From Magnetospirillum sp. (GTDB taxonomy: Bacteria; Pseudomonadota; Alphaproteobacteria; CACIAM-22H2), in assembly GCA_027532905.1 (NCBI GenBank), contig JAPZUA010000004.1:244570-308569 (forward strand): a stretch of 64,000 bases of DNA, given 5' to 3'. Below, in pieces: positions 1 to 64,000 of this stretch. A model generated the notes under the pieces. It saw only the letters and a program-made list of their open reading frames with translations. It made no database searches and was not told the DNA's origin. How positions within the stretch are numbered: position 1 is the first letter of the stretch; the number at the start of each line of letters is the position of its first letter. Made by a program: the position numbers and the translations under genes.

Positions 1-758
1 GCCGCAAAAAACTCGTCGAGCTCGCGTTCCAGGATCGCGTGATCCGCGACGCGGCGGCCCTGCACTACACGGCCGAAGAGGAGATGCGGCTTGCGGCCCC
101 TTACGTGCATGGGGCACCCGGCGTGGTGGTGCCCAACGGGCTCGATATGCGGGCCTACGCGGACGTGCCGGCACGCGGCGCTTTTTTTGCCGCATATCCC
201 GAATTGGCCGGCACCAAGCCGATCCTGTTTTTGAGCCGCATCAATTTCAAGAAGGGGCTCGACGTGCTGATCCCGGCCTTCGCGAAGGCTTTGGCGGCGG
301 ATCCGGCTTTACGTCTGGTGGTTGCAGGCCCCGACGACGGCTATCTCGCCACCGCCAAGGGTTTTGCCGCATCGGCCGGTGTCGCCGACAAAGTGCTGTG
401 GCTCGGCATGCTGTCGGGCGAGGCCAAAAAAGCCGCGTTTGCCGACTGCGCGGCGTTCGCGTTGCCGTCGTGGAGCGAAAATTTCGGCATCGCGATCGTC
501 GAGGCGATGGCGTGCGAAGCGCCCGTCATCGTTTCGGACCGCGTGAACATCTGGCGCGAGATCGAAGCGGCGGGCGCCGGTCTCGTCTCGCCGCCGGAAG
601 TAGATGCGGTCGCCGCGCACATCTTGCTTCTGGCAGGCGATCCAATGCGCGGTCGGCGCATGGGCGAAGCAGGGCGCAAGCTTGCGGCGGCCAAATACGA
701 TTGGGCCACGATCGCGGTCGAACTCGAGCGGGTCTATGCCCGACTGGCGGAAAAATGA
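1..758 (+). CDS. Glycosyltransferase family 4 (GT-B, group 1), C-terminal part; 5' end is outside the window
   Basis: The reading frame is open to the window edge. It carries the GT4 C-terminal signature ...SWSENFGIAIVEAMACEAPVIVSD.... The TGA stop at 756-758 overlaps the next start (ATGA). Confidence 0.8.
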   Translation, partial: RKKLVELAFQDRVIRDAAALHYTAEEEMRLAAPYVHGAPGVVVPNGLDMRAYADVPARGAFFAAYPELAGTKPILFLSRINFKKGLDVLIPAFAKALAADPALRLVVAGPDDGYLATAKGFAASAGVADKVLWLGMLSGEAKKAAFADCAAFALPSWSENFGIAIVEAMACEAPVIVSDRVNIWREIEAAGAGLVSPPEVDAVAAHILLLAGDPMRGRRMGEAGRKLAAAKYDWATIAVELERVYARLAEK

Positions 759-1594
759 GTCCGGTTTCGGTCATTGTACTCACGTTCAATTCCGAGGCCA
801 CGATCGGCGCCACGCTCGATTCGGTCGTGGGCCTCAGCGACGACGTGCATGTCGTCGATTCAGGCTCGACCGACGGCACCCTTGCGATAATCGCGGCCAA
901 GGGTGCGAAGCTCGCGTCGCATCCGTTCGAAAACTACGGCGCGCAGCGCAACTGGGCCATCGACAATCTGCCATTGCAGCACGCCTGGCAGCTCCATCTC
1001 GACGCCGACGAGCGCGTAACACCCGCACTCAAGGCCGAGATCGAAAAGCTGCTGGCGGGCAATGTGGACGCGGAGATCGGCGGCTTCTACATCCCGCGCC
1101 TCGTGCATTTTCATGGGCAAGCGCTCAAACATGGCGGCATGTACCCGATCTACCATATGCGCCTGTTCCGCAAGGGGCGCGGGCGCTGCGAAGCGCGCAA
1201 ATACGACCAGCATTTCCACGCGCAAGGGCGCAGCGAAAAACTGCAGCACCCGATGATCGACGACATTCGCCTGAGCTTCGGCGAATGGACCACGCGGCAC
1301 AATCGCTGGGCCGATGCGGAGGTCGACGAGATCCTCAATCCCGGCGGGGGTGGCGTGATCCAGGCGGGCTCGGGCGATCCGGTCGCCGAGAAGCGCCGCG
1401 CGCGCGGCTGGTACTATCGCGCACCCTTGTTCTGGCGCGCGTTTATGTTGTTTTTCTATCGCTACGTCGTGAAGCTCGGTTTCCTCGACGGCAAGGAAGG
1501 TCTCATCTTCTACGTGCTGCAGACTTTGTGGTTCCGCTTCCTCGTCGATGCCAAGCTCTACGAACGCCGCAAGCAGATCGAGGCCCGCAAATGA
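755..1594 (+). CDS. Glycosyltransferase family 2 (WaaE/KdtX-like LPS-core type)
   Basis: ATG at 755 overlaps the upstream stop. The GT-A N-terminus reads MSPVSVIVLTFNSEATIGATLDSV..VVDSGSTDGT, followed by LDADE. The C-terminal GFLDGKEGLIFYVLQTLWFRFLVDAK resembles WaaE/KdtX-type enzymes, recognised from memory. Confidence 0.8.
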   Translation: MSPVSVIVLTFNSEATIGATLDSVVGLSDDVHVVDSGSTDGTLAIIAAKGAKLASHPFENYGAQRNWAIDNLPLQHAWQLHLDADERVTPALKAEIEKLLAGNVDAEIGGFYIPRLVHFHGQALKHGGMYPIYHMRLFRKGRGRCEARKYDQHFHAQGRSEKLQHPMIDDIRLSFGEWTTRHNRWADAEVDEILNPGGGGVIQAGSGDPVAEKRRARGWYYRAPLFWRAFMLFFYRYVVKLGFLDGKEGLIFYVLQTLWFRFLVDAKLYERRKQIEARK

Positions 1595-2523
1595 ACGATC
1601 CGTGCCTGTTCTGCGGGGCCGTCACACACATGGCCTTCCCCGACATCGTCGACAATCGCTTCGGCTCGCCAGGCCATTATGCGGTCCATGCGTGTGCGGC
1701 CTGCGGGGGTCGCCAGACCTTCCCGCGCCCCGACCAGGCAGCGCTCAAATCCCTCTATGAGCGCTACTACAATTACGGCGGCAAGACCGACGGTGCGTAC
1801 GCTTCGCTGCGCGAAAAATTTCTGTTCTCGCCTTTCTACCGACTGATGCTCGCACTCGACGGGGACGTATCTTTTCATCTCCAGCGAGGCAAAGGCCGCT
1901 TGCTCGATATCGGCTGCAACGAAGGGCGCGGCTTGCGGCTCTACAAGGCCAACGGCTTCGCCGCCGAAGGGCTCGAGCTCAATGCCCATGCGGCCGCCGC
2001 CGCCCGCGCGCACGGCTTCGCAGTTCACGAAAAACTCATCGAAGATTTTGCGCCCGCACAGCCCTACGACGTCGCCGTGCTCTCGAACGTGCTCGAGCAT
2101 GCGCCCGATCCGCGCGCGATGCTGGCGCACGTCGCGCGCATCCTCGCCCCCGGCGGCGAAGTTTGGATCAGCCTGCCCAACGTCGAATCCGCGATGGCCA
2201 AACTGTGCGGGCGCGATTGGATCAACTGGCATGTGCCGTTCCACATCGTGCATTTCAGCAGCACACGCCTCGAAAAACTTCTGGCCGAAGCGGGCTTCGA
2301 AGTGAAGGCGTCGCGCAATGTCACGCCGGCTTTGTGGGTCGCCCAATCGCTGATCGCCTGGACCTGGCGGCGCGATGCATCCGCCGCCATCCGCCTGCAG
2401 CGCAAGGCACCGTTGGTCGCAGGCCTTATGGCGATCGCGCGCGGGCTCTTCTTCCCGCTGTTGTGGGCGTGGACTGCGAGCGGGCGCGGCGATTGCCTCG
2501 TCGTGCGGGCCCGCAAACGCTGA
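1591..2523 (+). CDS. Class I SAM-dependent methyltransferase with N-terminal Cys4 zinc ribbon
   Basis: ATG at 1591 overlaps the upstream stop (ATGA). It has CLFCG...CAACG cysteine pairs, motif I LLDIGCNEGRG, and VLSNVLEHAPDP / LAPGGEVWISLPN. Confidence 0.8.
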   Translation: MNDPCLFCGAVTHMAFPDIVDNRFGSPGHYAVHACAACGGRQTFPRPDQAALKSLYERYYNYGGKTDGAYASLREKFLFSPFYRLMLALDGDVSFHLQRGKGRLLDIGCNEGRGLRLYKANGFAAEGLELNAHAAAAARAHGFAVHEKLIEDFAPAQPYDVAVLSNVLEHAPDPRAMLAHVARILAPGGEVWISLPNVESAMAKLCGRDWINWHVPFHIVHFSSTRLEKLLAEAGFEVKASRNVTPALWVAQSLIAWTWRRDASAAIRLQRKAPLVAGLMAIARGLFFPLLWAWTASGRGDCLVVRARKR

Positions 2524-3716
2524 TGCGCATTCTCGTGCACGATTTTCCGGGCCATGCCTTCCCGGTGCAGCTGTCGCGGGCACTGGCCCATCGCGGCCAT
2601 ACGGTGCGCCATCTGTGTTTTCCGGCCTTCCAAGCGCCCAAGGGGCCGCTGGCACGCCGGGCGGACGATCCGGCGAATTTCGAGGTTGCCTTCCTCGAAC
2701 TCGACGCGCCGTTCGAGAAGCACAGCTTCGTCAAACGCTGGCGCCAGGAGCGCGAGCTTGCGGGGGCCACGCAAGCCGCCATCGCAAGCTTCGCGCCCGA
2801 CGCCGTGCTCGCGGGCAATGCCCCGCTCGATGTGCAGGCCGCCAGCTATCGCGGGGCGCGTGCGGCCAATGCCGCATTTGTGTATTGGCTGCAGGATCTC
2901 GTCGGCTTCGCGATGCGCAAGATTTTGGGGCGCAAGCTCGGGCTTCCCGGCACGCTCGTCGGCATGGCCTACGAAGCCAAAGAGCGGCGGCTCATGTGCA
3001 AGTCCGATGCAGTCGTCGCGATCACCGACGATTTCCGGCCGCTGCTGGCAAAGTGGGGCGTCGCTGCCGAGCGCCTGCATATCGTCGAAAACTGGGCGGC
3101 ACGCGAGGAAGTGGCCGCAGCCTCCCGCGACAATGCGTGGGCGCGCGAACATGGTCTCGTCGGCCGCACGGTATTTCTCTATTCGGGCACGCTCGGCCTC
3201 AAGCACGATCCGAGCCTGCTGCTCGATCTGGCGAAATCGCAGCCCGACGCCGCCCTCGTCGTGAATTCCGAAGGGCTGGGAGCCGACTGGCTGCGCGCAC
3301 GCGGACCTGAAGCGCCCAACATGCTTATCCTGCCGTTCCAGCCGTTCGAGCGTTTGGGCGAAGTGCTGGCCTCCGCCGACATCCTGGTCGCGATCCTCGA
3401 GCCCGATGCGGGCGTGTTCTCGGTCCCGTCCAAAGTGCTCACCTATCTGTGCGCGGGGCGCCCGCTGCTGGTTGCTATCCCGCCTGAAAATCTCGCCGCC
3501 CGCCTCGTGCTGCGCGAGGGCGCGGGCCTCGCGGCCGCACCTGGGGATCGTGCGGCGTTTCTGGCGGCCGCGTCCCGCCTTGCGGCGGAGCCTGCGCTGC
3601 GCGCGGCCATGGGCGCCAAGGCGCTGGACTACGCCGCTAAGACCTTCGATATTGCGGCGATCGCCCGGCGATTCGAGGCGATTCTCGAACAGGCGATTCG
3701 GACGCGAAAAAAGTGA
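2523..3716 (+). CDS. Glycosyltransferase family 4 (WcaI-like)
   Basis: ATG at 2523 overlaps the upstream TGA by 1 nt. The N-terminus is MRILVHDFPGHAFPVQLSRALAHRGH. The C-terminal GT-B half reads ...LYSGTLGLKHD..., ...VPSKVLTYLCAGRPLL.... Confidence 0.75.
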   Translation: MRILVHDFPGHAFPVQLSRALAHRGHTVRHLCFPAFQAPKGPLARRADDPANFEVAFLELDAPFEKHSFVKRWRQERELAGATQAAIASFAPDAVLAGNAPLDVQAASYRGARAANAAFVYWLQDLVGFAMRKILGRKLGLPGTLVGMAYEAKERRLMCKSDAVVAITDDFRPLLAKWGVAAERLHIVENWAAREEVAAASRDNAWAREHGLVGRTVFLYSGTLGLKHDPSLLLDLAKSQPDAALVVNSEGLGADWLRARGPEAPNMLILPFQPFERLGEVLASADILVAILEPDAGVFSVPSKVLTYLCAGRPLLVAIPPENLAARLVLREGAGLAAAPGDRAAFLAAASRLAAEPALRAAMGAKALDYAAKTFDIAAIARRFEAILEQAIRTRKK

Positions 3717-4327
3717 GCCAATCCTTCGACAGCGACCGTTTCTACGAAGCGGAATTCGTCGAGCATCGCGCAGTCGCGGAAGCCACGCACCGCGCGCTCA
3801 AGGCAGCGTTCAAACAGCTGCTGGCCCAGGCTGTCGCAACGCTCCAGAACGGCGGCAAGATCCTGCTGTTCGGCAATGGCGGCTCAGCCGCCGACGCCCA
3901 GCATTTGGCGACCGAACTCACGGTTCGCTACATCAAAAATCGCCGCGCACTCGCCGCGATCGCCCTTACGACCGACAGCTCGGCCCTCACCGCAATCGGC
4001 AACGACATCGGCTTCGAGCGGCTATTCTCGCGCCAGATCGAAGCACTCGGCCGTGCCGGCGATCTTGCGATCGGCATCACGACGTCGGGCGCTTCGCCCA
4101 ACGTGCTCGAAGCCTTTCGCGTGGCGCGCAAGATGGGCATCGTCGTCGCCTGCCTCACCGGCAAGGACGGCGGCAAGGCCAAGGACCTTGCCGACATCGC
4201 GCTGATCGTGCCGTCCAACACCACGTCGCGCATCCAGGAGATGCACATCACGCTGGGCCAGATGATGTGCGGCGGCATCGAGCATGCGCTCGGCATCGCC
4301 GACGGCCCCGATCCCTACAGCCCCTAG
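3713..4327 (+). CDS. gmhA: D-sedoheptulose-7-phosphate isomerase (phosphoheptose isomerase)
   Basis: GTG at 3713 overlaps the upstream stop (GTGA). SIS-domain motifs present: LLFGNGGSAADAQHLATEL, GITTSGASPNV, QEMHITLGQ. Confidence 0.9.
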   Translation: MSQSFDSDRFYEAEFVEHRAVAEATHRALKAAFKQLLAQAVATLQNGGKILLFGNGGSAADAQHLATELTVRYIKNRRALAAIALTTDSSALTAIGNDIGFERLFSRQIEALGRAGDLAIGITTSGASPNVLEAFRVARKMGIVVACLTGKDGGKAKDLADIALIVPSNTTSRIQEMHITLGQMMCGGIEHALGIADGPDPYSP

Positions 4328-4346
4328 AAAACCGGGGACGTCCGCA

Positions 4347-5810
4347 ATGACCGTGAATGCCGATCTCGTGGCGCTGGTGCCCAAGCTCGCAGGTGCGCGC
4401 ATCGTGTGCATCGGCGATCTGATGCTCGACCGTTTCGTCTACGGGCGCGCCGAGCGCATCTCGCCCGAAGCGCCGATCCCGGTCTTGCGCATCGACCGCG
4501 AAGAATCGATGCTCGGCGGTGCCGGCAACGTCGTGCGCAACATCGTCGGGCTCGGCGGACATGTCGAGTTCGTGTCGGTCGTGGGCCAGGACACGGCGGG
4601 CCGCGAAGTGTTGAGCCTCGTCGCGGGGCTCGAGGGCGTGGAGCCGCATCTGTTGGTCGAACGCGACCGGCCGACCACGATCAAGACGCGCTTCGTCGCC
4701 GGTCACCAGCAGATGCTGCGCGCGGACAGCGAAACCAGTGCTCCCATCGCCGCCTCGACCGCCGAAGACGCGGCGCGCCTCGTTGCCCAGGCCATGAAGG
4801 ATTGCGGCGTCGTCGTGCTGTCCGACTACGCCAAGGGCGTGCTGCTGCCCGACCAGATCGCCGCGATCGTGAAGGCCGCCAAAGCCGCCAAGCGCATCGT
4901 GATCGTCGATCCCAAGGGCCGCGACTATGCGCGCTACAAAGGGGCCACGATCCTCACGCCCAATCGGCGCGAACTGGCCGATGCCACCGGGCTGCCGGCC
5001 GAAGGGGACAAGGGCGTTGAGCTTGCAGCACGCCGCCTGCTCAAAGTCACGGAAGCGGAAGCGATCGTCGTCACGCGCGGGGCCGAAGGCATGAGCATCG
5101 TGCCCGCCAAGGGCAAGGTCGAACATCTGCCCGCCCTCGCGCGCGAAGTGTTTGACGTGTCGGGGGCCGGCGATACGGTCATCGCGACACTCGCAACCGC
5201 ACTGGCAGGCGGGCTCTCGCTGCTCGAGGCCGCACGCCTGGCTTCGGTCGCGGCCAGCGTGGTCGTGGCCAAGCTCGGCACGGCGGTCGCCTACTCGGCC
5301 GATCTCGTGCGCGCACTCCGCCACGACGACATCGCGGTCAGCGAAAACAAATTCGTCACCGATGCGCAGGCGGTCGACCAGGTCGCGATCTGGCGCCGCC
5401 AGGGTCTGCGCGTCGGCTTCACGAACGGCTGCTTCGACCTCCTGCATCCCGGCCACGTCTCGCTGATTGCGCAAGCGCGCAGCGCTTGCGACCGGCTCGT
5501 GATCGGCCTCAATTCGGATGCCTCGATCAAGCGCCTCAAGGGCGAGAGCCGCCCCGTGCAGGGCGAAGCGGCCCGCGCCGCCGTGCTCGCGTCGCTCGGC
5601 CAAGTCGATCTCGTGGTCGTGTTCGCCGAAGACACGCCGATCAAACTCATCAAGGCGCTGAAGCCCGAGATCCTCGTCAAAGGTGCCGACTACACCAAAG
5701 ACAAAGTCGTGGGTGCGAGCGAGGTCGAAGGCTGGGGCGGCAAAGTGGTGCTGGCCAAACTCGTCGAAGGCCAGAGCACCACGGCCACGATCCGCAAGAT
5801 CGGGCGCTAG
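4347..5810 (+). CDS. hldE: Bifunctional D-beta-D-heptose 7-phosphate kinase / D-beta-D-heptose 1-phosphate adenylyltransferase
   Basis: ATG at 4347 lies 19 nt after gmhA. An N-terminal pfkB-type kinase (DVSGAGDTVIATLA) is fused to a C-terminal cytidylyltransferase (GFTNGCFDLLHPGHVSLI). Confidence 0.92.
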   Translation: MTVNADLVALVPKLAGARIVCIGDLMLDRFVYGRAERISPEAPIPVLRIDREESMLGGAGNVVRNIVGLGGHVEFVSVVGQDTAGREVLSLVAGLEGVEPHLLVERDRPTTIKTRFVAGHQQMLRADSETSAPIAASTAEDAARLVAQAMKDCGVVVLSDYAKGVLLPDQIAAIVKAAKAAKRIVIVDPKGRDYARYKGATILTPNRRELADATGLPAEGDKGVELAARRLLKVTEAEAIVVTRGAEGMSIVPAKGKVEHLPALAREVFDVSGAGDTVIATLATALAGGLSLLEAARLASVAASVVVAKLGTAVAYSADLVRALRHDDIAVSENKFVTDAQAVDQVAIWRRQGLRVGFTNGCFDLLHPGHVSLIAQARSACDRLVIGLNSDASIKRLKGESRPVQGEAARAAVLASLGQVDLVVVFAEDTPIKLIKALKPEILVKGADYTKDKVVGASEVEGWGGKVVLAKLVEGQSTTATIRKIGR

Positions 5811-7084
5811 ATCGGCGCTTCGAGTTTGCCGGCGACCGGCAAAGGCGCAAGAGCGTTCGAAGCCGGGCGCGGCAGCCAGCGCGCCATCAGCCGCTCGATG
5901 TTCTCGAGCCCGTCGAGCAGACCCGGAATAACGGCAGCCGACGGCGGCGCTTGATGGGCAAGTGCCCGCAAGGCAGCCACCATCGCCTCGGCGTCGCGCA
6001 CGCCGTCGTCGGGCAGCATGCGCGTGAGGCCCACGCTCTCGGCCCGCTCGGCGCGGATGAACTGCTCGAGGCGCGGCGCCACGCGCGGCACGATCACGGC
6101 CGGTTTGTCGAACGAAAGAATTTCGCAGAAGGTGTTGTAGCCGCCCATCGCGACGATGCCGGCCGCGCGCGTGATGAGCTGCTCGAGATGCGCATCGAAC
6201 GTGATCGCCTCGACCCGCGACGACAGGCGCGCCGCACGCTCGAGAAACTCCGACTGTTTTTCCGACTGCATGAACGGGCCCAGCACCAGCAAGGCGCGGT
6301 GCGGCAGCGCCGCCCCGCTTTCGTAGGCGCGCAAGACCCAGTCGATCAGCGCATCGCCGTCGCCGCCGCCGCCGGTGGTCACGAGCACGTAGGGCTGCTC
6401 GCGCGCTTCGGCCATTTCGACGGTCGAGCGCGGATTGCCCTGCGGCATCATGCGGTGCAGATAGCCCGTATAGCTGATCTTGCGGCGCACGCTCTGCGGA
6501 ATCGCGAGGCCCGCAAGCGGGTCGCAGATCTGCGGCAGGCCATAGATCCAGATGTCGTCGTAGAGATCGCGCAAGGCGGGCACCGCCTTCTTGCGCTTCC
6601 ATTCGGGCCCCAGCAAAGCGGGATCGTCCATCACGTCGCGCAGGCCCAGCACCAGCGGCACGCCGCGCCGCTTGAGGAAATGCAGCGTCTCGGAAACTTC
6701 GCCGCGCAAACCCAGCGGCTCCTTGTCGACGAGGAAAAGATCGGGATCGAACGCCTCGGCCGTGTGGCGGATGATCGAGCCGCGGATCGACAGGGTCTGG
6801 GCGATATCGATATGCAGATTGAGCGAAGTGTATTCGCCGTTACGCAGCTTGATGACGCCCGGAATGCGCACAAAATCGACACGAGCCTTGAAGTCGAACG
6901 AGCCGATGATCGGCGAGCCCGACAGGATCAGCACCGAAAGATCCTTGTCGGCCTGCACCATCGCGTGCGCGATCGCGCGGCAGCGGCGCAGATGGCCGAG
7001 GCCCATCGTGTCGTGGCTGTAGATGAGCACGCGGCGGTCTTTGCGGAACAACCGGCGCGTCGCACTCCCCGTATCGCTCGCCAT
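5807..7084 (-). CDS. Predicted glycosyltransferase, MurG/GT28-like C-terminal domain (COG4671-type)
   Basis: ATG at 7084 is preceded by GGGAGA. Motifs seen: YSHDTMGLGHLRRC, VTTGGGGDG, AMGGYNTFCEIL. A longer start at 7138 is possible. Confidence 0.7.
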   Translation of the reverse strand: MASDTGSATRRLFRKDRRVLIYSHDTMGLGHLRRCRAIAHAMVQADKDLSVLILSGSPIIGSFDFKARVDFVRIPGVIKLRNGEYTSLNLHIDIAQTLSIRGSIIRHTAEAFDPDLFLVDKEPLGLRGEVSETLHFLKRRGVPLVLGLRDVMDDPALLGPEWKRKKAVPALRDLYDDIWIYGLPQICDPLAGLAIPQSVRRKISYTGYLHRMMPQGNPRSTVEMAEAREQPYVLVTTGGGGDGDALIDWVLRAYESGAALPHRALLVLGPFMQSEKQSEFLERAARLSSRVEAITFDAHLEQLITRAAGIVAMGGYNTFCEILSFDKPAVIVPRVAPRLEQFIRAERAESVGLTRMLPDDGVRDAEAMVAALRALAHQAPPSAAVIPGLLDGLENIERLMARWLPRPASNALAPLPVAGKLEAPI

Positions 7085-7348
7085 CCCCGTCTCCCGCGCT
7101 GAAAGCGTGCCGCACCCCTTCGGCACGCCGCAACGCAAGGCACCTTATGCGAGATTGGACGCCGCTGCCAACAAGCATATTGCGGCGCAACCGCCACGAT
7201 AAGGTCCTTAAATACCGTATTTGAATGGCTTCATGACAATGTCGCATCCGGGCGGTGGCAATACCTTGATTTCTTGCCCCCGGCGGCACGCTCCATATAG
7301 TCTCAGGCCACGTACAGCACGCGCAAGACTCGCGAAAAGGCCGAAAGA

Positions 7349-10039
7349 ATGCCGACAAGTTCCGGAGATGGGCTCGAGCGTTCGATCTATCGCTTCGTGG
7401 TGCGATTCTCGCTGAAGGACACGATCCTCATCTGCGCGCTCGTCGCCCTTGCGCAGGTCTTCTACTACATCTCCCTCGACCTGCCCAAAAACATCATGAA
7501 CCAGGGCATCCAGGGCAACGGGATCGCGTTCCCGGTCGATGTCGCGCGCCTCGGCATCCTGTCGCTCGACCAGGTCGGGTATCTGATGTGGTTGTGCTTT
7601 CTGTTCCTGCTGGCCGTGCTCGTCAACGGAGGCCTCAAGCAGTTCGTCAATTCGCTCAAAGGCAAGCTCGGCGAAAGGCTGCTGCGGCGCCTGCGCTATC
7701 TTTTGATGGCGCGTATACTGCGCTTTCCGGTGGCGCATTTCCGCAAGACTTCATCGGGCGAACTGATCCCGATGCTGACGGCCGAAGTCGAACAGATCGG
7801 CGGCTTCATGGGCGACGCGTTCGTCCAGCCTTTGATGCAGGCGGGCATGCTGCTTACGATCGCGATCTTTCTGTTCGCGCAGAATCCGATCATGGGCTTC
7901 GCCGCGATCTCGCTGTTTCCGATCCAGGCCTACATCGTGCCGGTGCTGCAAAAGCGCGTCAAAGAACTCGGCAAGGAGCGCGTCAAGACGGTGCGAAAAA
8001 TCTCCGAGCGCATCGGCGAAACGGTGGGCGGCATCCAGGAAGTGCGCACGCTCGGCACGGCGGCTTGGGAGCGCGCCGACTATACCGAGCGCTTCGGCAC
8101 GGTCTACCGCATCCGCTTCGCGATCTACCAGCGCAAGTCGCTGGTCAAATTTATCAACAACACGCTGAACCAGTGCGCACCGCTGATGTTCTACGCGATC
8201 GGCGGCTATCTCGTGATCCACGGTTCGTTGAGCGTGGGCGCCCTCGTGGCCGCCCTGTCCGCGCACAAGGACATGACGGCACCCTGGAAGGAACTGCTCG
8301 ACTACTACCAACAGTCGCAAGACGCCCAGCAGAAATACGAGCAGGTCGTCGAACAGTTCCAGCCCGACAATCTGCTGCCCGCAGGGCTGCACGCGCCCGC
8401 CGAAGCGGCAGCGCAAACCTTCGACGGACCGATCGTGGCCAACGCCCTCACGGTGCAGGAAGACGCCCAGACCAAGCTCCTCGAGGGGGTGAGCTTCGAA
8501 CTTCCGCTCGGAACGCATGTGGCGCTGGTCGGGCCGTCGGGCGGCGGGCGGGAGGCTTTGGCGATGACGCTTGCACGCCTCTACCAACCGAGCAGCGGCA
8601 CCTTGCGCATCGGCAGCCGCGACATGGCGCAGATTTCCGACGCCGATCTCGGCGCGCGCATGGGCTATGTCGGGCCCAACGCGTATGTGTTTTCGGCGAG
8701 CTTGCGCGACAATCTCGCCTACGGCCTGCGCCAGCGCGTGCTGGCCCCGCACGAAGATGCCGCGCGCGAGAAGCTGCTTGCGGAAGCAGCACGCGCGGGC
8801 AACCTGCCGCTGGACGTGGAAGCGCAATGGATCGACTACACGGCCGCTGGGGCTGCTGACGCTGCCGATTTCGACCGAGTTGCGACCGCGGTTCTGGCCA
8901 AGGTCGATCTCGCCGAAGACGTGTTCTTGCTCGGCCTGCGCGGCCAAATCGATCCCATACGCCGCAAAAATGTAGCCGATGCGATCTTGACGGCGCGTGC
9001 CGCATTCCGCCAACGCCTGACGGGTGCGCAAGCCGACCCGACCTTGAAGGGCCTCGTCGAAACCTTCGATCCCGAGCGCTACAACGACAATGCGACCTTG
9101 GGCGAAAACCTGCTGTTCGGGACCGCCCTCGACGCCAGCCTTGCGGGCGACGCACTCGCGGCCCAGCCGGACTTCCGGCGCATCTTGGACGAAACGGGCC
9201 TCGGTGCGGAACTGCCGATCATGGGCCGCAAGGTCGCCGAAACCATGGTCGAACTCTTCGCCGATCTGCCGGCCGGCCACGAGTTTTTCGACCGTTTCAG
9301 CTTCATCGCGGCCGACGATCTGCCGGTCTTCCAGACCGTGCTGGCGCGTACGGTGCCGCTTGCCGACGGCAGTCTGCCCGCCGACATCAGCGCCGAGGAC
9401 CGCGCGCGTCTGGCAAGCCTGCCGCTGAAGCTCGTCGATGCGCGCCATCGCCTCGGCCTCATCGACAAAGCGTTCAAGGAACGCGCACTCGCGGCGCGCA
9501 AGGCGCTGCGCGAAAAACTGCCCGAGAAACTGCGCACAAAGATCGCGTTTTTCGACCCGGACATCTACAACGCCGCCGCCTCGATCCAGGACAACATCCT
9601 GTTCGGGCGCATCGCCTACGGCCAAGCCAAAGCGCAGGCAAGCGTGGGGTCTGCCATTCGCGAAGTGCTTGAAGCGCTGGGTTTGCGCGAGCGCGTGTTC
9701 GAAATCGGCCTCGATTTCCAGGTCGGCGTGGCGGGCGGACGCCTGTCCGCCCCGCAGCGTCAGAAGCTTGCGATCGCGCGCGCCCTCACCAAACGGCCCG
9801 ACCTGCTGGTGCTCAATGACGCGGTCGCAGTCCTCGACCGCGCGGGGCAAGCGCGCCTGCTCGAGAGCCTCGCCGCCGCCGCCGCCGGCACCACGCTCGT
9901 GTGGGCGACGCAAGATACGGCAAGTGCCGCGCGCTTCGCGCGCGTGATGGTGTTTGCCGAAGGCCGTCTCGTCCAGGACGGCACCTACGAAGATCTCGCG
10001 GCGCGCGACGGCACGCTCAAAGAGTTGGTGGCCGCCTAG
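7349..10039 (+). CDS. ABC exporter-type protein (6-TM ABC_membrane domain plus NBD) with degenerate catalytic motifs and a large insertion in the NBD
   Basis: The N-terminal ~330 aa are hydrophobic and look like a type-I exporter TMD. NBD motifs are recognisable but substituted: Walker A GPSGGGREA, signature LSAPQ, Walker B LLVLNDA, and no His in the H-loop (VWATQDTAS). About 357 aa separate the Q-loop region from the signature. Confidence 0.8.
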   Translation: MPTSSGDGLERSIYRFVVRFSLKDTILICALVALAQVFYYISLDLPKNIMNQGIQGNGIAFPVDVARLGILSLDQVGYLMWLCFLFLLAVLVNGGLKQFVNSLKGKLGERLLRRLRYLLMARILRFPVAHFRKTSSGELIPMLTAEVEQIGGFMGDAFVQPLMQAGMLLTIAIFLFAQNPIMGFAAISLFPIQAYIVPVLQKRVKELGKERVKTVRKISERIGETVGGIQEVRTLGTAAWERADYTERFGTVYRIRFAIYQRKSLVKFINNTLNQCAPLMFYAIGGYLVIHGSLSVGALVAALSAHKDMTAPWKELLDYYQQSQDAQQKYEQVVEQFQPDNLLPAGLHAPAEAAAQTFDGPIVANALTVQEDAQTKLLEGVSFELPLGTHVALVGPSGGGREALAMTLARLYQPSSGTLRIGSRDMAQISDADLGARMGYVGPNAYVFSASLRDNLAYGLRQRVLAPHEDAAREKLLAEAARAGNLPLDVEAQWIDYTAAGAADAADFDRVATAVLAKVDLAEDVFLLGLRGQIDPIRRKNVADAILTARAAFRQRLTGAQADPTLKGLVETFDPERYNDNATLGENLLFGTALDASLAGDALAAQPDFRRILDETGLGAELPIMGRKVAETMVELFADLPAGHEFFDRFSFIAADDLPVFQTVLARTVPLADGSLPADISAEDRARLASLPLKLVDARHRLGLIDKAFKERALAARKALREKLPEKLRTKIAFFDPDIYNAAASIQDNILFGRIAYGQAKAQASVGSAIREVLEALGLRERVFEIGLDFQVGVAGGRLSAPQRQKLAIARALTKRPDLLVLNDAVAVLDRAGQARLLESLAAAAAGTTLVWATQDTASAARFARVMVFAEGRLVQDGTYEDLAARDGTLKELVAA

Positions 10040-10068
10040 CATTTCGGCCCCTCACAAGGAACGAATCC

Positions 10069-10527
10069 ATGTCGCTCAAAGAAGAAACCGAAGCCCTGCG
10101 GCGCATCCCGCTGTTCCAGAATCTGGATCCCGCGAAGCTCAAACTGCTGGCCTTCATGAGCCAGCGTCTGACCTTCGAGCCGGGCCAGGCGGTGTTCGCG
10201 CAAGGCGATCCGGGCGACGCCGCCTATATCGTGCTCGACGGCGAAGCGGTCGTGTCGATCGACGCCCCCAATTCGCGCATCGACATAGCGCGGCTCACGC
10301 GCAACGAGATCGTGGGCGAAATCGCGATCCTGTGCGACGTGCCGCGCACCGCGCACGTGACGGCGGCGGGCGACAAGGCGCTCGTCTGCCTCAAGATCGA
10401 AAAAAACGACTTCATCGGCATGCTGACCGAGTTTCCGAACATGGCGGTCGAAATCATGCGCGAGCTTGCGCGCCGCATCGTCAACACGAACCAGCAGCTG
10501 CGCCAAGCCGTTGCGGCCAAAGGCTGA
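10069..10527 (+). CDS. Stand-alone cyclic-nucleotide-binding domain protein (no HTH)
   Basis: ATG at 10069 with AAGGA upstream, 29 nt after the ABC gene. CAP-effector pattern: RIPLFQNLDPAKLKLLA, GDPGDAAYIVLDGEA, and phosphate-binding cassette GEIAIL..PRTAHV. The protein ends after the C-helix at 152 aa. Confidence 0.85.
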   Translation: MSLKEETEALRRIPLFQNLDPAKLKLLAFMSQRLTFEPGQAVFAQGDPGDAAYIVLDGEAVVSIDAPNSRIDIARLTRNEIVGEIAILCDVPRTAHVTAAGDKALVCLKIEKNDFIGMLTEFPNMAVEIMRELARRIVNTNQQLRQAVAAKG

Positions 10528-10531
10528 GAAG

Positions 10532-11017
10532 ATGAGCCGTCTCGACAGTTTCATTCGCCGCCTGCAGGCCCAGCGCATCGGCCTCGACTGGGCCTGCGCC
10601 GAGCTCGGCCCCGGCCTCGTACTCGAACTTGGGCTCGGCAACGGGCGTACCTACGACCATCTGCGCAGTCGGCTCGGGACCGCGCGCGCGATCCACGCCT
10701 TCGACCGCGCCGTCGCGGCCCATCCCGATTGCGTGCCGCCGGAAGATCGGCTGCATCTGGGCGACATTCGCGACACGCTGCCGAGCTTTGCCGACAGATT
10801 TCCGCACAGCACCGCCCTCGTCCATTCCGACGCGGGCTCCGGCGTCGCGGCCGAAACCGCGGCCCTGGCCGCTTTCATCTCGCGCCATCTTCCCGCGATC
10901 CTGGCGCCGAACGGACTCGTCGTCGCCGACCAGCCGATGCCGAGCGAAGCACTCGCCGAGTTGCCGCCGCCCGTCGGCATCAATCCGGGGCGCTATTTTT
11001 TCTACCGCCTGCGTTAA
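10532..11017 (+). CDS. Small Rossmann-fold / class I SAM-methyltransferase-like protein (function unknown)
   Basis: ATG at 10532 lies 4 nt after the previous stop. The glycine-rich LELGLGNGRTYDHL resembles MTase motif I. I recognise no other family signature. Confidence 0.55.
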   Translation: MSRLDSFIRRLQAQRIGLDWACAELGPGLVLELGLGNGRTYDHLRSRLGTARAIHAFDRAVAAHPDCVPPEDRLHLGDIRDTLPSFADRFPHSTALVHSDAGSGVAAETAALAAFISRHLPAILAPNGLVVADQPMPSEALAELPPPVGINPGRYFFYRLR

Positions 11018-11865
11018 GGAACAAAATCGATCGCGACGGGCACGTGGTCGGAAGGCTGCGTCCAGTCGCGCGCGCCACGCAGAATATGGAAGGCTTTGAT
11101 CTTGGACGCGAGGTCGGGTGTAGCCCAAATATGGTCGAGGCGGCGGCCGCGATCGGATTTGCGCCAGTCGCTGTTGCGGTAGCTCCACCACGTGTAGAGC
11201 CGTTCGGGCTCCGGATGGCGCAGACGCGCCACGTCGACCCAATCGCCCGCCGCCTGCATGCCGCCCAACGCCGCGACTTCGATCGGCGTGTGGCTCACCA
11301 CATCGAGAAGCTGCTTGTGGCTCCAAACATCGGTCTCGCACGGCGCGATATTGAGATCGCCGACAAGAATCGCCGATCCCTTGCGGCCGCGTTTCTTCCA
11401 CACGGCAGTCTGGGCTGCGACGAAATCGAGCTTATGCTTGAATTTGTCGTTGGCGACCGGGTCGGGCACGTCGCCGCCGGCCGGCACATAGACATTGTGG
11501 AGTGCGATGCCGCCCGGCAATTCGGCCGAAGCATGGCGGCAATCCTCGCGCCCGCAGTGGTGCAAGGGCGCAGGCGATGAAATCGGCACGCGCGACAGGA
11601 TCGCAACCCCGTTGTAGCTCTTCATACCGTGCGCATAACGGTGCGTGAAACCAAGCTCGGCGAGCCCGTCATGCGGGAACTGGTCGTCCGGGCACTTGGT
11701 TTCCTGCAGGCACAGAATGTCCGGCCGCACTTGCGCCACCAGCTTGGCGACCAGCGGCAGGCGCAGGCGCACCGAATTGATGTTCCAGGTGACCAGCCGC
11801 AAAGCGCCGCGCGCGGGCTTCGGCAACGGGTCGGTTTCGACGTAAGGGGACGGCGTTTGGCTCAT
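11014..11865 (-). CDS. xthA: Exodeoxyribonuclease III
   Basis: Motifs: LRLVTWNINSVRLRL, DILCLQETK, GDLNIAP, SDHVPV. The start is taken at MSQTPSP (ATG 11865). The longer start at 11904 would abut a terminator hairpin. Confidence 0.9.
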   Translation of the reverse strand: MSQTPSPYVETDPLPKPARGALRLVTWNINSVRLRLPLVAKLVAQVRPDILCLQETKCPDDQFPHDGLAELGFTHRYAHGMKSYNGVAILSRVPISSPAPLHHCGREDCRHASAELPGGIALHNVYVPAGGDVPDPVANDKFKHKLDFVAAQTAVWKKRGRKGSAILVGDLNIAPCETDVWSHKQLLDVVSHTPIEVAALGGMQAAGDWVDVARLRHPEPERLYTWWSYRNSDWRKSDRGRRLDHIWATPDLASKIKAFHILRGARDWTQPSDHVPVAIDFVP

Positions 11866-11902
11866 CTGGCCCGTATAGCCGAGATTCGAAAAACACGGGT
11901 CC

Positions 11903-11944
11903 AAAAAGGGAGACGCCCGAATGGAGGGGGTCCATTCGGGCGTC
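11903..11944 (-). terminator. Rho-independent terminator (14-bp perfect stem, CCCCC loop, U-tract)
   Basis: Minus strand reads GACGCCCGAAUGGA-CCCCC-UCCAUUCGGGCGUC followed by UCCCUUUUU. Confidence 0.75.
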
Positions 11945-12020
11945 AGGCTCCTAGGGGAAGGAGCGTGTCGGGCCGCCAGGGGAGACGGCCCAGACGACGA
12001 CCCGGGGGCGGATCGTCACT
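11903..12020 (-). ncRNA. Candidate small RNA or structured 3' element: four tandem hairpins, each with a C-rich loop
   Basis: Minus-strand hairpins lie at plus-strand coordinates 11996-12017 (loop GCCCCC), 11970-11991 (loop UCUCCCCUGG), 11947-11964 (loop UCCCCU) and 11912-11944 (loop CCCCC, terminator). A G-U pair in the first stem would be an A-C mismatch on the plus strand, which favours a minus-strand RNA. Confidence 0.4.
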
Positions 12021-12090
12021 CCTTGCAAATGGCCCCGCTCCTTCAATTCAACAAGAGGGTCGCGCTGAAATAAACACCGAAAAGCGGTAT

Positions 12091-12834
12091 CTAAATACCA
12101 TTTTCGACGATTCGGCCGAATTCAGCAAATATAGCGGCCGAAAACGGGTCGGTTTTGACGTGCCATTCGGGGTGCCATTGCAGGCCGAGGGCAAAACCAG
12201 GGCCGCCGGTCCAGCGTACGGCCTCGATCGTTCCGTCTTCGTGCGTGGCCTCGACGGCCAATCCGTCGGCCAACCGGTCGATCGCCTGGCCGTGCAGCGA
12301 ATTCACAAACGCCCGCCCGTCGTCGCCATTGAGCCGCTGCAGGAGGCCGCCGGGTGCAAGATCGACCCAATGGCGATGGGCGTAGCGGGCATCCATGTCG
12401 TCGCTTTCCGGGGCGCGGTGGTCGATGCGGCCGGGCAGTTCCTGGACATGCTGGTGCAGGCTGCCGCCCAGTGCCACGTTCAGCTCCTGGTGGCCGCGGC
12501 ATAGGCCCAGCACCGGCAGCCCACGCGCCACGGCCGCGCGCAGCAGCGGCAAGGTGGTGGCGTCGCGCGCCGGATCATGCAGCGTGCCGGGCCGCGACCG
12601 GCCGCCATATTCGCCCGGCTCCACGTTGGACGGGCTGCCGGTCATCACAAGCCCATCAAGGCGCGACAGGATCGCGGCAATGTTCTGGGCAGAGCCGATC
12701 GCCGGCAGCAGTACAGGAACGGCACCCATGCCCGCGACCACAGCTTCGACATATTGCGCACGCACGATGTGCTGCAGGCCACGCGGCCCCTGCTGCAGGC
12801 ATGCACTGATGCCGATGACGGGCGGTTTCTTCAT
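12091..12834 (-). CDS. Gamma-glutamyl-gamma-aminobutyrate hydrolase family protein (peptidase C26 / class I glutamine amidotransferase)
   Basis: Start at MKKPPVIGISA. Nucleophile elbow LGLCRGHQELNV, and LQWHPEW near the C-terminus. Confidence 0.85.
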   Translation of the reverse strand: MKKPPVIGISACLQQGPRGLQHIVRAQYVEAVVAGMGAVPVLLPAIGSAQNIAAILSRLDGLVMTGSPSNVEPGEYGGRSRPGTLHDPARDATTLPLLRAAVARGLPVLGLCRGHQELNVALGGSLHQHVQELPGRIDHRAPESDDMDARYAHRHWVDLAPGGLLQRLNGDDGRAFVNSLHGQAIDRLADGLAVEATHEDGTIEAVRWTGGPGFALGLQWHPEWHVKTDPFSAAIFAEFGRIVENGI

Positions 12835-12956
12835 GGGTCCAACCGCTAGCATACCGCCCGGATTCGCGCAAAAAGGCCGATTGATCCTGCGCAAAGTGCC
12901 GCCCCTGCCCGGACTGGTAGATTGGGCTTCTCGATTGAAAAAGGGGGTATCGATCC

Positions 12957-13352
12957 ATGAACCACTTCCATGCGGCCGTTTGGCTCGACCATGCGCACGC
13001 GAAGATCTTCCATTTCGACGCGCATGTTTTCGAAGCCAAGAACGTCAAATCCGCGCATGCGGATGCACATCTGCACCACAAAGCAGGAGCCGTGGGTGCA
13101 GGCCACGCCGCCGAGGACCCCAAATACTACGCAAGCGTGGCAACCGCCTTGGCGGACGCCCAGGAAATCCTCGTGACCGGCCCAGGGTCGGCGAAGACCG
13201 TGTTCGGCAAATATCTTGCCGACCACAATCCGGATCTCGCCAAACGCATCGTCGAGACGACGGCGAGCGACCATCCGAGCGACGGCGAAATCGTCGCGAT
13301 GGCGCGCAAGCATTTCAAGATCATCGACCGCACGACGCCGCAGCGTTCGTAA
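12957..13352 (+). CDS. Conserved hypothetical protein, His-rich N-terminus (resembles proteins annotated 'translational machinery protein')
   Basis: ATG at 12957 is preceded by AAAGGGGG. The protein is 131 aa and contains MNHFHAAVWLDHAHAKIFHF... and ILVTGPGSAKT. The family name is from memory only. Confidence 0.65.
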   Translation: MNHFHAAVWLDHAHAKIFHFDAHVFEAKNVKSAHADAHLHHKAGAVGAGHAAEDPKYYASVATALADAQEILVTGPGSAKTVFGKYLADHNPDLAKRIVETTASDHPSDGEIVAMARKHFKIIDRTTPQRS

Positions 13353-13360
13353 GGGGCGCC

Positions 13361-13403
13361 AAAAAGAAAAGGGCCGACAAGGGGGAATATCCCTTGTCGG
13401 CCC
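13361..13403. terminator. Bidirectional intrinsic terminator between convergent genes
   Basis: GGGCCGACAAGGG-ggaatat-CCCTTGTCGGCCC forms a 13-bp perfect stem. It is flanked by AAAAAGAAAA on the plus strand, which is a U-tract for the minus-strand TerC transcript. Confidence 0.75.
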
Positions 13404-13422
13404 TTGCCGTCTCAATTCGCCG

Positions 13423-14418
13423 TTACTTGGCGTGGGCGGCTTCTGCGTCGCCGCGCGTCTTGTAGAGCGAGTAGAGGATGCCCGAGGTGATCATCGTCAC
13501 GGTCACCGACAGCGACAGCCAAGCCGGGAACTTGCCGATGATGCCGACCAGGAAGATTTTGCAGCCGATGAACACGAGCACGCCCGCCAGCGCGTATTTG
13601 AGATAGCGGAAGCGGTGGATCATCGCGGCGAGCGCGAAGTAAAGCGAGCGCAGACCCAGGATCGCGAAGATGTTCGACGTGTACACGATGAATGGGTCGG
13701 TCGTGATCGCGAAGATCGCAGGCACCGAGTCGACCGCGAAAATCAGGTCGACCGCTTCGACCAGCATCAAGCACAAGAACAGCGGCGTGGCCCAACGAAC
13801 CATCTTGCCCGTAACGGGATCGGGCTTCTGCACGAAGAAATCCTGGCCGTGCAGCTCTTCGGTCACGCGCATGCGCTTCTTGAGGAAGTTCAGCACGGGG
13901 TTTTCGCCGATGTTTTCTTCCTTGTCGGCCATGATCAGCATCTTCACGCCCGTGAAGACGAGGAACGCGCCGAAGATGTAGAGCACCCAGCTGAATTCCG
14001 AGACGAGGGCAGCCCCGAGCGCAATCATCGTGCCGCGCATGAAGATCACGCCGATGATGCCCCAGAACAGCACGCGGTGCTGGTATTTGCGGGGGACCGC
14101 GAAATAGGTGAAAATCATCGAAATAGCGAAGACGTTGTCGAGCGACAGCGACCATTCGACGAAGAAGCCCGTGTAGTATTCAAGGGCCGACTGCTGGCCC
14201 ATGTACCACCACACCCAGCCGCCGAACGCCATGGCGAGCGCGAAATAGAAGCCCGACAGCTTCAAGCTCTCGGCGACTTCGATCTCTTTGTTTTCCTTGT
14301 GCAGCACGCCAAGGTCGAACACCAGCAATGCGACGACGATGGACAGGAAGCCCACCCACATCCACACGGGCTTGCCCAAAAATTCGTTTGCGACCAGAAA
14401 ATCCATTTGCTCCATCCT
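13423..14418 (-). CDS. TerC/Alx family integral membrane protein
   Basis: Motifs: FVEWSLSLDNVFAI, LVEAVDLIFAVDSVPAIFAIT, YTSNIFAILGLRSLYF. Start is at MEQMDF (14418) or MDF (14409). Confidence 0.9.
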   Translation of the reverse strand, partial: RMEQMDFLVANEFLGKPVWMWVGFLSIVVALLVFDLGVLHKENKEIEVAESLKLSGFYFALAMAFGGWVWWYMGQQSALEYYTGFFVEWSLSLDNVFAISMIFTYFAVPRKYQHRVLFWGIIGVIFMRGTMIALGAALVSEFSWVLYIFGAFLVFTGVKMLIMADKEENIGENPVLNFLKKRMRVTEELHGQDFFVQKPDPVTGKMVRWATPLFLCLMLVEAVDLIFAVDSVPAIFAITTDPFIVYTSNIFAILGLRSLYFALAAMIHRFRYLKYALAGVLVFIGCKIFLVGIIGKFPAWLSLSVTVTMITSGILYSLYKTRGDAEAAHAK

Positions 14419-14612
14419 CAAAAGGCACCGCGGCCGCCGGGTATCCCGGGCGGCGCGAACTCGTTCCACTATGTCCCATGGAAGTCCGACATCACGGCGC
14501 CAACGGAACTCTCCTCCCCATCGGGACAAAAGAAGAGACCGGAAAACGCGCCGCCAGAGGAGCCCGGACTGTTGCAGCGCAACAAGTAGGGTTGATCCTG
14601 CCGCAATGCAAG
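14419..14612 (-). promoter_or_regulatory. Long structured 5' leader of the TerC gene; possible yybP-ykoY (Mn2+)-like riboswitch
   Basis: A possible promoter CTTGCA-N17-CTACTT lies at 14584-14612. The leader contains UGGGGAGGAG and GGGACAUAG, which resemble the GGGGAGUAG and UUGACAUA core motifs. A 9-bp hairpin GCCGCC(C)GGG-AUA-CCCGGCGGC lies about 20 nt upstream of the SD. I could not confirm the full fold. Confidence 0.3.
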
Positions 14613-14633
14613 AGGCACAGACCCTGATTTAGG

Positions 14634-14672
14634 CAAAAAAAGGGCGACGGCCGCCATTTGGCTGCCGCATTT
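14634..14672 (-). terminator. Intrinsic terminator after the small hypothetical gene
   Basis: Minus strand reads GCGGCAGCC-AAAU-GGCGGCCGU(CGCC)CUUUUUUU, a GC-rich stem followed by U7. Confidence 0.5.
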
Positions 14673-14674
14673 TG

Positions 14675-14974
14675 CTATTGCTGCAAATAGGGCCGTGCCG
14701 CCTGGACAGCCTGGGCGCAATTCGGGTCGAGATCGGCCAGGACGGTCTCGATGTTTGCCGTTCCGACCCAAATCCGCGCAACCGTGGTGACGATCCAACC
14801 AGGATCGGCGAGGCCCTTTTCCGCCAGAATCGGCCCGCCACGCCGCGCACAATCGCCGATCTGGCGCACGATTTCCTGCGGCGCACGTGCGGCGGCAAGC
14901 TTTTCGCGCGTGGCAGCCTCGAACGGTTCCACAAAGAAAATCGCGAAAATCCAGGCAATCAAATCGGCGAACAT
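14675..14974 (-). CDS. Hypothetical small protein (99 aa) with hydrophobic N-terminus
   Basis: ATG at 14974. The sequence starts MFADLIAWIFAIFFVEPF.... I recognise no family. It is followed by a terminator. Confidence 0.45.
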   Translation of the reverse strand: MFADLIAWIFAIFFVEPFEAATREKLAAARAPQEIVRQIGDCARRGGPILAEKGLADPGWIVTTVARIWVGTANIETVLADLDPNCAQAVQAARPYLQQ

Positions 14975-15092
14975 GGCGGCCCTTTTTCCAATGCCGGTCC
15001 GTCCGCATGACGGCAACAGCCATCCCCATTTGGGCGTCGTCAGCACTTGGCGCAAGTGCGAAAGGCAATATAGATTCAACGGCTTACGCCTG

Positions 15093-15422
15093 TTGATTTG
15101 GGGCGCTGCCGACTCGGAGTTTTCACAATGGCGCCCTAAGAAAGCCGAAATCGCCCTGCATCGTTACGTCATGGTCGATAGCGGCGAATTCACCTGCGCG
15201 CGTGTCGCGATGCGCAACCAACGTTTGGCATTGTGGGCAGGCCGACAGCTCGGCTACAGCGAACCGTGGCTCGCCGCCTATGTGCAGGAAGTGGTGACAG
15301 CGGATTATGCGCTGCCGGGCAGCGAAGATGTGGTCGCGAAAATCGCCGCTGATTTTGCCGAGCATGGCGTGGCGCTCGACGCAGCCGCGATCCGACTTCA
15401 AATCCGGCGCCTGGGCGGCTGA
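15093..15422 (+). CDS. DUF1476 family protein (homologue of the alphaproteobacterial F1-ATPase inhibitor zeta subunit)
   Basis: RNQRLALWAGRQLG...YVQEVVTADYALPGSEDVVAKIAADF matches the RRNRLLGxWAA...VVxSDFxEPGDEDV pattern of zeta/DUF1476. The start is uncertain: TTG at 15093 gives the family-typical ~109 aa, and ATG at 15171 would give 83 aa. Confidence 0.6.
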   Translation: MIWGAADSEFSQWRPKKAEIALHRYVMVDSGEFTCARVAMRNQRLALWAGRQLGYSEPWLAAYVQEVVTADYALPGSEDVVAKIAADFAEHGVALDAAAIRLQIRRLGG

Positions 15423-15428
15423 ACGCGC

Positions 15429-16928
15429 CTACTCCGCGAACGCTTTTTCGCGCAAACGACGCAGCGAAGGCGCCAGCACCGCGATCAAGAGCACGACCGC
15501 CATTGCAAGCAAAGCCGCACTGATCGGACGCTCGATGAAGATCGCCGGATCGCCGCGCGAAAGGCGCATCGCCCGGCGCAGATTTTCTTCCATCATCGGC
15601 CCCAGAATGAAGCCGAGCAGCAGCGGTGCGGGCTCGCAGCCGAGTTTCACGAACAGATACCCGAGCACGCCGAAACCGAGTGTGAGATACACTTCGAACA
15701 CCGAGTTGTTCAGCGCATAGACGCCGATGCAGCAGAACACGAGGATCGCTGGATAGAGCAGCCGATAGGGGACCCGCAGCAGCCGCACCCAAATGCCGAC
15801 GAGCGGCAGATTGATCACGACCAGCATCAGATTGCCGACCCACATGCTGGCAACAAGGCCCCAGAACAAGCCAGGCTCGCGCGTCATCACTTGCGGGCCC
15901 GGCACAATGCCGTGGATCGCCATCGCCCCGATCATCAGCGCCATCACGGCATTGGGCGGAATGCCGAGGGCCAGCATCGGGATGAACGAGGTCTGCGCAC
16001 CGGCATTGTTGGCGGACTCAGGCGCCGCCACGCCGGCCACGGCTCCTTTGCCGAAACGCGCGGGATCTTTGGCGAGACGCTTTTCGAGCGTGTAGGCGGC
16101 AAAGGCAGCGAGCAAAGCACCCCCGCCCGGCAGCACGCCCAAGACCGAGCCCACGGCCGTGCCGCGCAGCACGGCCGGGAAGGCTTCGCGGGCTTCCTCG
16201 CGCGTCGGCCAAAGGCTGCCCATCTTGGCCATCGCGTCGCGCACAAAATGTTTTTCGAGCTGCACGGCGATTTCCGCGATCGCGAATAGCCCCATCGCCA
16301 ACGGCACAAAACCAATGCCGTCGGACAATTCGGGAATGCCGAAGGTGAAACGCTGGGTACCGGAATTGACGTCCGTGCCGCACAGGCCCAGCAGCAGGCC
16401 CAGCACCGTCATCGCGATCGCTTTGGCGACCGAGCCGTGCGCCAGCACGATCGCAGCCACAAGCCCGAACGCCATCAGCGAGAAATACTCGGCAGCGCCG
16501 AACAGCATCGCGAATTTGACCATCGCCGGGCTTGCGACCGCGACGATCAAGGTTGCGACCGTGCCCGCAAAAAACGATGCCAGGGCTGAAACCGCAAGGG
16601 CAGCGCCCGCGCGCCCGCGCCGCGCCATCGCGAATCCGTCGAGACACGTGACGACCGACGAAGATTCGCCCGGCATGTTGACGAGGATCGCCGTCGTCGA
16701 GCCGCCATACTGCGCACCGTAATAGATGCCGGCGAGCATGATGAGCGCACCAACCGGCTCGAGCTGGAACGTGATCGGTAGCAGCATCGCGATCGTGGCG
16801 ACCGGTCCAATACCGGGCAGCACGCCGATCAATGTGCCCAGCAGCGCGCCGAGCAGACACCAGAAGAGATTGACGGGCGTGAGGGCGACCGAAAAGCCGA
16901 GCAGCAGCGGATCGAACAATTCGCTCAT
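15429..16928 (-). CDS. tctA: Tripartite tricarboxylate transporter, large permease
   Basis: MSELFDPLLLGF..., GVLPGIGPVATIAMLLP, YYGAQYGGSTTAILVNMPGE. The start overlaps the tctB stop (ATGA). Confidence 0.9.
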   Translation of the reverse strand: MSELFDPLLLGFSVALTPVNLFWCLLGALLGTLIGVLPGIGPVATIAMLLPITFQLEPVGALIMLAGIYYGAQYGGSTTAILVNMPGESSSVVTCLDGFAMARRGRAGAALAVSALASFFAGTVATLIVAVASPAMVKFAMLFGAAEYFSLMAFGLVAAIVLAHGSVAKAIAMTVLGLLLGLCGTDVNSGTQRFTFGIPELSDGIGFVPLAMGLFAIAEIAVQLEKHFVRDAMAKMGSLWPTREEAREAFPAVLRGTAVGSVLGVLPGGGALLAAFAAYTLEKRLAKDPARFGKGAVAGVAAPESANNAGAQTSFIPMLALGIPPNAVMALMIGAMAIHGIVPGPQVMTREPGLFWGLVASMWVGNLMLVVINLPLVGIWVRLLRVPYRLLYPAILVFCCIGVYALNNSVFEVYLTLGFGVLGYLFVKLGCEPAPLLLGFILGPMMEENLRRAMRLSRGDPAIFIERPISAALLAMAVVLLIAVLAPSLRRLREKAFAE

Positions 16929-17374
16929 CGCGGAACCAGCGGGATCGGCAAGCCCAAACCGATCACGAATATGAGCGCGCCCGCCGTTGCGAGCCCGCCG
17001 GCAAGCAAGACAACTTCGCGCCAGCGATAGGGCCGCTCGGCGAGCCGTGCGACCGCCACGCATGAAGCGATCGCGACCACGAGCCCACCGCGCTCGAGCA
17101 GCAGCGCAAAAGCAGCGACGCCGAGCAGCAAGAACAGCAGCGGGCGCGCGTCGCTCTGGGGGACGGCATCGGCGTCGCGCGCGAAAAAGCCCGCCAGCGC
17201 GATCGCAGCCCCCAACGCGACGAGCCCCCAGCCCAAACCAGTCGGAACGAAGCCGGCACCCATGCGCGTCGGCGTGCCGTAGGGATAGTCTGCGGCAAGC
17301 CAAATCGCGACGGCACCGAACGCGGCGAACAGCAGGCCCGCCAGCGTTTCGGCGCGGTTCAGGCGTTCAAGCAC
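16925..17374 (-). CDS. tctB: Tripartite tricarboxylate transporter, small permease
   Basis: A 149-aa protein with 4 TM segments between tctC and tctA. GTG start at 17374. Confidence 0.8.
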   Translation of the reverse strand: MLERLNRAETLAGLLFAAFGAVAIWLAADYPYGTPTRMGAGFVPTGLGWGLVALGAAIALAGFFARDADAVPQSDARPLLFLLLGVAAFALLLERGGLVVAIASCVAVARLAERPYRWREVVLLAGGLATAGALIFVIGLGLPIPLVPR

Positions 17375-18349
17375 TCAATCGATCCGCGCACCCGACAAGC
17401 GGACGATCTCGCGATACTTGGCGTTCTCGGCCGCAACGAAGCGCCCGAACTCGGCCGGACTGTTGCCGACCGGTACCACCGCAAGGCGGGCCAAGCGCTC
17501 GACCGTGGCCGGATCCTTGAGGGCGGCGATTGCGGCGTCCGCAAGCCGGGTTACGACATCGCCCGGCACGCCCGCCGGCACAAAGATGCCGAACCAAGTG
17601 CTGATGTCGAAACCCGGAATGCCGGCCTCGGCCATCGTCGGCACGTTGGGCACTTGCGAATTGCGCTGCGGCGTGGTGACGGCGAGTGCACGCACGCGGC
17701 CCGCTTCGATCTGCGGGAAGGCGTTGGCGAGATTGTCGAACGTGAATTGCGTTTCGCCCGACAGCAGCGCGTTCAATTGCGGAGCGCCGCCCTGATACGG
17801 GATGTGTTCGATCGGCACGCCGATGCGATCGGCGAACAAGGCGCCCGCAAGATGCCCGCCGCTGCCGTTGCCGCCCGAGCCGTAATTGAAGGCTTTGGGG
17901 TTGGCGCGAATGTCGCGCGCGAGCTCCTGTACGTTTGCGGCTTTGACCGACGGACCGACGATCAGAATGTTCGGCACGTCGCCGATCTGCGTAATCGGTG
18001 CGAGGTCTTTCAGCGGATCGAACGGCATGCGCGCATAAAGATGCGGATTGACCGCATGCGTCGACAGCGCACCCATCACCATCGTGTAGCCGTCCGGTGC
18101 GGACTTCGCCACGAGATCGGCGCCGACATTGCCGCCGGCACCGGGCCGGTTCTCGACCACGACCGGCTGGCCCAGCAGAACGGTCATGCGATCGGCAACC
18201 GCACGCGCCGACACGTCGAGCGAGCCGCCCGGCGGGAAAGGCACAACGAACCGGATCGGCCGGTTCGGGAAGCTTTGCGCAAAAGCGGCGGCAGGCAACA
18301 AAGCGGCGACCGCAGCGACGGCCAACGCATGACGACGCGACATTTCCAT
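17375..18349 (-). CDS. tctC: Tripartite tricarboxylate transporter substrate-binding protein (Bug family)
   Basis: Signal peptide MEMSRRHALAVAAVAALLPAAAFAQ. Motifs: FPNRPIRFVVPFPPGG, YGSGGNGSGGHL. Confidence 0.9.
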   Translation of the reverse strand: MEMSRRHALAVAAVAALLPAAAFAQSFPNRPIRFVVPFPPGGSLDVSARAVADRMTVLLGQPVVVENRPGAGGNVGADLVAKSAPDGYTMVMGALSTHAVNPHLYARMPFDPLKDLAPITQIGDVPNILIVGPSVKAANVQELARDIRANPKAFNYGSGGNGSGGHLAGALFADRIGVPIEHIPYQGGAPQLNALLSGETQFTFDNLANAFPQIEAGRVRALAVTTPQRNSQVPNVPTMAEAGIPGFDISTWFGIFVPAGVPGDVVTRLADAAIAALKDPATVERLARLAVVPVGNSPAEFGRFVAAENAKYREIVRLSGARID

Positions 18350-18448
18350 AGGGGGCGTTCTCCTCGAAAAGACTGACAGGTCCGCAAAGGCGTTGATTCG
18401 CCTGCTGGGCCTTTATGCAGCTAGTTTAGGCGAAAGGTCGCGCAGCCG

Positions 18449-20875
18449 TCACCCGGCATATTCGCCCTTGGGGGCGAGAACTTCGCGCTTGCCGACATGG
18501 TTGGCGGCACTGACCACGCCGTCCGCCTCCATGCGCTCGACGATGCGAGCCGCCCGGTTGTAGCCGATCTGCAGATGGCGCTGGATAAAGCTCGTCGAGC
18601 ATTTGCGCTCGCGCGCCACAAGGGCGATCGCTTGGTCGTAGAGCGCGTCGCCGCTGCCCTCCCCGCCTTCGCCCCCGCCGGCCCCGCCTTCGCCCAAGGC
18701 CGCCGCCATGTCGCCCTCGGCGTCTTCGGTCACTTCTTCGATATAGGCAGGCTCGCCCTGCGCCTTCAGATGCTGCACCACGTGTTCAACCTCGCGGTCG
18801 GACACGAACGGCCCGTGCACACGCGTGATGCGACCGCCGCCGGCCATGTAGAGCATGTCGCCTTGGCCCAGGAGCTGCTCGGCCCCCTGCTCGCCCAGGA
18901 TCGTGCGGCTGTCGATCTTGCTGGTGACCTGGAACGAGATGCGCGTCGGGAAGTTTGCTTTGATGGTGCCGGTGATGACGTCGACCGACGGGCGCTGGGT
19001 CGCCATCAGAATATGGATGCCGGCCGCGCGCGCCATCTGTGCCAAACGCTGCACGGCCCATTCGACCTCTTTGCCCGCGACCAGCATGAGATCGGCCATT
19101 TCGTCGACGACCACAACGATGAAGGGCAAGGGCGTGGTGTCGAGCGGCTGGTCTTCGAACACGGGCTTGCCCGCCTCGTCGAAGCCTGTCTGCACTTTGC
19201 GCGTGAGCGATTCGCCGTTTTTCTTGGCGTCGGCCAAGCGCTGATTGTAGCCCGCAATGTTGCGCACGCCGAGCTTCGACATGGCACGGTAGCGCGTTTC
19301 CATCTCGCGCACGGTCCATTTGAGGGCGACGACCGCCTTCTTGGGATCGGTCACGACCGGCGACAGCAGATGCGGAATGCCGTCATAGACCGAGAGTTCG
19401 ATCATCTTGGGATCGATCATGATGAAGCGGCATTCGGCCGGCGACATTTTGTAGAGCAGCGACAGGATCATCGTGTTGATCGCGACCGACTTGCCCGAGC
19501 CCGTGGTGCCCGCAATCAGCAAATGCGGCATGCGCGCGAGATCGACGATGATCGGCCCGCCGCCGATGTCGCGGCCAAGCACGAGGCTCAAGCCCGGCTG
19601 CTTGTCTTCGAAGGTCTGCTCGAGCAGATCGCGCAAGAACACGGTCTGGCGCTCGGCATTCGGCAGTTCGATGCCGATCACGTTGCGCCCCGGCACGACC
19701 GCCACGCGCACGGCAAGGGCCGACATCGAGCGCGCAATGTCGTCGGCAAGGCCCACAACGCGCGCAGCCTTCGTACCGGGAGCGGGCTCGAGTTCGTAGA
19801 GTGTCACGACCGGACCCGGCCGCACTTTTACAATTTGGCCTTTGACGCCGTAGTCGTCGAGGACGCCTTCGAGCAAGCGCGCATTCTGCGCCAAAGCGCT
19901 TTCGTCGATCGCGATCAGCTTGACCGCTTTGGGCTTGGCCAAAAGATCGATCGACGGCGCTTGGTATTCGCCCTGCACGGCGAGATCGAGATTGGCTTGT
20001 TTGGGCTTTTTCTTGGTCTCGGGCTTTGCCTTCTCAAGAACCACCGCGCGCTCGACGAGTTCGGCCGGCGTGGGGCGCGGCTTTTCAGGAGCAACCGGCG
20101 CCAGTTCCGGTTCCGGATCCGGGCTGCCGTCGAGCGAGGGCTCGAAACGGTCGCGTTTGAGCTCTTCTTTTTCGCGCGCGCGCGCTTTGGCGGGATCGCC
20201 ACGGCGCAACTTGGCCACCAGGGCCGTCGTCGCAATGTAGAATGCAGCCGTTGTTTTCGCGGCCATGCGCGCGACCCACGCACTGGCGATCGCGGCCGTG
20301 CGATATTCGCCCCACGTGATGGCGAGCACGAACACGAAGGCCAGCATCGCAACGCCGGCGGCCATCACGGCCAGCATGTCCGCACCGCGGCCGAAATCGG
20401 CCCCGAGATCGAGCATCGCCGCCAGGAACAGGCGCCCGACGACACCGCCCAATCCCAGATCGAGCGGATGCTGCCAGCCCGCCGGCGCACCCCACGTGGA
20501 CAGCGCCATCGCGGCCAGCAGCACGCAGGCCGGTAGCAACGCAATGCGCAGCCACCAGAGCGGCAGATTGCGCGCGCGCATCAAGCGCCACCCCCACGCG
20601 GCCAGCGACACCGGCAGCAAAGCCGCCGCAATGCCCAAAGTCTGCAGCATCAGGTCGGCGGCGATCGCGCCTGGGAGCCCGAGCAGATTGGCGGGCCGCA
20701 GATCGTTGGCGTTGCTCAAGCTCGGATCGCCGGGCGTATAGGTCGCCATTGCGGCCGCGAGCAAAGCGCCGGCGACGAGCAAGGCAAAGCCTGCGATTTC
20801 GGCGAGGCGCTTGCGCACGAATGCGCCCGCACCTTCGGGGAAGAGGCCTGTGGAAATGCGCGACGCGATCGCCAT
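18449..20875 (-). CDS. ftsK: DNA translocase FtsK
   Basis: N-terminal TM segments and a Pro/Lys-rich linker. Motor domain with [14 protein letters not shown] and [11 protein letters not shown]-terminal gamma winged helix: [24 protein letters not shown]. Confidence 0.95.
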
Positions 20876-20887
20876 GGCTGGGTTCCT

Positions 20888-22096
20888 CTAGAGCAAAGTC
20901 GCAATGCGGCTCAAGGCACGCTCGACCGTGTCGAGATCGTGCACGAGGGCAATGCGAATGAAGGGGGCGCCGATATTGCGCCCGTCGGGTTCGTTTTTGG
21001 CGATGTAGCGGCCGGGCAGCACTTTGATCGCCGCCTCGCTCCACAAACGGCGCGTCGTGGCCTCGCCATCGCCGACTTCGATCCACAAGAACATGCCGGC
21101 TTGCGGTGCCGTGAAGCCTTTGTGGCCGCCGAGCAGGCGGGCGGCCGCATCGAATTTGGCTTTGTAGCGCGCGCGGTTTTCGACCACGTGCGCTTCATCG
21201 CGCCACAAGGCGGCCGACGCAAGCTGCATGGGTACGGGCGTTGCGGCGCACGAATAGCTGCGCACGCGATTGAGCGTGGCAATGTCGGAAGGCGTGCCCA
21301 CGGCAAAGCCCGAGCGCATGCCGGCTGCCGAGCTGCGCTTCGAGAGCGTGTGGAAGCACATTACATTGTCGAGCGCGTGGCCCTTGGGCCCGCGGCCCAG
21401 CGCGTAGGCCGCTTCCACGCCGCCCACAGGGGCCGAGTCGCCGTAATAGAGCTCGCTGTAGCACTCGTCCATGACGAGCAGAAAATCGTATTGGCGTGCG
21501 AGGCCGATGGCCTTTTCGATATAGGCCTTGGAAGCAACCGCGCCTTCGGGATTGCTTGGCGAGCACAGATAGAAGATTGCCGTGCGTGCGAGCGTGTCGC
21601 CCGGGATCGCGTCGAGATCGGGCAGGAAGCCCGTTTCGCGCGTGGCCGGCAGATAGACGGGCTCGGCCCCCGCCATCACGGCAGCGCCGTAATAGACTTG
21701 ATAAAGCGGATTGGGCATCAAGGCGGCAGGCGTTTTGCCGCTTTTGTGGCGGCCCACGGCCATGAGTGCGACAACGAATAAACCCTCGCGCGCACCGGCG
21801 ATCGAGGTCACCTGTGCCGCCCGGTCGATCGTCTGGGAGGCAAGCTTGTAGCGCCGCTCGAGCCAGGACCCGATCGCCTCGCGCAGCTCCGGGATGCCGG
21901 GTTGCGAAGGATAGGTATTCCACCTGTCGGCATGCTGGGCGACGATTTCGGCGGCAAAGGCCGGCGGCTGGTGCTGCGGGTCGCCGATCGACATCGCCAG
22001 CGGTGCTTCGTTGGCACGCGGGTTCACATCGGCAATCAGGCCCGCCAGGCGCGTAAAGGGGTAGTCGTTGAGTTGATCCAGCCGTTCGTTCAGCAT
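20888..22096 (-). CDS. PLP-dependent class I/II aminotransferase (DapC-like succinyldiaminopimelate transaminase family)
   Basis: The N-terminus LDQLNDYPFTRLAGLI...SIGDPQHQPP is like DapC-type enzymes. The PLP-lysine region is FHTLSKRSSAAG. Confidence 0.8.
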   Translation of the reverse strand: MLNERLDQLNDYPFTRLAGLIADVNPRANEAPLAMSIGDPQHQPPAFAAEIVAQHADRWNTYPSQPGIPELREAIGSWLERRYKLASQTIDRAAQVTSIAGAREGLFVVALMAVGRHKSGKTPAALMPNPLYQVYYGAAVMAGAEPVYLPATRETGFLPDLDAIPGDTLARTAIFYLCSPSNPEGAVASKAYIEKAIGLARQYDFLLVMDECYSELYYGDSAPVGGVEAAYALGRGPKGHALDNVMCFHTLSKRSSAAGMRSGFAVGTPSDIATLNRVRSYSCAATPVPMQLASAALWRDEAHVVENRARYKAKFDAAARLLGGHKGFTAPQAGMFLWIEVGDGEATTRRLWSEAAIKVLPGRYIAKNEPDGRNIGAPFIRIALVHDLDTVERALSRIATLL

Positions 22097-22444
22097 TGCT
22101 AACCAGTGATTCGAGGGAACCTACAAGATTTTGCGCAAAAAGCCGGATACCCGCGCCCGCAAATGCGCAGGTACAAAGATGAAACAACAATAACCCGACC
22201 ACTCTTAAAGTACAAGATTAAGAGACCGCGACCTACTCCGCCTAGCGGCTCAATTCGATGTTCCCCACGAAATACCCGAGTCGCCCCGATTCGCATGGGT
22301 AGTCCGAAACATAAATAGAACAAATCGTGGCAACGGCTTGAAATCGGACGGTTTTGCCGATTATTTGTGCAACGTCGCAAGGCACTAATTCTAGGGGGTC
22401 AGGATTGTCGGGAAATCGGCGACAATTTGTGGGAAAAGACCGGC

Positions 22445-23587
22445 ATGAAAATTCTGTTCATCGTGCATGACGGCGATACGGGCGGGGCCACGACCCCTAT
22501 CCTCGAAACGATCGATGCGCTGGCCGGAAAGGATTTTTCGTTCGCCGCTCTAGTCCCGCAGCCGGGCAGCCTGTCGGCAGCCCTCACCCAGCGCGGCGTG
22601 CCGTGGAAGGCGCTGCCCTTGCCGCTTTGGACCTCGACCAAGGGACGGCGGCGTTTTCGCAATATGTGGGACAATTGGCAGGCGGTGCCGGCGGTCGTCA
22701 ATGCCGTGCGCGCGATCGCCCCCGATCTCGTGCTGTCCAATTCCGCGACGATCGGGCTGGGCAGCATGGCCGCCGCCCATCTCGGCATCCGGCATGTGTG
22801 GTGGCTGCAGGAATTCGTTTGGGAAGACCATCAGCTCGCTTTCGATTTCGGCTGGAAGCTGACGGGCTGGCTCATGGACCAGCGCAGCGTGCTGGCCCTT
22901 GTTCCTTCCAAGGCGATCGGCGCCAAATGGGCGCCCTATATCGGGCCGCACAAACAAGTGCTGATCGACTACCACATCAAAGACCTGCCCTCGGCCGCCG
23001 ATGCGCCGGCCTTCAAGCCGGCAGGCGCGTTCCATCTCGTGCTGGCGGGCTCGCTCAATCCGCAGAAAGGCCAGATGGACGCGATCGACGCAATGGGGCG
23101 GCTGCATACGCGCAATGTGCATCTGCATCTGTTCGGCACCGGCGGGCGCGGCTATTCGGCACGGCTGCGCGCGCGCGCCGATACGTTGGGCCTCAATGAG
23201 CAGGTGCATTTCCACGGCCATGTCGACGGCGTGGGGGCGCGCTTGCAAAAGGCCAATGCAATCCTGATCACCTCGCGCTGCGAGGGGCTGGGCCGCATCA
23301 CGATCGAGGCGATGCGCTCGGGCGTGCCAATCGTGGCGACCAACGCCGGCGGCATTCCCGAACTTATCGAAAGCGGCCGCACTGGCATTCTCTATCCGCC
23401 GGGCGACGCTGCCGCGCTCGCCGAAGCGATCGAACATCTGATCGCAAGCCCGCAATATGCGGCAGGCCTGGGTGCAGCGGCCAAACAATGGGCAAGCCAG
23501 CGCTACGGTGCCGCCCAATTCGCCGAGGCGATCGAAGCCGCACTCCGACGCGCCGACGCCACCCAAACAGCACCCCGTACGAGGTAA
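22445..23587 (+). CDS. Glycosyltransferase family 4
   Basis: ATG at 22445. N-terminus MKILFIVHDGDTGGATTP. C-terminal motif CEGLGRITIEAMRSGVPIVATNAGGIPELI (EX7E). Confidence 0.8.
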   Translation: MKILFIVHDGDTGGATTPILETIDALAGKDFSFAALVPQPGSLSAALTQRGVPWKALPLPLWTSTKGRRRFRNMWDNWQAVPAVVNAVRAIAPDLVLSNSATIGLGSMAAAHLGIRHVWWLQEFVWEDHQLAFDFGWKLTGWLMDQRSVLALVPSKAIGAKWAPYIGPHKQVLIDYHIKDLPSAADAPAFKPAGAFHLVLAGSLNPQKGQMDAIDAMGRLHTRNVHLHLFGTGGRGYSARLRARADTLGLNEQVHFHGHVDGVGARLQKANAILITSRCEGLGRITIEAMRSGVPIVATNAGGIPELIESGRTGILYPPGDAAALAEAIEHLIASPQYAAGLGAAAKQWASQRYGAAQFAEAIEAALRRADATQTAPRTR

Positions 23588-23588
23588 C

Positions 23589-25370
23589 ATGGCCTTTCCG
23601 CTACTCGCCGACCAATCGACCAAAGCGCTTGTCGGGCGTCTGCTGGATCGCCATGTGCGCAAGCATTGGCGGCGCCTCGCCTTGGCCGCGATCTGCATGG
23701 CGCTGACGGCGGCGGCCACCGCCTTCAATGCCTGGATGATGGAGCCCGTACTCGACAAGGTGTTCGTCGAGCGCAATACGGCGATGCTCTATCTCATTCC
23801 AGCCGCCGTGGTACTGGCGGCCTTGGTCAAGGGCCTGTCGAGCTACGGGCAAGGCGTGCTGCTCAACCATGTCGGGCAGCGCATCATCGCCGATCTGCAG
23901 CTCAAGCTGTTTGCCCAGACCGTGCGCGCCGATCTTGCCTTCTTCAACGACAACTCGGCCTCGAAGCTCACCATGCGCCTGTCGCACGATGTGGGCCTCA
24001 TGCGCCAAGCGATCACCCAGGCGATCACCGGCATCACCAAGGACACGCTCACCGTCGTGTTTCTGGTGGCGCTGATGTTCTACCAAGATTGGCAGATGGC
24101 GCTCGTCGCGTTCGTCGTTTTCCCGATCGCGATCCTGCCGATCGTGCGCCTTGGCAAGCGCATGCGCAAAGTCTCGACATCGATGCAGGGCGAACTCGGC
24201 GGATTCGTGTCGCTGATCGACGAAGCCATCCAGGGCATTCGCCACGTCAAAGCCTATGGCATGGAAGGTGCCGAAACCGCCAAAGCGAAGCTTGCGACCG
24301 ATCGCATTTTCGAGCTCACGCACAAGGGTGCACGCACGCGCTCGGCCGCTTCGCCGATCATGGAAACGCTGGGCTCGGTTGCGATCGCCCTCGTGATTTT
24401 CTACGGCGGCTTTCGCGTGATCGAGGGGGCGACCACGCCTGGAACGTTCTTTTCGTTCATCACCGCGCTGCTTTTGGCCTACCAGCCGGTCAAGAGCCTC
24501 GCCAATCTCAACACGGCCCTGCAGGAAGGGCTCGCGGCGGCCGCGCGCGTCTTCGCGCTCGAAGACATGCAGCCGCAGATCGTCGACCGGCCGGGGGCGG
24601 TTGCGCTCCCGAGCGTGCGCGGCGAACTGCGCTTCCAGAATGTCAGCTTCGGCTATGGCCCTCAGCGGCGCACGCTCGACGGCATCGATCTGTTCGTGCC
24701 CGCCGGCAAGACCGTGGCGCTCGTCGGCCCCTCGGGCGGGGGCAAAACGACGATCCTCAATCTACTGCCGCGCTTCTACGACATCGACAGCGGCAGCATC
24801 CGCATCGACGGATACGACATACGCGACATTCGCATCGAATCGCTGCGCAGCCACATTGCGCTGGTCACGCAAGAGACCAACCTGTTCCACGACACGATCC
24901 GCGCCAACATCGCCTACGGCAAACGAGACGCCGACGACGCCCAGCTGCGCAATGCGGCACGTGCGGCGGGTGCCCTCGAATTCATCGAAGCGCTGCCCGA
25001 AGGTTTCGATACGGTCGTCGGCGACCGCGGCGTCAAGCTTTCGGGCGGCCAGCGCCAGCGCATCGCGATCGCGCGCGCCTTTCTCAAAGATGCGCCCATT
25101 CTGCTGCTCGACGAAGCCACGAGTGCGCTCGACAACGAATCCGAGCGCGTGGTGCAGGCATCGCTTGCCATATTGATGCGCGGACGCACGACCGTGGTCG
25201 TCGCCCATCGCCTGTCGACGATCGTGGATGCCGACATCATCTACGTGATCGAAGGCGGGCGGGTGGTGGAAAGCGGTTCGCATGCCGAGCTTTCCGTCGC
25301 GGGCGGCGTCTATGCGCGTCTGCATGCGCTGCAAAAAGAGGCCCCGGAAAGCGGCGCTTCGGAAGCCTGA
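23589..25370 (+). CDS. msbA: ABC exporter, MsbA-like lipid/LPS flippase (TMD-NBD)
   Basis: ATG at 23589 lies 1 nt after the GT4 stop. The NBD is canonical: GPSGGGKTT, LSGGQRQRIAIARA, LLLDEATSALD, VVAHRLSTI. Confidence 0.85.
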   Translation: MAFPLLADQSTKALVGRLLDRHVRKHWRRLALAAICMALTAAATAFNAWMMEPVLDKVFVERNTAMLYLIPAAVVLAALVKGLSSYGQGVLLNHVGQRIIADLQLKLFAQTVRADLAFFNDNSASKLTMRLSHDVGLMRQAITQAITGITKDTLTVVFLVALMFYQDWQMALVAFVVFPIAILPIVRLGKRMRKVSTSMQGELGGFVSLIDEAIQGIRHVKAYGMEGAETAKAKLATDRIFELTHKGARTRSAASPIMETLGSVAIALVIFYGGFRVIEGATTPGTFFSFITALLLAYQPVKSLANLNTALQEGLAAAARVFALEDMQPQIVDRPGAVALPSVRGELRFQNVSFGYGPQRRTLDGIDLFVPAGKTVALVGPSGGGKTTILNLLPRFYDIDSGSIRIDGYDIRDIRIESLRSHIALVTQETNLFHDTIRANIAYGKRDADDAQLRNAARAAGALEFIEALPEGFDTVVGDRGVKLSGGQRQRIAIARAFLKDAPILLLDEATSALDNESERVVQASLAILMRGRTTVVVAHRLSTIVDADIIYVIEGGRVVESGSHAELSVAGGVYARLHALQKEAPESGASEA

Positions 25371-25412
25371 AAACAAAACGGGCCGGGTTCGAAAACCCGG
25401 CCCGCGCGTTTG
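25371..25412. terminator. Bidirectional intrinsic terminator between convergent msbA-like gene and amtB
   Basis: GGGCCGGGTT-cgaa-AACCCGGCCC forms a 10-bp stem at 25380-25403. The minus-strand version is followed by GUUUUGUUUU. Confidence 0.75.
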
Positions 25413-25437
25413 CCGTCCCCTTGAAGGGCGACAGGCG

Positions 25438-26787
25438 TTACTGGACGCTTTCGCCGTGCAGCGACAGGTCGAGACCGTCGCGTTCGGCTTCTTCCGAGAC
25501 CCGCAGGCCGACGATGAGATCGACGACCTTGAGCAGGATGAACGAACCGATGCCCGAGTAGAGCAGCGTGGCGATCACGGCGTAGAACTGCAGCATCACC
25601 TGTTCGGCGTTGCCGTCGAGCAGGCCGCTATAGCCGTCCGGCGTCGAGGCCGAAGCCGAGAGCACGCCCACGGCGAAGATGCCCGTCAGCAGCGCGCCGA
25701 CGATACCGCCCACGCAATGCACGCCGAACACGTCGAGCGAGTCGTCGTAGCCGAGCATGCGCTTGAGGCTCGTCGAGGCCCAGAAGCACACGATGCCCGC
25801 CACGAGGCCGATCGCAAGCGCACCGCCCGGGAACACGAAGCCCGAGGCCGGCGTGATCGCAACGAGACCCGCAACCGCACCCGAGATGATGCCGAGCACC
25901 GACGGCTTGCCGCGCGTCGCCCACTCGGCGAACATCCACGCGAGTGCGGCAGCGGCCGTGGCGATCTGCGTGACCGCCATCGCCATACCCGCACGCGCGC
26001 CGGCGGCACCGGCCGAACCGGCGTTGAAGCCGAACCAGCCCACCCACAGCAGCGAGGCGCCGATCACGGCCAGCACGAGGTTGTAGGGCGAGAAATTCTC
26101 GGTGCCGTAGCCCTTGCGCTTGCCGAGCACCAGGGCCGCAACGAGGCCCGCAATGCCGGCACTGATGTGCACGACCGTGCCGCCCGCGAAGTCGAGGGCA
26201 CCCATCACGAAGATGAAGCCGTTCGGATGCCAGACCCAATGCGCGATCGGCGAATAGATCAACACCGACCACAGACCCACAAACCACAGCATCGCCGAGA
26301 ACTTCATGCGGTCGGCGAACGCACCGCAGATGAGCGCCGGCGTGATGATCGCGAAGGTCATCTGGAACATCATGAAGATGGGTTCCGGGATCGTGAAGGC
26401 GATGGCGCTGTCGCCCGAGCCCAGCGTGAAGGGCGTATCCCACGCCATGTTGGCGAGGAAGAAGCGCGAGAAGTCGCCGACATAGGCATTGCCTTCGCCG
26501 AAAGCGAGCGAATAGCCCACGACCATCCACAGCACCGTGACGAGGGCCGTGATCGCAAAGGACTGCATCATGGTCGCAAGCACGTTCTTCTTGCGCACCA
26601 TGCCGGCATAGAAGAGCGCCAGGCCCGGAATGGTCATCATCAGCACGAGGGCCGTGGATGTGAGCATCCACGCCGCGTCGCCGGTATCGACCTTCGGCGC
26701 ATCATCCGCGAAAGCGGGGGCTACAGCGCCCAGCATCGCGACGGTTGCAAGCGCCCCGATGCGCGCCAGCTTATCGATTTTGCTCAT
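25438..26787 (-). CDS. amtB: Ammonium transporter
   Basis: A signal peptide followed by DTGDAAWMLTSTALVLMMTIPGLALFYAGMVRKKN. Also FAGGTVVHISAG and DVFGVHCVGGIVG. Confidence 0.93.
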   Translation of the reverse strand: MSKIDKLARIGALATVAMLGAVAPAFADDAPKVDTGDAAWMLTSTALVLMMTIPGLALFYAGMVRKKNVLATMMQSFAITALVTVLWMVVGYSLAFGEGNAYVGDFSRFFLANMAWDTPFTLGSGDSAIAFTIPEPIFMMFQMTFAIITPALICGAFADRMKFSAMLWFVGLWSVLIYSPIAHWVWHPNGFIFVMGALDFAGGTVVHISAGIAGLVAALVLGKRKGYGTENFSPYNLVLAVIGASLLWVGWFGFNAGSAGAAGARAGMAMAVTQIATAAAALAWMFAEWATRGKPSVLGIISGAVAGLVAITPASGFVFPGGALAIGLVAGIVCFWASTSLKRMLGYDDSLDVFGVHCVGGIVGALLTGIFAVGVLSASASTPDGYSGLLDGNAEQVMLQFYAVIATLLYSGIGSFILLKVVDLIVGLRVSEEAERDGLDLSLHGESVQ

Positions 26788-26871
26788 TTTTCGTCGTCTC
26801 CTGGCTGCCCCAGCACGATGCCGGGATGTTTACGCCGACGGACCGGGGGCCCGCTGGATCGTTTCGTAATA

Positions 26872-26888
26872 GTCAAAAATCGTGCCAC
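26872..26888 (-). promoter_or_regulatory. Candidate sigma-54 promoter for amtB
   Basis: Minus strand reads TGGCAC-gattt-TTGA, against the consensus TGGCAC-N5-TTGC. It lies about 85 nt upstream of the amtB ATG. Confidence 0.45.
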
Positions 26889-26980
26889 ACGCGCCGACCT
26901 ATGCTGCGGTGCAAAATAGATTGATTCAGCTACATTTTTCGAGGGTTTCACGAAGTTGATTGGGCCGCAAAGCTTGGCGG

Positions 26981-27013
26981 CAGCGGCAGCTCCCGATAGA
27001 GCCGCCGCTTTTT
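26981..27013. terminator. Strong hairpin in the glnK-amtB spacer with a T-run on the plus strand only
   Basis: Stem of 11 bp, AGCGGCAGCTC-ccgata-GAGCCGCCGCT, followed by TTTTT on the plus strand. One stem position is a G-U pair on the minus-strand RNA but an A-C mismatch on the plus-strand RNA. Confidence 0.45.
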
Positions 27014-27049
27014 TAGGCCAAATAGATGATCAAAATTTAGGCGATTGTC

Positions 27050-27553
<504 letters not shown>

Positions 27554-27566
27554 CTAGGTTTGAAGC

Positions 27567-28802
27567 ATGGTGCCGAATTCCCAGACAGACTGCGACGTCG
27601 CGATCGTCGGCGGCGGCCTCGTCGGCCTCACGCTTGCGATCGCCCTCGACCGTGCAGGCTTGCGCGTGGTCCTGGTCGATGCCGACGAACCAGCCAAGCT
27701 GGCGCGCGACGAATTCGACGGCCGGGCCGCCGCGATCGCGACCGGCTCGGCGCGCGTGCTGCAGGGCATCGGCGTATGGAAGCTGATCGCCCCCCACGCC
27801 GAGCCGATCCGCGACATCCGCGTGTCGGACGGCGATTCGTCGCTGTTTTTGCACTACGACCATCGCGAGCTCGGATCCGACCCGTTCGGCTACATCGTCG
27901 AAAATCGTTTCACGCGGCGCGCACTCTATGCCGCCTTGCGCGATACTGGGGTCGATCTGCGCGCGCCCGCCCGCGCAACCGCAACGGCAAACGACGCCAC
28001 CCAAGCAACCTTGACGCTCGACGACGGCAGCCGCATCGCCGCCCGACTCGTCGTGGCGTGCGACGGCCGGCCCTCGCCCTTGCGCAAAGGGGCCGGCATT
28101 CGCGCCCTGCGCTGGGACTATGCGCAAGCGGCCATCGTCTGCGCGATCCGCCACGAGCGCCCGCATGACGGCATTGCGCATGAGCGGTTTTTGCCGAGCG
28201 GTCCGTTTGCCATGCTGCCCCTGCCCGACGGCCCGGACGGCAGCCATCGCAGTTCAATCGTGTGGACCGAGCGCGCCGAACTCGCCGACCATCTGATCGG
28301 CCTGCCGGACGACGAATTCGCCGACGAAATCCGCGAACGCTTCGGCTGGGGCTTGGGCGCGCTCGCCCCCGTTGCCCAGCGCTGGCGCTATCCTTTGACC
28401 TTCGTGCAGGCCGAGCGCGCGACGGCACCGCGCCTCGCCCTTGCGGGCGATGCACTCCACGGCATCCATCCGATCGCGGGCCAGGGTCTCAATCTCGGTT
28501 TGCGCGACGTCGCCGCCCTTGCCGAAATCCTCGCCGATGCCAACCGGCTCGGCCTCGATTTCGGGGCGGCGGATACGCTCGATCGCTATGCGCGCTGGCG
28601 CGGCGTGGACACGGTCGGCCTCTCGGTCGTGACCGACGGGCTGTTGCGGCTGTTCTCGAACGACATCGCCCCGCTCAAGCTCGCGCGCGGGCTGGGGCTT
28701 GCACTCGTCGATCGGATCGGGCCGCTCAAGCGCGTCTTCATGCGCGATGCGATGGGCATTCTCGGCAAATTGCCGCGGCTGATGCGCGGCGAAGCACTTT
28801 AA
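27567..28802 (+). CDS. UbiH/UbiF/VisC/COQ6-family FAD-dependent ubiquinone-biosynthesis hydroxylase
   Basis: DVAIVGGGLVGLTLAIAL (FAD GxGxxG), LVVACDGRPS, GDALHGIHPIAGQGLNLGLRD. Confidence 0.88.
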   Translation: MVPNSQTDCDVAIVGGGLVGLTLAIALDRAGLRVVLVDADEPAKLARDEFDGRAAAIATGSARVLQGIGVWKLIAPHAEPIRDIRVSDGDSSLFLHYDHRELGSDPFGYIVENRFTRRALYAALRDTGVDLRAPARATATANDATQATLTLDDGSRIAARLVVACDGRPSPLRKGAGIRALRWDYAQAAIVCAIRHERPHDGIAHERFLPSGPFAMLPLPDGPDGSHRSSIVWTERAELADHLIGLPDDEFADEIRERFGWGLGALAPVAQRWRYPLTFVQAERATAPRLALAGDALHGIHPIAGQGLNLGLRDVAALAEILADANRLGLDFGAADTLDRYARWRGVDTVGLSVVTDGLLRLFSNDIAPLKLARGLGLALVDRIGPLKRVFMRDAMGILGKLPRLMRGEAL

Positions 28803-29332
28803 GTCGCAGCAAGAGCTGCCGCCCAAAGACGCTGCTTTTCGGCGCGCGCGATCCGCGCATGTGCCGGACTCGTGGACGGCAAACAGATCTGCGCCAAGCC
28901 GGCCCATTCGGGCGGCAAGTCCGGCACGACAAGACGGCGATAGAGAGAAGCGGCCGTCGCCCCGTTGAAGGCCACGCGGGCGATGAAGCGATGGTTTGCG
29001 AAAAACCCGGCAAAATCGTTGGGCCGGATCGACCGGCGTACAAGCGCGCTGTCGAGACTGCCGGCGCGCGTCGCTGCACCGCACACGTCCCAGACGGCGA
29101 TACGCGCCGCAAAAAGTGCGGCAACGCGCGACGCGTAAGGTGCGGTCGCATCGAACCCCAATTGGGCCGCTAGAATGGGCCAGAACGCATTGTGGGGATG
29201 CGCATAATAGCACTGGGCGGCAAGCGAGGCTTGGCCCGGCAGCGTTCCCAAGATCAGCAGGCGCGCGTCGCCCTGCGCCAATGGCGCAAAGCCGGTCGAA
29301 AGCGGTGCCGGCGAACGCATTTTTTGCGGCAT
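28799..29332 (-). CDS. DNA-deoxyinosine (hypoxanthine) glycosylase, UDG family 6
   Basis: LLILGTLPGQASL, YYAHPHNAFW, LPSTSPA. Size and motifs are typical of HDG-type UDG superfamily members. Confidence 0.78.
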   Translation of the reverse strand: MPQKMRSPAPLSTGFAPLAQGDARLLILGTLPGQASLAAQCYYAHPHNAFWPILAAQLGFDATAPYASRVAALFAARIAVWDVCGAATRAGSLDSALVRRSIRPNDFAGFFANHRFIARVAFNGATAASLYRRLVVPDLPPEWAGLAQICLPSTSPAHARIARAEKQRLWAAALAAT

Positions 29333-29458
29333 CGATTTTCCTTCAGAAACCTGCGCATTTTGCTCGCACTGCGATTCCAGGACAAAGCAATAGGCGCTCG
29401 CGCCAAAAGACGATAGAAAAACGTTGTTTTACGCCACTTGCGAAAACAGGCTCGTTCG

Positions 29459-31426
29459 ATGGTTCGGCGCTTCGCGGCAATCGCCTTCGTCTTGATCGCT
29501 CTCGCACTCGGCGCGATCGTGCTCGCGGCAAATCGCTTTGCCGAATCGGCCGTCGTGCGCGCGGGCACGCATTCGGCAGAAGTCGTCGCCCAAGCCTTCA
29601 CCAATTCCGTGTGGCCGCAGATCCGTGGCGACGTGCTCGGCCAAGCCGATGCGAGTGCCGAAACGCTGCGCACGCGGCCGCAGACGCGCACGATCGACGG
29701 CTTCCTTCGCGGCTTTCTGGCCGGCACCGATCTCGTCAAGGTCAAGCTCTACGATCTGCGCGGGCGAGCGATCTACTCGTCCGAGTTCGCGGAAATCGGC
29801 CAGGACAAGACCGCCCAGCCGCCTTACGAAGACGCGCGCCGCGGCATCGTCGGCAGCGCCCTCGCCTTTCGCGAACAGATGAACGGCTATGACGGGCCGC
29901 GCCGGAACGTCTACATCCTCGGCACCTACGTGCCGATCCGGGCAGCCGACGGCACGATCGAAGGCGTGCTCGAATTCTACGCCGACCAGACCGAAGTCGT
30001 CGCCGAATCGCGCATGCGGCTGCTGGTTCTTGGAGCAGCTCTGACGCCGATCCTGCTCGTTCTCTACGGTGCCTTGTGCATCCTCGTGTGGCGCGCCGAC
30101 CGCGTGCAGCGCCGCCAAACGGCCGAACTTGCCGCACTTGCCGAGCAGCGCCGCGCCATTGCCGAACGACTGGGCCAAGAGCAGCAGGAACTCGTCGCCG
30201 CCAATCGCAGCAAGGAAACGCTGCTGGCCGAACTCGGCCACGCCAAATCGCAAGCCGAAGCGGCAAGCCAGGCCAAATCCTCGTTCCTGGCAACGATGAG
30301 CCACGAGATCCGCACGCCGATGAACGGCGTGGTGGCGATGATCGATCTTCTCGCCAAGACGCCACTCGACGCCGCACAGAAGCGCTATGTCGAAATCGTC
30401 AGCCGGTCGGCCGACATTCTGCTCGCCGTAGTCAACGACGTGCTCGACTATTCGAAGCTCGAGGCGGGCGCTATGCGCGTTGAATCCACCGCCTGCGACG
30501 TGCGCCAGATCGTCGACCAGCTCGTGGCGCTGATGAGCGGGGCCGCGGCCGGCAAAAACATCGGCGTTACCGCGACCTTTGCGCCCGACCTGCCAGCGCA
30601 GGTGCGCACGGATCCAGCGCGCCTGCGTCAGATTCTGCTTAATCTGCTCGGCAATGCGGTGAAATTCACCGACCATGGTGCCGTCGCGATCGCGGTCGAC
30701 GCAAAGCCGGCCGAGAACGGGCGCTTCGATCTCGCGATCGCCGTCGCCGATACCGGCATCGGCATCCCGGCCGAAATGCTGCCGTCGCTGTTCAACCGCT
30801 TCAGCCAGGCCGACGGCTCGCTCACGCGCCGATACGGCGGTTCGGGCCTCGGGCTTGCGATCGCGCGCCAGCTTGCGCGAACGATGGGCGGCGACATCGA
30901 TGTCGCCTCGACGCAAGGGCAGGGCTCCACCTTCACGCTGCGCCTGCCGGTCGATCCGATACGCCAGCCCACGGCCGAGGTGCAATTCGATGTGCCGGCC
31001 GCCACGACTGATCTGCTCGCAGGTCCGGCAGCGGGACCGAAGCTCGACGTGTTGGCGGCCGAAGACAACGAGGTGAACCGCACGGTCATCAAATATCTGC
31101 TCGCAAGCCTCGGCCACACGGTCACGTTCGCGGCCGATGGGGCTGAAGCGCTGGTGCTGTGGCGCCAGCACGATTTCGATTTGATCCTGATGGACATCCA
31201 GATGCCGGAGGTGGACGGTGTGACCGCCACGCGCCATATCCGGGCGGCCACCGGCGCCAAAGCGCGCATACCGATCGTGGCGCTGACGGCGCATGCGATG
31301 GATACCGAGCGCGCCGAATATCTCGCCGCCGGCATGGATGCGGTCATCACCAAACCGATCAAGATGGGCGATCTGCGCGCCGCCCTCGAGCTCGGCAGCC
31401 GCCACGCGGCAAACGCCGCGGACTAG
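29459..31426 (+). CDS. Hybrid sensor histidine kinase/response regulator with periplasmic Cache-like sensor
   Basis: Two TM segments flank a ~190-aa periplasmic domain ([18 protein letters not shown]). H-box [17 protein letters not shown] boxes [11 protein letters not shown] and [18 protein letters not shown] domain [10 protein letters not shown]...[14 protein letters not shown]...TKP. Confidence 0.9.
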
Positions 31427-31458
31427 CGTGAACCACGGCCGGCCGTTCGGCGCCGCCC

Positions 31459-32490
31459 CTATTCGGCGTGCGGCGCCTGTAGAACGACGCCGTACCAGCC
31501 AAGGCCCTTGTAAGTCTCGTAGCCGGGCGTCAGCGCGAAGCCGACCATCGTTCCGTCCGGCATCTGATAGGCGCCGCTTTGTTTTCCTTCGGTCTTCAGC
31601 TCGAAGGTTTCGTCGAGCACGCCGCGGCCGTCCGACGCCGCAATGATACGGCCGCGCGAATCGACCAGCAGGCAGCGCGTGCGCGCACGCTCTTCGGGCG
31701 CCACGCGCACGCCGTCGACGACCGCTTTGGCCTGCGGCTCCCAGTCGAAGAAAATGCCGATGGCCCCCAGGCTCTTGCCGTCGGCCCGGCCGTTCGCGCG
31801 GACGGCGGTCGCGTAGGTCGCAACGGCGCGCCGGTCGAGCATGGCGTTGCGCGCCACGTCGAGGGCCGCATAGTCGTTGCCGCTGTGCGTGGCCATCGCC
31901 TGGCGGAACCAGCTCTCGCCCGCGACGTTGGTGCCGACGGCACGGAAGCGCCCCGGGCGCCCCGACGCCACGACATTGCCTTGCGCATCCGCCACCCACA
32001 GATCGAGATAGACCGTGTAGGCGTCGAGAATGACGCCGAGGCGTCGGCTGGCGAACGCCGCCGCATCGGGCGTTGCCGTTTCGAGAGCGGCAACCAAAGC
32101 AGTGTCGGTCGCCCACCAGCGCACGTCGCACGAGCGTTCGTAGAGATTGCGGTCGATCACGTCGATCATTGCAAGCGACAGATCGGCCAGGCGCTGGCCG
32201 CGCATATTGGCGACCATGCGCGAGCCGAGCGTCACCAGCTCGTCGGTCGCGGCCGCCAAATCGCGCGACAGCGCCTGCGAAATGCGCGCGACGGCTTCGG
32301 AAACCTCTTTGACCTCGTTTGCGACGACCGCAAAACCGCGCCCGGCTTCGCCTGCGCGCGCCGCCTCGATCATTGCGTTGAGCGCAAGGATTTTGACGCT
32401 CCCGGTGATCTTGTTGATTTCGCCGATCTTCGCGGCGGCAATCTGTCCCACATTCTGCGACAGCATAACGATGCGTTCCGGTTCGGCCAT
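31459..32490 (-). CDS. Soluble protein: short N-terminal MCP signalling-tip segment fused to a C-terminal Cache-like sensor domain
   Basis: ATG at 32490 with GAGGAAGGG upstream. Residues ~20-75 read INKITGSVKILALNAMIEAARAGEAGRGFAVVANEVKEV, the MCP hairpin-tip signature. The remainder is Cache-like: CDVRWWATD, YLDLWVADAQGNVVASG, ESWFRQA, LGAIGIFFDW. No TM segment. Confidence 0.75.
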   Translation of the reverse strand: MAEPERIVMLSQNVGQIAAAKIGEINKITGSVKILALNAMIEAARAGEAGRGFAVVANEVKEVSEAVARISQALSRDLAAATDELVTLGSRMVANMRGQRLADLSLAMIDVIDRNLYERSCDVRWWATDTALVAALETATPDAAAFASRRLGVILDAYTVYLDLWVADAQGNVVASGRPGRFRAVGTNVAGESWFRQAMATHSGNDYAALDVARNAMLDRRAVATYATAVRANGRADGKSLGAIGIFFDWEPQAKAVVDGVRVAPEERARTRCLLVDSRGRIIAASDGRGVLDETFELKTEGKQSGAYQMPDGTMVGFALTPGYETYKGLGWYGVVLQAPHAE

Positions 32491-32620
32491 AACCCTTCCT
32501 CGCAAGAGTCCACGTGTAACGAAAATGAAAACACGGGTGCACAACCGCAAGCAAGTCGCGCGCCATTCTGCCGACAGCAACGCCGTCGACGGCGGCCTCG
32601 GAAAAAAACGCTGTCGCGGT

Positions 32621-33019
32621 TTAGGCTGCGGCGAGTTTCGCGGTTGCGATCTCGATGCGCGCGGCAATGCCGCGGCGTTCGCCGTCGTCGGTGGCCGCCC
32701 CGAGCTTGGCGCGCAGGCCTTCGATTTCCTTGCCCACCGCCGTCTTGTCGATGTCGGCGATGCGCGTGGCTTCGTCGGCCAGCACCGTCACGCGCTCGGC
32801 CGAAGCCTCGGCAAAACCGCCGGCCACGAAGATGCGGTCGGTGATGGCCCCGCCATTCCACACGTCGATGGTGCCAATACGCAAGGTCGAGATGACGGGC
32901 GCATGGCCCGCCATCACGCCGAAATCGCCTTCCGTGCCCGGAACCACGACCATGTCGACGTCAAGCGACGCGAGCAGGCGTTCGGGTGCGACCAGTTCGA
33001 ACTTCGTCTTGTCGGCCAT
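32621..33019 (-). CDS. atpC: F1 ATP synthase epsilon subunit
   Basis: FELVAPERLL..VVVPGTEGDFGVMAGHAP. It is the last gene of atpHAGDC. Confidence 0.93.
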   Translation of the reverse strand: MADKTKFELVAPERLLASLDVDMVVVPGTEGDFGVMAGHAPVISTLRIGTIDVWNGGAITDRIFVAGGFAEASAERVTVLADEATRIADIDKTAVGKEIEGLRAKLGAATDDGERRGIAARIEIATAKLAAA

Positions 33020-33041
33020 GGGACGGCGACGCCTCTTCCGG

Positions 33042-35361
<2,320 letters not shown>

Positions 35362-35386
35362 TGCTTGCTCTTCTAGCCCTGTCGGA

Positions 35387-36919
35387 TCAGGCGGCGAACG
35401 TCTTGGCGAAAGCTTCGAGCACGCCGCGGAGCTTCTTGTCCGTCTCGGGCTTGATCTCGCGGTCGGTGCGCACGGCGTCGAGAATGTCGGCGTGCTTGGC
35501 CTTGATCGCGGACATGAACTGGGCTTCGAACTTGCCCACGTTCTTGACCTCGATCCCGTCGAGATAGCCGTTGACGCCCGCGAAGATCGAAACGACCTGC
35601 TCTTCGACCGGCATCGGCGAGTATTGCGCCTGCTTCAGAAGCTCGGTCAGGCGCGCACCGCGCGCGAGCAGCTTCTGCGTCGACGCGTCGAGGTCGGAGG
35701 CGAACTGCGCGAACGCCGCCATTTCGCGATACTGGGCGAGCTCGAGCTTGATCTTGCCGGCGACCTGCTTCATCGCCTTGATCTGGGCGGCAGAGCCAAC
35801 GCGGCTCACCGACAGGCCGACGTTGATGGCAGGACGAATGCCCTTATAGAACAAGTCGGTTTCAAGGAAGATCTGGCCGTCGGTGATCGAGATCACGTTG
35901 GTCGGAATGTAGGCCGACACGTCGCCCGCCTGGGTTTCGATGATCGGCAGAGCCGTAAGCGAACCCGCCTTCATGTCGTCCGACATCTTGGCCGCGCGCT
36001 CGAGCAGGCGCGAATGCAGGTAGAACACGTCGCCCGGATACGCTTCGCGGCCCGGCGGGCGGCGCAGAAGCAGCGACATCTGGCGGTAAGACACGGCCTG
36101 CTTCGACAAGTCGTCGTACACGATGACGGCATGCATGCCGTTGTCGCGGAAGAACTCGCCCATCGCACAGCCCGTGTAGGGCGCGAGGAACTGCAGGGGA
36201 GCCGGGTCCGACGCGGTCGCGGCGACGACGATCGTGTAGTCGAGCGCGCCATAGTCTTCGAGCGTCTTCACGATGCGCGCGACGGTCGAACGCTTCTGCC
36301 CGATGCACACATAGATGCAATAGAGCTTCTTCGATTCGTCGTTGCCGGCGTTGATCGTCTTTTGGTTCAGGAACGTATCGATCGCCACGGCGGTCTTGCC
36401 GGTCTGGCGGTCGCCGATGATAAGCTCGCGCTGGCCGCGGCCGACCGGCACGAGCGCGTCGATCGCCTTGAGGCCCGTCTGCATCGGCTCGTGCACCGAC
36501 TTACGCGCGATGATGCCCGGTGCCTTCACTTCGACGCGCGTCAGCTTGGCACCCGTGAGCGGGCCCTTGCCGTCGATCGGATTGCCGAGACCGTCCACGA
36601 CGCGGCCGAGCAGCGCCTTGCCGACCGGCACTTCGACGATGGCGCCCGTGCGCTTGACGACGTCGCCTTCCTTGATGTCGCGGTCGTCACCGAAAATCAC
36701 GATACCGACATTGTCGGTTTCGAGGTTCAGCGCCATGCCCTTGATGCCGCCCGGAAACTCGACCATTTCGCCGGCCTGGACGTTGTCGAGCCCGTAGACG
36801 CGCGCAATGCCGTCGCCGACGGAGATGACCTGGCCCACTTCGGCCATTTCGGCCGACACATCGAACTTGGCGATCTGGTCCTTGAGGATCGCGGAAATTT
36901 CGGCCGCACTAATGCCCAT
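35387..36919 (-). CDS. atpA: F1 ATP synthase alpha subunit
   Basis: [14 protein letters not shown] (P-loop), [42 protein letters not shown]. Confidence 0.97.
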
Positions 36920-36940
36920 CGTTCTGTTCTCCGATCGAGT

Positions 36941-37498
36941 TCAGGCCCGGCCCGCCAGGGCCAGGTGAAGACGCTTGAGTTGGCCTTGCAGCGAGGCATC
37001 GATCAGGCGGGAACCCACCTTGATCTTGAGGCCGCCCAGCAGGGCTGGATCGATTTTGAGGTCGAGAGTGACTTTGCGGCCCGCGGCGGCGCGCAGCTTG
37101 GCTTCGAGCTCGGCCAGGCGAGGCGCCGACAGGGCCGAAGCCGCCGTCACTTCCGCGACCGTTTCGCCGCGCGCTTCGGCGAGCTGTGCGCGATACTGCG
37201 CTGCGATTTCGGCGAAATTGGCAAGGCGCCGGTTGCGCGCGAGCGTACCGACGAAGCGGCGCACGAGATCGCCCACACCGAGCTGGGCGCACACCGCAAG
37301 CACGGCCTTTTCCTGGGCGGCGCGCGCGAGCAGCGGGCTGCGCATCACGCGCTGAAGATCCGCACTCGATGCCAGTGCTGCTTCGACGGTCTTGAGGTCG
37401 GTTGCCACCGCATCGAGAAACTGCGGGTTGGCAAGTTCGTACAAAGCGCCCGCATAGCGTTGGGCGATTCCGGCGGAAGAGGCGTTCTTGGCGGCCAC
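36941..37498 (-). CDS. atpH: F1 ATP synthase delta (OSCP) subunit
   Basis: GTG start at 37498. N-terminus ...IAQRYAGALYELA. C-terminus IDASLQGQLKRL. First gene of the atp operon. Confidence 0.9.
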   Translation of the reverse strand: MAAKNASSAGIAQRYAGALYELANPQFLDAVATDLKTVEAALASSADLQRVMRSPLLARAAQEKAVLAVCAQLGVGDLVRRFVGTLARNRRLANFAEIAAQYRAQLAEARGETVAEVTAASALSAPRLAELEAKLRAAAGRKVTLDLKIDPALLGGLKIKVGSRLIDASLQGQLKRLHLALAGRA

Positions 37499-37579
37499 GC
37501 GCGGTTCCTATGGTCAGCGGTCTGTTTTTCGACGGCCTCGGCAGCGGCACGAAACCTTGCCAAAGCCGCGAAAAACAAC

Positions 37580-37621
37580 AAAAAAGCCCACACGAAAGAG
37601 ACGTCTCTTGCGCGTGCGGGC
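37580..37621 (-). terminator. Intrinsic terminator downstream of priA
   Basis: Minus strand reads GCCCGCACG..AAGAG-ACGU-CUCUU..CGUGUGGGC followed by UUUUUU. Confidence 0.6.
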
Positions 37622-37685
37622 GAGTAGCTACCACAGGCTTTTGCGCGATGCAATATCCCCTCGGGTGCAATGCGGCGGAAAATCG

Positions 37686-39875
37686 CTAAAGGAAACTATA
37701 GGGGTCGATATCGAGCTGCAGGCGCACGTTATTGGGCAGTTTCGTCTGCGCCAGCCAATCGGCGACAATGGCCTGCAAATTCGCGTCGCGCCGCGTTTTG
37801 ACGAGCAAACGGCGGCGATGGCGGCCGCGTAAGATCGCCATGGCGGCCGGGGCGGGCCCCAAAACTTTCACATTCGGGCCCTGTGGAGCTGTCGCCCCCA
37901 AACGACGGGCGACGCGATCAACCAAGGCCTCGTCTTCGCCCGACAAAACGATCGCCGCCAAGCGTCCGAAAGGCGGCCAGCCATGGCGCTCGCGATCGGC
38001 GCGCTCGGCCGCCAAAAACTTGTCGCGATCGCCCGCCGCCAGCGCCTTCATGACAGCATGGTCGGGCATGTGCGTTTGCAGCAGCACACGGCCTGCATGT
38101 GCCGCCCGCCCTGCCCGGCCCGCAACCTGGTGCAGCAGCTGCCAACTGCGCTCGCCCGCGCGCAGATCGCCGCCTGCGAGGCCCAAATCCGCGTCGACGA
38201 TGCCGACCAAGGTCAGCAGCGGAAAATGATGGCCCTTGGCCACGATCTGCGTGCCGATCAGGATGTCGATCTCGCGCGCGGTCATACGGCGCACGAATTC
38301 TTCGGCCGCCGCCGGGCCTGTGACCGTATCCGACGTCATCAACTCGATGCGCGCATCGGGGAACAGGGCGCGTGCCTCCTCGGCCACGCGCTCCACACCG
38401 GGACCGCAGGCAACAAAACTGTCTTCGGCCAAACACGCAGGGCAGGTTTTCGGCAACGGGGCTGCGTAGCCGCAATGGTGGCATTGCAGGCGCCCGTAGA
38501 GCCGATGCTCGACGAGCCACGCCGTGCAGCGCGGGCATTGCAGCCGATGGCCGCAAGCCCGACACAAGGTGAGCGGTGCATAGCCGCGCCGGTTCAAGAA
38601 CAGCATCGCCTGCTCGCCCGCCGCCAAAGTCTGCGTCAAAGCCTCGCGCAAAGGCGGACTCAAGAAGGACTGGCGCGGCGGCGGATGGCGGCGCAGATCG
38701 ACGAGCGACACGTCCGGCAACGCCGCCCCGCCATGGCGGGCGGGCAAAGCGACGCACGCATAGCGACCGCGCGCGACGTTTTCGAGCGTCTCGAGCGACG
38801 GTGTCGCCGAAGCAAGCACGATCGGGCAGGCTTCGAGGCGCGCGCGCACGACCGCCATGTCGCGCGCATGGTAGATGGCGCCGTCTTCCTGTTTGAATGC
38901 CTGCTCGTGTTCTTCATCGACGACGATGAGCCCAAGTTCGCAGAACGGCAAAAACAGCGCCGAGCGGGCTCCAACCAACACGCGCACGCGGCCCACGGCC
39001 ACATCGCGCCACACGCGCGCGCGCGCCGTGCGGCCCAATTCCGAATGCCACGCGGCCGGTGCCACGCCGAAGCGGGACGCAAAACGCGCCAACCACTGCG
39101 CGCTCATCGCGATTTCAGGGAGCAGCACCAACACTTGCCGGCCGGCGGCAAGAGCCGCCGCAACCGCTTCGAAATAGACTTCCGTTTTGCCCGAACCTGT
39201 CACGCCGTCGAGCAAGGTCACGCTAAAGCCATTGCCGACGGCAGCCGCCAGCACGCGCGCCGCGTCGTCTTGCGCCTCCGACAATACGGCACGCGGGCGA
39301 TTTGCGTCGGGGGCGGGATCGGCGTCGGGCTCGGCTTCGAAGCGGGCAAGCCAGCCTTTGTCGGCCACACCTTTAGCGACGGCAGGCGAAACTTGCGCGG
39401 CACGCGCAAGTTCGGCCAAAGGCCGCGCCCCCGCACTTGCCTCGAGCAGCAAGCGGCGACGCGCAGGCGTAAGAATGCCGGGCTCTGGCGAATGCGGATC
39501 GGGCGCTTCCGCTGCGAGGCGATAGAACGCGATCAGGCGCGGCGGGGCCAGCGCTTCGGGCACGCTCATTGCCATGCGCAATACGTTGCCGAGCGGCGCA
39601 AGCGTGTAGGCCGCAACCCACGCAACGAGCTTGCGCAAAGGGGCGGCCATTGGCGGCGCATCGAGTTTCGCTTCGATGTCTTTGAGTTTGGCTTCCGGCA
39701 GATCGGCGTCGGCGGCTTCGTCCCACACGACGCCGACGACGTGATTGCGCCCGAGGGGTACGCGCACGAAATCGCCCGGTGCGACGGAAAGATGCTCCGG
39801 CACACGATAATCGTACGGCCCGAGCGGCAGCGGCAGGGCCACGCGCACGCGCATGCTGGCAGACGACTCGACCAT
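37686..39875 (-). CDS. priA: Primosomal protein N' (replication restart helicase)
   Basis: RVRVALPLPLGPYDYRVP, GVTGSGKTEVY (Walker A), IVVDEEHE (DEEH). Cys-rich zinc region CRACGHRLQCPRCTAWL...CHHCG...CPAC. Confidence 0.93.
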   Translation of the reverse strand: MVESSASMRVRVALPLPLGPYDYRVPEHLSVAPGDFVRVPLGRNHVVGVVWDEAADADLPEAKLKDIEAKLDAPPMAAPLRKLVAWVAAYTLAPLGNVLRMAMSVPEALAPPRLIAFYRLAAEAPDPHSPEPGILTPARRRLLLEASAGARPLAELARAAQVSPAVAKGVADKGWLARFEAEPDADPAPDANRPRAVLSEAQDDAARVLAAAVGNGFSVTLLDGVTGSGKTEVYFEAVAAALAAGRQVLVLLPEIAMSAQWLARFASRFGVAPAAWHSELGRTARARVWRDVAVGRVRVLVGARSALFLPFCELGLIVVDEEHEQAFKQEDGAIYHARDMAVVRARLEACPIVLASATPSLETLENVARGRYACVALPARHGGAALPDVSLVDLRRHPPPRQSFLSPPLREALTQTLAAGEQAMLFLNRRGYAPLTLCRACGHRLQCPRCTAWLVEHRLYGRLQCHHCGYAAPLPKTCPACLAEDSFVACGPGVERVAEEARALFPDARIELMTSDTVTGPAAAEEFVRRMTAREIDILIGTQIVAKGHHFPLLTLVGIVDADLGLAGGDLRAGERSWQLLHQVAGRAGRAAHAGRVLLQTHMPDHAVMKALAAGDRDKFLAAERADRERHGWPPFGRLAAIVLSGEDEALVDRVARRLGATAPQGPNVKVLGPAPAAMAILRGRHRRRLLVKTRRDANLQAIVADWLAQTKLPNNVRLQLDIDPYSFL

Positions 39876-39955
39876 CGGCTAGACTCTGGCCGTTCGAGTC
39901 GCACTTGCCTAGAGCCGTCCTGAAAACGCGTCGCAACAGGGAAAGCCCGCACGAC

Positions 39956-40675
39956 ATGGCCGACAGCGACACAGCAAACGCCCTCGCGGGTGCCGCACCG
40001 GTCACCAGTGCCGCGGTTGCCGACTATCTGCGCAAACACCCCGACTTCCTGATCGAGCATCCGGATCTTGTGTGGGTGCTCACACCTCCCGCCCAGCGCA
40101 GCCAGGACGGCGTGGTCGACATGCAGCGCTACTTGGTCGAGCGCATGCGCACCGACCTTGCCAAAATCACGGCCGCACAGGCCGAACTCATCGCCACCAG
40201 CCGCGGCAATCTCGCCACGCAAGGGCGCATCCATGCGGCCGTGCTGGCCGTGCTCACGGCAAAGTCGCTGCCGCACTGCATTGACACGATCGCGGTCGAT
40301 CTGCCGATGCATCTCGAAGTGGACGCGATCGGCCTCGGGTTTGAATCCCTTGAGCACGTACCTGCCGGCGAGACCGCGCAGAATCTGCGCATCCTGCCGC
40401 GCGGCACGGTCGACCGGCTGATGGGCGAACGGCGCGACATTCTGCTGCTCGCCGACGAACCCGGCGATTCGAGCATCTACGGCGGGGCGGCGACACTCGT
40501 GCACAGCCAAGCCCTGCTGCGCCTGCAGCTCAAGCGCGACATGCCGCCCGGCATCCTCGCCTTCGGCGCACGCGTACCCTCGAAATTCCACTCGGGCCAA
40601 GGCACCGAGCTGCTCAATTTCCTCGGCCGCGCGGTCGAAGCCGCCTTGTGCGGATGGTTGACGCGCCAGCGCTGA
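39956..40675 (+). CDS. DUF484 family protein
   Basis: ATG at 39956. The motif VADYLRKHPDFLIEHPDL and the position immediately upstream of xerC are typical of DUF484. Confidence 0.8.
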   Translation: MADSDTANALAGAAPVTSAAVADYLRKHPDFLIEHPDLVWVLTPPAQRSQDGVVDMQRYLVERMRTDLAKITAAQAELIATSRGNLATQGRIHAAVLAVLTAKSLPHCIDTIAVDLPMHLEVDAIGLGFESLEHVPAGETAQNLRILPRGTVDRLMGERRDILLLADEPGDSSIYGGAATLVHSQALLRLQLKRDMPPGILAFGARVPSKFHSGQGTELLNFLGRAVEAALCGWLTRQR

Positions 40676-41601
40676 GTTTTGCGGCCGCAGCGGACGTCCA
40701 GGCCGCGATCGCCGCGTGGACGGCGCGTCTCCAAAACGAACGCCGTGCCGCCGCCAACACGCTGTCCAACTATGCGCGCGATTTGGCTGCGTTTCTCGCG
40801 CATCTGCGGGACCATCTCGGCGGCCCGCCGAGCTTGGCCGATCTTGCCGCGTTGCGCCCCGCCGATTTTCGCGGCTTTCTCGCCAAGCGCGCGGCGGCGG
40901 GCCTCAAACCCGCGTCGAACGCGCGTGCACTCTCGACCTTGCGGGGCTTCTTCCGACATTTGGCGCGCAGTGGCTTGTGCGACAACCCACACGTGGCGGC
41001 CCTGCGTGGGCCCAAATTGCCGCGCAATCTGCCCAAGGCGCTGAACTCAGTCGATGCGACTGTCGTGCTCGAATCGGTCGACGCGATCGAAGACCGGCCG
41101 TGGGTCGCCGCACGCGACCGCGCCATCTTCACGCTGCTCTACGGGGCAGGTTTGCGCATCGGCGAAGCGCTTGACCTGCCGCGCAAAGCCGCCCCCATGG
41201 GCGACATGCTGCGCGTGGTCGGCAAGGGCCGCAAAGCGCGGGACGTGCCGATGCTGCCTGCCTGCCGCGAAGCGGTCGACGCGTATCTGACTTTGTGCCC
41301 GCATCGCTTGGGCCCCGCCGATCCGCTGTTCGTGGGCGTGCGCGGCAAGCGGCTCAAAGCCGGCATGGTACAATTGCGCCTGCGCAATCTGCGCAACACG
41401 CTGGGCCTGCCGGAGAAGACCACGCCGCATGCGCTGCGCCATTCTTTCGCGACGCACCTGCTCGGCGAAGGGGCGGATCTGCGCGCGATCCAGGAACTGC
41501 TTGGCCATGCGTCGCTGTCGACCACGCAGCGCTACACGGCGGTCGACGCCAAGCGCCTGATCGAGGTCTATTCCGCCGCCCATCCGAGGGCCGGCAAATG
41601 A
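40654..41601 (+). CDS. xerC: Tyrosine recombinase XerC
   Basis: Catalytic residues in context: ...GLRIGEAL... (R), HALRHSFATHLL (HxxR), LLGHASLSTTQRYT (H..Y). The start (ATG 40654 or GTG 40648) overlaps the DUF484 3' end. Confidence 0.9.
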   Translation: MVDAPALSFAAAADVQAAIAAWTARLQNERRAAANTLSNYARDLAAFLAHLRDHLGGPPSLADLAALRPADFRGFLAKRAAAGLKPASNARALSTLRGFFRHLARSGLCDNPHVAALRGPKLPRNLPKALNSVDATVVLESVDAIEDRPWVAARDRAIFTLLYGAGLRIGEALDLPRKAAPMGDMLRVVGKGRKARDVPMLPACREAVDAYLTLCPHRLGPADPLFVGVRGKRLKAGMVQLRLRNLRNTLGLPEKTTPHALRHSFATHLLGEGADLRAIQELLGHASLSTTQRYTAVDAKRLIEVYSAAHPRAGK

Positions 41602-42218
41602 TTGGCGACACGCGCAAAGTTTCGGAAATCCTCGCGACGATGCGCGCGAACGCAAATGAGCGCGTGAGACTTGCCGACATCGTCGCCGAACTGGGCGAGC
41701 GCGCCTTCGGCGTGGCGATGCTGCTGTTTTCGCTGCCCAACGCCGTCGGCATCGGCGTGATCCCCGGCATATCCACACTGTTCGGCGTGCCGCAGATCAT
41801 TCTGGCGATCCAGATGCTCGCCGGTTTCGAGCGGCCGTGGCTGCCGGCTTGGCTGCTCGAAAAATCGATCGCGCGCGCCGATTTCGAACGCATGATCGAC
41901 AAGGGCTTGCCGATCCTGATCCGCGTCGAGCGCTATCTGAAACCGCGTGCTTCGGCCCTGACCGGGCCGCTTGTCGAACGGCTGATGGGCTTGGTTTTTC
42001 TTGTGCTCGCGGCCGTCGTGTCGCTGCCAATCCCGCTTGGTAACCAGCCGCCGGCCGTTGCGATTGCCGTGGTGGCTCTGGGTCTCTCGGCGCGCGACGG
42101 CGTGTTTGTGGCCATCGGCTGCGTGATGGGCGTCGGCGCCGTTGTGATCGCCAGCCTCGTTGTCCTCGGCGGGGCGGCCGTGATCTGGTTCGCCGTCACG
42201 AATTTCATCTTGGGGTGA
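41598..42218 (+). CDS. exoD: Exopolysaccharide synthesis ExoD-family membrane protein
   Basis: ATG at 41598 overlaps the xerC stop (ATGA). Motifs: RLADIVAELGERAFGVAMLLFSLPN, PGISTLFGVPQIILAIQML, RPWLPAWL. Confidence 0.8.
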   Translation: MIGDTRKVSEILATMRANANERVRLADIVAELGERAFGVAMLLFSLPNAVGIGVIPGISTLFGVPQIILAIQMLAGFERPWLPAWLLEKSIARADFERMIDKGLPILIRVERYLKPRASALTGPLVERLMGLVFLVLAAVVSLPIPLGNQPPAVAIAVVALGLSARDGVFVAIGCVMGVGAVVIASLVVLGGAAVIWFAVTNFILG

Positions 42219-42223
42219 AGACC

Positions 42224-42856
42224 ATGAAACTCTACGGATCGCCCGGCAGTGCGGCGATGGCGCCGATGGCCGTTCTCGAACATGTCGGCGCGGCATACGA
42301 ATGGGTGCGCCTCGATCTCGAGGCGGGCGAACACCAGCAGCCCGAATTTCTCGCGATCAATCCCAAGGGCCGCGTGCCCGTACTGGTGGACGGCACGACG
42401 ACGTTGACCGAATCGGCCGCGATCTGCCTGCATCTGGCCGAGCGCTTTCCGCAGGCGGGCCTGCTGCCCGCCGCCGGCACGCTCGAGCGCACGCGGACCT
42501 ACGAATGGCTGTTCTATCTTTCGAACACGCTGCAGGTGGCGTTGATCGACTGGTGGCACCCGGTCTGGCTCACGCGCGACGCCGACGCGCAAGACGCCGT
42601 CAAAGCAGGTGCGGAAAAACGCATCGGCATCTGCTTCGAACTCATCGACGCGAAGCTTTCTGATGCCGCGAACCCCTTTTGTCTCGGCGCCCAGCTCACG
42701 GTCGTCGATTATTTCCTGCACATGGCGGCGCGCTGGAGCCGCTATCTTGTGACGCCCGCCTACGCATACCCCGCGATCAAACGCACGACCGACGCCGTGC
42801 GCACCCTGCCCGCCACGCGCCGCATGATGGAAAAACAGGCGATCGCGGAAGCGTGA
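42224..42856 (+). CDS. Glutathione S-transferase
   Basis: MKLYGSPGSAAMAP..., INPKGRVPVLVDG..LTESAAICLHLAE. An alternative GTG start exists at 42215. Confidence 0.85.
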   Translation: MKLYGSPGSAAMAPMAVLEHVGAAYEWVRLDLEAGEHQQPEFLAINPKGRVPVLVDGTTTLTESAAICLHLAERFPQAGLLPAAGTLERTRTYEWLFYLSNTLQVALIDWWHPVWLTRDADAQDAVKAGAEKRIGICFELIDAKLSDAANPFCLGAQLTVVDYFLHMAARWSRYLVTPAYAYPAIKRTTDAVRTLPATRRMMEKQAIAEA

Positions 42857-42859
42857 GAA

Positions 42860-43672
42860 CTAGGTCGGTTTGCGGCCAGGGCCTTCGTTGCTGTATTCGA
42901 TCGAACAGAAGCTGCCGCCTTGAAAGCGGTCGCCGATCGGGTCGGGTGCCAGCTTCGACTGCTCTCGCATCGCAGTTTCCAGCATCGGCTCCGAGCCGTG
43001 CTTCGGCTTGTAGCCGAACGCGTGCGCGCGCGAATTGTCCCACCAGCCGCGCGCATTGTCCGACGCGCCGTAGAAGACTTCGAACACGATATCCGGGTGA
43101 TCGAGACCGATGGCGATGAGCTGCACAAGGTCTTCGGGGTGCAGCAGTATCGACATGCGGCGCATGTCGAGCGGCGTCTCGCCGACATTTCCGATCCGCA
43201 GACACGCAACGCCGATTCCGTGCTTCATCGCGTACATTGCGCCCAATGCCTCGCCGAACGCTTTGGACACGCCATAGCGCGTGTCGGGCAGCACCGTCAC
43301 GTCCTGCGCAATCTTTTCGGAGCGCGGATAAAAACCGACCACGTGATTGGACGACGCAAAAACAATGCGCCTGACGCCTGCGAGCCGGGATGCCTCGAAC
43401 ATGTTCCGGCAGCCCACGATGTTGGCCGACAGAATCGTCTCCCAAGGACCTTCGACGGAGTAGCCGCCGAGATGGATTATGCCGTCGGCGCCCGCAACGG
43501 CTGCCTGCGTCGCGGCCATGTCGGCAAGGTCAGCTCGAACGAACGGCAGGCCATGCGTGTTTTCGGGCGGATCCAGGTCCGACAGGACAAGCCCTGGATA
43601 AAGCGTTTTCAGCATCGGCGTAATCGCGCGGCCGACACCGCCGGCGGCTCCGGTAAGCAATATTCGGCGCAC
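42860..43672 (-). CDS. udh: Uronate dehydrogenase-like NAD-dependent epimerase/dehydratase (SDR)
   Basis: ILLTGAAGGVGR, GIIHLGG.SVE, RIVFASSNHVVGFYP, YGVSKAFGE, GASDNARGWWDN. This closely parallels Agrobacterium Udh as I recall it. Confidence 0.78.
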   Translation of the reverse strand: MRRILLTGAAGGVGRAITPMLKTLYPGLVLSDLDPPENTHGLPFVRADLADMAATQAAVAGADGIIHLGGYSVEGPWETILSANIVGCRNMFEASRLAGVRRIVFASSNHVVGFYPRSEKIAQDVTVLPDTRYGVSKAFGEALGAMYAMKHGIGVACLRIGNVGETPLDMRRMSILLHPEDLVQLIAIGLDHPDIVFEVFYGASDNARGWWDNSRAHAFGYKPKHGSEPMLETAMREQSKLAPDPIGDRFQGGSFCSIEYSNEGPGRKPT

Positions 43673-43674
43673 TC

Positions 43675-44496
43675 TCAGTTCTCCTTGGATTGCGGATCAA
43701 CCGCGCCGCGCGCAGCGGCATTGGCAAAGCTGCGATAGCGGACGGCCGCCAACACGAGATGTTCGCGCATCGCTCTCCGCGCGCCGTCGGCATTGCCGGC
43801 AGAGATCGCATCGACGATAGCGCCATGCTCAGCTTCGATTCGCGCGAGATAGGCAGCCTTGTGGTCGCTCGTCATGCTCCAGACGCGTCGATTGCGCCGC
43901 GGAATCACGATCGTGCCGAGAAAATTGAGAAACGCCAGAAATTGAGGATTTCCGGTCGCCGCCGCGATCGCAAGGTGCGTGGAAAAATCCTCGTCGGCGC
44001 CCGATTCGTCCCGGGAAACGGCAGCGAGCATTGCTCTGTGCGCGGATTGGATATCCGCCAGCATTTGAGGCGTCGCGCGCGCGGCCGCGAGCCCTGCGGC
44101 CTCCGTTTCAACCGCCTGCCGGAGTTCCAGCACTTCAATGACCGAATCGAGCGAACGCAGCAGTTCAGGGTCGATCCGGAATTCTTGCCGCCGCGGCTGG
44201 TCGGCGACAAACGCGCCGGAGCCTTGACGCGTCGTAACGAGGCCTTGCGCCTTCAACACGCTGATCGCCTCGCGAACGACCGTCCGGCTGACTTTGCCGG
44301 ACAAGGCCATCGCTTGCTCGGTCGGCAGCCGTTGCCCAGCGGCATAGCGGCCGCTCGCGATTTCCGCCGATAGCCGTTCGGCAATTTCGCCAACCAGCGA
44401 CCGGCTTTTGCGAATGCTCCCGAACAAATCCGTCGCGTCGGCCGGCACCCGCTCCGCAAGCGTCAAATCCGGTCTGGACTTTTGTTGTCTGGTCAT
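43675..44496 (-). CDS. GntR/FadR-family transcriptional regulator
   Basis: Winged HTH: GQRLPTEQAMALSGKVSRTVVREAISVLKAQGLVTTRQGSGAFV. C-terminal FCD-like helical domain. The stop lies 2 nt before the udh start. Confidence 0.85.
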   Translation of the reverse strand: MTRQQKSRPDLTLAERVPADATDLFGSIRKSRSLVGEIAERLSAEIASGRYAAGQRLPTEQAMALSGKVSRTVVREAISVLKAQGLVTTRQGSGAFVADQPRRQEFRIDPELLRSLDSVIEVLELRQAVETEAAGLAAARATPQMLADIQSAHRAMLAAVSRDESGADEDFSTHLAIAAATGNPQFLAFLNFLGTIVIPRRNRRVWSMTSDHKAAYLARIEAEHGAIVDAISAGNADGARRAMREHLVLAAVRYRSFANAAARGAVDPQSKEN

Positions 44497-44604
44497 CGTA
44501 CAACTTTCTACACTGATCCGGAGAAGCCACGCAATACTACAAACCGGCACCCGATTTCAGGAAACAATCGAAGAAAAACCGTCGGACAAGGGAGGAAATA
44601 CAGA

Positions 44605-45600
44605 ATGAAACGCCGCACCTTTTTGGCTGCCACGGCAGCCGCATCGCTCTTGCCTGCCGCAACCGTCGTCCCGGCTGCCGCACAAGCCAAAATGATCCTC
44701 AAAGCAACCGACGTGCACCCGCTTGGCTACCCAACCGTCGAGGCCGTGGTGCGCATGGGTGCCAAACTCGAACAAGCGACCGGCGGCCGCATCTCGATTC
44801 AGATGTTTCCGTCCATGCAGTTGGGCGGCGAGAAAGAGATGATCGAACAGGCGCAACTCGGCGCCGTGCAGATCGCACGCATCTCCGTCGGGCCGATGGG
44901 CCCGCTGGTCCCCGAGATGAACGTCTTCAACCTGCCCTTCATGTTTCGCGACTCCGCACATATGGAGAAGGTCGTCGATGGGGAAATCGGCGACGAGATC
45001 CTGAAGAAACTGTCGGACCATCCGACGGCCAATCTGATTGGCCTGTGCTGGATGAGCGGCGGCACGCGCCACGTCTACAATGCGCGGCGGCCGATCACGG
45101 CGGTCGCCGATCTGAGGGGCCTCAAGATCCGCATGATGGGCAATCCGCTTTTCGTCGACACGATGAATACGCTGGGCGGCAACGGCGTGGCGATGGGCTT
45201 CGACCAGCTCATCAACGCGCTACAAACCGGCGTCGTCGATGGCGCCGAGAACAATGAACCCAGCTATGCCGCCGGCCAGCACTATCGCTACGCGAAATAC
45301 TACTCGCTGACGGGACATCTGATCATTCCCGAGATCCTCGTCTTCTCGAAACGCAGCTGGAACGCGCTTTCGGCGGGCGACCGCACACTGATCTGGAATA
45401 TGGCCAAGGAAGCGCAGAAAGAGCAGCGCCAACTCTGGCAGGCCGAGGAGGCGGCAGCCCTCAGAAAGATGATTGCGGCCGGCACCATCGTGAACGAAGT
45501 CGGAAACAAGCGGGAGTTCCAGGACGCTGTCAGGCCGGTCTGGGACAAATACGGCGCCCAGCATCAGGCGCTCATCGCGCGCATCCAAGCCATCAACTGA
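44605..45600 (+). CDS. dctP: TRAP transporter substrate-binding protein (DctP family)
   Basis: GGAGG RBS, then ATG at 44605. Signal peptide MKRRTFLAATAAASLL (Tat-like). Also GGEKEMIEQAQLGAVQIARIS and NLPFMFRD. Confidence 0.88.
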   Translation: MKRRTFLAATAAASLLPAATVVPAAAQAKMILKATDVHPLGYPTVEAVVRMGAKLEQATGGRISIQMFPSMQLGGEKEMIEQAQLGAVQIARISVGPMGPLVPEMNVFNLPFMFRDSAHMEKVVDGEIGDEILKKLSDHPTANLIGLCWMSGGTRHVYNARRPITAVADLRGLKIRMMGNPLFVDTMNTLGGNGVAMGFDQLINALQTGVVDGAENNEPSYAAGQHYRYAKYYSLTGHLIIPEILVFSKRSWNALSAGDRTLIWNMAKEAQKEQRQLWQAEEAAALRKMIAAGTIVNEVGNKREFQDAVRPVWDKYGAQHQALIARIQAIN

Positions 45601-45608
45601 ACCCGAAC

Positions 45609-45646
45609 CGCTGCGGATCGTTGCATTTCTGCGACGATCCGCAGCG
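45609..45646 (+). other. Intercistronic stem-loop between dctP and dctQ
   Basis: CGCTGCGGATCGT-tgcatttctgcg-ACGATCCGCAGCG, a 13-bp perfect stem with no U-tract. Confidence 0.6.
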
Positions 45647-45671
45647 AATTCGACAAACCGACGACTGCACC

Positions 45672-46193
45672 ATGCTTGAACTCTATTTCCGCGCCATGGA
45701 CGCGCTGCACAATCTATGCGTCGTAGCGGCTTCTGCCGCGCTCGCGGTGATCACGCTTATCATTCCGTGGGGCGTCTTCACGCGCTACGTGCTCGAGAGC
45801 GCCTCTTCGTGGCCGGAACCGCTCGCGGTGCTGCTCATGATCTGGCTGTCGTTCCTTTCTGCGGTCGTTTGCTACCGCGAGCATCTTCATATCGCGGTCG
45901 GGATTCTGCCCAACGCATTGGCGCCGGGCGCGCGCAAAATCTTGGGCTTCGGCGTCGAGCTTTGCATGCTTGCGGCGAATCTCTTTCTGCTGTGGTTCGG
46001 AACGAACCTCGTTCAAGTCACCTGGCACCAAAGCATCGCCGAATTTCCCGCCGTCTCGGTCGGCATGTCGTATTTGCCGGTGCCGATCGGCGGCGCGCTG
46101 ACAGCCTTGTTCGTGATCGAACGTCTGCTCAAGGGGGATCTGTTTCCGCCGCCTGCCGAACTCGATCCGCACGAAACCATCTCGAGTGAATAG
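45672..46193 (+). CDS. dctQ: TRAP transporter small permease (DctQ family)
   Basis: A 173-aa protein with 4 TM segments between dctP and dctM. Contains WPEPLAVLLMIWLSFL. Confidence 0.85.
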   Translation: MLELYFRAMDALHNLCVVAASAALAVITLIIPWGVFTRYVLESASSWPEPLAVLLMIWLSFLSAVVCYREHLHIAVGILPNALAPGARKILGFGVELCMLAANLFLLWFGTNLVQVTWHQSIAEFPAVSVGMSYLPVPIGGALTALFVIERLLKGDLFPPPAELDPHETISSE

Positions 46194-46214
46194 CGGCAAC
46201 GAGGTCAGACGATC

Positions 46215-47498
46215 ATGGACGCATTGGTTTTGCTCGGCGGCTTCTTCGTTTTCTGCGCGATGGGCGTGCCCGTTGCCTATGCGCTGGGGCTTTCCGCAAT
46301 CTGCGCAGCACTATGGCTCGACATACCGCTCGAAGCGATCGCTCTGAAGACGTCCGACGGCATGGACGACTTTCCGCTGCTCGCAATCCCCTACTTCATC
46401 CTTGCCGGTGCCATCATGGCCGAAGGCGGGATGGCGACGCGGATCATCAACCTGGCCAAACTATTCGTCGGTTTCATCCGCGGCGGGTTGGCACTCGTCA
46501 ACATCCTCGCCTCGACCATGTTCGGCTGCATCTCCGGATCGTCGGTCGCCGATACGGCTTCGATCGGCAGCGTCATGATCCCGCAAATGATCAAAAGCGG
46601 CTATCCGCGGCTGTTCGCGGTCAACGTGACGATATCGGGTTCGCTGCAACCCCTGCTGCTTCCGCCGTCGCACAATATGGTGATCTTTTCGCTTGCGGCC
46701 GGGGGCACCGTCTCGGTGGCGCACCTGTTCGTGGCCGGCATTGTGCCCGGTCTGTTGCTGGGCATCGCATTGATGCTGCTTTGCCTGTACATCGCGTATC
46801 GCGACAAACTCCCGAAAGGCGAGGCGATTTCGCTTCGCCAGGCCGGGCGCATTGTCTACGAGGCGGTGTGGGGTCTGGTGACCGTATTCATCATCCTCGG
46901 CGGCATCCTGTCGGGCGTTTTCACGCCGACCGAAAGTGCGGCGGTCGCGAGCGTTTGGGCATTGCTGGTGACTGTTTTTATCTACCGCGACTACAGCCTG
47001 CGCGACCTGCCCAAGCTGCTGGCACGCGTCGTGCGCACGGTCGGCATGGTGATGATCATGATCGGCTTCTCGGTCGCCTTCGCCTACATGATGACGCTGA
47101 TGCGCATTCCGGCGAAAGCGACGGAGTTGTTCCTTGCGATCGCCACCGACAAATACATGTTCCTGCTCTACACCAACATCCTGCTGCTGCTGCTCGGCAC
47201 GTTCATGGATCTGGCGCCAATGCTGCTGATCTGCACGCCGATTTTCATGCCGATCATCGCGCAGTTCGGCATCGATCCCATCCATTTCGGCATCGTGATG
47301 ATTTTCAATCTCGGGATCGGCCTGCTGACTCCGCCCGTCGGCCCAACGCTCGCCGTCGGCTGCGCGATCGGCAAAGTCACGATGGAACAGGTGTCACGCT
47401 CGATCATGGTGTTCTACGTGCCGATGCTCATCGTGCTCGGCCTTGTCACCTACATACCGGCGCTAACACTGTGGCTGCCGCGCCTCGTTCTCGGCTGA
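46215..47498 (+). CDS. dctM: TRAP transporter large permease (DctM family)
   Basis: A 427-aa polytopic protein. Motifs: LLAIPYFILAGAIM and GSSVADTASIGSVMIP. Confidence 0.92.
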   Translation: MDALVLLGGFFVFCAMGVPVAYALGLSAICAALWLDIPLEAIALKTSDGMDDFPLLAIPYFILAGAIMAEGGMATRIINLAKLFVGFIRGGLALVNILASTMFGCISGSSVADTASIGSVMIPQMIKSGYPRLFAVNVTISGSLQPLLLPPSHNMVIFSLAAGGTVSVAHLFVAGIVPGLLLGIALMLLCLYIAYRDKLPKGEAISLRQAGRIVYEAVWGLVTVFIILGGILSGVFTPTESAAVASVWALLVTVFIYRDYSLRDLPKLLARVVRTVGMVMIMIGFSVAFAYMMTLMRIPAKATELFLAIATDKYMFLLYTNILLLLLGTFMDLAPMLLICTPIFMPIIAQFGIDPIHFGIVMIFNLGIGLLTPPVGPTLAVGCAIGKVTMEQVSRSIMVFYVPMLIVLGLVTYIPALTLWLPRLVLG

Positions 47499-47508
47499 AC
47501 AGACCCGC

Positions 47509-48918
47509 TCACATATGGATCGGGCGGCCGTCCACGGCGAGGGCTGCTTCGCGCACGGCCTCGGTCAAGGTCGGGTGCGCGTGGCAGGTGCGCGCGATGT
47601 CTTCAGACGACGCGCCGAATTCGATCGCGAGCGCCATTTCGCCGACGAGTTCGCCGACCGACGGGCCGATCATGTGCACGCCCAACACGCGGTCTGTCGT
47701 GGCATCGGCCAGGATCTTCACGAAGCCGTCGGTGTTGTTCTGCGCGCGTGCGCGCCCGTTGGCCGTGAACGGGAACTTGCCGATGCGGATCGCAACACCT
47801 TCTGCCTTCAGCTGCTCCTCGGTCTTGCCGACGGAGGCAACTTCCGGCCACGTATAGACGACCGACGGAATCGCATCGTAATTCACGTGGCCGTGCTGGC
47901 CGGCGAGAATTTCGGCGACCGCCATGCCTTCGTCTTCGGCCTTGTGCGCCAGCATCGGCCCGGCGATCGCATCGCCGATCGCGTAAACACCGGGAACGTT
48001 CGTCTGGAAATGCGCGTCGATGGCGACGCGGCCTTTTTCGTCGAGTGCCACACCCGCTTCTTTGAGGCCGAGCCCGTCCGTGTAGGGGCGGCGGCCGACC
48101 GCGACGAGCACGATGTCGGCTTCGAGCGTTTCGGCCGCACCGCCTCCGGCGGGCTCCACCGTGAGCGCCACGCTCTTGGCGCCGACCTTGGCACCCGTGA
48201 CCTTCGTCGAGAGCTTGAACGCCATGCCCTGCTTGGCAAGGATGCGCTGCATGCTCTTGGAAATCTCGCCGTCCATGCCGGGCATGATGCGGTCGAGAAA
48301 TTCGACGACCGTGACTTTCGCCCCCAAACGCTGCCACACCGAACCCATCTCGAGCCCGATCACGCCCCCGCCGACGAGCACCATCGTCTTCGGCACTTCC
48401 GCGAGCGTCAAAGCGCCCGTTGAAGACACGATCTTCTTTTCGTCGATCGGCAGACTCGGCAGCGAGACGACTTCCGAGCCCGTGGCGATAACGATGGCTT
48501 TGGCGGCCAGCGTTTGTGTGCCACCCGCGTTGAGGGCGACTTCGACCTTGCCGGCGGCCGCGATCTTTCCAGCACCCTTGATCCAGTCGATCTTGTTCTT
48601 CTTGAACAAGAACGCCACACCGTCGACGTTCGATTTAACGGTCTTGTCCTTGTGCGCCATCATGGCTTTGAGGTCGAGTTCGACCTTGCCGGTCTTAACG
48701 CCGAAGGCCGCGAGGCCGTGCGATGCTTCTTCGAACTTCTCGGACGCCTGCAGCAAAGCCTTCGAGGGAATGCAGCCGACATTGAGGCAGGTGCCGCCGA
48801 GCGTGTCGCGTTTTTCGACGCACGCGACTTTCATGCCGAGCTGGGCCGCTCGGATGGCGCACACGTAACCGCCGGGGCCGGAGCCGATGACGACGAGATC
48901 GTAGGAGGCTTCGCTCAT
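47509..48918 (-). CDS. lpd: Dihydrolipoyl dehydrogenase (E3)
   Basis: YDLVVIGSGPGGY, GGTCLNVGCIPSKALL (redox disulfide), HAHPTLTE. Confidence 0.95.
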   Translation of the reverse strand: MSEASYDLVVIGSGPGGYVCAIRAAQLGMKVACVEKRDTLGGTCLNVGCIPSKALLQASEKFEEASHGLAAFGVKTGKVELDLKAMMAHKDKTVKSNVDGVAFLFKKNKIDWIKGAGKIAAAGKVEVALNAGGTQTLAAKAIVIATGSEVVSLPSLPIDEKKIVSSTGALTLAEVPKTMVLVGGGVIGLEMGSVWQRLGAKVTVVEFLDRIMPGMDGEISKSMQRILAKQGMAFKLSTKVTGAKVGAKSVALTVEPAGGGAAETLEADIVLVAVGRRPYTDGLGLKEAGVALDEKGRVAIDAHFQTNVPGVYAIGDAIAGPMLAHKAEDEGMAVAEILAGQHGHVNYDAIPSVVYTWPEVASVGKTEEQLKAEGVAIRIGKFPFTANGRARAQNNTDGFVKILADATTDRVLGVHMIGPSVGELVGEMALAIEFGASSEDIARTCHAHPTLTEAVREAALAVDGRPIHM

Positions 48919-48923
48919 GTCGT

Positions 48924-50129
48924 TCACATGTCCAGGATGAGGCGGGCGGGATCTTCGATGCATTCCTTGACGCGCACAAGGAACGTCACGGCTTCGCGCC
49001 CGTCGATGATGCGGTGGTCGTAGCTCAGCGCCAGATACATCATCGGCCGGATTTCGATCTTGTCGCCGACTGCGATCGGGCGCGACTGGATCTTGTGCAT
49101 GCCGAGAATGCCCGATTGCGGCGGGTTCAGGATCGGCGTGGACATCAGCGAGCCGTAGATGCCGCCGTTGGTGATCGTGAAGGTGCCGCCCGACATTTCG
49201 TCGACCGTGAGCTTGCCGTCGCGCGCGCGCCGGCCGAAATCACCGATCTTCTTTTCGATGTCGGCGAACGAAAGCACGTCGCAATCGCGCACGACCGGCA
49301 CTACGAGGCCCTGCGGCGTGCCCACCGCAATGCCGATGTCGTAGTGGTTCTTGTAGACGATGTCGCCCGCGTCAATCTCGGCATTGACGGCCGGGAGTTC
49401 CTTCAACGCGACCACGCACGCTTTGGCGAAGATCGACATGAAGCCGAGCTTAATGCCGTAGCGCTTCTCGAAGGTCTCGTTGTACTTGGAGCGCATCGCC
49501 ATCGCCGCCGTCATGTCGACCTCGTTGAAGGTCGTCAGCATCGCGGCCGTATTCTGCGCGTGCTTGAGGCGCTCGGCGATCTTGCTGCGCAGGCGCGTCA
49601 TCTTCACGCGCTCTTCGCGCGGGGCGAGTGCGCGCGGGGCGGCAGGGGCAGCCGGTGCTGCAGGTGCCGGCTTCGGCGCTGCGGCGGCTGCGGCCACGTC
49701 GGTTTTCGTCACGCGCCCGTCTTTGCCCGAGCCTGCAACGGCCGAAGCATCGAGGCCCGCTTCGGACAGTGCCTTGCGCGCGGCGGGGCCGGGCTGCTTG
49801 TCGCTTGCGATAGCAGCAGGTGCGGCGGCGGCCGGTGCGGCCTTGGCGGGTGCCGGTGCGGCAGCGGCGGGTGCAGCGGCTTTGCCGGCAGCGCCCGCTT
49901 CAAGTTCGCCGAGCTTGGCGCCGACCGCGACAGTCGTACCCGCAGGCGCCGTGATCGCCGAGAGCATGCCGGCGGCCGGGGCCGGCACTTCAACCGTGAC
50001 CTTGTCCGTTTCGAGCTCGCAAAGCGGTTCGTCCGCCTTCACGGCGTCGCCGACATTCTTGAACCATTTGGCGATGGTCGCTTCGGTGACGGATTCGCCC
50101 AAAGTCGGCACTTTGATTTCGACGGCCAT
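48924..50129 (-). CDS. sucB: Dihydrolipoyllysine-residue succinyltransferase (E2 of 2-oxoglutarate dehydrogenase)
   Basis: Lipoyl domain [14 protein letters not shown], an Ala/Pro linker, and catalytic [13 protein letters not shown]. Confidence 0.95.
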
Positions 50130-50168
50130 TGCGTTTTCCGTTTCTTGTTTGGCGGGTAAAAGGACGCG

Positions 50169-53051
50169 TCAGACGCTCAACGCGGCGTTGACGAGATCGG
50201 CCTGCTCTTTGTTGTGGCGCTTGTAGAGGCCGGTTGCGGTCGCGGCCATCTCCGAGCGGCCGACATAGCGCGGACGCTTGGCCGGATGCTTGAGATTGGT
50301 CAAGAGCGCTTCGAGGCGCTGGTCGACGAAGGTCCACGCACCCATGTTCTGCGGCTCTTCCTGGCACCACACGATCTCGGCGTTTTTGTAGCGGCCAAGC
50401 TCGCGTTCGGTCGTGGCAAGCGGGAACGGGTAGAGCTGCTCGATGCGGATCAGCGCCACGTCCTTGAGGGCGCGCTTGGTGCGCTCTTCCAGGAGATCGT
50501 AGTAGACCTTGCCCGAGCACAGCACGACGCGCTTGATCTTGTCGTCGGCGACGAGTTTTTCGGCCTCGGGCAGGATGCGGTGGAAGCTCGTACCCGGCCC
50601 AAAGTCGGCCAAATTCGAGACCGCGAGCTTGTGCCGCAGCAGCGATTTGGGCGTCATGATCAGCAAGGGTTTGCGGATCGTGCGGCGCACCTGGCGGCGA
50701 AGTGCATGGAAATAGTTGGCGGGCGTGGTGAGATTGCAGACCTGCCAATTGTCTTCCGCGCACATCTGCAAAAAGCGCTCGAGCCGGGCCGAGGAATGCT
50801 CGGGGCCCTGCCCTTCGTAGCCGTGCGGCAGCAGGATCGTGAGACCCGACATGCGCAGCCACTTGGCCTCGCCCGACGAGATGAACTGGTCGAACATGGT
50901 CTGGGCACCGTTGGCGAAGTCGCCGAACTGCGCTTCCCACAGCACGAGCGCGTTGGGCTCGGCCAGCGAATAGCCGTATTCGAAACCGAGCACGCCGAAC
51001 TCCGACAGTGGGCTGTCGTGCACTTCGAACGTCGCCTGGCCCTTGCGGATATTGTTGAGCGGCACGTAGCGCTTTTCGGTTTCCTGGTCGACCAGCACCG
51101 AATGGCGCTGCGAAAAGGTGCCGCGGCCGCAATCCTGGCCGGACAGGCGCACGGGCGTTCCTTCGACCGCGAGCGTGCCGAAGGCGAGCGCTTCGGCCGT
51201 CGCCCAGTCGAGGCCGACGCCCACGTCGAGGATCTTGGCTTTGTTGTCGAGCTGGCGGCGGATCGTGCGGTGAATATTGTGCCCATCCGGCACGGTCGAG
51301 ATCGCCTTGCCGACTTCGCGCAGCAGCTCGGTCGGCACAGCCGTGTTGCCGCGATTGTCCTCTTTCTTCGCAAGCTCGATGCCCGCCCACTTGCCCTCGA
51401 GCCAGTCGGCTTTGTTCGGCTTGTAGTTCTTGGACGCTTCGAACTGCGATTCGAGATGCGCCGCGAAATCGTCGTAGATCTTCTGCGCTTCTTCGGCCGT
51501 CATCGATTTTTCGCGCACGAGCTGCTCGGCATAGAGCGTGCGCGTGGTCATCTGGGCCGCGATCTTGCGGTACATGATGGGCTGCGTGAAAGACGGCTCG
51601 TCGGCCTCGTTGTGGCCGTGGCGGCGGTAGCAGATCATGTCGATCACGACGTCGCGGTGGAAACGCTGGCGGAACTCGACCGCGATGCGCGCCACATGCA
51701 CGACTGCTTCGGGATCGTCGCCGTTGACGTGGAACACCGGAAATCCAAGGCCCTTGGCGATGTCGGTGCAGTAAGCGCCCGAACGCGAATAGGCCGGTGC
51801 CGTCGTGAAGCCGATCTGGTTGTTGACCACGAAATGGATGGTGCCGCCGGTGCGGTAGCCCAGAATATCCACGAAGCTCATCGTTTCGGGCACAATACCC
51901 TGGCCCGCAAACGCCGCGTCGCCGTGCAGCAGCATCGGCATTACCTGCGCGCGGTCGTTGTCGCCGAGCTGCACGCTCTTGGCGCGCGCCTTGCCGAGCA
52001 CCACGGGATTGACCGCCTCGAGATGCGACGGGTTGGCGGTCAGCGACAGATGCACCTTGTTGCCGTCGAACTCGCGGTCGGACGAGGTGCCGAGATGGTA
52101 TTTGACGTCGCCCGAACCTTGCACGTCGTCGGGCTGCGAGGACACGCCCTGGAACTCCGAGAAGATCGCGACGTACGGCTTGCCCATCACGTTGGCGAGC
52201 ACGTTGAGGCGGCCGCGATGCGGCATGCCGATCACGATCTCGCGCACGCCCAACTGGCCGCCGCGCTTGATGATCTGCTCGAGGGCCGGAACGGCCGACT
52301 CAGCGCCGTCGAGGCCGAAGCGCTTGGTGCCGACGAATTTTTTGTCGAGATAGCGCTCGAAACCTTCGGCCGCCGTCAGACGCTCGAGGATCGCGCGCTT
52401 GCCGCGCTCGGTGAAATCGGTGTGGTTGCGCGGACCTTCGATGCGCTGCTGGATCCAGCTTTTCTGCTCGGGATCCGTAATGTGCATGAACTCGACGCCG
52501 ATCGAGCCGCAATAGGTTGTTTTGAGGGCCGCGATGATCTCGCGCAGGCTTGCCGAATGCATGCCGAGCACGTTGTCGATGAAGATCTTTCGGTCCATGT
52601 CGGCTTCGGTGAAGCCGTAGCTGGCCGGATCGAGCTCGGGATGCTGCTCGCGGTTGGTAAGGCCCAACGGATCGAGATTGGCGGCAAGATGCCCGCGCAC
52701 GCGATAGGCGCGCACCATCATGATGGCGCGGATCGAATCGAGCGTGGCGGCGCGCGCCTGTTCGGCCGTGAGCGAGCCCGGCGCCGGTGCCGCCGCAACG
52801 GCGGCAGGTGCCGCACCGCCCTTGCCCTTCGGCGGGGCAACGGGGGCTTCGGCAACGCCGATCACGCGGGTTTTCTCGCGGCCCCATTTGGGCTGGTAAG
52901 TGCCCGCCACATCGGATTCCATCTCGCGCAGAATGCCGTGCCAGCTTGAATCTACGCTGGCCGGATCGGCGCGATACTGGTCCAACAATTCGGCCAGATA
53001 GACCGCGTTGGCGCCATTGAACATCGAATCGAGATCGGGATGCGTCGCCAT
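50169..53051 (-). CDS. sucA: 2-oxoglutarate dehydrogenase E1 component
   Basis: 960 aa. Motifs: GMPHRGRLNVL, LHGDAAFAGQG, ILLPHGYEGQGPEHSSARLERFLQ. Confidence 0.96.
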   Translation of the reverse strand: MATHPDLDSMFNGANAVYLAELLDQYRADPASVDSSWHGILREMESDVAGTYQPKWGREKTRVIGVAEAPVAPPKGKGGAAPAAVAAAPAPGSLTAEQARAATLDSIRAIMMVRAYRVRGHLAANLDPLGLTNREQHPELDPASYGFTEADMDRKIFIDNVLGMHSASLREIIAALKTTYCGSIGVEFMHITDPEQKSWIQQRIEGPRNHTDFTERGKRAILERLTAAEGFERYLDKKFVGTKRFGLDGAESAVPALEQIIKRGGQLGVREIVIGMPHRGRLNVLANVMGKPYVAIFSEFQGVSSQPDDVQGSGDVKYHLGTSSDREFDGNKVHLSLTANPSHLEAVNPVVLGKARAKSVQLGDNDRAQVMPMLLHGDAAFAGQGIVPETMSFVDILGYRTGGTIHFVVNNQIGFTTAPAYSRSGAYCTDIAKGLGFPVFHVNGDDPEAVVHVARIAVEFRQRFHRDVVIDMICYRRHGHNEADEPSFTQPIMYRKIAAQMTTRTLYAEQLVREKSMTAEEAQKIYDDFAAHLESQFEASKNYKPNKADWLEGKWAGIELAKKEDNRGNTAVPTELLREVGKAISTVPDGHNIHRTIRRQLDNKAKILDVGVGLDWATAEALAFGTLAVEGTPVRLSGQDCGRGTFSQRHSVLVDQETEKRYVPLNNIRKGQATFEVHDSPLSEFGVLGFEYGYSLAEPNALVLWEAQFGDFANGAQTMFDQFISSGEAKWLRMSGLTILLPHGYEGQGPEHSSARLERFLQMCAEDNWQVCNLTTPANYFHALRRQVRRTIRKPLLIMTPKSLLRHKLAVSNLADFGPGTSFHRILPEAEKLVADDKIKRVVLCSGKVYYDLLEERTKRALKDVALIRIEQLYPFPLATTERELGRYKNAEIVWCQEEPQNMGAWTFVDQRLEALLTNLKHPAKRPRYVGRSEMAATATGLYKRHNKEQADLVNAALSV

Positions 53052-53078
53052 GTCAGTGCCTTTTAGGACGTAAGACGG

Positions 53079-53951
53079 TTAGCTCATCGCCTTGAGCATG
53101 GTCGAGCCCAGCGAAGCGGGCGAGTCCGCGATGTGGAATCCCGCCGATCGCATCGCCTCGAACTTGTCAGCGGCCGTGCCCTTGCCGCCCGAGATGATCG
53201 CACCGGCATGGCCCATGCGACGACCCGGAGGGGCTGTCACGCCCGCAATGAAGCCGACGATCGGCTTCTTGCAGCCGGTCGAGCGATAGAATTCGGCCGC
53301 ATCCTCTTCTGCCGAGCCGCCGATTTCGCCGATCATGATGATGCCCTGCGTTTCGGGATCGGCCACGAACAGTTCGAGCGCGTCGATGAAGTTGGTGCCG
53401 TTGACCGGATCGCCGCCAATACCGATGCAGGTCGTCTGGCCGAGTCCGGCAGCCGTGGTCTGTGCGACCGCCTCGTAGGTGAGCGTACCCGAGCGCGACA
53501 CGATGCCGATCTTGCCGCGCGTGTGGATGTGGCCCGGCATGATACCGATCTTGCATTCGCCCGGCGTGATGACGCCCGGGCAGTTCGGCCCGATGAGGCG
53601 CGTCTTGCTGCCCGACATTGCGCGCTTCACGCGCACCATGTCGAGAACCGGAATGCCTTCGGTGATGCACACCACGAGGCGAAGCTTGGCGTCGACCGCC
53701 TCGAGGATCGCGTCGGCCGCAAAAGGCGGCGGCACGTAGATGACCGAGGCGTCGGCCCCGGTCGCGTGTACGGCTTCGTCGACCGTGTTGAAGACCGGCA
53801 GATCAAGATGGCGGGTTCCGCCTTTGCCGGGTGTCACGCCGCCGACCATCTTGGTGCCGTAGGCGACTGCCTGTTCGGAATGAAACGTGCCTTGGGCGCC
53901 CGTGAAGCCCTGGCAGATGACTTTGGTGTTCTTGTCGACGAGAACGGCCAT
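53079..53951 (-). CDS. sucD: Succinyl-CoA ligase alpha subunit
   Basis: [34 protein letters not shown] (catalytic His). Confidence 0.96.
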
Positions 53952-53952
53952 G

Positions 53953-55149
53953 TTATGCGGCCTCCTTAACGGCCGTGACGATCTTTTGCGCGGCATCGGC
54001 GAGATTGTCCGCCGAGACGATCTTGAGGCCCGAATTTTTGAGGATCTTCTTGCCGAGATCGACGTTGGTGCCTTCGAGGCGCACCACCAGCGGCACGTTG
54101 AGTGCCACTTCGCGCGCGGCGGCTACCACACCTTCGGCGATCACGTCGCAGCGCATGATGCCGCCGAAGATGTTGACGAGAATGCCTTCGACATTGGGGT
54201 CCGACAGGATCAGCTTGAAGGCCTGCGTCACGCGCTCGCGCGTGGCCCCGCCGCCGACGTCGAGGAAGTTCGCGGGCTCGCCGCCATAGAGCTTGATGAT
54301 ATCCATCGTCGCCATGGCAAGGCCCGCACCGTTGACCATGCAGCCGATCGAGCCGTCGAGCTTCACGTAGTTGAGCTCGTGCTTGGAGGCTTCGAGCTCC
54401 ATCGGATCTTCTTCGTCTTCGTCGCGCAGATCGGCCACGTCCTTGTGGCGGAACAGCGCGTTGTCGTCGAAATTCATCTTGGCGTCGAGGGCCAGCACTT
54501 CGCCCGCCCCTGTCACGACCAGCGGATTGATCTCGACGATCGAGGCGTCGAGGCTCGTGAAAGCTTCGTACATCGCGGTCAGGAACTTCACGCAAGCGCC
54601 GATCTGCTTGCCTTCCAGACCGAGCGCAAACGCCACCTTGCGCGCATAGTAGGGCTGCAGGCCTTGCGTCGGGTCGATCGCGATCTTGACGATTTTTTCG
54701 GGCGTGTTGTGGGCGACGTCTTCGATGTCCATGCCGCCTTCGGTCGACGCCATCACGGTGATGCGCTGGCTGCCGCGGTCGACCAGCATGCCGAGATAGA
54801 GCTCGCGCTTGATGTCGCACCCTTCCTCGACATAGATGCGTTTGACCTCTTTGCCCTTGGGTCCGGTCTGCTTGGTAATCAGCGTCTTTCCGAGCATCGC
54901 AGAGGCGTTTTTCTTGACCTCGTCGATCGATTTGACGACGCGCACGCCGCCTTTGCCGTTGGGATCGTCCTTGAAGCGGCCCGCCCCGCGCCCGCCCGCA
55001 TGGATCTGCGATTTGACGACCCAAACCGGGCCGCCCAGTTCGCGCGCCACTTTTTCGGCTTCGTCGGGCGTGTAGGCAACCCCGCCCTTGGGAACCGCGA
55101 CGCCGTAGCGCGCCAGCAGGGTCTTGGCTTGGTATTCGTGGATATTCAT
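53953..55149 (-). CDS. sucC: Succinyl-CoA ligase beta subunit
   Basis: [21 protein letters not shown]-like segment, [15 protein letters not shown]. Confidence 0.96.
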
Positions 55150-55241
55150 TGTGCGATCCAGTCGGTTGGCGGTGGCCGAAGGCGGCTCGAGAGCGGGCGG
55201 CCTTGAAGTCGCAAAAAATCGCGGTACGTCGCTAGGTTAGT

Positions 55242-55278
55242 CCGGGGCAGGGTCCGCTTGCAACGGTACCTGCCCCGG
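55242..55278 (-). other. Stem-loop between mdh and sucC
   Basis: A 10-bp stem CCGGGGCAGG...CCTGCCCCGG encloses an inner 3-bp helix. No U-tract follows. Confidence 0.5.
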
Positions 55279-55291
55279 TGCGACCTGCAAG

Positions 55292-56365
<1,074 letters not shown>

Positions 56366-56380
56366 TCAGGAGGGTGGCAC

Positions 56381-56962
56381 CTAGCGGCGCGGCGGCGGCA
56401 AGCGCCCGGCAACCGCAAATTCGCCGCCCGGTGCCATGCGCAGCACAACCCCCTCGCCCGACGCCGGGAAAATGCCGGTAAGGGCCGTGATGTTGACCTG
56501 GTGCGTAACCAGCACGACCAAGCCGCCATCGGCGGGCAATGTGCGCAGAAAAGCCCGCAAAGCGGCAGTTGCCGCAGGTTGCGCCGTGCGTTCGTCGAAG
56601 AACGAATTGAGCTCCGCCGGGCGCTCGACGACGGGCCCGAGGGCGAGGATTTCGGCGGTTTCGCGCGCCCTGCACCATTGGCTTGTGAACACGCGCGCTT
56701 GGGCAATCCCGGCTTGGCGCAATCCTGCCCCGATCGCCTGCGCTTGGGCGCGGCCCGCTGCATCGAGATTGCGCTGGGTTGCGCAATCGCCGAGCCGCAT
56801 GCCGGCCGGATCGCCCGTTCCGGGTGCGATCGCGTGGCGCAGCAGCAGCACATGGCCGGGCGCCGCAAGGGTGGCGGCCAATACCGGCTCGGCGGCTTTG
56901 GCGGGGGCAACGAGGACCAGTGCGGCAAAGACCGCCCCGAAAAACGTCGAAAAAAGCTTCAT
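56381..56962 (-). CDS. Secreted histidine phosphatase (phosphoglycerate mutase) family protein
   Basis: Signal peptide MKLFSTFFGAVFAALVLVAPAKA, then LLLRHAIAPGTGDP (RHG-like motif) and VLVTHQVNI. Confidence 0.72.
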   Translation of the reverse strand: MKLFSTFFGAVFAALVLVAPAKAAEPVLAATLAAPGHVLLLRHAIAPGTGDPAGMRLGDCATQRNLDAAGRAQAQAIGAGLRQAGIAQARVFTSQWCRARETAEILALGPVVERPAELNSFFDERTAQPAATAALRAFLRTLPADGGLVVLVTHQVNITALTGIFPASGEGVVLRMAPGGEFAVAGRLPPPRR

Positions 56963-57000
56963 AGCCGCGATATAGGGCGCTTGGTGCCGGTCGGCGAGCC

Positions 57001-58140
57001 TCAACCGCCCAAATGCGGCGCGGCGAGATAGTCCTGGCTCTGCATTTCGAAAAGTCGGCTCGCGGTGCGCTGGAATTCGAAGGCGTGGTCGCCTTTGGCG
57101 TGCAGGTCTTCAGGGGCAGCGTCGGCGGCCATCACGAGCTTGGCGCGATGTTCGTAGAGCGCGTCGATGAGGTTCACGAAGCGGCGCGCCTCGTTGCGCT
57201 TTTCAGGGTCGAGCACCGGCACGCCATCGAGCACCAACGTGTGGAAATTGCGCGCAAGGGCAAGATAGTCGCCCGAGCCAAGCGCCTTCATGCACAGATC
57301 GGCGAACGACGCGAACGCGACACCGCCGCCCGTGCGCGCCAGTTCAAGATCGCGCCCGCCGACATCGAGCGTAGCGGGCCCCACGATCGCTCCCTCCGTC
57401 AGAGTCGAAAAAGCTTTTTCGAGTTCGCCCGTCGCCGCCGGCCCCAGCGGCGTGTGGTAGACCGGCAGGCCGCGTATGCGGATGCGCCGATAGTCGATGC
57501 CGCCATCGAGGGCCAGCACGTCGAGCTTCTGCTTCAGAAGTTCGATCGCCGGCAAAAACCGCTCGCGCTGCAGCCCGTTCAGATAGAGATCGTCGGGTTC
57601 GATATTCGACGTCGCCACCACGACCACACCCTTGGCGAACAACGCCTCGAACAGGCGGCCGAGGATCATCGCGTCGGCGATATTGGTGATCTGGAACTCG
57701 TCGAAGCACAGCAAAAAGGCTTCCTCGGCAAAGGCCGCCGCCAAAGGCGGGATCGGATCGCCGTCGCCCTTTTTTGCTTCCGCCGTCTGGCGCCAAGCAT
57801 GGATGCGCGCGTGCACCTCCAGCATGAAGGCGTGGAAATGCACGCGGCGCTTTTTTTCGCTGGCGGCATGCGCGAAGAACAGATCCATGAGCATCGATTT
57901 GCCGCGCCCCACGCCGCCGAAGAAATAGAGGCCCGTGGGGGGGGCACCGCGCTGCTCGGCGCCGAATTTGCGCGCAAAACCCAGCGACGCGCGCCAGAAG
58001 CCCGGCCGCGGGTCGGGCTTGTAGGCAAGCAGCGCGCGCGACAGCGTCTCGAGCTTTTCGACCGCGAAGGCTTGGGCGGGATCGGGCTTGATTTCGCCCT
58101 CTGCGAGCTTGGCCCGGTAGGCGTCGAGCAGGGCGGTCAT
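57001..58140 (-). CDS. zapE: Cell division protein ZapE (AFG1-like ATPase)
   Basis: ATG at 58140. Motifs: GLYFFGGVGRGKSMLMD (Walker A) and LLCFDEFQITNIADAMIL (Walker B). Confidence 0.88.
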   Translation of the reverse strand: MTALLDAYRAKLAEGEIKPDPAQAFAVEKLETLSRALLAYKPDPRPGFWRASLGFARKFGAEQRGAPPTGLYFFGGVGRGKSMLMDLFFAHAASEKKRRVHFHAFMLEVHARIHAWRQTAEAKKGDGDPIPPLAAAFAEEAFLLCFDEFQITNIADAMILGRLFEALFAKGVVVVATSNIEPDDLYLNGLQRERFLPAIELLKQKLDVLALDGGIDYRRIRIRGLPVYHTPLGPAATGELEKAFSTLTEGAIVGPATLDVGGRDLELARTGGGVAFASFADLCMKALGSGDYLALARNFHTLVLDGVPVLDPEKRNEARRFVNLIDALYEHRAKLVMAADAAPEDLHAKGDHAFEFQRTASRLFEMQSQDYLAAPHLGG

Positions 58141-58853
58141 GCGGGCGGCACCACGCCCAGAAGCTCGGCCACGAATTGCGGCACGATCTGCGTCGCAGGG
58201 CCTAAGCGCCGCTCGGCAAAGGCATTGCTGGTCGCCGACGGCTCGAGATTGAGTTCGACCGTGCGTGCGCCGTTTGCGGCGGCGATTTCGACGAAACCCG
58301 CCGCCGGATAGACATGGCCCGACGTGCCGATCGCCACAAACAGCGCGCAATTCGCGAGTTTTTCTTCGATCTCTTCCATGTGGAACGGCACTTCGCCGAA
58401 CCAAACAATATGGGGGCGCAATGCCCCATTGGCCGCACAGGCCGGGCACACCGAATTGACGGCGATATCGCCGCCAACCTCGGCCACAATGCCGCACGCC
58501 ATGCAGCGCGCTTTGTTAAGCTCGCCATGCATGTGGCGCACATTCTGCGAGCCCGCACGCTCGTGCAGATCGTCCACGTTCTGCGTGACCAGCAGCATCT
58601 CGCCCGTCCAGTTGGCTTCGAGAATCGCAAGGGCGAGATGCGCGTCGTTGGGCTGCACGGAAGGGTCGCGCAAGCCTTTGCGGCGCGCATTGTAGAAAGC
58701 GTGCACGCGCGCTTCGTCGCGCACGAAAGCCTGCGGGGTCGCAACGTCTTCGATGCGCACGCTGGCCCAAATGCCGTCGGGATCGCGGAAGGTTGCCAAC
58801 CCCGATTCCTTCGATATCCCCGCCCCGGTCAGCACCACGATCGAACCCTGCAT
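58137..58853 (-). CDS. cobB: NAD-dependent protein deacylase (Sir2 family)
   Basis: VLTGAGISKESGLATFR, QNVDDLHERAG, and the Zn ribbon CMACG...CPAC. The stop overlaps the zapE start (ATGA). Confidence 0.9.
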   Translation of the reverse strand: MQGSIVVLTGAGISKESGLATFRDPDGIWASVRIEDVATPQAFVRDEARVHAFYNARRKGLRDPSVQPNDAHLALAILEANWTGEMLLVTQNVDDLHERAGSQNVRHMHGELNKARCMACGIVAEVGGDIAVNSVCPACAANGALRPHIVWFGEVPFHMEEIEEKLANCALFVAIGTSGHVYPAAGFVEIAAANGARTVELNLEPSATSNAFAERRLGPATQIVPQFVAELLGVVPPA

Positions 58854-58886
58854 GCAATCGCCACCCTATCCAAAAGGCGGCGCGGA

Positions 58887-59498
58887 TCAAGGCGCTTGGC
58901 GTGCATTCGGATGGTTTGCTTTGATGTTGCGCTGCGCCAAGTGCGCGGTTTCGGCAATACGCTTGGCGCGCGTTTCCGGCTTCTTGGCGGCCCCGATCCA
59001 TTCCAGAATGGCGCGCCGCGAGGACGGGCTGAAGGCCGTGAAATTGGCGGTCGCCGGTGCGGCGGCGGCCAACGAAGCCGCAAGATCGGCCGGCATTTCG
59101 AGCGCGTGCGCGGCATCGAGCTTGGTCCAGCTGCCGTCTTTTTTGGCGCGCGCGATTGCTGCCAAACCGGGCGGCGCGATGCGGCCGGCCGCGATCAGCG
59201 CTTCGGCCTTTTTCTTGTTGATGGCCGACCAGCCGCTGCCCGCCCGGCGCGGCGACAGCAGCAGCATCGTGCGCGCGTCGTCGAGCTTGCGCGGCAGGCT
59301 GTCGATCCAGCCGAAACACAACGCCTCGTCGACGATCTCGGGCCAGGGCAGATGCGGCACGGACCCGCCCTTTTTCCAGGTCACGAGCCAGATCGCTTCT
59401 TTGCGCGCATGGTTCTTGGCCAGCCACTTGTGCAGTTCGGCGCGCGATCTGACCTCGACGCGCAGACGGTCGTCCGGGTTGGTTTGTTTTGCCTTCAT
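58887..59498 (-). CDS. YdeI/OmpD-associated family protein
   Basis: ATG at 59498. Motifs: WLVTWKK, EALCFGWIDS, FSPSSRRAILEWI. Confidence 0.72.
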   Translation of the reverse strand: MKAKQTNPDDRLRVEVRSRAELHKWLAKNHARKEAIWLVTWKKGGSVPHLPWPEIVDEALCFGWIDSLPRKLDDARTMLLLSPRRAGSGWSAINKKKAEALIAAGRIAPPGLAAIARAKKDGSWTKLDAAHALEMPADLAASLAAAAPATANFTAFSPSSRRAILEWIGAAKKPETRAKRIAETAHLAQRNIKANHPNARQAP

Positions 59499-60034
59499 GT
59501 GCGCAACAGAAAATCGGCTTCGCGCTCGTAGATGCGCGCGGCCCCGGCGCGCGCACTCGAATAGAGCGCAAAACGTTCGACCGCAAACGGCCCCGCCTTG
59601 AAGAGCGCGTGCGTGGCGAGCCATTCCTGCACTTTCGGAACCGACGGATCGGCGAGCTTGGCGAGCGTTACGTGCGGGATGAAACGCCGTCCGTCGGACG
59701 GAAGATCGATACGGCGCAACGCCGCTTCGATGCGCGCACGCAAGGCAAGCAATGCGTCGGACTTGCGCAAACCCGCCCACAGCACGCGCACGACGGGTCC
59801 GCTCGAAAAATGGCCCACGCCGGCAAGCTCCAGATCGAACGGTTCATGACGCACGCCTGCAAGCGCATAGGCGACGTCTTCGGCGACGTCGCCCGGCACT
59901 TCGCCGATGAAACGCAATGTCAGATGCAGATTTTCAGCCGTCTCCCAAAATGCACCCGGCACGCCACCGCACAGCCCCTGCAGGCGCAGCACGATATCTT
60001 CGGGCAAGGCCAGGGCCGCGAACAGGCGGTACAT
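59495..60034 (-). CDS. thpR: RNA 2',3'-cyclic phosphodiesterase (2H family, LigT/ThpR)
   Basis: Two HxTx motifs: NLHLTLRF and IPHVTLAK. Confidence 0.85.
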   Translation of the reverse strand: MYRLFAALALPEDIVLRLQGLCGGVPGAFWETAENLHLTLRFIGEVPGDVAEDVAYALAGVRHEPFDLELAGVGHFSSGPVVRVLWAGLRKSDALLALRARIEAALRRIDLPSDGRRFIPHVTLAKLADPSVPKVQEWLATHALFKAGPFAVERFALYSSARAGAARIYEREADFLLRT

Positions 60035-60035
60035 G

Positions 60036-61079
60036 TTAGGGGCAGGGATTCGGGTTTTCGGCGTGCACGCGGTCGAGTGCGGCCAGAACGTCAGCCGACA
60101 GCCGCAATTCGGCCGAAGCGAGGTTGCTTGCGAGCTGTTTGAGTGTCCTGGCGCCGAAAATGTTCGACGTCACGAACGGCCGGCCGGTCACGAAGGCGAG
60201 CGCCATTTGCGCCGGATCGAGCCCTGCGTCGCGCGCAATGCGCACATAGGCCGCCGCTGCCGGTTCGGCACGCGGCGTGGAATAGCGCTTGAAACGATCG
60301 AAGAGCGTCAAGCGCGCGCCCGGGGGCCGCGCGCCGCCGAGATAGGTGCCGGCCAAAACGCCCATCGCGAGCGGGCTGTAGGCGAGCAGGCCCACGCGCT
60401 CGCGCAACGCCACTTCCGCCAAGCCCACGTCGAAACTGCGATTGAGGAGACTGTAGGGATTCTGAATCGCTTGCGGCCGCGGACCCGCCCCTGCAGCCGC
60501 CAAGCCCAGCTGGCGCATCAGGCCCCACGGGGTTTCGTTCGACACGCCGAAATGGCGGATTTTGCCGGCCTTCACCAAATCGGCCAACGTGCCAAGCGTT
60601 TCCTCGAACGGGGCACCTTCCGATGCATTCGGCTGATGGACATAATCGAGCTGGCCGAAACGATTGGCGGGGCGGTCCGGCGAATGGGTCTGGTAGAGAT
60701 CGATATAGTCGGTCTGCAACCTTTTGAGCGACGCGTCGACGGCAATCAGGATATTGGCGCGGTCGAGCCCGGCCCCGCCGCGCACATGCGGCAGCAAATT
60801 GCCGCGCCCGGTGACTTTGGTGGCAACGACGTATTTGCCGCGCTGGGCTTTATTTTTGGCAAGCCACGAGCCGAGACATTCCTCGGTGCGCCCGAAGGTT
60901 TCGGCGCGCGGCGGGACCGGATACATCTCGGCCGCATCGAAAAAATTAACGCCGGCCGCAACGGCCATGTCGAGCTGCGCATGCGCGTCTGCTTCGCTGT
61001 TCTGCTCGCCCCACGTCATCGTGCCAAGGCACAAGGCCGAGACCGACAGATCGGTCATCCCAAGTTTGCGGTATTCCAT
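60036..61079 (-). CDS. tas: NADP(H)-dependent aldo/keto reductase (Tas-like)
   Basis: MEYRKLGMTDLSVSALCLGTMTWG, FFDAAEMYPVP, IDLYQTH, GVSNETPWG. Confidence 0.88.
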   Translation of the reverse strand: MEYRKLGMTDLSVSALCLGTMTWGEQNSEADAHAQLDMAVAAGVNFFDAAEMYPVPPRAETFGRTEECLGSWLAKNKAQRGKYVVATKVTGRGNLLPHVRGGAGLDRANILIAVDASLKRLQTDYIDLYQTHSPDRPANRFGQLDYVHQPNASEGAPFEETLGTLADLVKAGKIRHFGVSNETPWGLMRQLGLAAAGAGPRPQAIQNPYSLLNRSFDVGLAEVALRERVGLLAYSPLAMGVLAGTYLGGARPPGARLTLFDRFKRYSTPRAEPAAAAYVRIARDAGLDPAQMALAFVTGRPFVTSNIFGARTLKQLASNLASAELRLSADVLAALDRVHAENPNPCP

Positions 61080-61115
61080 TTGGTTGCGATGCCTTCCCGG
61101 CCGTTCGTGGTGCGC

Positions 61116-62258
61116 TTACGAAAACAGCGCGAGAACGCCGGTATAGCCGTAAAGCCGCGCGTTCGAAATCTCGCCGTTGCAGAAAAAGCCGGCGACGGGC
61201 AAGGCGCCGAATGTCTCACGCAGCAAGCCGCGCTCGTAGCCGTCGGCGGCAAACAGGCGCGGGCCCCGTGCGACACAGCTGAAATAAAGCCCGCCGGTGG
61301 CGCGGGGCGCCCGCCGCTTGAGCCCCTCGCACATGCGTTCCATGTCGTCGACGGCCGCCGCCCGGTCGCGGCGCGCGAAGAAGAGCCGGTCGCCGGGCTC
61401 AACTAAGGCCGCCACGCCGATCAGCCCTTCGGCCGGATCGATGCCGGTGAAATCGCGCACCAGATAGTCGCCCATGTCCGAACCCGGGATCGGCAAGGCG
61501 ATCTGCATCTCGGCGGCGTAGCCACGCAGCTGGGCCGCACTCGCAATGTCGAGATCGCGCTTGAACACGTCGAGCGCGCGCTCGCCGTCGAGCCCGATCA
61601 CAACATTGCCGTCCGCCGCCGTTATGCGATGCACAGGCCCCGAGGGCATGCAGCCTTGCGTGATACCGGTTGCGACCGCAACCGAACCTGCGAACAGCAC
61701 GCCCGACACGCCGCCCGCAACCGCGCGCCCAGAGATCTGCGAAGTTTCTTCGACAGCGGCCGTAAGCCCGCCCACCAAAAACGCGTCGCTCGCATCGGCG
61801 ATACCCGCGATGAGGTCGGCGGTGTCGGCCCCGCGCGGATCGGCATGCACGATGCCGAAGCCAGGCCGATGGGCAGCGATCCAGCCGGCATGCGCCCCCA
61901 GCGGCGACAGATCGTCGGTCAAATGCGGCAGCAGGCGATAGGCGTCGCTCGGCAGATCGATCGCGAGTGCGGTCAAAGCCGCAGCATTGAAATATTCGCG
62001 TTGGCCGACAATGCCGTGGCCGACGGCCCCCACCCAATCGGGAATGCCCGACACACGCCGCACGACGGCCAGCGCTTCCTCGAGTTTGCCTGCCATCGAT
62101 TCGGTCGCGTAGAGAATTCCGAGGCGTGCCCCCGGCAGATCGCGCGACAACGCCTCGCCGACGCTGACCGCCATGCGGCCCCACGCGGCGGCCGACGCGC
62201 CATGGGCTTCGGCCGAGGCAATGCGCGGCGATGCGGTTCGGGGGTGCGGCGTGCTCAT
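61116..62258 (-). CDS. FIST (N and C) domain-containing signal-transduction protein
   Basis: The layout is typical of FIST_N/FIST_C. The C-terminal motif is FFCNGEISNARLYGYTGVLALF. Confidence 0.78.
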   Translation of the reverse strand: MSTPHPRTASPRIASAEAHGASAAAWGRMAVSVGEALSRDLPGARLGILYATESMAGKLEEALAVVRRVSGIPDWVGAVGHGIVGQREYFNAAALTALAIDLPSDAYRLLPHLTDDLSPLGAHAGWIAAHRPGFGIVHADPRGADTADLIAGIADASDAFLVGGLTAAVEETSQISGRAVAGGVSGVLFAGSVAVATGITQGCMPSGPVHRITAADGNVVIGLDGERALDVFKRDLDIASAAQLRGYAAEMQIALPIPGSDMGDYLVRDFTGIDPAEGLIGVAALVEPGDRLFFARRDRAAAVDDMERMCEGLKRRAPRATGGLYFSCVARGPRLFAADGYERGLLRETFGALPVAGFFCNGEISNARLYGYTGVLALFS

Positions 62259-62308
62259 TGTCGGACTATCCTCGCCCGATTCGAGGCCCCCTGCGAAGAA
62301 GAATCGCG

Positions 62309-62680
62309 ATGGACCGACTGACGCCATTGATTGCGTTCCATATTTCGACAGCTTTGCTGGCGTTGGCGCTTGGTGCCGTCATGTTCGCGCGGCCCAAAGG
62401 AACGCCGAGCCACCGGCTGACCGGACGCATTTGGGTTGCGAGCATGGCGGCCACCGCGTTCGGCTCGTTCTGGATCCGGCACAACGGCCATTTCAGCTGG
62501 ATCCATCTTCTGTCGGCCTGGACCTTGTTCGGCCTTGCGATGGCCGTTTGGAACGCGCGCCGCGGCAATATCCAAGCCCATCGCGGCTGGATGATCGGGC
62601 TCTATCTGGGCCTCGCGATCGCGGGCGCCTTCACGCTGCTCCCGAGCCGCCTGCTCGGCAGCCTCGTTTTCGGAAACTAA
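62309..62680 (+). CDS. Small integral membrane protein (DUF2306-like)
   Basis: ATG at 62309. 123 aa with 4 predicted TM helices. HRLTGRIWV and HRGWM motifs. Confidence 0.6.
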   Translation: MDRLTPLIAFHISTALLALALGAVMFARPKGTPSHRLTGRIWVASMAATAFGSFWIRHNGHFSWIHLLSAWTLFGLAMAVWNARRGNIQAHRGWMIGLYLGLAIAGAFTLLPSRLLGSLVFGN

Positions 62681-62687
62681 CGCGCGA

Positions 62688-63377
62688 TCAAGCCGCCGTC
62701 AGAAACGCCCGCAAGGCGGGCAGCAGGCGGGCCACGACGGCATCTACGCCGGCCGCATTCGGGTGGATGCCGTCTGGCTGGTTGAGTGCAGGCACGGCCG
62801 CGACCCCTTCGAGGAAAAACGGATCGAGCGGAACTCCGTGTTTTAGCGCGACGTTCGAAAAACTCCGCGCGAAGGCTTGCGTATAGGCACTGCCCATATT
62901 GGGCGGGGCGCGCATGCCCGAAAGCATCGTGCGCACGCCGCGCGCTTTGAGGCGTTCGACGATCTGGTCGAGATTGCGCTCCATCGCCGCCACGTCGAGG
63001 CCGCGCAAACCGTCGTTTGCCCCCAGAATCACCAGCGCGTACTCGGGAAATGGTGGGGTGCCAAGCGCCCACTCGAGACGCGCCAAGCCGCCGGCCGACG
63101 TATCACCCGACACGCCGGCATTGACGATGCCGAGCGAAATGCCCGCTGCGCGCAATGCCGCATCGAGGCGTGCGGGGAAAGCTTGGTTGGCCGGCAGGCC
63201 GTAGCCCGCCGTTAAACTGTCGCCCAGCAGCAACAAACGTTTCTGCGGCGCTTGCGCTTTTGCGCCAAAAGGGGCGAGCCCGCAAAGACTTGCCGCAGTT
63301 GCGTTGAAAAGGAAGCGGCGACGCCCATATCTGGGGGAGCCGTTTGAAGCTGGCCAGGACGCAAAAATGTCGAACAA
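62688..63377 (-). CDS. tesA: SGNH/GDSL arylesterase-thioesterase (TesA-like), Tat-type signal peptide
   Basis: LLLLGDSLTAGYG (block I Ser), NAGVSGDTS, ILGANDGLRG, DGIHPN. The leader is GRRRFLFNATAASLCGLAPFGAKAQA. There is no in-frame ATG before the signal peptide, and the only canonical start is TTG at 63377. Confidence 0.75.
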   Translation of the reverse strand: MFDIFASWPASNGSPRYGRRRFLFNATAASLCGLAPFGAKAQAPQKRLLLLGDSLTAGYGLPANQAFPARLDAALRAAGISLGIVNAGVSGDTSAGGLARLEWALGTPPFPEYALVILGANDGLRGLDVAAMERNLDQIVERLKARGVRTMLSGMRAPPNMGSAYTQAFARSFSNVALKHGVPLDPFFLEGVAAVPALNQPDGIHPNAAGVDAVVARLLPALRAFLTAA

Positions 63378-64000
63378 ATCGAATGCCCCTCTGATTGAAC
63401 TCAGCGATGTCCATCTGAAATTGGCGAGCCAGGCGGGCGAGGTCAATATCCTGCGCGGCGTCGATATGACATTGGCGCAAGGCGAGAGCCTCGCCGTGAT
63501 CGGCCCGTCGGGCTCCGGCAAATCGACGATGATGATGATCGTGGCCGGGCTCGAGCGGCCGACATCGGGCCGCGTTTCGGTGCTGGGCCAGGATCTGGCC
63601 GCCCTCGACGAAGACGGTCTGGCGCTGTTCCGGCGCCGCAATGTCGGCATCGTGTTCCAGGCGTTCCATCTGATCCCGACCATGACGGCCCTTGAAAACG
63701 TCGCTATCCCGCTCGAATTCGCGGGCGACAAAGATGCGTGGGACAAGGCGCGGGAGGTGCTGAAATCGGTCGGCCTCGGCCATCGCACGACGCATTATCC
63801 GGGCCAGATGTCCGGGGGCGAGCAGCAGCGCACAGCGCTTGCGCGCGCATTTGTGGCCGAGCCTGCCTTGCTGCTGGCGGACGAGCCCACCGGCAATCTC
63901 GATGCAGGTACAGGCCATTCGATCGTCGATCTCATGTTCGATCTGCGCAAACGCATCGGCACGGGCCTGCTGCTCATCACGCACGACGCGGCCCTGGCAC
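63367..64000 (+). CDS. ybbA: ABC transporter ATP-binding protein (YbbA/LolD-like), 3' end outside the window
   Basis: My own translation from ATG 63367: [19 protein letters not shown]...GPSGSGKST...[14 protein letters not shown]...[12 protein letters not shown]. It is absent from the ORF track because no stop falls in the window. Confidence 0.85.

Follow-up and report, generated by a model that had tools for sequence, protein, structure and literature searches.

An ABC exporter-like protein with a degenerate nucleotide-binding domain and a cyclic-nucleotide-binding protein encoded as a conserved pair in Magnetospirillum sp. and related bacteria

Introduction

What could operate a protein that is built like an ABC exporter and whose nucleotide-binding domain (NBD) deviates from the consensus in all its catalytic motifs? 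The question is raised by three + strand genes of Magnetospirillum sp. (7349-10039, 10069-10527, and 10532-11017), which encode an ABC-like protein of 896 aa, a putative cyclic nucleotide (cNMP)-binding protein of 152 aa, and a methyltransferase-like protein of 161 aa. All positions refer to the window, the whole stretch of 64,000 nucleotides that was analysed. A sequence-only reading of these genes had suggested a membrane module in which a second messenger would gate the transporter. Our analysis argues for a widespread module formed by the products of the first two genes, with a transporter that is probably controlled by the messenger and not by ATP hydrolysis.

Results

Organization of the locus

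The genes are separated by 29 nt (ABC/cNMP) and 4 nt (cNMP/methyltransferase), and our coordinates reproduce the three-gene, same-strand layout described before. The second and third genes start at ATG codons within longer ORFs (9901-10527 and 10466-11017, respectively), and an AAGGA lies 9 nt upstream of the start of the cNMP gene. A consensus scan found no terminator-like sites in the two spacers, and inside the three genes it gave no more + strand matches than in shuffled sequence. The ABC gene is separated from a divergent glycosyltransferase gene by an intergenic region of 264 nt (7085-7348), which presumably carries both promoters; the scan returned there a single sigma-70-like match (+ strand, 7274-7301), not better than chance. 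This region also contains an 8-bp hairpin (7105-7128) and has no Rfam match. The surroundings are those of the core chromosome, including ATP synthase and TCA genes, priA, ftsK, and msbA, with a uniform GC content across the window; no cyclase or phosphodiesterase genes were found within the 64 kb.

A stand-alone putative receptor of the cAMP/cGMP type

The 152-aa protein (10069-10527) had been described as a bare cNMP-binding domain with an intact phosphate-binding cassette and no output domain, and this description holds. Its only Pfam domain is PF00027 (residues 35-120, E 1.5e-17, 63.8 bits compared to a cutoff of 27.5), and the cassette is intact (V82-GEIAILCDVPRTAHV-97, nt 10312-10359); its sequence, GEIAILCDVPRTA (Gly-Glu ... 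Arg-Thr-Ala), hardly varies among 80 orthologues. The N-terminal part has a conserved “LKLLAF” motif and the C-terminal part forms a helix; the best PDB sequence matches are the cyclic-nucleotide-binding (CNB) domains of PKA-R, PKG, and CRP. Judged by its domain and cassette, the protein is probably a genuine receptor of the cAMP/cGMP type, and its ligand would be a cyclic nucleotide, with the reservation that CNB-like domains can take other ligands, such as the ppGpp that HetC binds in vitro (PMC10986499).

Two other names were considered for this protein. Some source annotations call it a CRP/FNR transcription factor, but it has PF00027 alone and no HTH, and the CRP and FtrB models match it only through their N-terminal ~140 positions, far under their cutoffs. 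It does not belong to TIGR03896 (cyc_nuc_ocin) either, since it has one CNB domain instead of two and scores 44.2 bits against a cutoff of 161.

The receptor gene accompanies the ABC gene throughout the family

In species-representative genomes, the family of the ABC-like protein has at least 594 matches, most of them from Rhodospirillales, and its degenerate motifs and NBD insert, described below, are family-wide. We surveyed 80 GTDB loci, of which 79 were assessable. The cNMP gene directly follows the ABC gene in 79/79, with a median gap of 31 nt, and the pair is kept together where other neighbours differ, as in locus L081. In distant relatives (Thalassospira, Bosea), the cNMP-binding domain is fused to the C-terminus of the ABC protein: a CNB domain is present at the C-terminus of all 17 insert-bearing representatives of at least 1000 aa and of 13 fragments, and it aligns end-to-end with residues ~5-145 of the 152-aa protein. 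Two fused relatives carry an additional GGDEF domain. Of five fused loci that were inspected, four are flanked by genes for a cyclase or a phosphodiesterase; class III nucleotidyl cyclases overlap or abut the fused genes in L085, L086, and L088, and Apyc1-like MBL-fold phosphodiesterases do so in L084 and L086.

Because the two genes are adjacent in all assessable loci, are fused in relatives, and in several fused cases lie beside cyclases and phosphodiesterases, we consider the ABC-like protein and its sensor one functional unit, as the sequence-only reading had proposed. That reading had also named restriction of the trio to this strain as evidence against a module; the survey gave instead the cNMP gene in 79/79 loci, the methyltransferase gene in 55/79, and the glycosyltransferase gene, which had been overlooked together with the NBD insert, in 71/79. 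The trio is thus not fixed, the methyltransferase being absent from the loci of the fused relatives, and the better-kept third partner is the glycosyltransferase.

The 896-aa protein has the predicted fold of an ABCB/MsbA-type exporter

The transmembrane domain (TMD) of the 896-aa protein (residues 1-340, 7349-8368) consists of six long helices according to PF00664, AF2, and Foldseek, with PF00664 matching residues 61-304 in a Pfam domain search (E 8.6e-28). The AF2 model (pLDDT 84.9, pTM 0.77) retrieved MsbA, TmrAB, Atm1, and P-glycoprotein with a Foldseek probability of 1.00, and both domain matches and model place the protein among exporters of the ABCB/MsbA type (type IV, ABCB-like). No peptidase domain was found by Pfam or AF2, and the N-terminus leads directly into TM1; without an N-terminal C39 peptidase, the protein is not a PCAT or HetC-type exporter. 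Among curated families, MsbA (TIGR02203) scores highest for the TMD and the start of the NBD, but at 219 bits against an equivalog cutoff of 602 the protein cannot be assigned to it. A separate MsbA gene with canonical motifs lies in the window (23457-25370; 596 bits on TIGR02203, near-equivalog), so the 896-aa protein is not the lipid A flippase.

No second ABC_membrane/ABC_tran gene was found in the window locus, and no second half-transporter appeared in the 80 GTDB loci by ORF clustering or in loci for which genes were called and labelled with Pfam. A heterodimer with an adjacent consensus half-transporter is therefore not what the surveyed loci encode; a distant partner is possible.

Two extra Q-loop units interrupt the NBD

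PF00005 matches the protein in two pieces (E 1.3e-16) with an insert between them, the first piece being residues 378-478 (profile positions 1-90 of 137). From this profile, the MsbA alignment, hhalign, the AF2 model, and the motif comparison below, we delimited a first NBD part (residues 341-464, 8369-8740), an insert of ~280 aa (residues ~465-745, 8741-9583), which accounts for the length of 896 aa, and a second NBD part (residues 746-896 and the stop codon, 9584-10039). The insert is made of two more copies of a “Q-loop strand plus xxENLLFG” unit, with helices between them; the first unit, in NBD part 1, is YVGPNAYVFSASLRDNLAYG. In hhalign comparisons of the sub-alignments, repeat 2 matched repeat 3 with an E of 1.7e-11 and repeat 1 matched repeat 3 with an E of 1.5e-5, while residues 430-473 and 720-760 both align with residues 455-502 of MsbA. 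The insert is modelled with a pLDDT of mostly 85-95, is common to 780 representative clusters, and has a dN/dS of 0.03-0.07; it contains dozens of family-invariant residues, in contrast to the variable catalytic positions. On the strength of these alignments, the NBD has been restructured by a triplicated Q-loop unit, beyond mere inactivation.

Degeneracy of the catalytic motifs and its spread

We compared the NBD motifs with those of the canonical MsbA of the same window (23457-25370). The Walker A GPSGGGKT of MsbA is GPSGGGRE in the 896-aa protein (residues 395-402, nt 8531-8554), the Q-loop VTQE is VGPN, the signature LSGGQ is LSAPQ (nt 9743-9757), the Walker B LLLDE is LVLND (within LLVLND, nt 9803-9820), the H-loop AHR is TQD (Q855, nt 9911-9913), and the A-loop Tyr is E371; the D-loop reads AVAVLD. 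With all its catalytic motifs deviating from the consensus, the protein does not show the ATPase motifs of a type IV exporter.

The previous claim that the NBD has lost every catalytic residue is correct for this protein and its close clade, in which substitutions affect the A-loop aromatic as well as Lys, Ser/Thr, Gln, Asp, Glu, and His, and too broad for distant orthologues, where the Lys of Walker A, the catalytic Glu, and the His of the H-loop are often retained and the Asp of Walker B almost never. Across the orthologues, the main residues were K (55) and R (25) at the Walker A Lys position, E (35) and D (31) at the Walker A Ser/Thr position, N (58), S (13), and D (3) at the Walker B Asp position, E (53), D (17), and Q (9) at the catalytic Glu position, and H (41) and Q (17) at the H-loop His position, while the A-loop Tyr is replaced across the family by a conserved acidic pair. 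Where the Walker A Thr is replaced by Asp/Glu and the Walker B Asp by Asn, the two changes could together represent a compensating swap of Mg ligands.

The residues at the catalytic positions vary across the family and the neighbouring positions are fixed, with a dN/dS of 0.03-0.16 for all parts (0.03-0.09 for the TMD). The orthologues are not canonical proteins from which this one has decayed, an outcome that the sequence-only reading had named as a refutation; the degeneracy is of ancient origin and has been kept under purifying selection.

Some family members may still bind or even hydrolyse ATP, since many orthologues retain Lys, Glu, and His, and one relative, P0434, appears near-canonical (GSGKST, ILILDE) with its cNMP gene still 15 nt downstream. 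This leads to the first alternative to messenger control, namely a protein that is still an ATP-driven exporter, whose unusual site keeps Mg-ATP binding and slow hydrolysis or which pairs with a canonical half-transporter encoded elsewhere, and whose cNMP protein modulates only the rate, analogously to the C-terminal regulatory domains of MetN, ModC, and MalK. Besides P0434 and the roughly half to two-thirds of orthologues with Lys, Glu, and His, the family conserves the P-loop glycines, the Ser and Gln of the signature, and the Asp of the D-loop, all consistent with it, and the degenerate sites already known from exporters show tight ATP binding and are combined with one active site (PMC7756269). 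However, no surveyed locus has a second half-transporter gene, the window clade has replaced the whole catalytic set, several fused relatives have no Walker A lysine at all, and the catalytic residues drift freely beside fixed positions; we regard this alternative as unlikely.

Neighbouring enzymes

The divergent gene (5807-7084, - strand) is labelled “predicted glycosyltransferase” in source annotations. Its ORF reaches a TTG at 7138, and translation probably starts at the ATG at 7084. The product has the C-terminal domain PF04101 (residues 283-396, E 4e-06), and its AF2 model (pLDDT 82, pTM 0.82) has as nearest folds the GT1 macrolide and plant UDP-glycosyltransferases (OleD/OleI, CalG, and plant UGTs; Foldseek E 1e-13), which together assign it to the GT-B glycosyltransferases (GT1/GT28-like); its score on TIGR00661 is under the cutoff. 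In the 71 loci that have it upstream of the ABC gene in divergent orientation, it shows 62-88% identity. In most genomes it opens an operon whose other genes encode two GT4 enzymes, a histidine phosphatase, and another related glycosyltransferase (GT4-GT4-His_Phos_1-GT behind it in ~47 loci). The link is missing from the loci of the fused relatives and from L081, and for this reason it may be clade-specific or merely syntenic; xth, too, is frequently found near the locus (45 of 80 loci).

The 161-aa protein (10532-11017), previously called methyltransferase-like, is indeed a full-length match to PF12692 (profile positions 1-159 of 160, E 1.6e-49, 168 bits compared to a cutoff of 27) and matches PDB 3IHT with an E of 1.8e-35. 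Its SAM motif I, ELGLGNG (nt 10625-10645), is invariant in 56 orthologues. By these matches it is a small class I SAM methyltransferase-like protein of the PF12692 (Methyltransf_17) family, and by its distribution it is an accessory member of the locus. A literature search found no papers mentioning PF12692, and we know of no member with a known substrate.

Discussion

Comparison with known systems

The statement that no system of such composition has been described was too strong, given HetC and other exporters fused to cNMP-type domains (PMC10986499) and TIGR03896, though these involve canonical ATPase sites; our literature search found no published description of the ABC and sensor module itself. 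HetC of Nostoc PCC 7120 is a type IV ABC exporter with a cNMP-binding-type domain that is required for function; this sensor is N-terminal and followed by a C39 peptidase, and the ATPase glutamate is essential (PMC10986499). Both systems follow one regulatory logic, in which an exporter carries a sensor for a small ligand. Unlike HetC, however, the present system has its sensor at the C-terminus or on a separate chain, no peptidase, a canonical cassette of the cAMP/cGMP type, a degenerate ATPase site, and the 280-aa insert. The TIGR03896 “bacteriocin-type transport-associated” proteins are stand-alone double-CNB proteins of cyanobacterial ABC export operons, which resemble our sensor in lacking an output domain and accompanying an ABC exporter, and differ from it in the number of CNB domains, in lineage and context, and in the canonical ATPases of their transporters.

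Degenerate nucleotide-binding sites are known from the type I ABC exporters TM287/288, TmrAB, TAP, CFTR, and SUR (PMC7756269), which share with the 896-aa protein the exporter fold, the change of the catalytic Glu to Asp or another residue, the loss of the H-loop His, and an altered signature. CFTR and SUR illustrate that ABC folds are able to serve as a gated channel or regulator. In all five, one of two sites is degenerate and the other active, within a heterodimer or full transporter, whereas both would be degenerate in the system of the window because it has a single half-transporter gene; the 896-aa protein has also lost the Walker B Asp and the A-loop aromatic, unlike these exporters.

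C-terminal regulatory domains are found on the ABC importer ATPases MetN (C2), ModC, and MalK, and the fused relatives likewise have a ligand-binding domain right after the NBD. By analogy, a liganded CNB domain could hold the NBDs apart or together, although MetN, ModC, and MalK belong to importers with active ATPases, their regulatory folds are unrelated, and their ligands are transport substrates or EIIA instead of second messengers.

A proposed mechanism and its alternatives

We consider it reasonably probable that the pair is a cNMP-gated, non-hydrolysing translocator or regulator with an ABC fold, tied to glycoside or glycolipid production. The two proteins would be the chains of a single conserved membrane module, in which the 896-aa chain would have lost the chemistry of ATP hydrolysis and gained a ~280-aa platform of two extra Q-loop units. 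The 152-aa receptor may dock on the remodelled NBD, with the fused relatives as the covalent counterpart of this complex, and cyclic-nucleotide occupancy, instead of an ATP hydrolysis cycle, would set the association of the cytoplasmic domains and thereby the TMD conformation. This change would gate the translocation of a glycoside or glycolipid made by the divergent glycosyltransferase, or control its biosynthetic complex, and the PF12692 methyltransferase would be an optional tailoring or accessory enzyme. In its most specific form, an ABC-fold machine that does not use ATP and is switched by cNMP binding to a dedicated CNB subunit docked on the triplicated Q-loop platform, we advance the proposal only tentatively. 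If true, this would be an ATP-free ABC machine of bacteria with a CFTR/SUR-like logic and both nucleotide sites dead, acting as a ligand-gated channel, flippase, or signal transducer, and the compound whose release it controls would be a glycoside, a glycolipid, or the messenger.

A second alternative has the protein as an efflux or release pathway for cNMPs, in which the CNB domain would sense cytoplasmic cNMP for homeostasis or extracellular signalling and the glycosyltransferase neighbourhood would be incidental synteny. Eukaryotic ABCC4 and ABCC5 are exporters of cAMP and cGMP, and cGMP is excreted during encystment of Rhodospirillum centenum. The fused relatives are flanked by class III cyclases and phosphodiesterases or coupled to them in translation, and a cyclase lies within 6 kb in 6 of the 80 split loci, but 71/79 split loci are linked to the glycosyltransferase and not to a cyclase, and uphill export needs energy that a degenerate NBD seemingly cannot supply, which makes this pathway improbable in our view.

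A Pycsar-like anti-phage module, whose CNB protein would activate a membrane effector and kill the cell upon infection, is a far more remote prospect: the 152-aa protein matches the CNB domains of Pycsar effector models in PADLOC (E 1e-13) and PF00211 cyclases and Apyc1-like enzymes adjoin some relatives, but the PADLOC matches are at the domain level only, the window contains no cyclase, and the core chromosomal setting with its uniform GC, syntenic throughout one order in at least 594 species-representative genome matches, is unlike that of defence islands. Finally, a decaying, non-functional ABC gene with coincidental neighbours, which the deviation of every catalytic motif might suggest, is refuted by the dN/dS of 0.03-0.13 in each gene region, the intact frame, the length and insert kept in hundreds of species, and the conserved or fused partner.

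Gene organization of the locus

The ABC exporter-fold gene (7349-10039, + strand; 896 aa), the cyclic-nucleotide-binding (CNB) gene (10069-10527, +; 152 aa) and the methyltransferase gene (10532-11017, +; 161 aa) form a same-strand run whose spacers of 29 nt and 4 nt, as given in the sequence-only reading, agree with the ORF coordinates. The first protein contains the Pfam domains ABC_membrane (residues 61-304) and a split ABC_tran, while the third, formerly described as methyltransferase-like, matches PF12692 (Methyltransf_17) over its full length (E 1.6e-49), its closest solved relative being 3IHT (E 1.8e-35). AAGGA precedes the start of the 152-aa gene, and neither spacer contains a terminator-like site according to a consensus scan; the match counts of the promoter and terminator scan, including the + strand terminator matches within genes, did not exceed those in shuffled sequence. 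Rfam matched no RNA element within 5500-12500.

The locus is flanked on one side by a divergently oriented glycosyltransferase gene (GT; 5807-7084, -), and on the other by the convergent exodeoxyribonuclease III gene, xth (11014-11904, -), whose 3' end overlaps the methyltransferase stop codon by 4 nt (11014-11017), with no terminator between the two genes. Since xth lies convergent and less than 3 kb away in 45 of the 80 related loci, we do not take all of the local synteny as functional linkage. Just 5' of the GT start, the divergent intergenic region carries a perfect 8-bp inverted repeat at 7105-7128, GCGTGCCG ... CGGCACGC, with an 8-nt loop.

A degenerate nucleotide-binding domain with a triplicated Q-loop unit

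As a reference for the motifs of the nucleotide-binding domain (NBD), we used the canonical MsbA-type lipid A exporter of the same window (23457-25370, +; 637 aa; TIGR02203, 596 bits against a cutoff of 602), which has consensus Walker A, Walker B, signature, and H-loop motifs. The 896-aa protein shows GPSGGGRE in place of the GPSGGGKT of MsbA in Walker A, VGPN in place of VTQE in the Q-loop, LSAPQ in place of LSGGQ in the signature, LVLND in place of LLLDE in Walker B, and TQD in place of AHR in the H-loop; the A-loop Tyr corresponds to E371, and no aromatic residue is found nearby. By this comparison, the earlier proposal that the NBD has lost every catalytic residue holds for this protein. 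The separate canonical MsbA also rules out that the 896-aa protein is the MsbA of the cell.

The unusual length of the protein, which had escaped the sequence-only reading, is explained by an insert of about 280 residues (~465-745) that separates the Q-loop region from the signature. Profile-profile comparison of sub-alignments identified this insert as two more copies of a "Q-loop strand plus xxENLLFG" unit (repeats 2 vs 3, E 1.7e-11; 1 vs 3, E 1.5e-5), and BLASTP aligns both residues 430-473 and residues 720-760 to MsbA 455-502. The AlphaFold2 model (63 homologues) has the ABCB/MsbA exporter fold with a pLDDT of 84.9 and a pTM of 0.77, the insert being mostly at 85-95.

Conservation and selection

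Full-length homologues of the 896-aa protein (865-907 aa, 49-97% identity) are abundant, and the counterpart in a Telmatospirillum MAG is 97% identical. A separate scan of GTDB species representatives gave at least 594 matches. The 80 loci retained from the GTDB scan come from Rhodospirillales-type genomes (Tagaea, Telmatospirillum, Azospirillum, Nisaea, Thalassobaculum, Stellaceae, and others). Measured against two close relatives, dN/dS was 0.03-0.13 for the transmembrane domain (TMD), the NBD core and the insert, and 0.06-0.16 for the 152-aa and 161-aa genes.

Across 81 orthologues, the Walker A Lys position is occupied by K in 55 and R in 25, the Walker A Ser/Thr position by E in 35 and D in 31, the Walker B Asp position by N in 58, S in 13 and D in 3, the catalytic Glu position by E in 53, D in 17 and Q in 9, and the H-loop His position by H in 41 and Q in 17; the A-loop position is acidic in 80/81. 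While the catalytic positions drift, the P-loop glycines, the signature Leu/Ser/Gln, the D-loop Asp, and dozens of insert residues remain fixed. The 896-aa protein therefore belongs to a conserved family and is not a product of decay. Canonical motifs in the orthologues had been considered a sign of a decaying gene here; this does not apply, because the drift extends across the 81 orthologues and the Walker A lysine is wholly absent in several more distant representatives. Nevertheless, the family is less uniformly degenerate than the window clade, one more distant representative (P0434) having near-canonical ATPase motifs (GSGKST, ILILDE).

The CNB sensor and its association with the ABC protein

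The CNB gene lies 3' of the ABC gene on the same strand in all 79 assessable loci, and the gap between them has a median of 31 nt; in the remaining locus of the 80, a contig end accounts for its absence. The pair is also retained in surroundings that otherwise share no neighbour, L081 being an example. A query with the insert only against 1.84 billion representative proteins yielded 780 relatives, with an E-value of 1e-30 or better for 166. We examined 149 sequences of the 150 insert matches listed, and among these all 17 proteins of at least 1000 aa, together with 13 fragments, carry a C-terminal CNB domain that aligns end-to-end with the 152-aa protein; the alignment covers both the N-terminal "LKLLAF" motif and the phosphate-binding cassette (PBC). 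Cultured Thalassospira species and Bosea psychrotolerans have such fused forms; none was found among the close CNB orthologues, as all 120 listed are stand-alone, and fusions surfaced only with the insert query. Judged from these sequences, the ABC-CNB fusion is a classic Rosetta-stone fusion, and the CNB protein is predicted to belong with the ABC protein as one unit.

The description of the 152-aa protein as a bare CNB domain with an intact PBC and no output domain was confirmed: it contains PF00027 (cNMP_binding) alone, at residues 35-120, Pfam and NCBIfam detect no HTH in it, and Gly-Glu and Arg-Thr-Ala of the PBC are kept, being nearly invariant in 80 orthologues. In the structures of PKA, CRP, and MloK1, these residues bind the ribose and the cyclic phosphate. 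Among PDB sequences, the 152-aa protein is matched best by the CNB domains of PKA-R, PKG, and CRP, and the putative ligand is cAMP or cGMP, the sequence favouring neither.

Several loci of fused relatives also encode enzymes of cyclic-nucleotide metabolism. The fused gene of L085 overlaps a class III cyclase gene at its 3' end, that of L088 has two cyclases and a CRP regulator nearby, and in L086, from another alphaproteobacterium, cyclases on both sides are accompanied by an Apyc1-like MBL phosphodiesterase; in L084 (Thalassospira), an MBL phosphodiesterase is directly upstream. The MBL-fold proteins of L084 (5192-5971) and L086 (5803-6573) match PF23023 (Anti-Pycsar Apyc1) and are probably chromosomal cyclic-nucleotide phosphodiesterases. 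When five cyclases and two phosphodiesterases of related loci served as tblastn queries against the window, neither type of enzyme was found. Two fused proteins, P0448 (1206 aa) and P0474 (1156 aa; L086 8001-11471), have an added GGDEF domain, in the order TMD, degenerate NBD, cNMP-binding domain, and GGDEF domain, which suggests that the output of the module is c-di-GMP signalling in some lineages.

Methyltransferase and glycosyltransferase neighbours

The three genes had been proposed as a unit, to be checked by a gene-neighbourhood survey. This survey supports the ABC and CNB pair and not the methyltransferase, since the PF12692 gene is next in line in only 55 of the 79 loci and is missing from those of the fused relatives. 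At the P0434 locus (L089 1841-5665), a CNB gene 15 nt downstream is followed by a Methyltransf_11/23/25 gene, whose class I product is unrelated to PF12692 and occupies the same position; a non-orthologous replacement is possible, and this single hint indicates that methylation may be functionally relevant.

The divergent GT is a more widely conserved partner than the methyltransferase, being present in 71 of the 79 loci at 62-88% identity, and it is kept better than the ABC protein. Source annotations give only "predicted glycosyltransferase" and PDB sequence matches are weak; its class is that given by a fold search with its model (pLDDT 82), a GT-B fold nearest to GT1 enzymes glycosylating small or lipophilic acceptors. 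About 47 loci have it as the first gene of an operon that also encodes two GT4 enzymes (EpsE/WcaL-like and BshA/MshA-like); a histidine phosphatase is present in about 20 loci, and about 25 have a second related GT. The inspected loci showed no polyprenyl-phosphate priming transferase, Wzx/Wzy, or outer-membrane component. In most other genomes, this GT4-GT4-His_Phos_1-GT operon occupies the position of an envelope-sugar run of the window, which comprises GT2 (398-1594, +), a WcaI-like GT4 (2163-3716, +), and gmhA (3713-4327, +) and hldE (4284-5810, +) for ADP-heptose synthesis, and which ends convergent with the GT; in the window clade, only the first GT adjoins the ABC gene. We infer that the GT product might be a glycolipid, a small glycoside, or a core oligosaccharide.

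Proposed mechanism and alternatives

The best-supported interpretation is that the 896-aa and 152-aa proteins form a membrane module that joins a cNMP receptor to an ABC fold, in two chains here and in a single chain elsewhere. Its NBD would not hydrolyse ATP, the Q-loop-derived insert would offer a conserved surface, and cyclic-nucleotide occupancy of the CNB subunit would set the arrangement of the cytoplasmic domains and, in turn, the state of the TMDs. In the window clade, the output would probably be translocation or control of the GT product.

The main rival explanation is that ATP is still used, by means of an unusual Mg-ligand arrangement or an unlinked partner. A Mg-ligand swap, combining Walker A Asp/Glu with Walker B Asn, could be at most a possibility, because the residue combinations of the orthologues do not show strict covariation between the change of Walker A Thr to Asp/Glu and that of Walker B Asp to Asn. 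Efflux of cyclic nucleotides by the module is a minor alternative. A Pycsar-like defence function, also minor, is disfavoured by the core-chromosome context, the uniform GC content, the synteny across the whole order, and PADLOC matches at the domain level only.

Relation to known systems

CFTR and SUR are examples of ABC folds that act as a gated channel or a regulator, and importer ATPases are regulated by C-terminal ligand-binding domains. HetC (PMC10986499) combines an N-terminal, ppGpp-binding CNB domain with a C39 peptidase and an ATPase that is essential. TIGR03896 comprises stand-alone proteins with two CNB domains, encoded in ABC export operons. In characterised exporters, a degenerate site is always paired with an active one, which supplies the energy (PMC7756269). 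Our family shares with HetC and TIGR03896 the association of a CNB domain with an ABC exporter, but differs in that the sensor is C-terminal or a separate chain, the PBC is of the canonical cNMP type, the Q-loop unit is triplicated, and the NBD is degenerate, so that a homodimer would have both sites degenerate. NCBIfam has no curated model at or above cutoff for the family, and the literature found provided no published description of it, only HetC and the review on degenerate sites as context. The statement that no system of this composition has been described agrees with this literature for the family itself, but is too strong for the CNB-ABC exporter association, which was already known.

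A lone half-transporter with both sites degenerate, in a large and strongly conserved family, raises the question of what drives or gates its TMDs, a question made sharper by the additional platform and the obligate sensor of cyclic nucleotides. If the proposed module is correct, a non-transcriptional membrane effector would join bacterial cAMP/cGMP signalling, which is dominated by CRP-type regulators, and this signalling would be tied to envelope or glycoside production in Rhodospirillales. The module is testable because the family includes the cultivable Azospirillum, Nisaea, and Thalassospira.

Surrounding region

The GC content is uniform (0.61-0.67) and therefore gives no sign of an island. 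Positions 15429-63788 are core chromosome, with TctA/TctC, ftsK, amtB, and priA among the genes, together with a hybrid histidine kinase (29438-31426), the ATP synthase alpha and beta subunit genes (33042-36919), and lpd, sucB, sucA, sucC, and mdh (47509-56356). Pfam and NCBIfam give no match to a 131-aa His-rich ORF (12957-13352, +; …HAHAKIFHFDAHVFEAKNVKSAHADAHLHHK…) that is flanked by genes for a peptidase C26/GATase (12091-12894, -) and for TerC (13423-14529, -).
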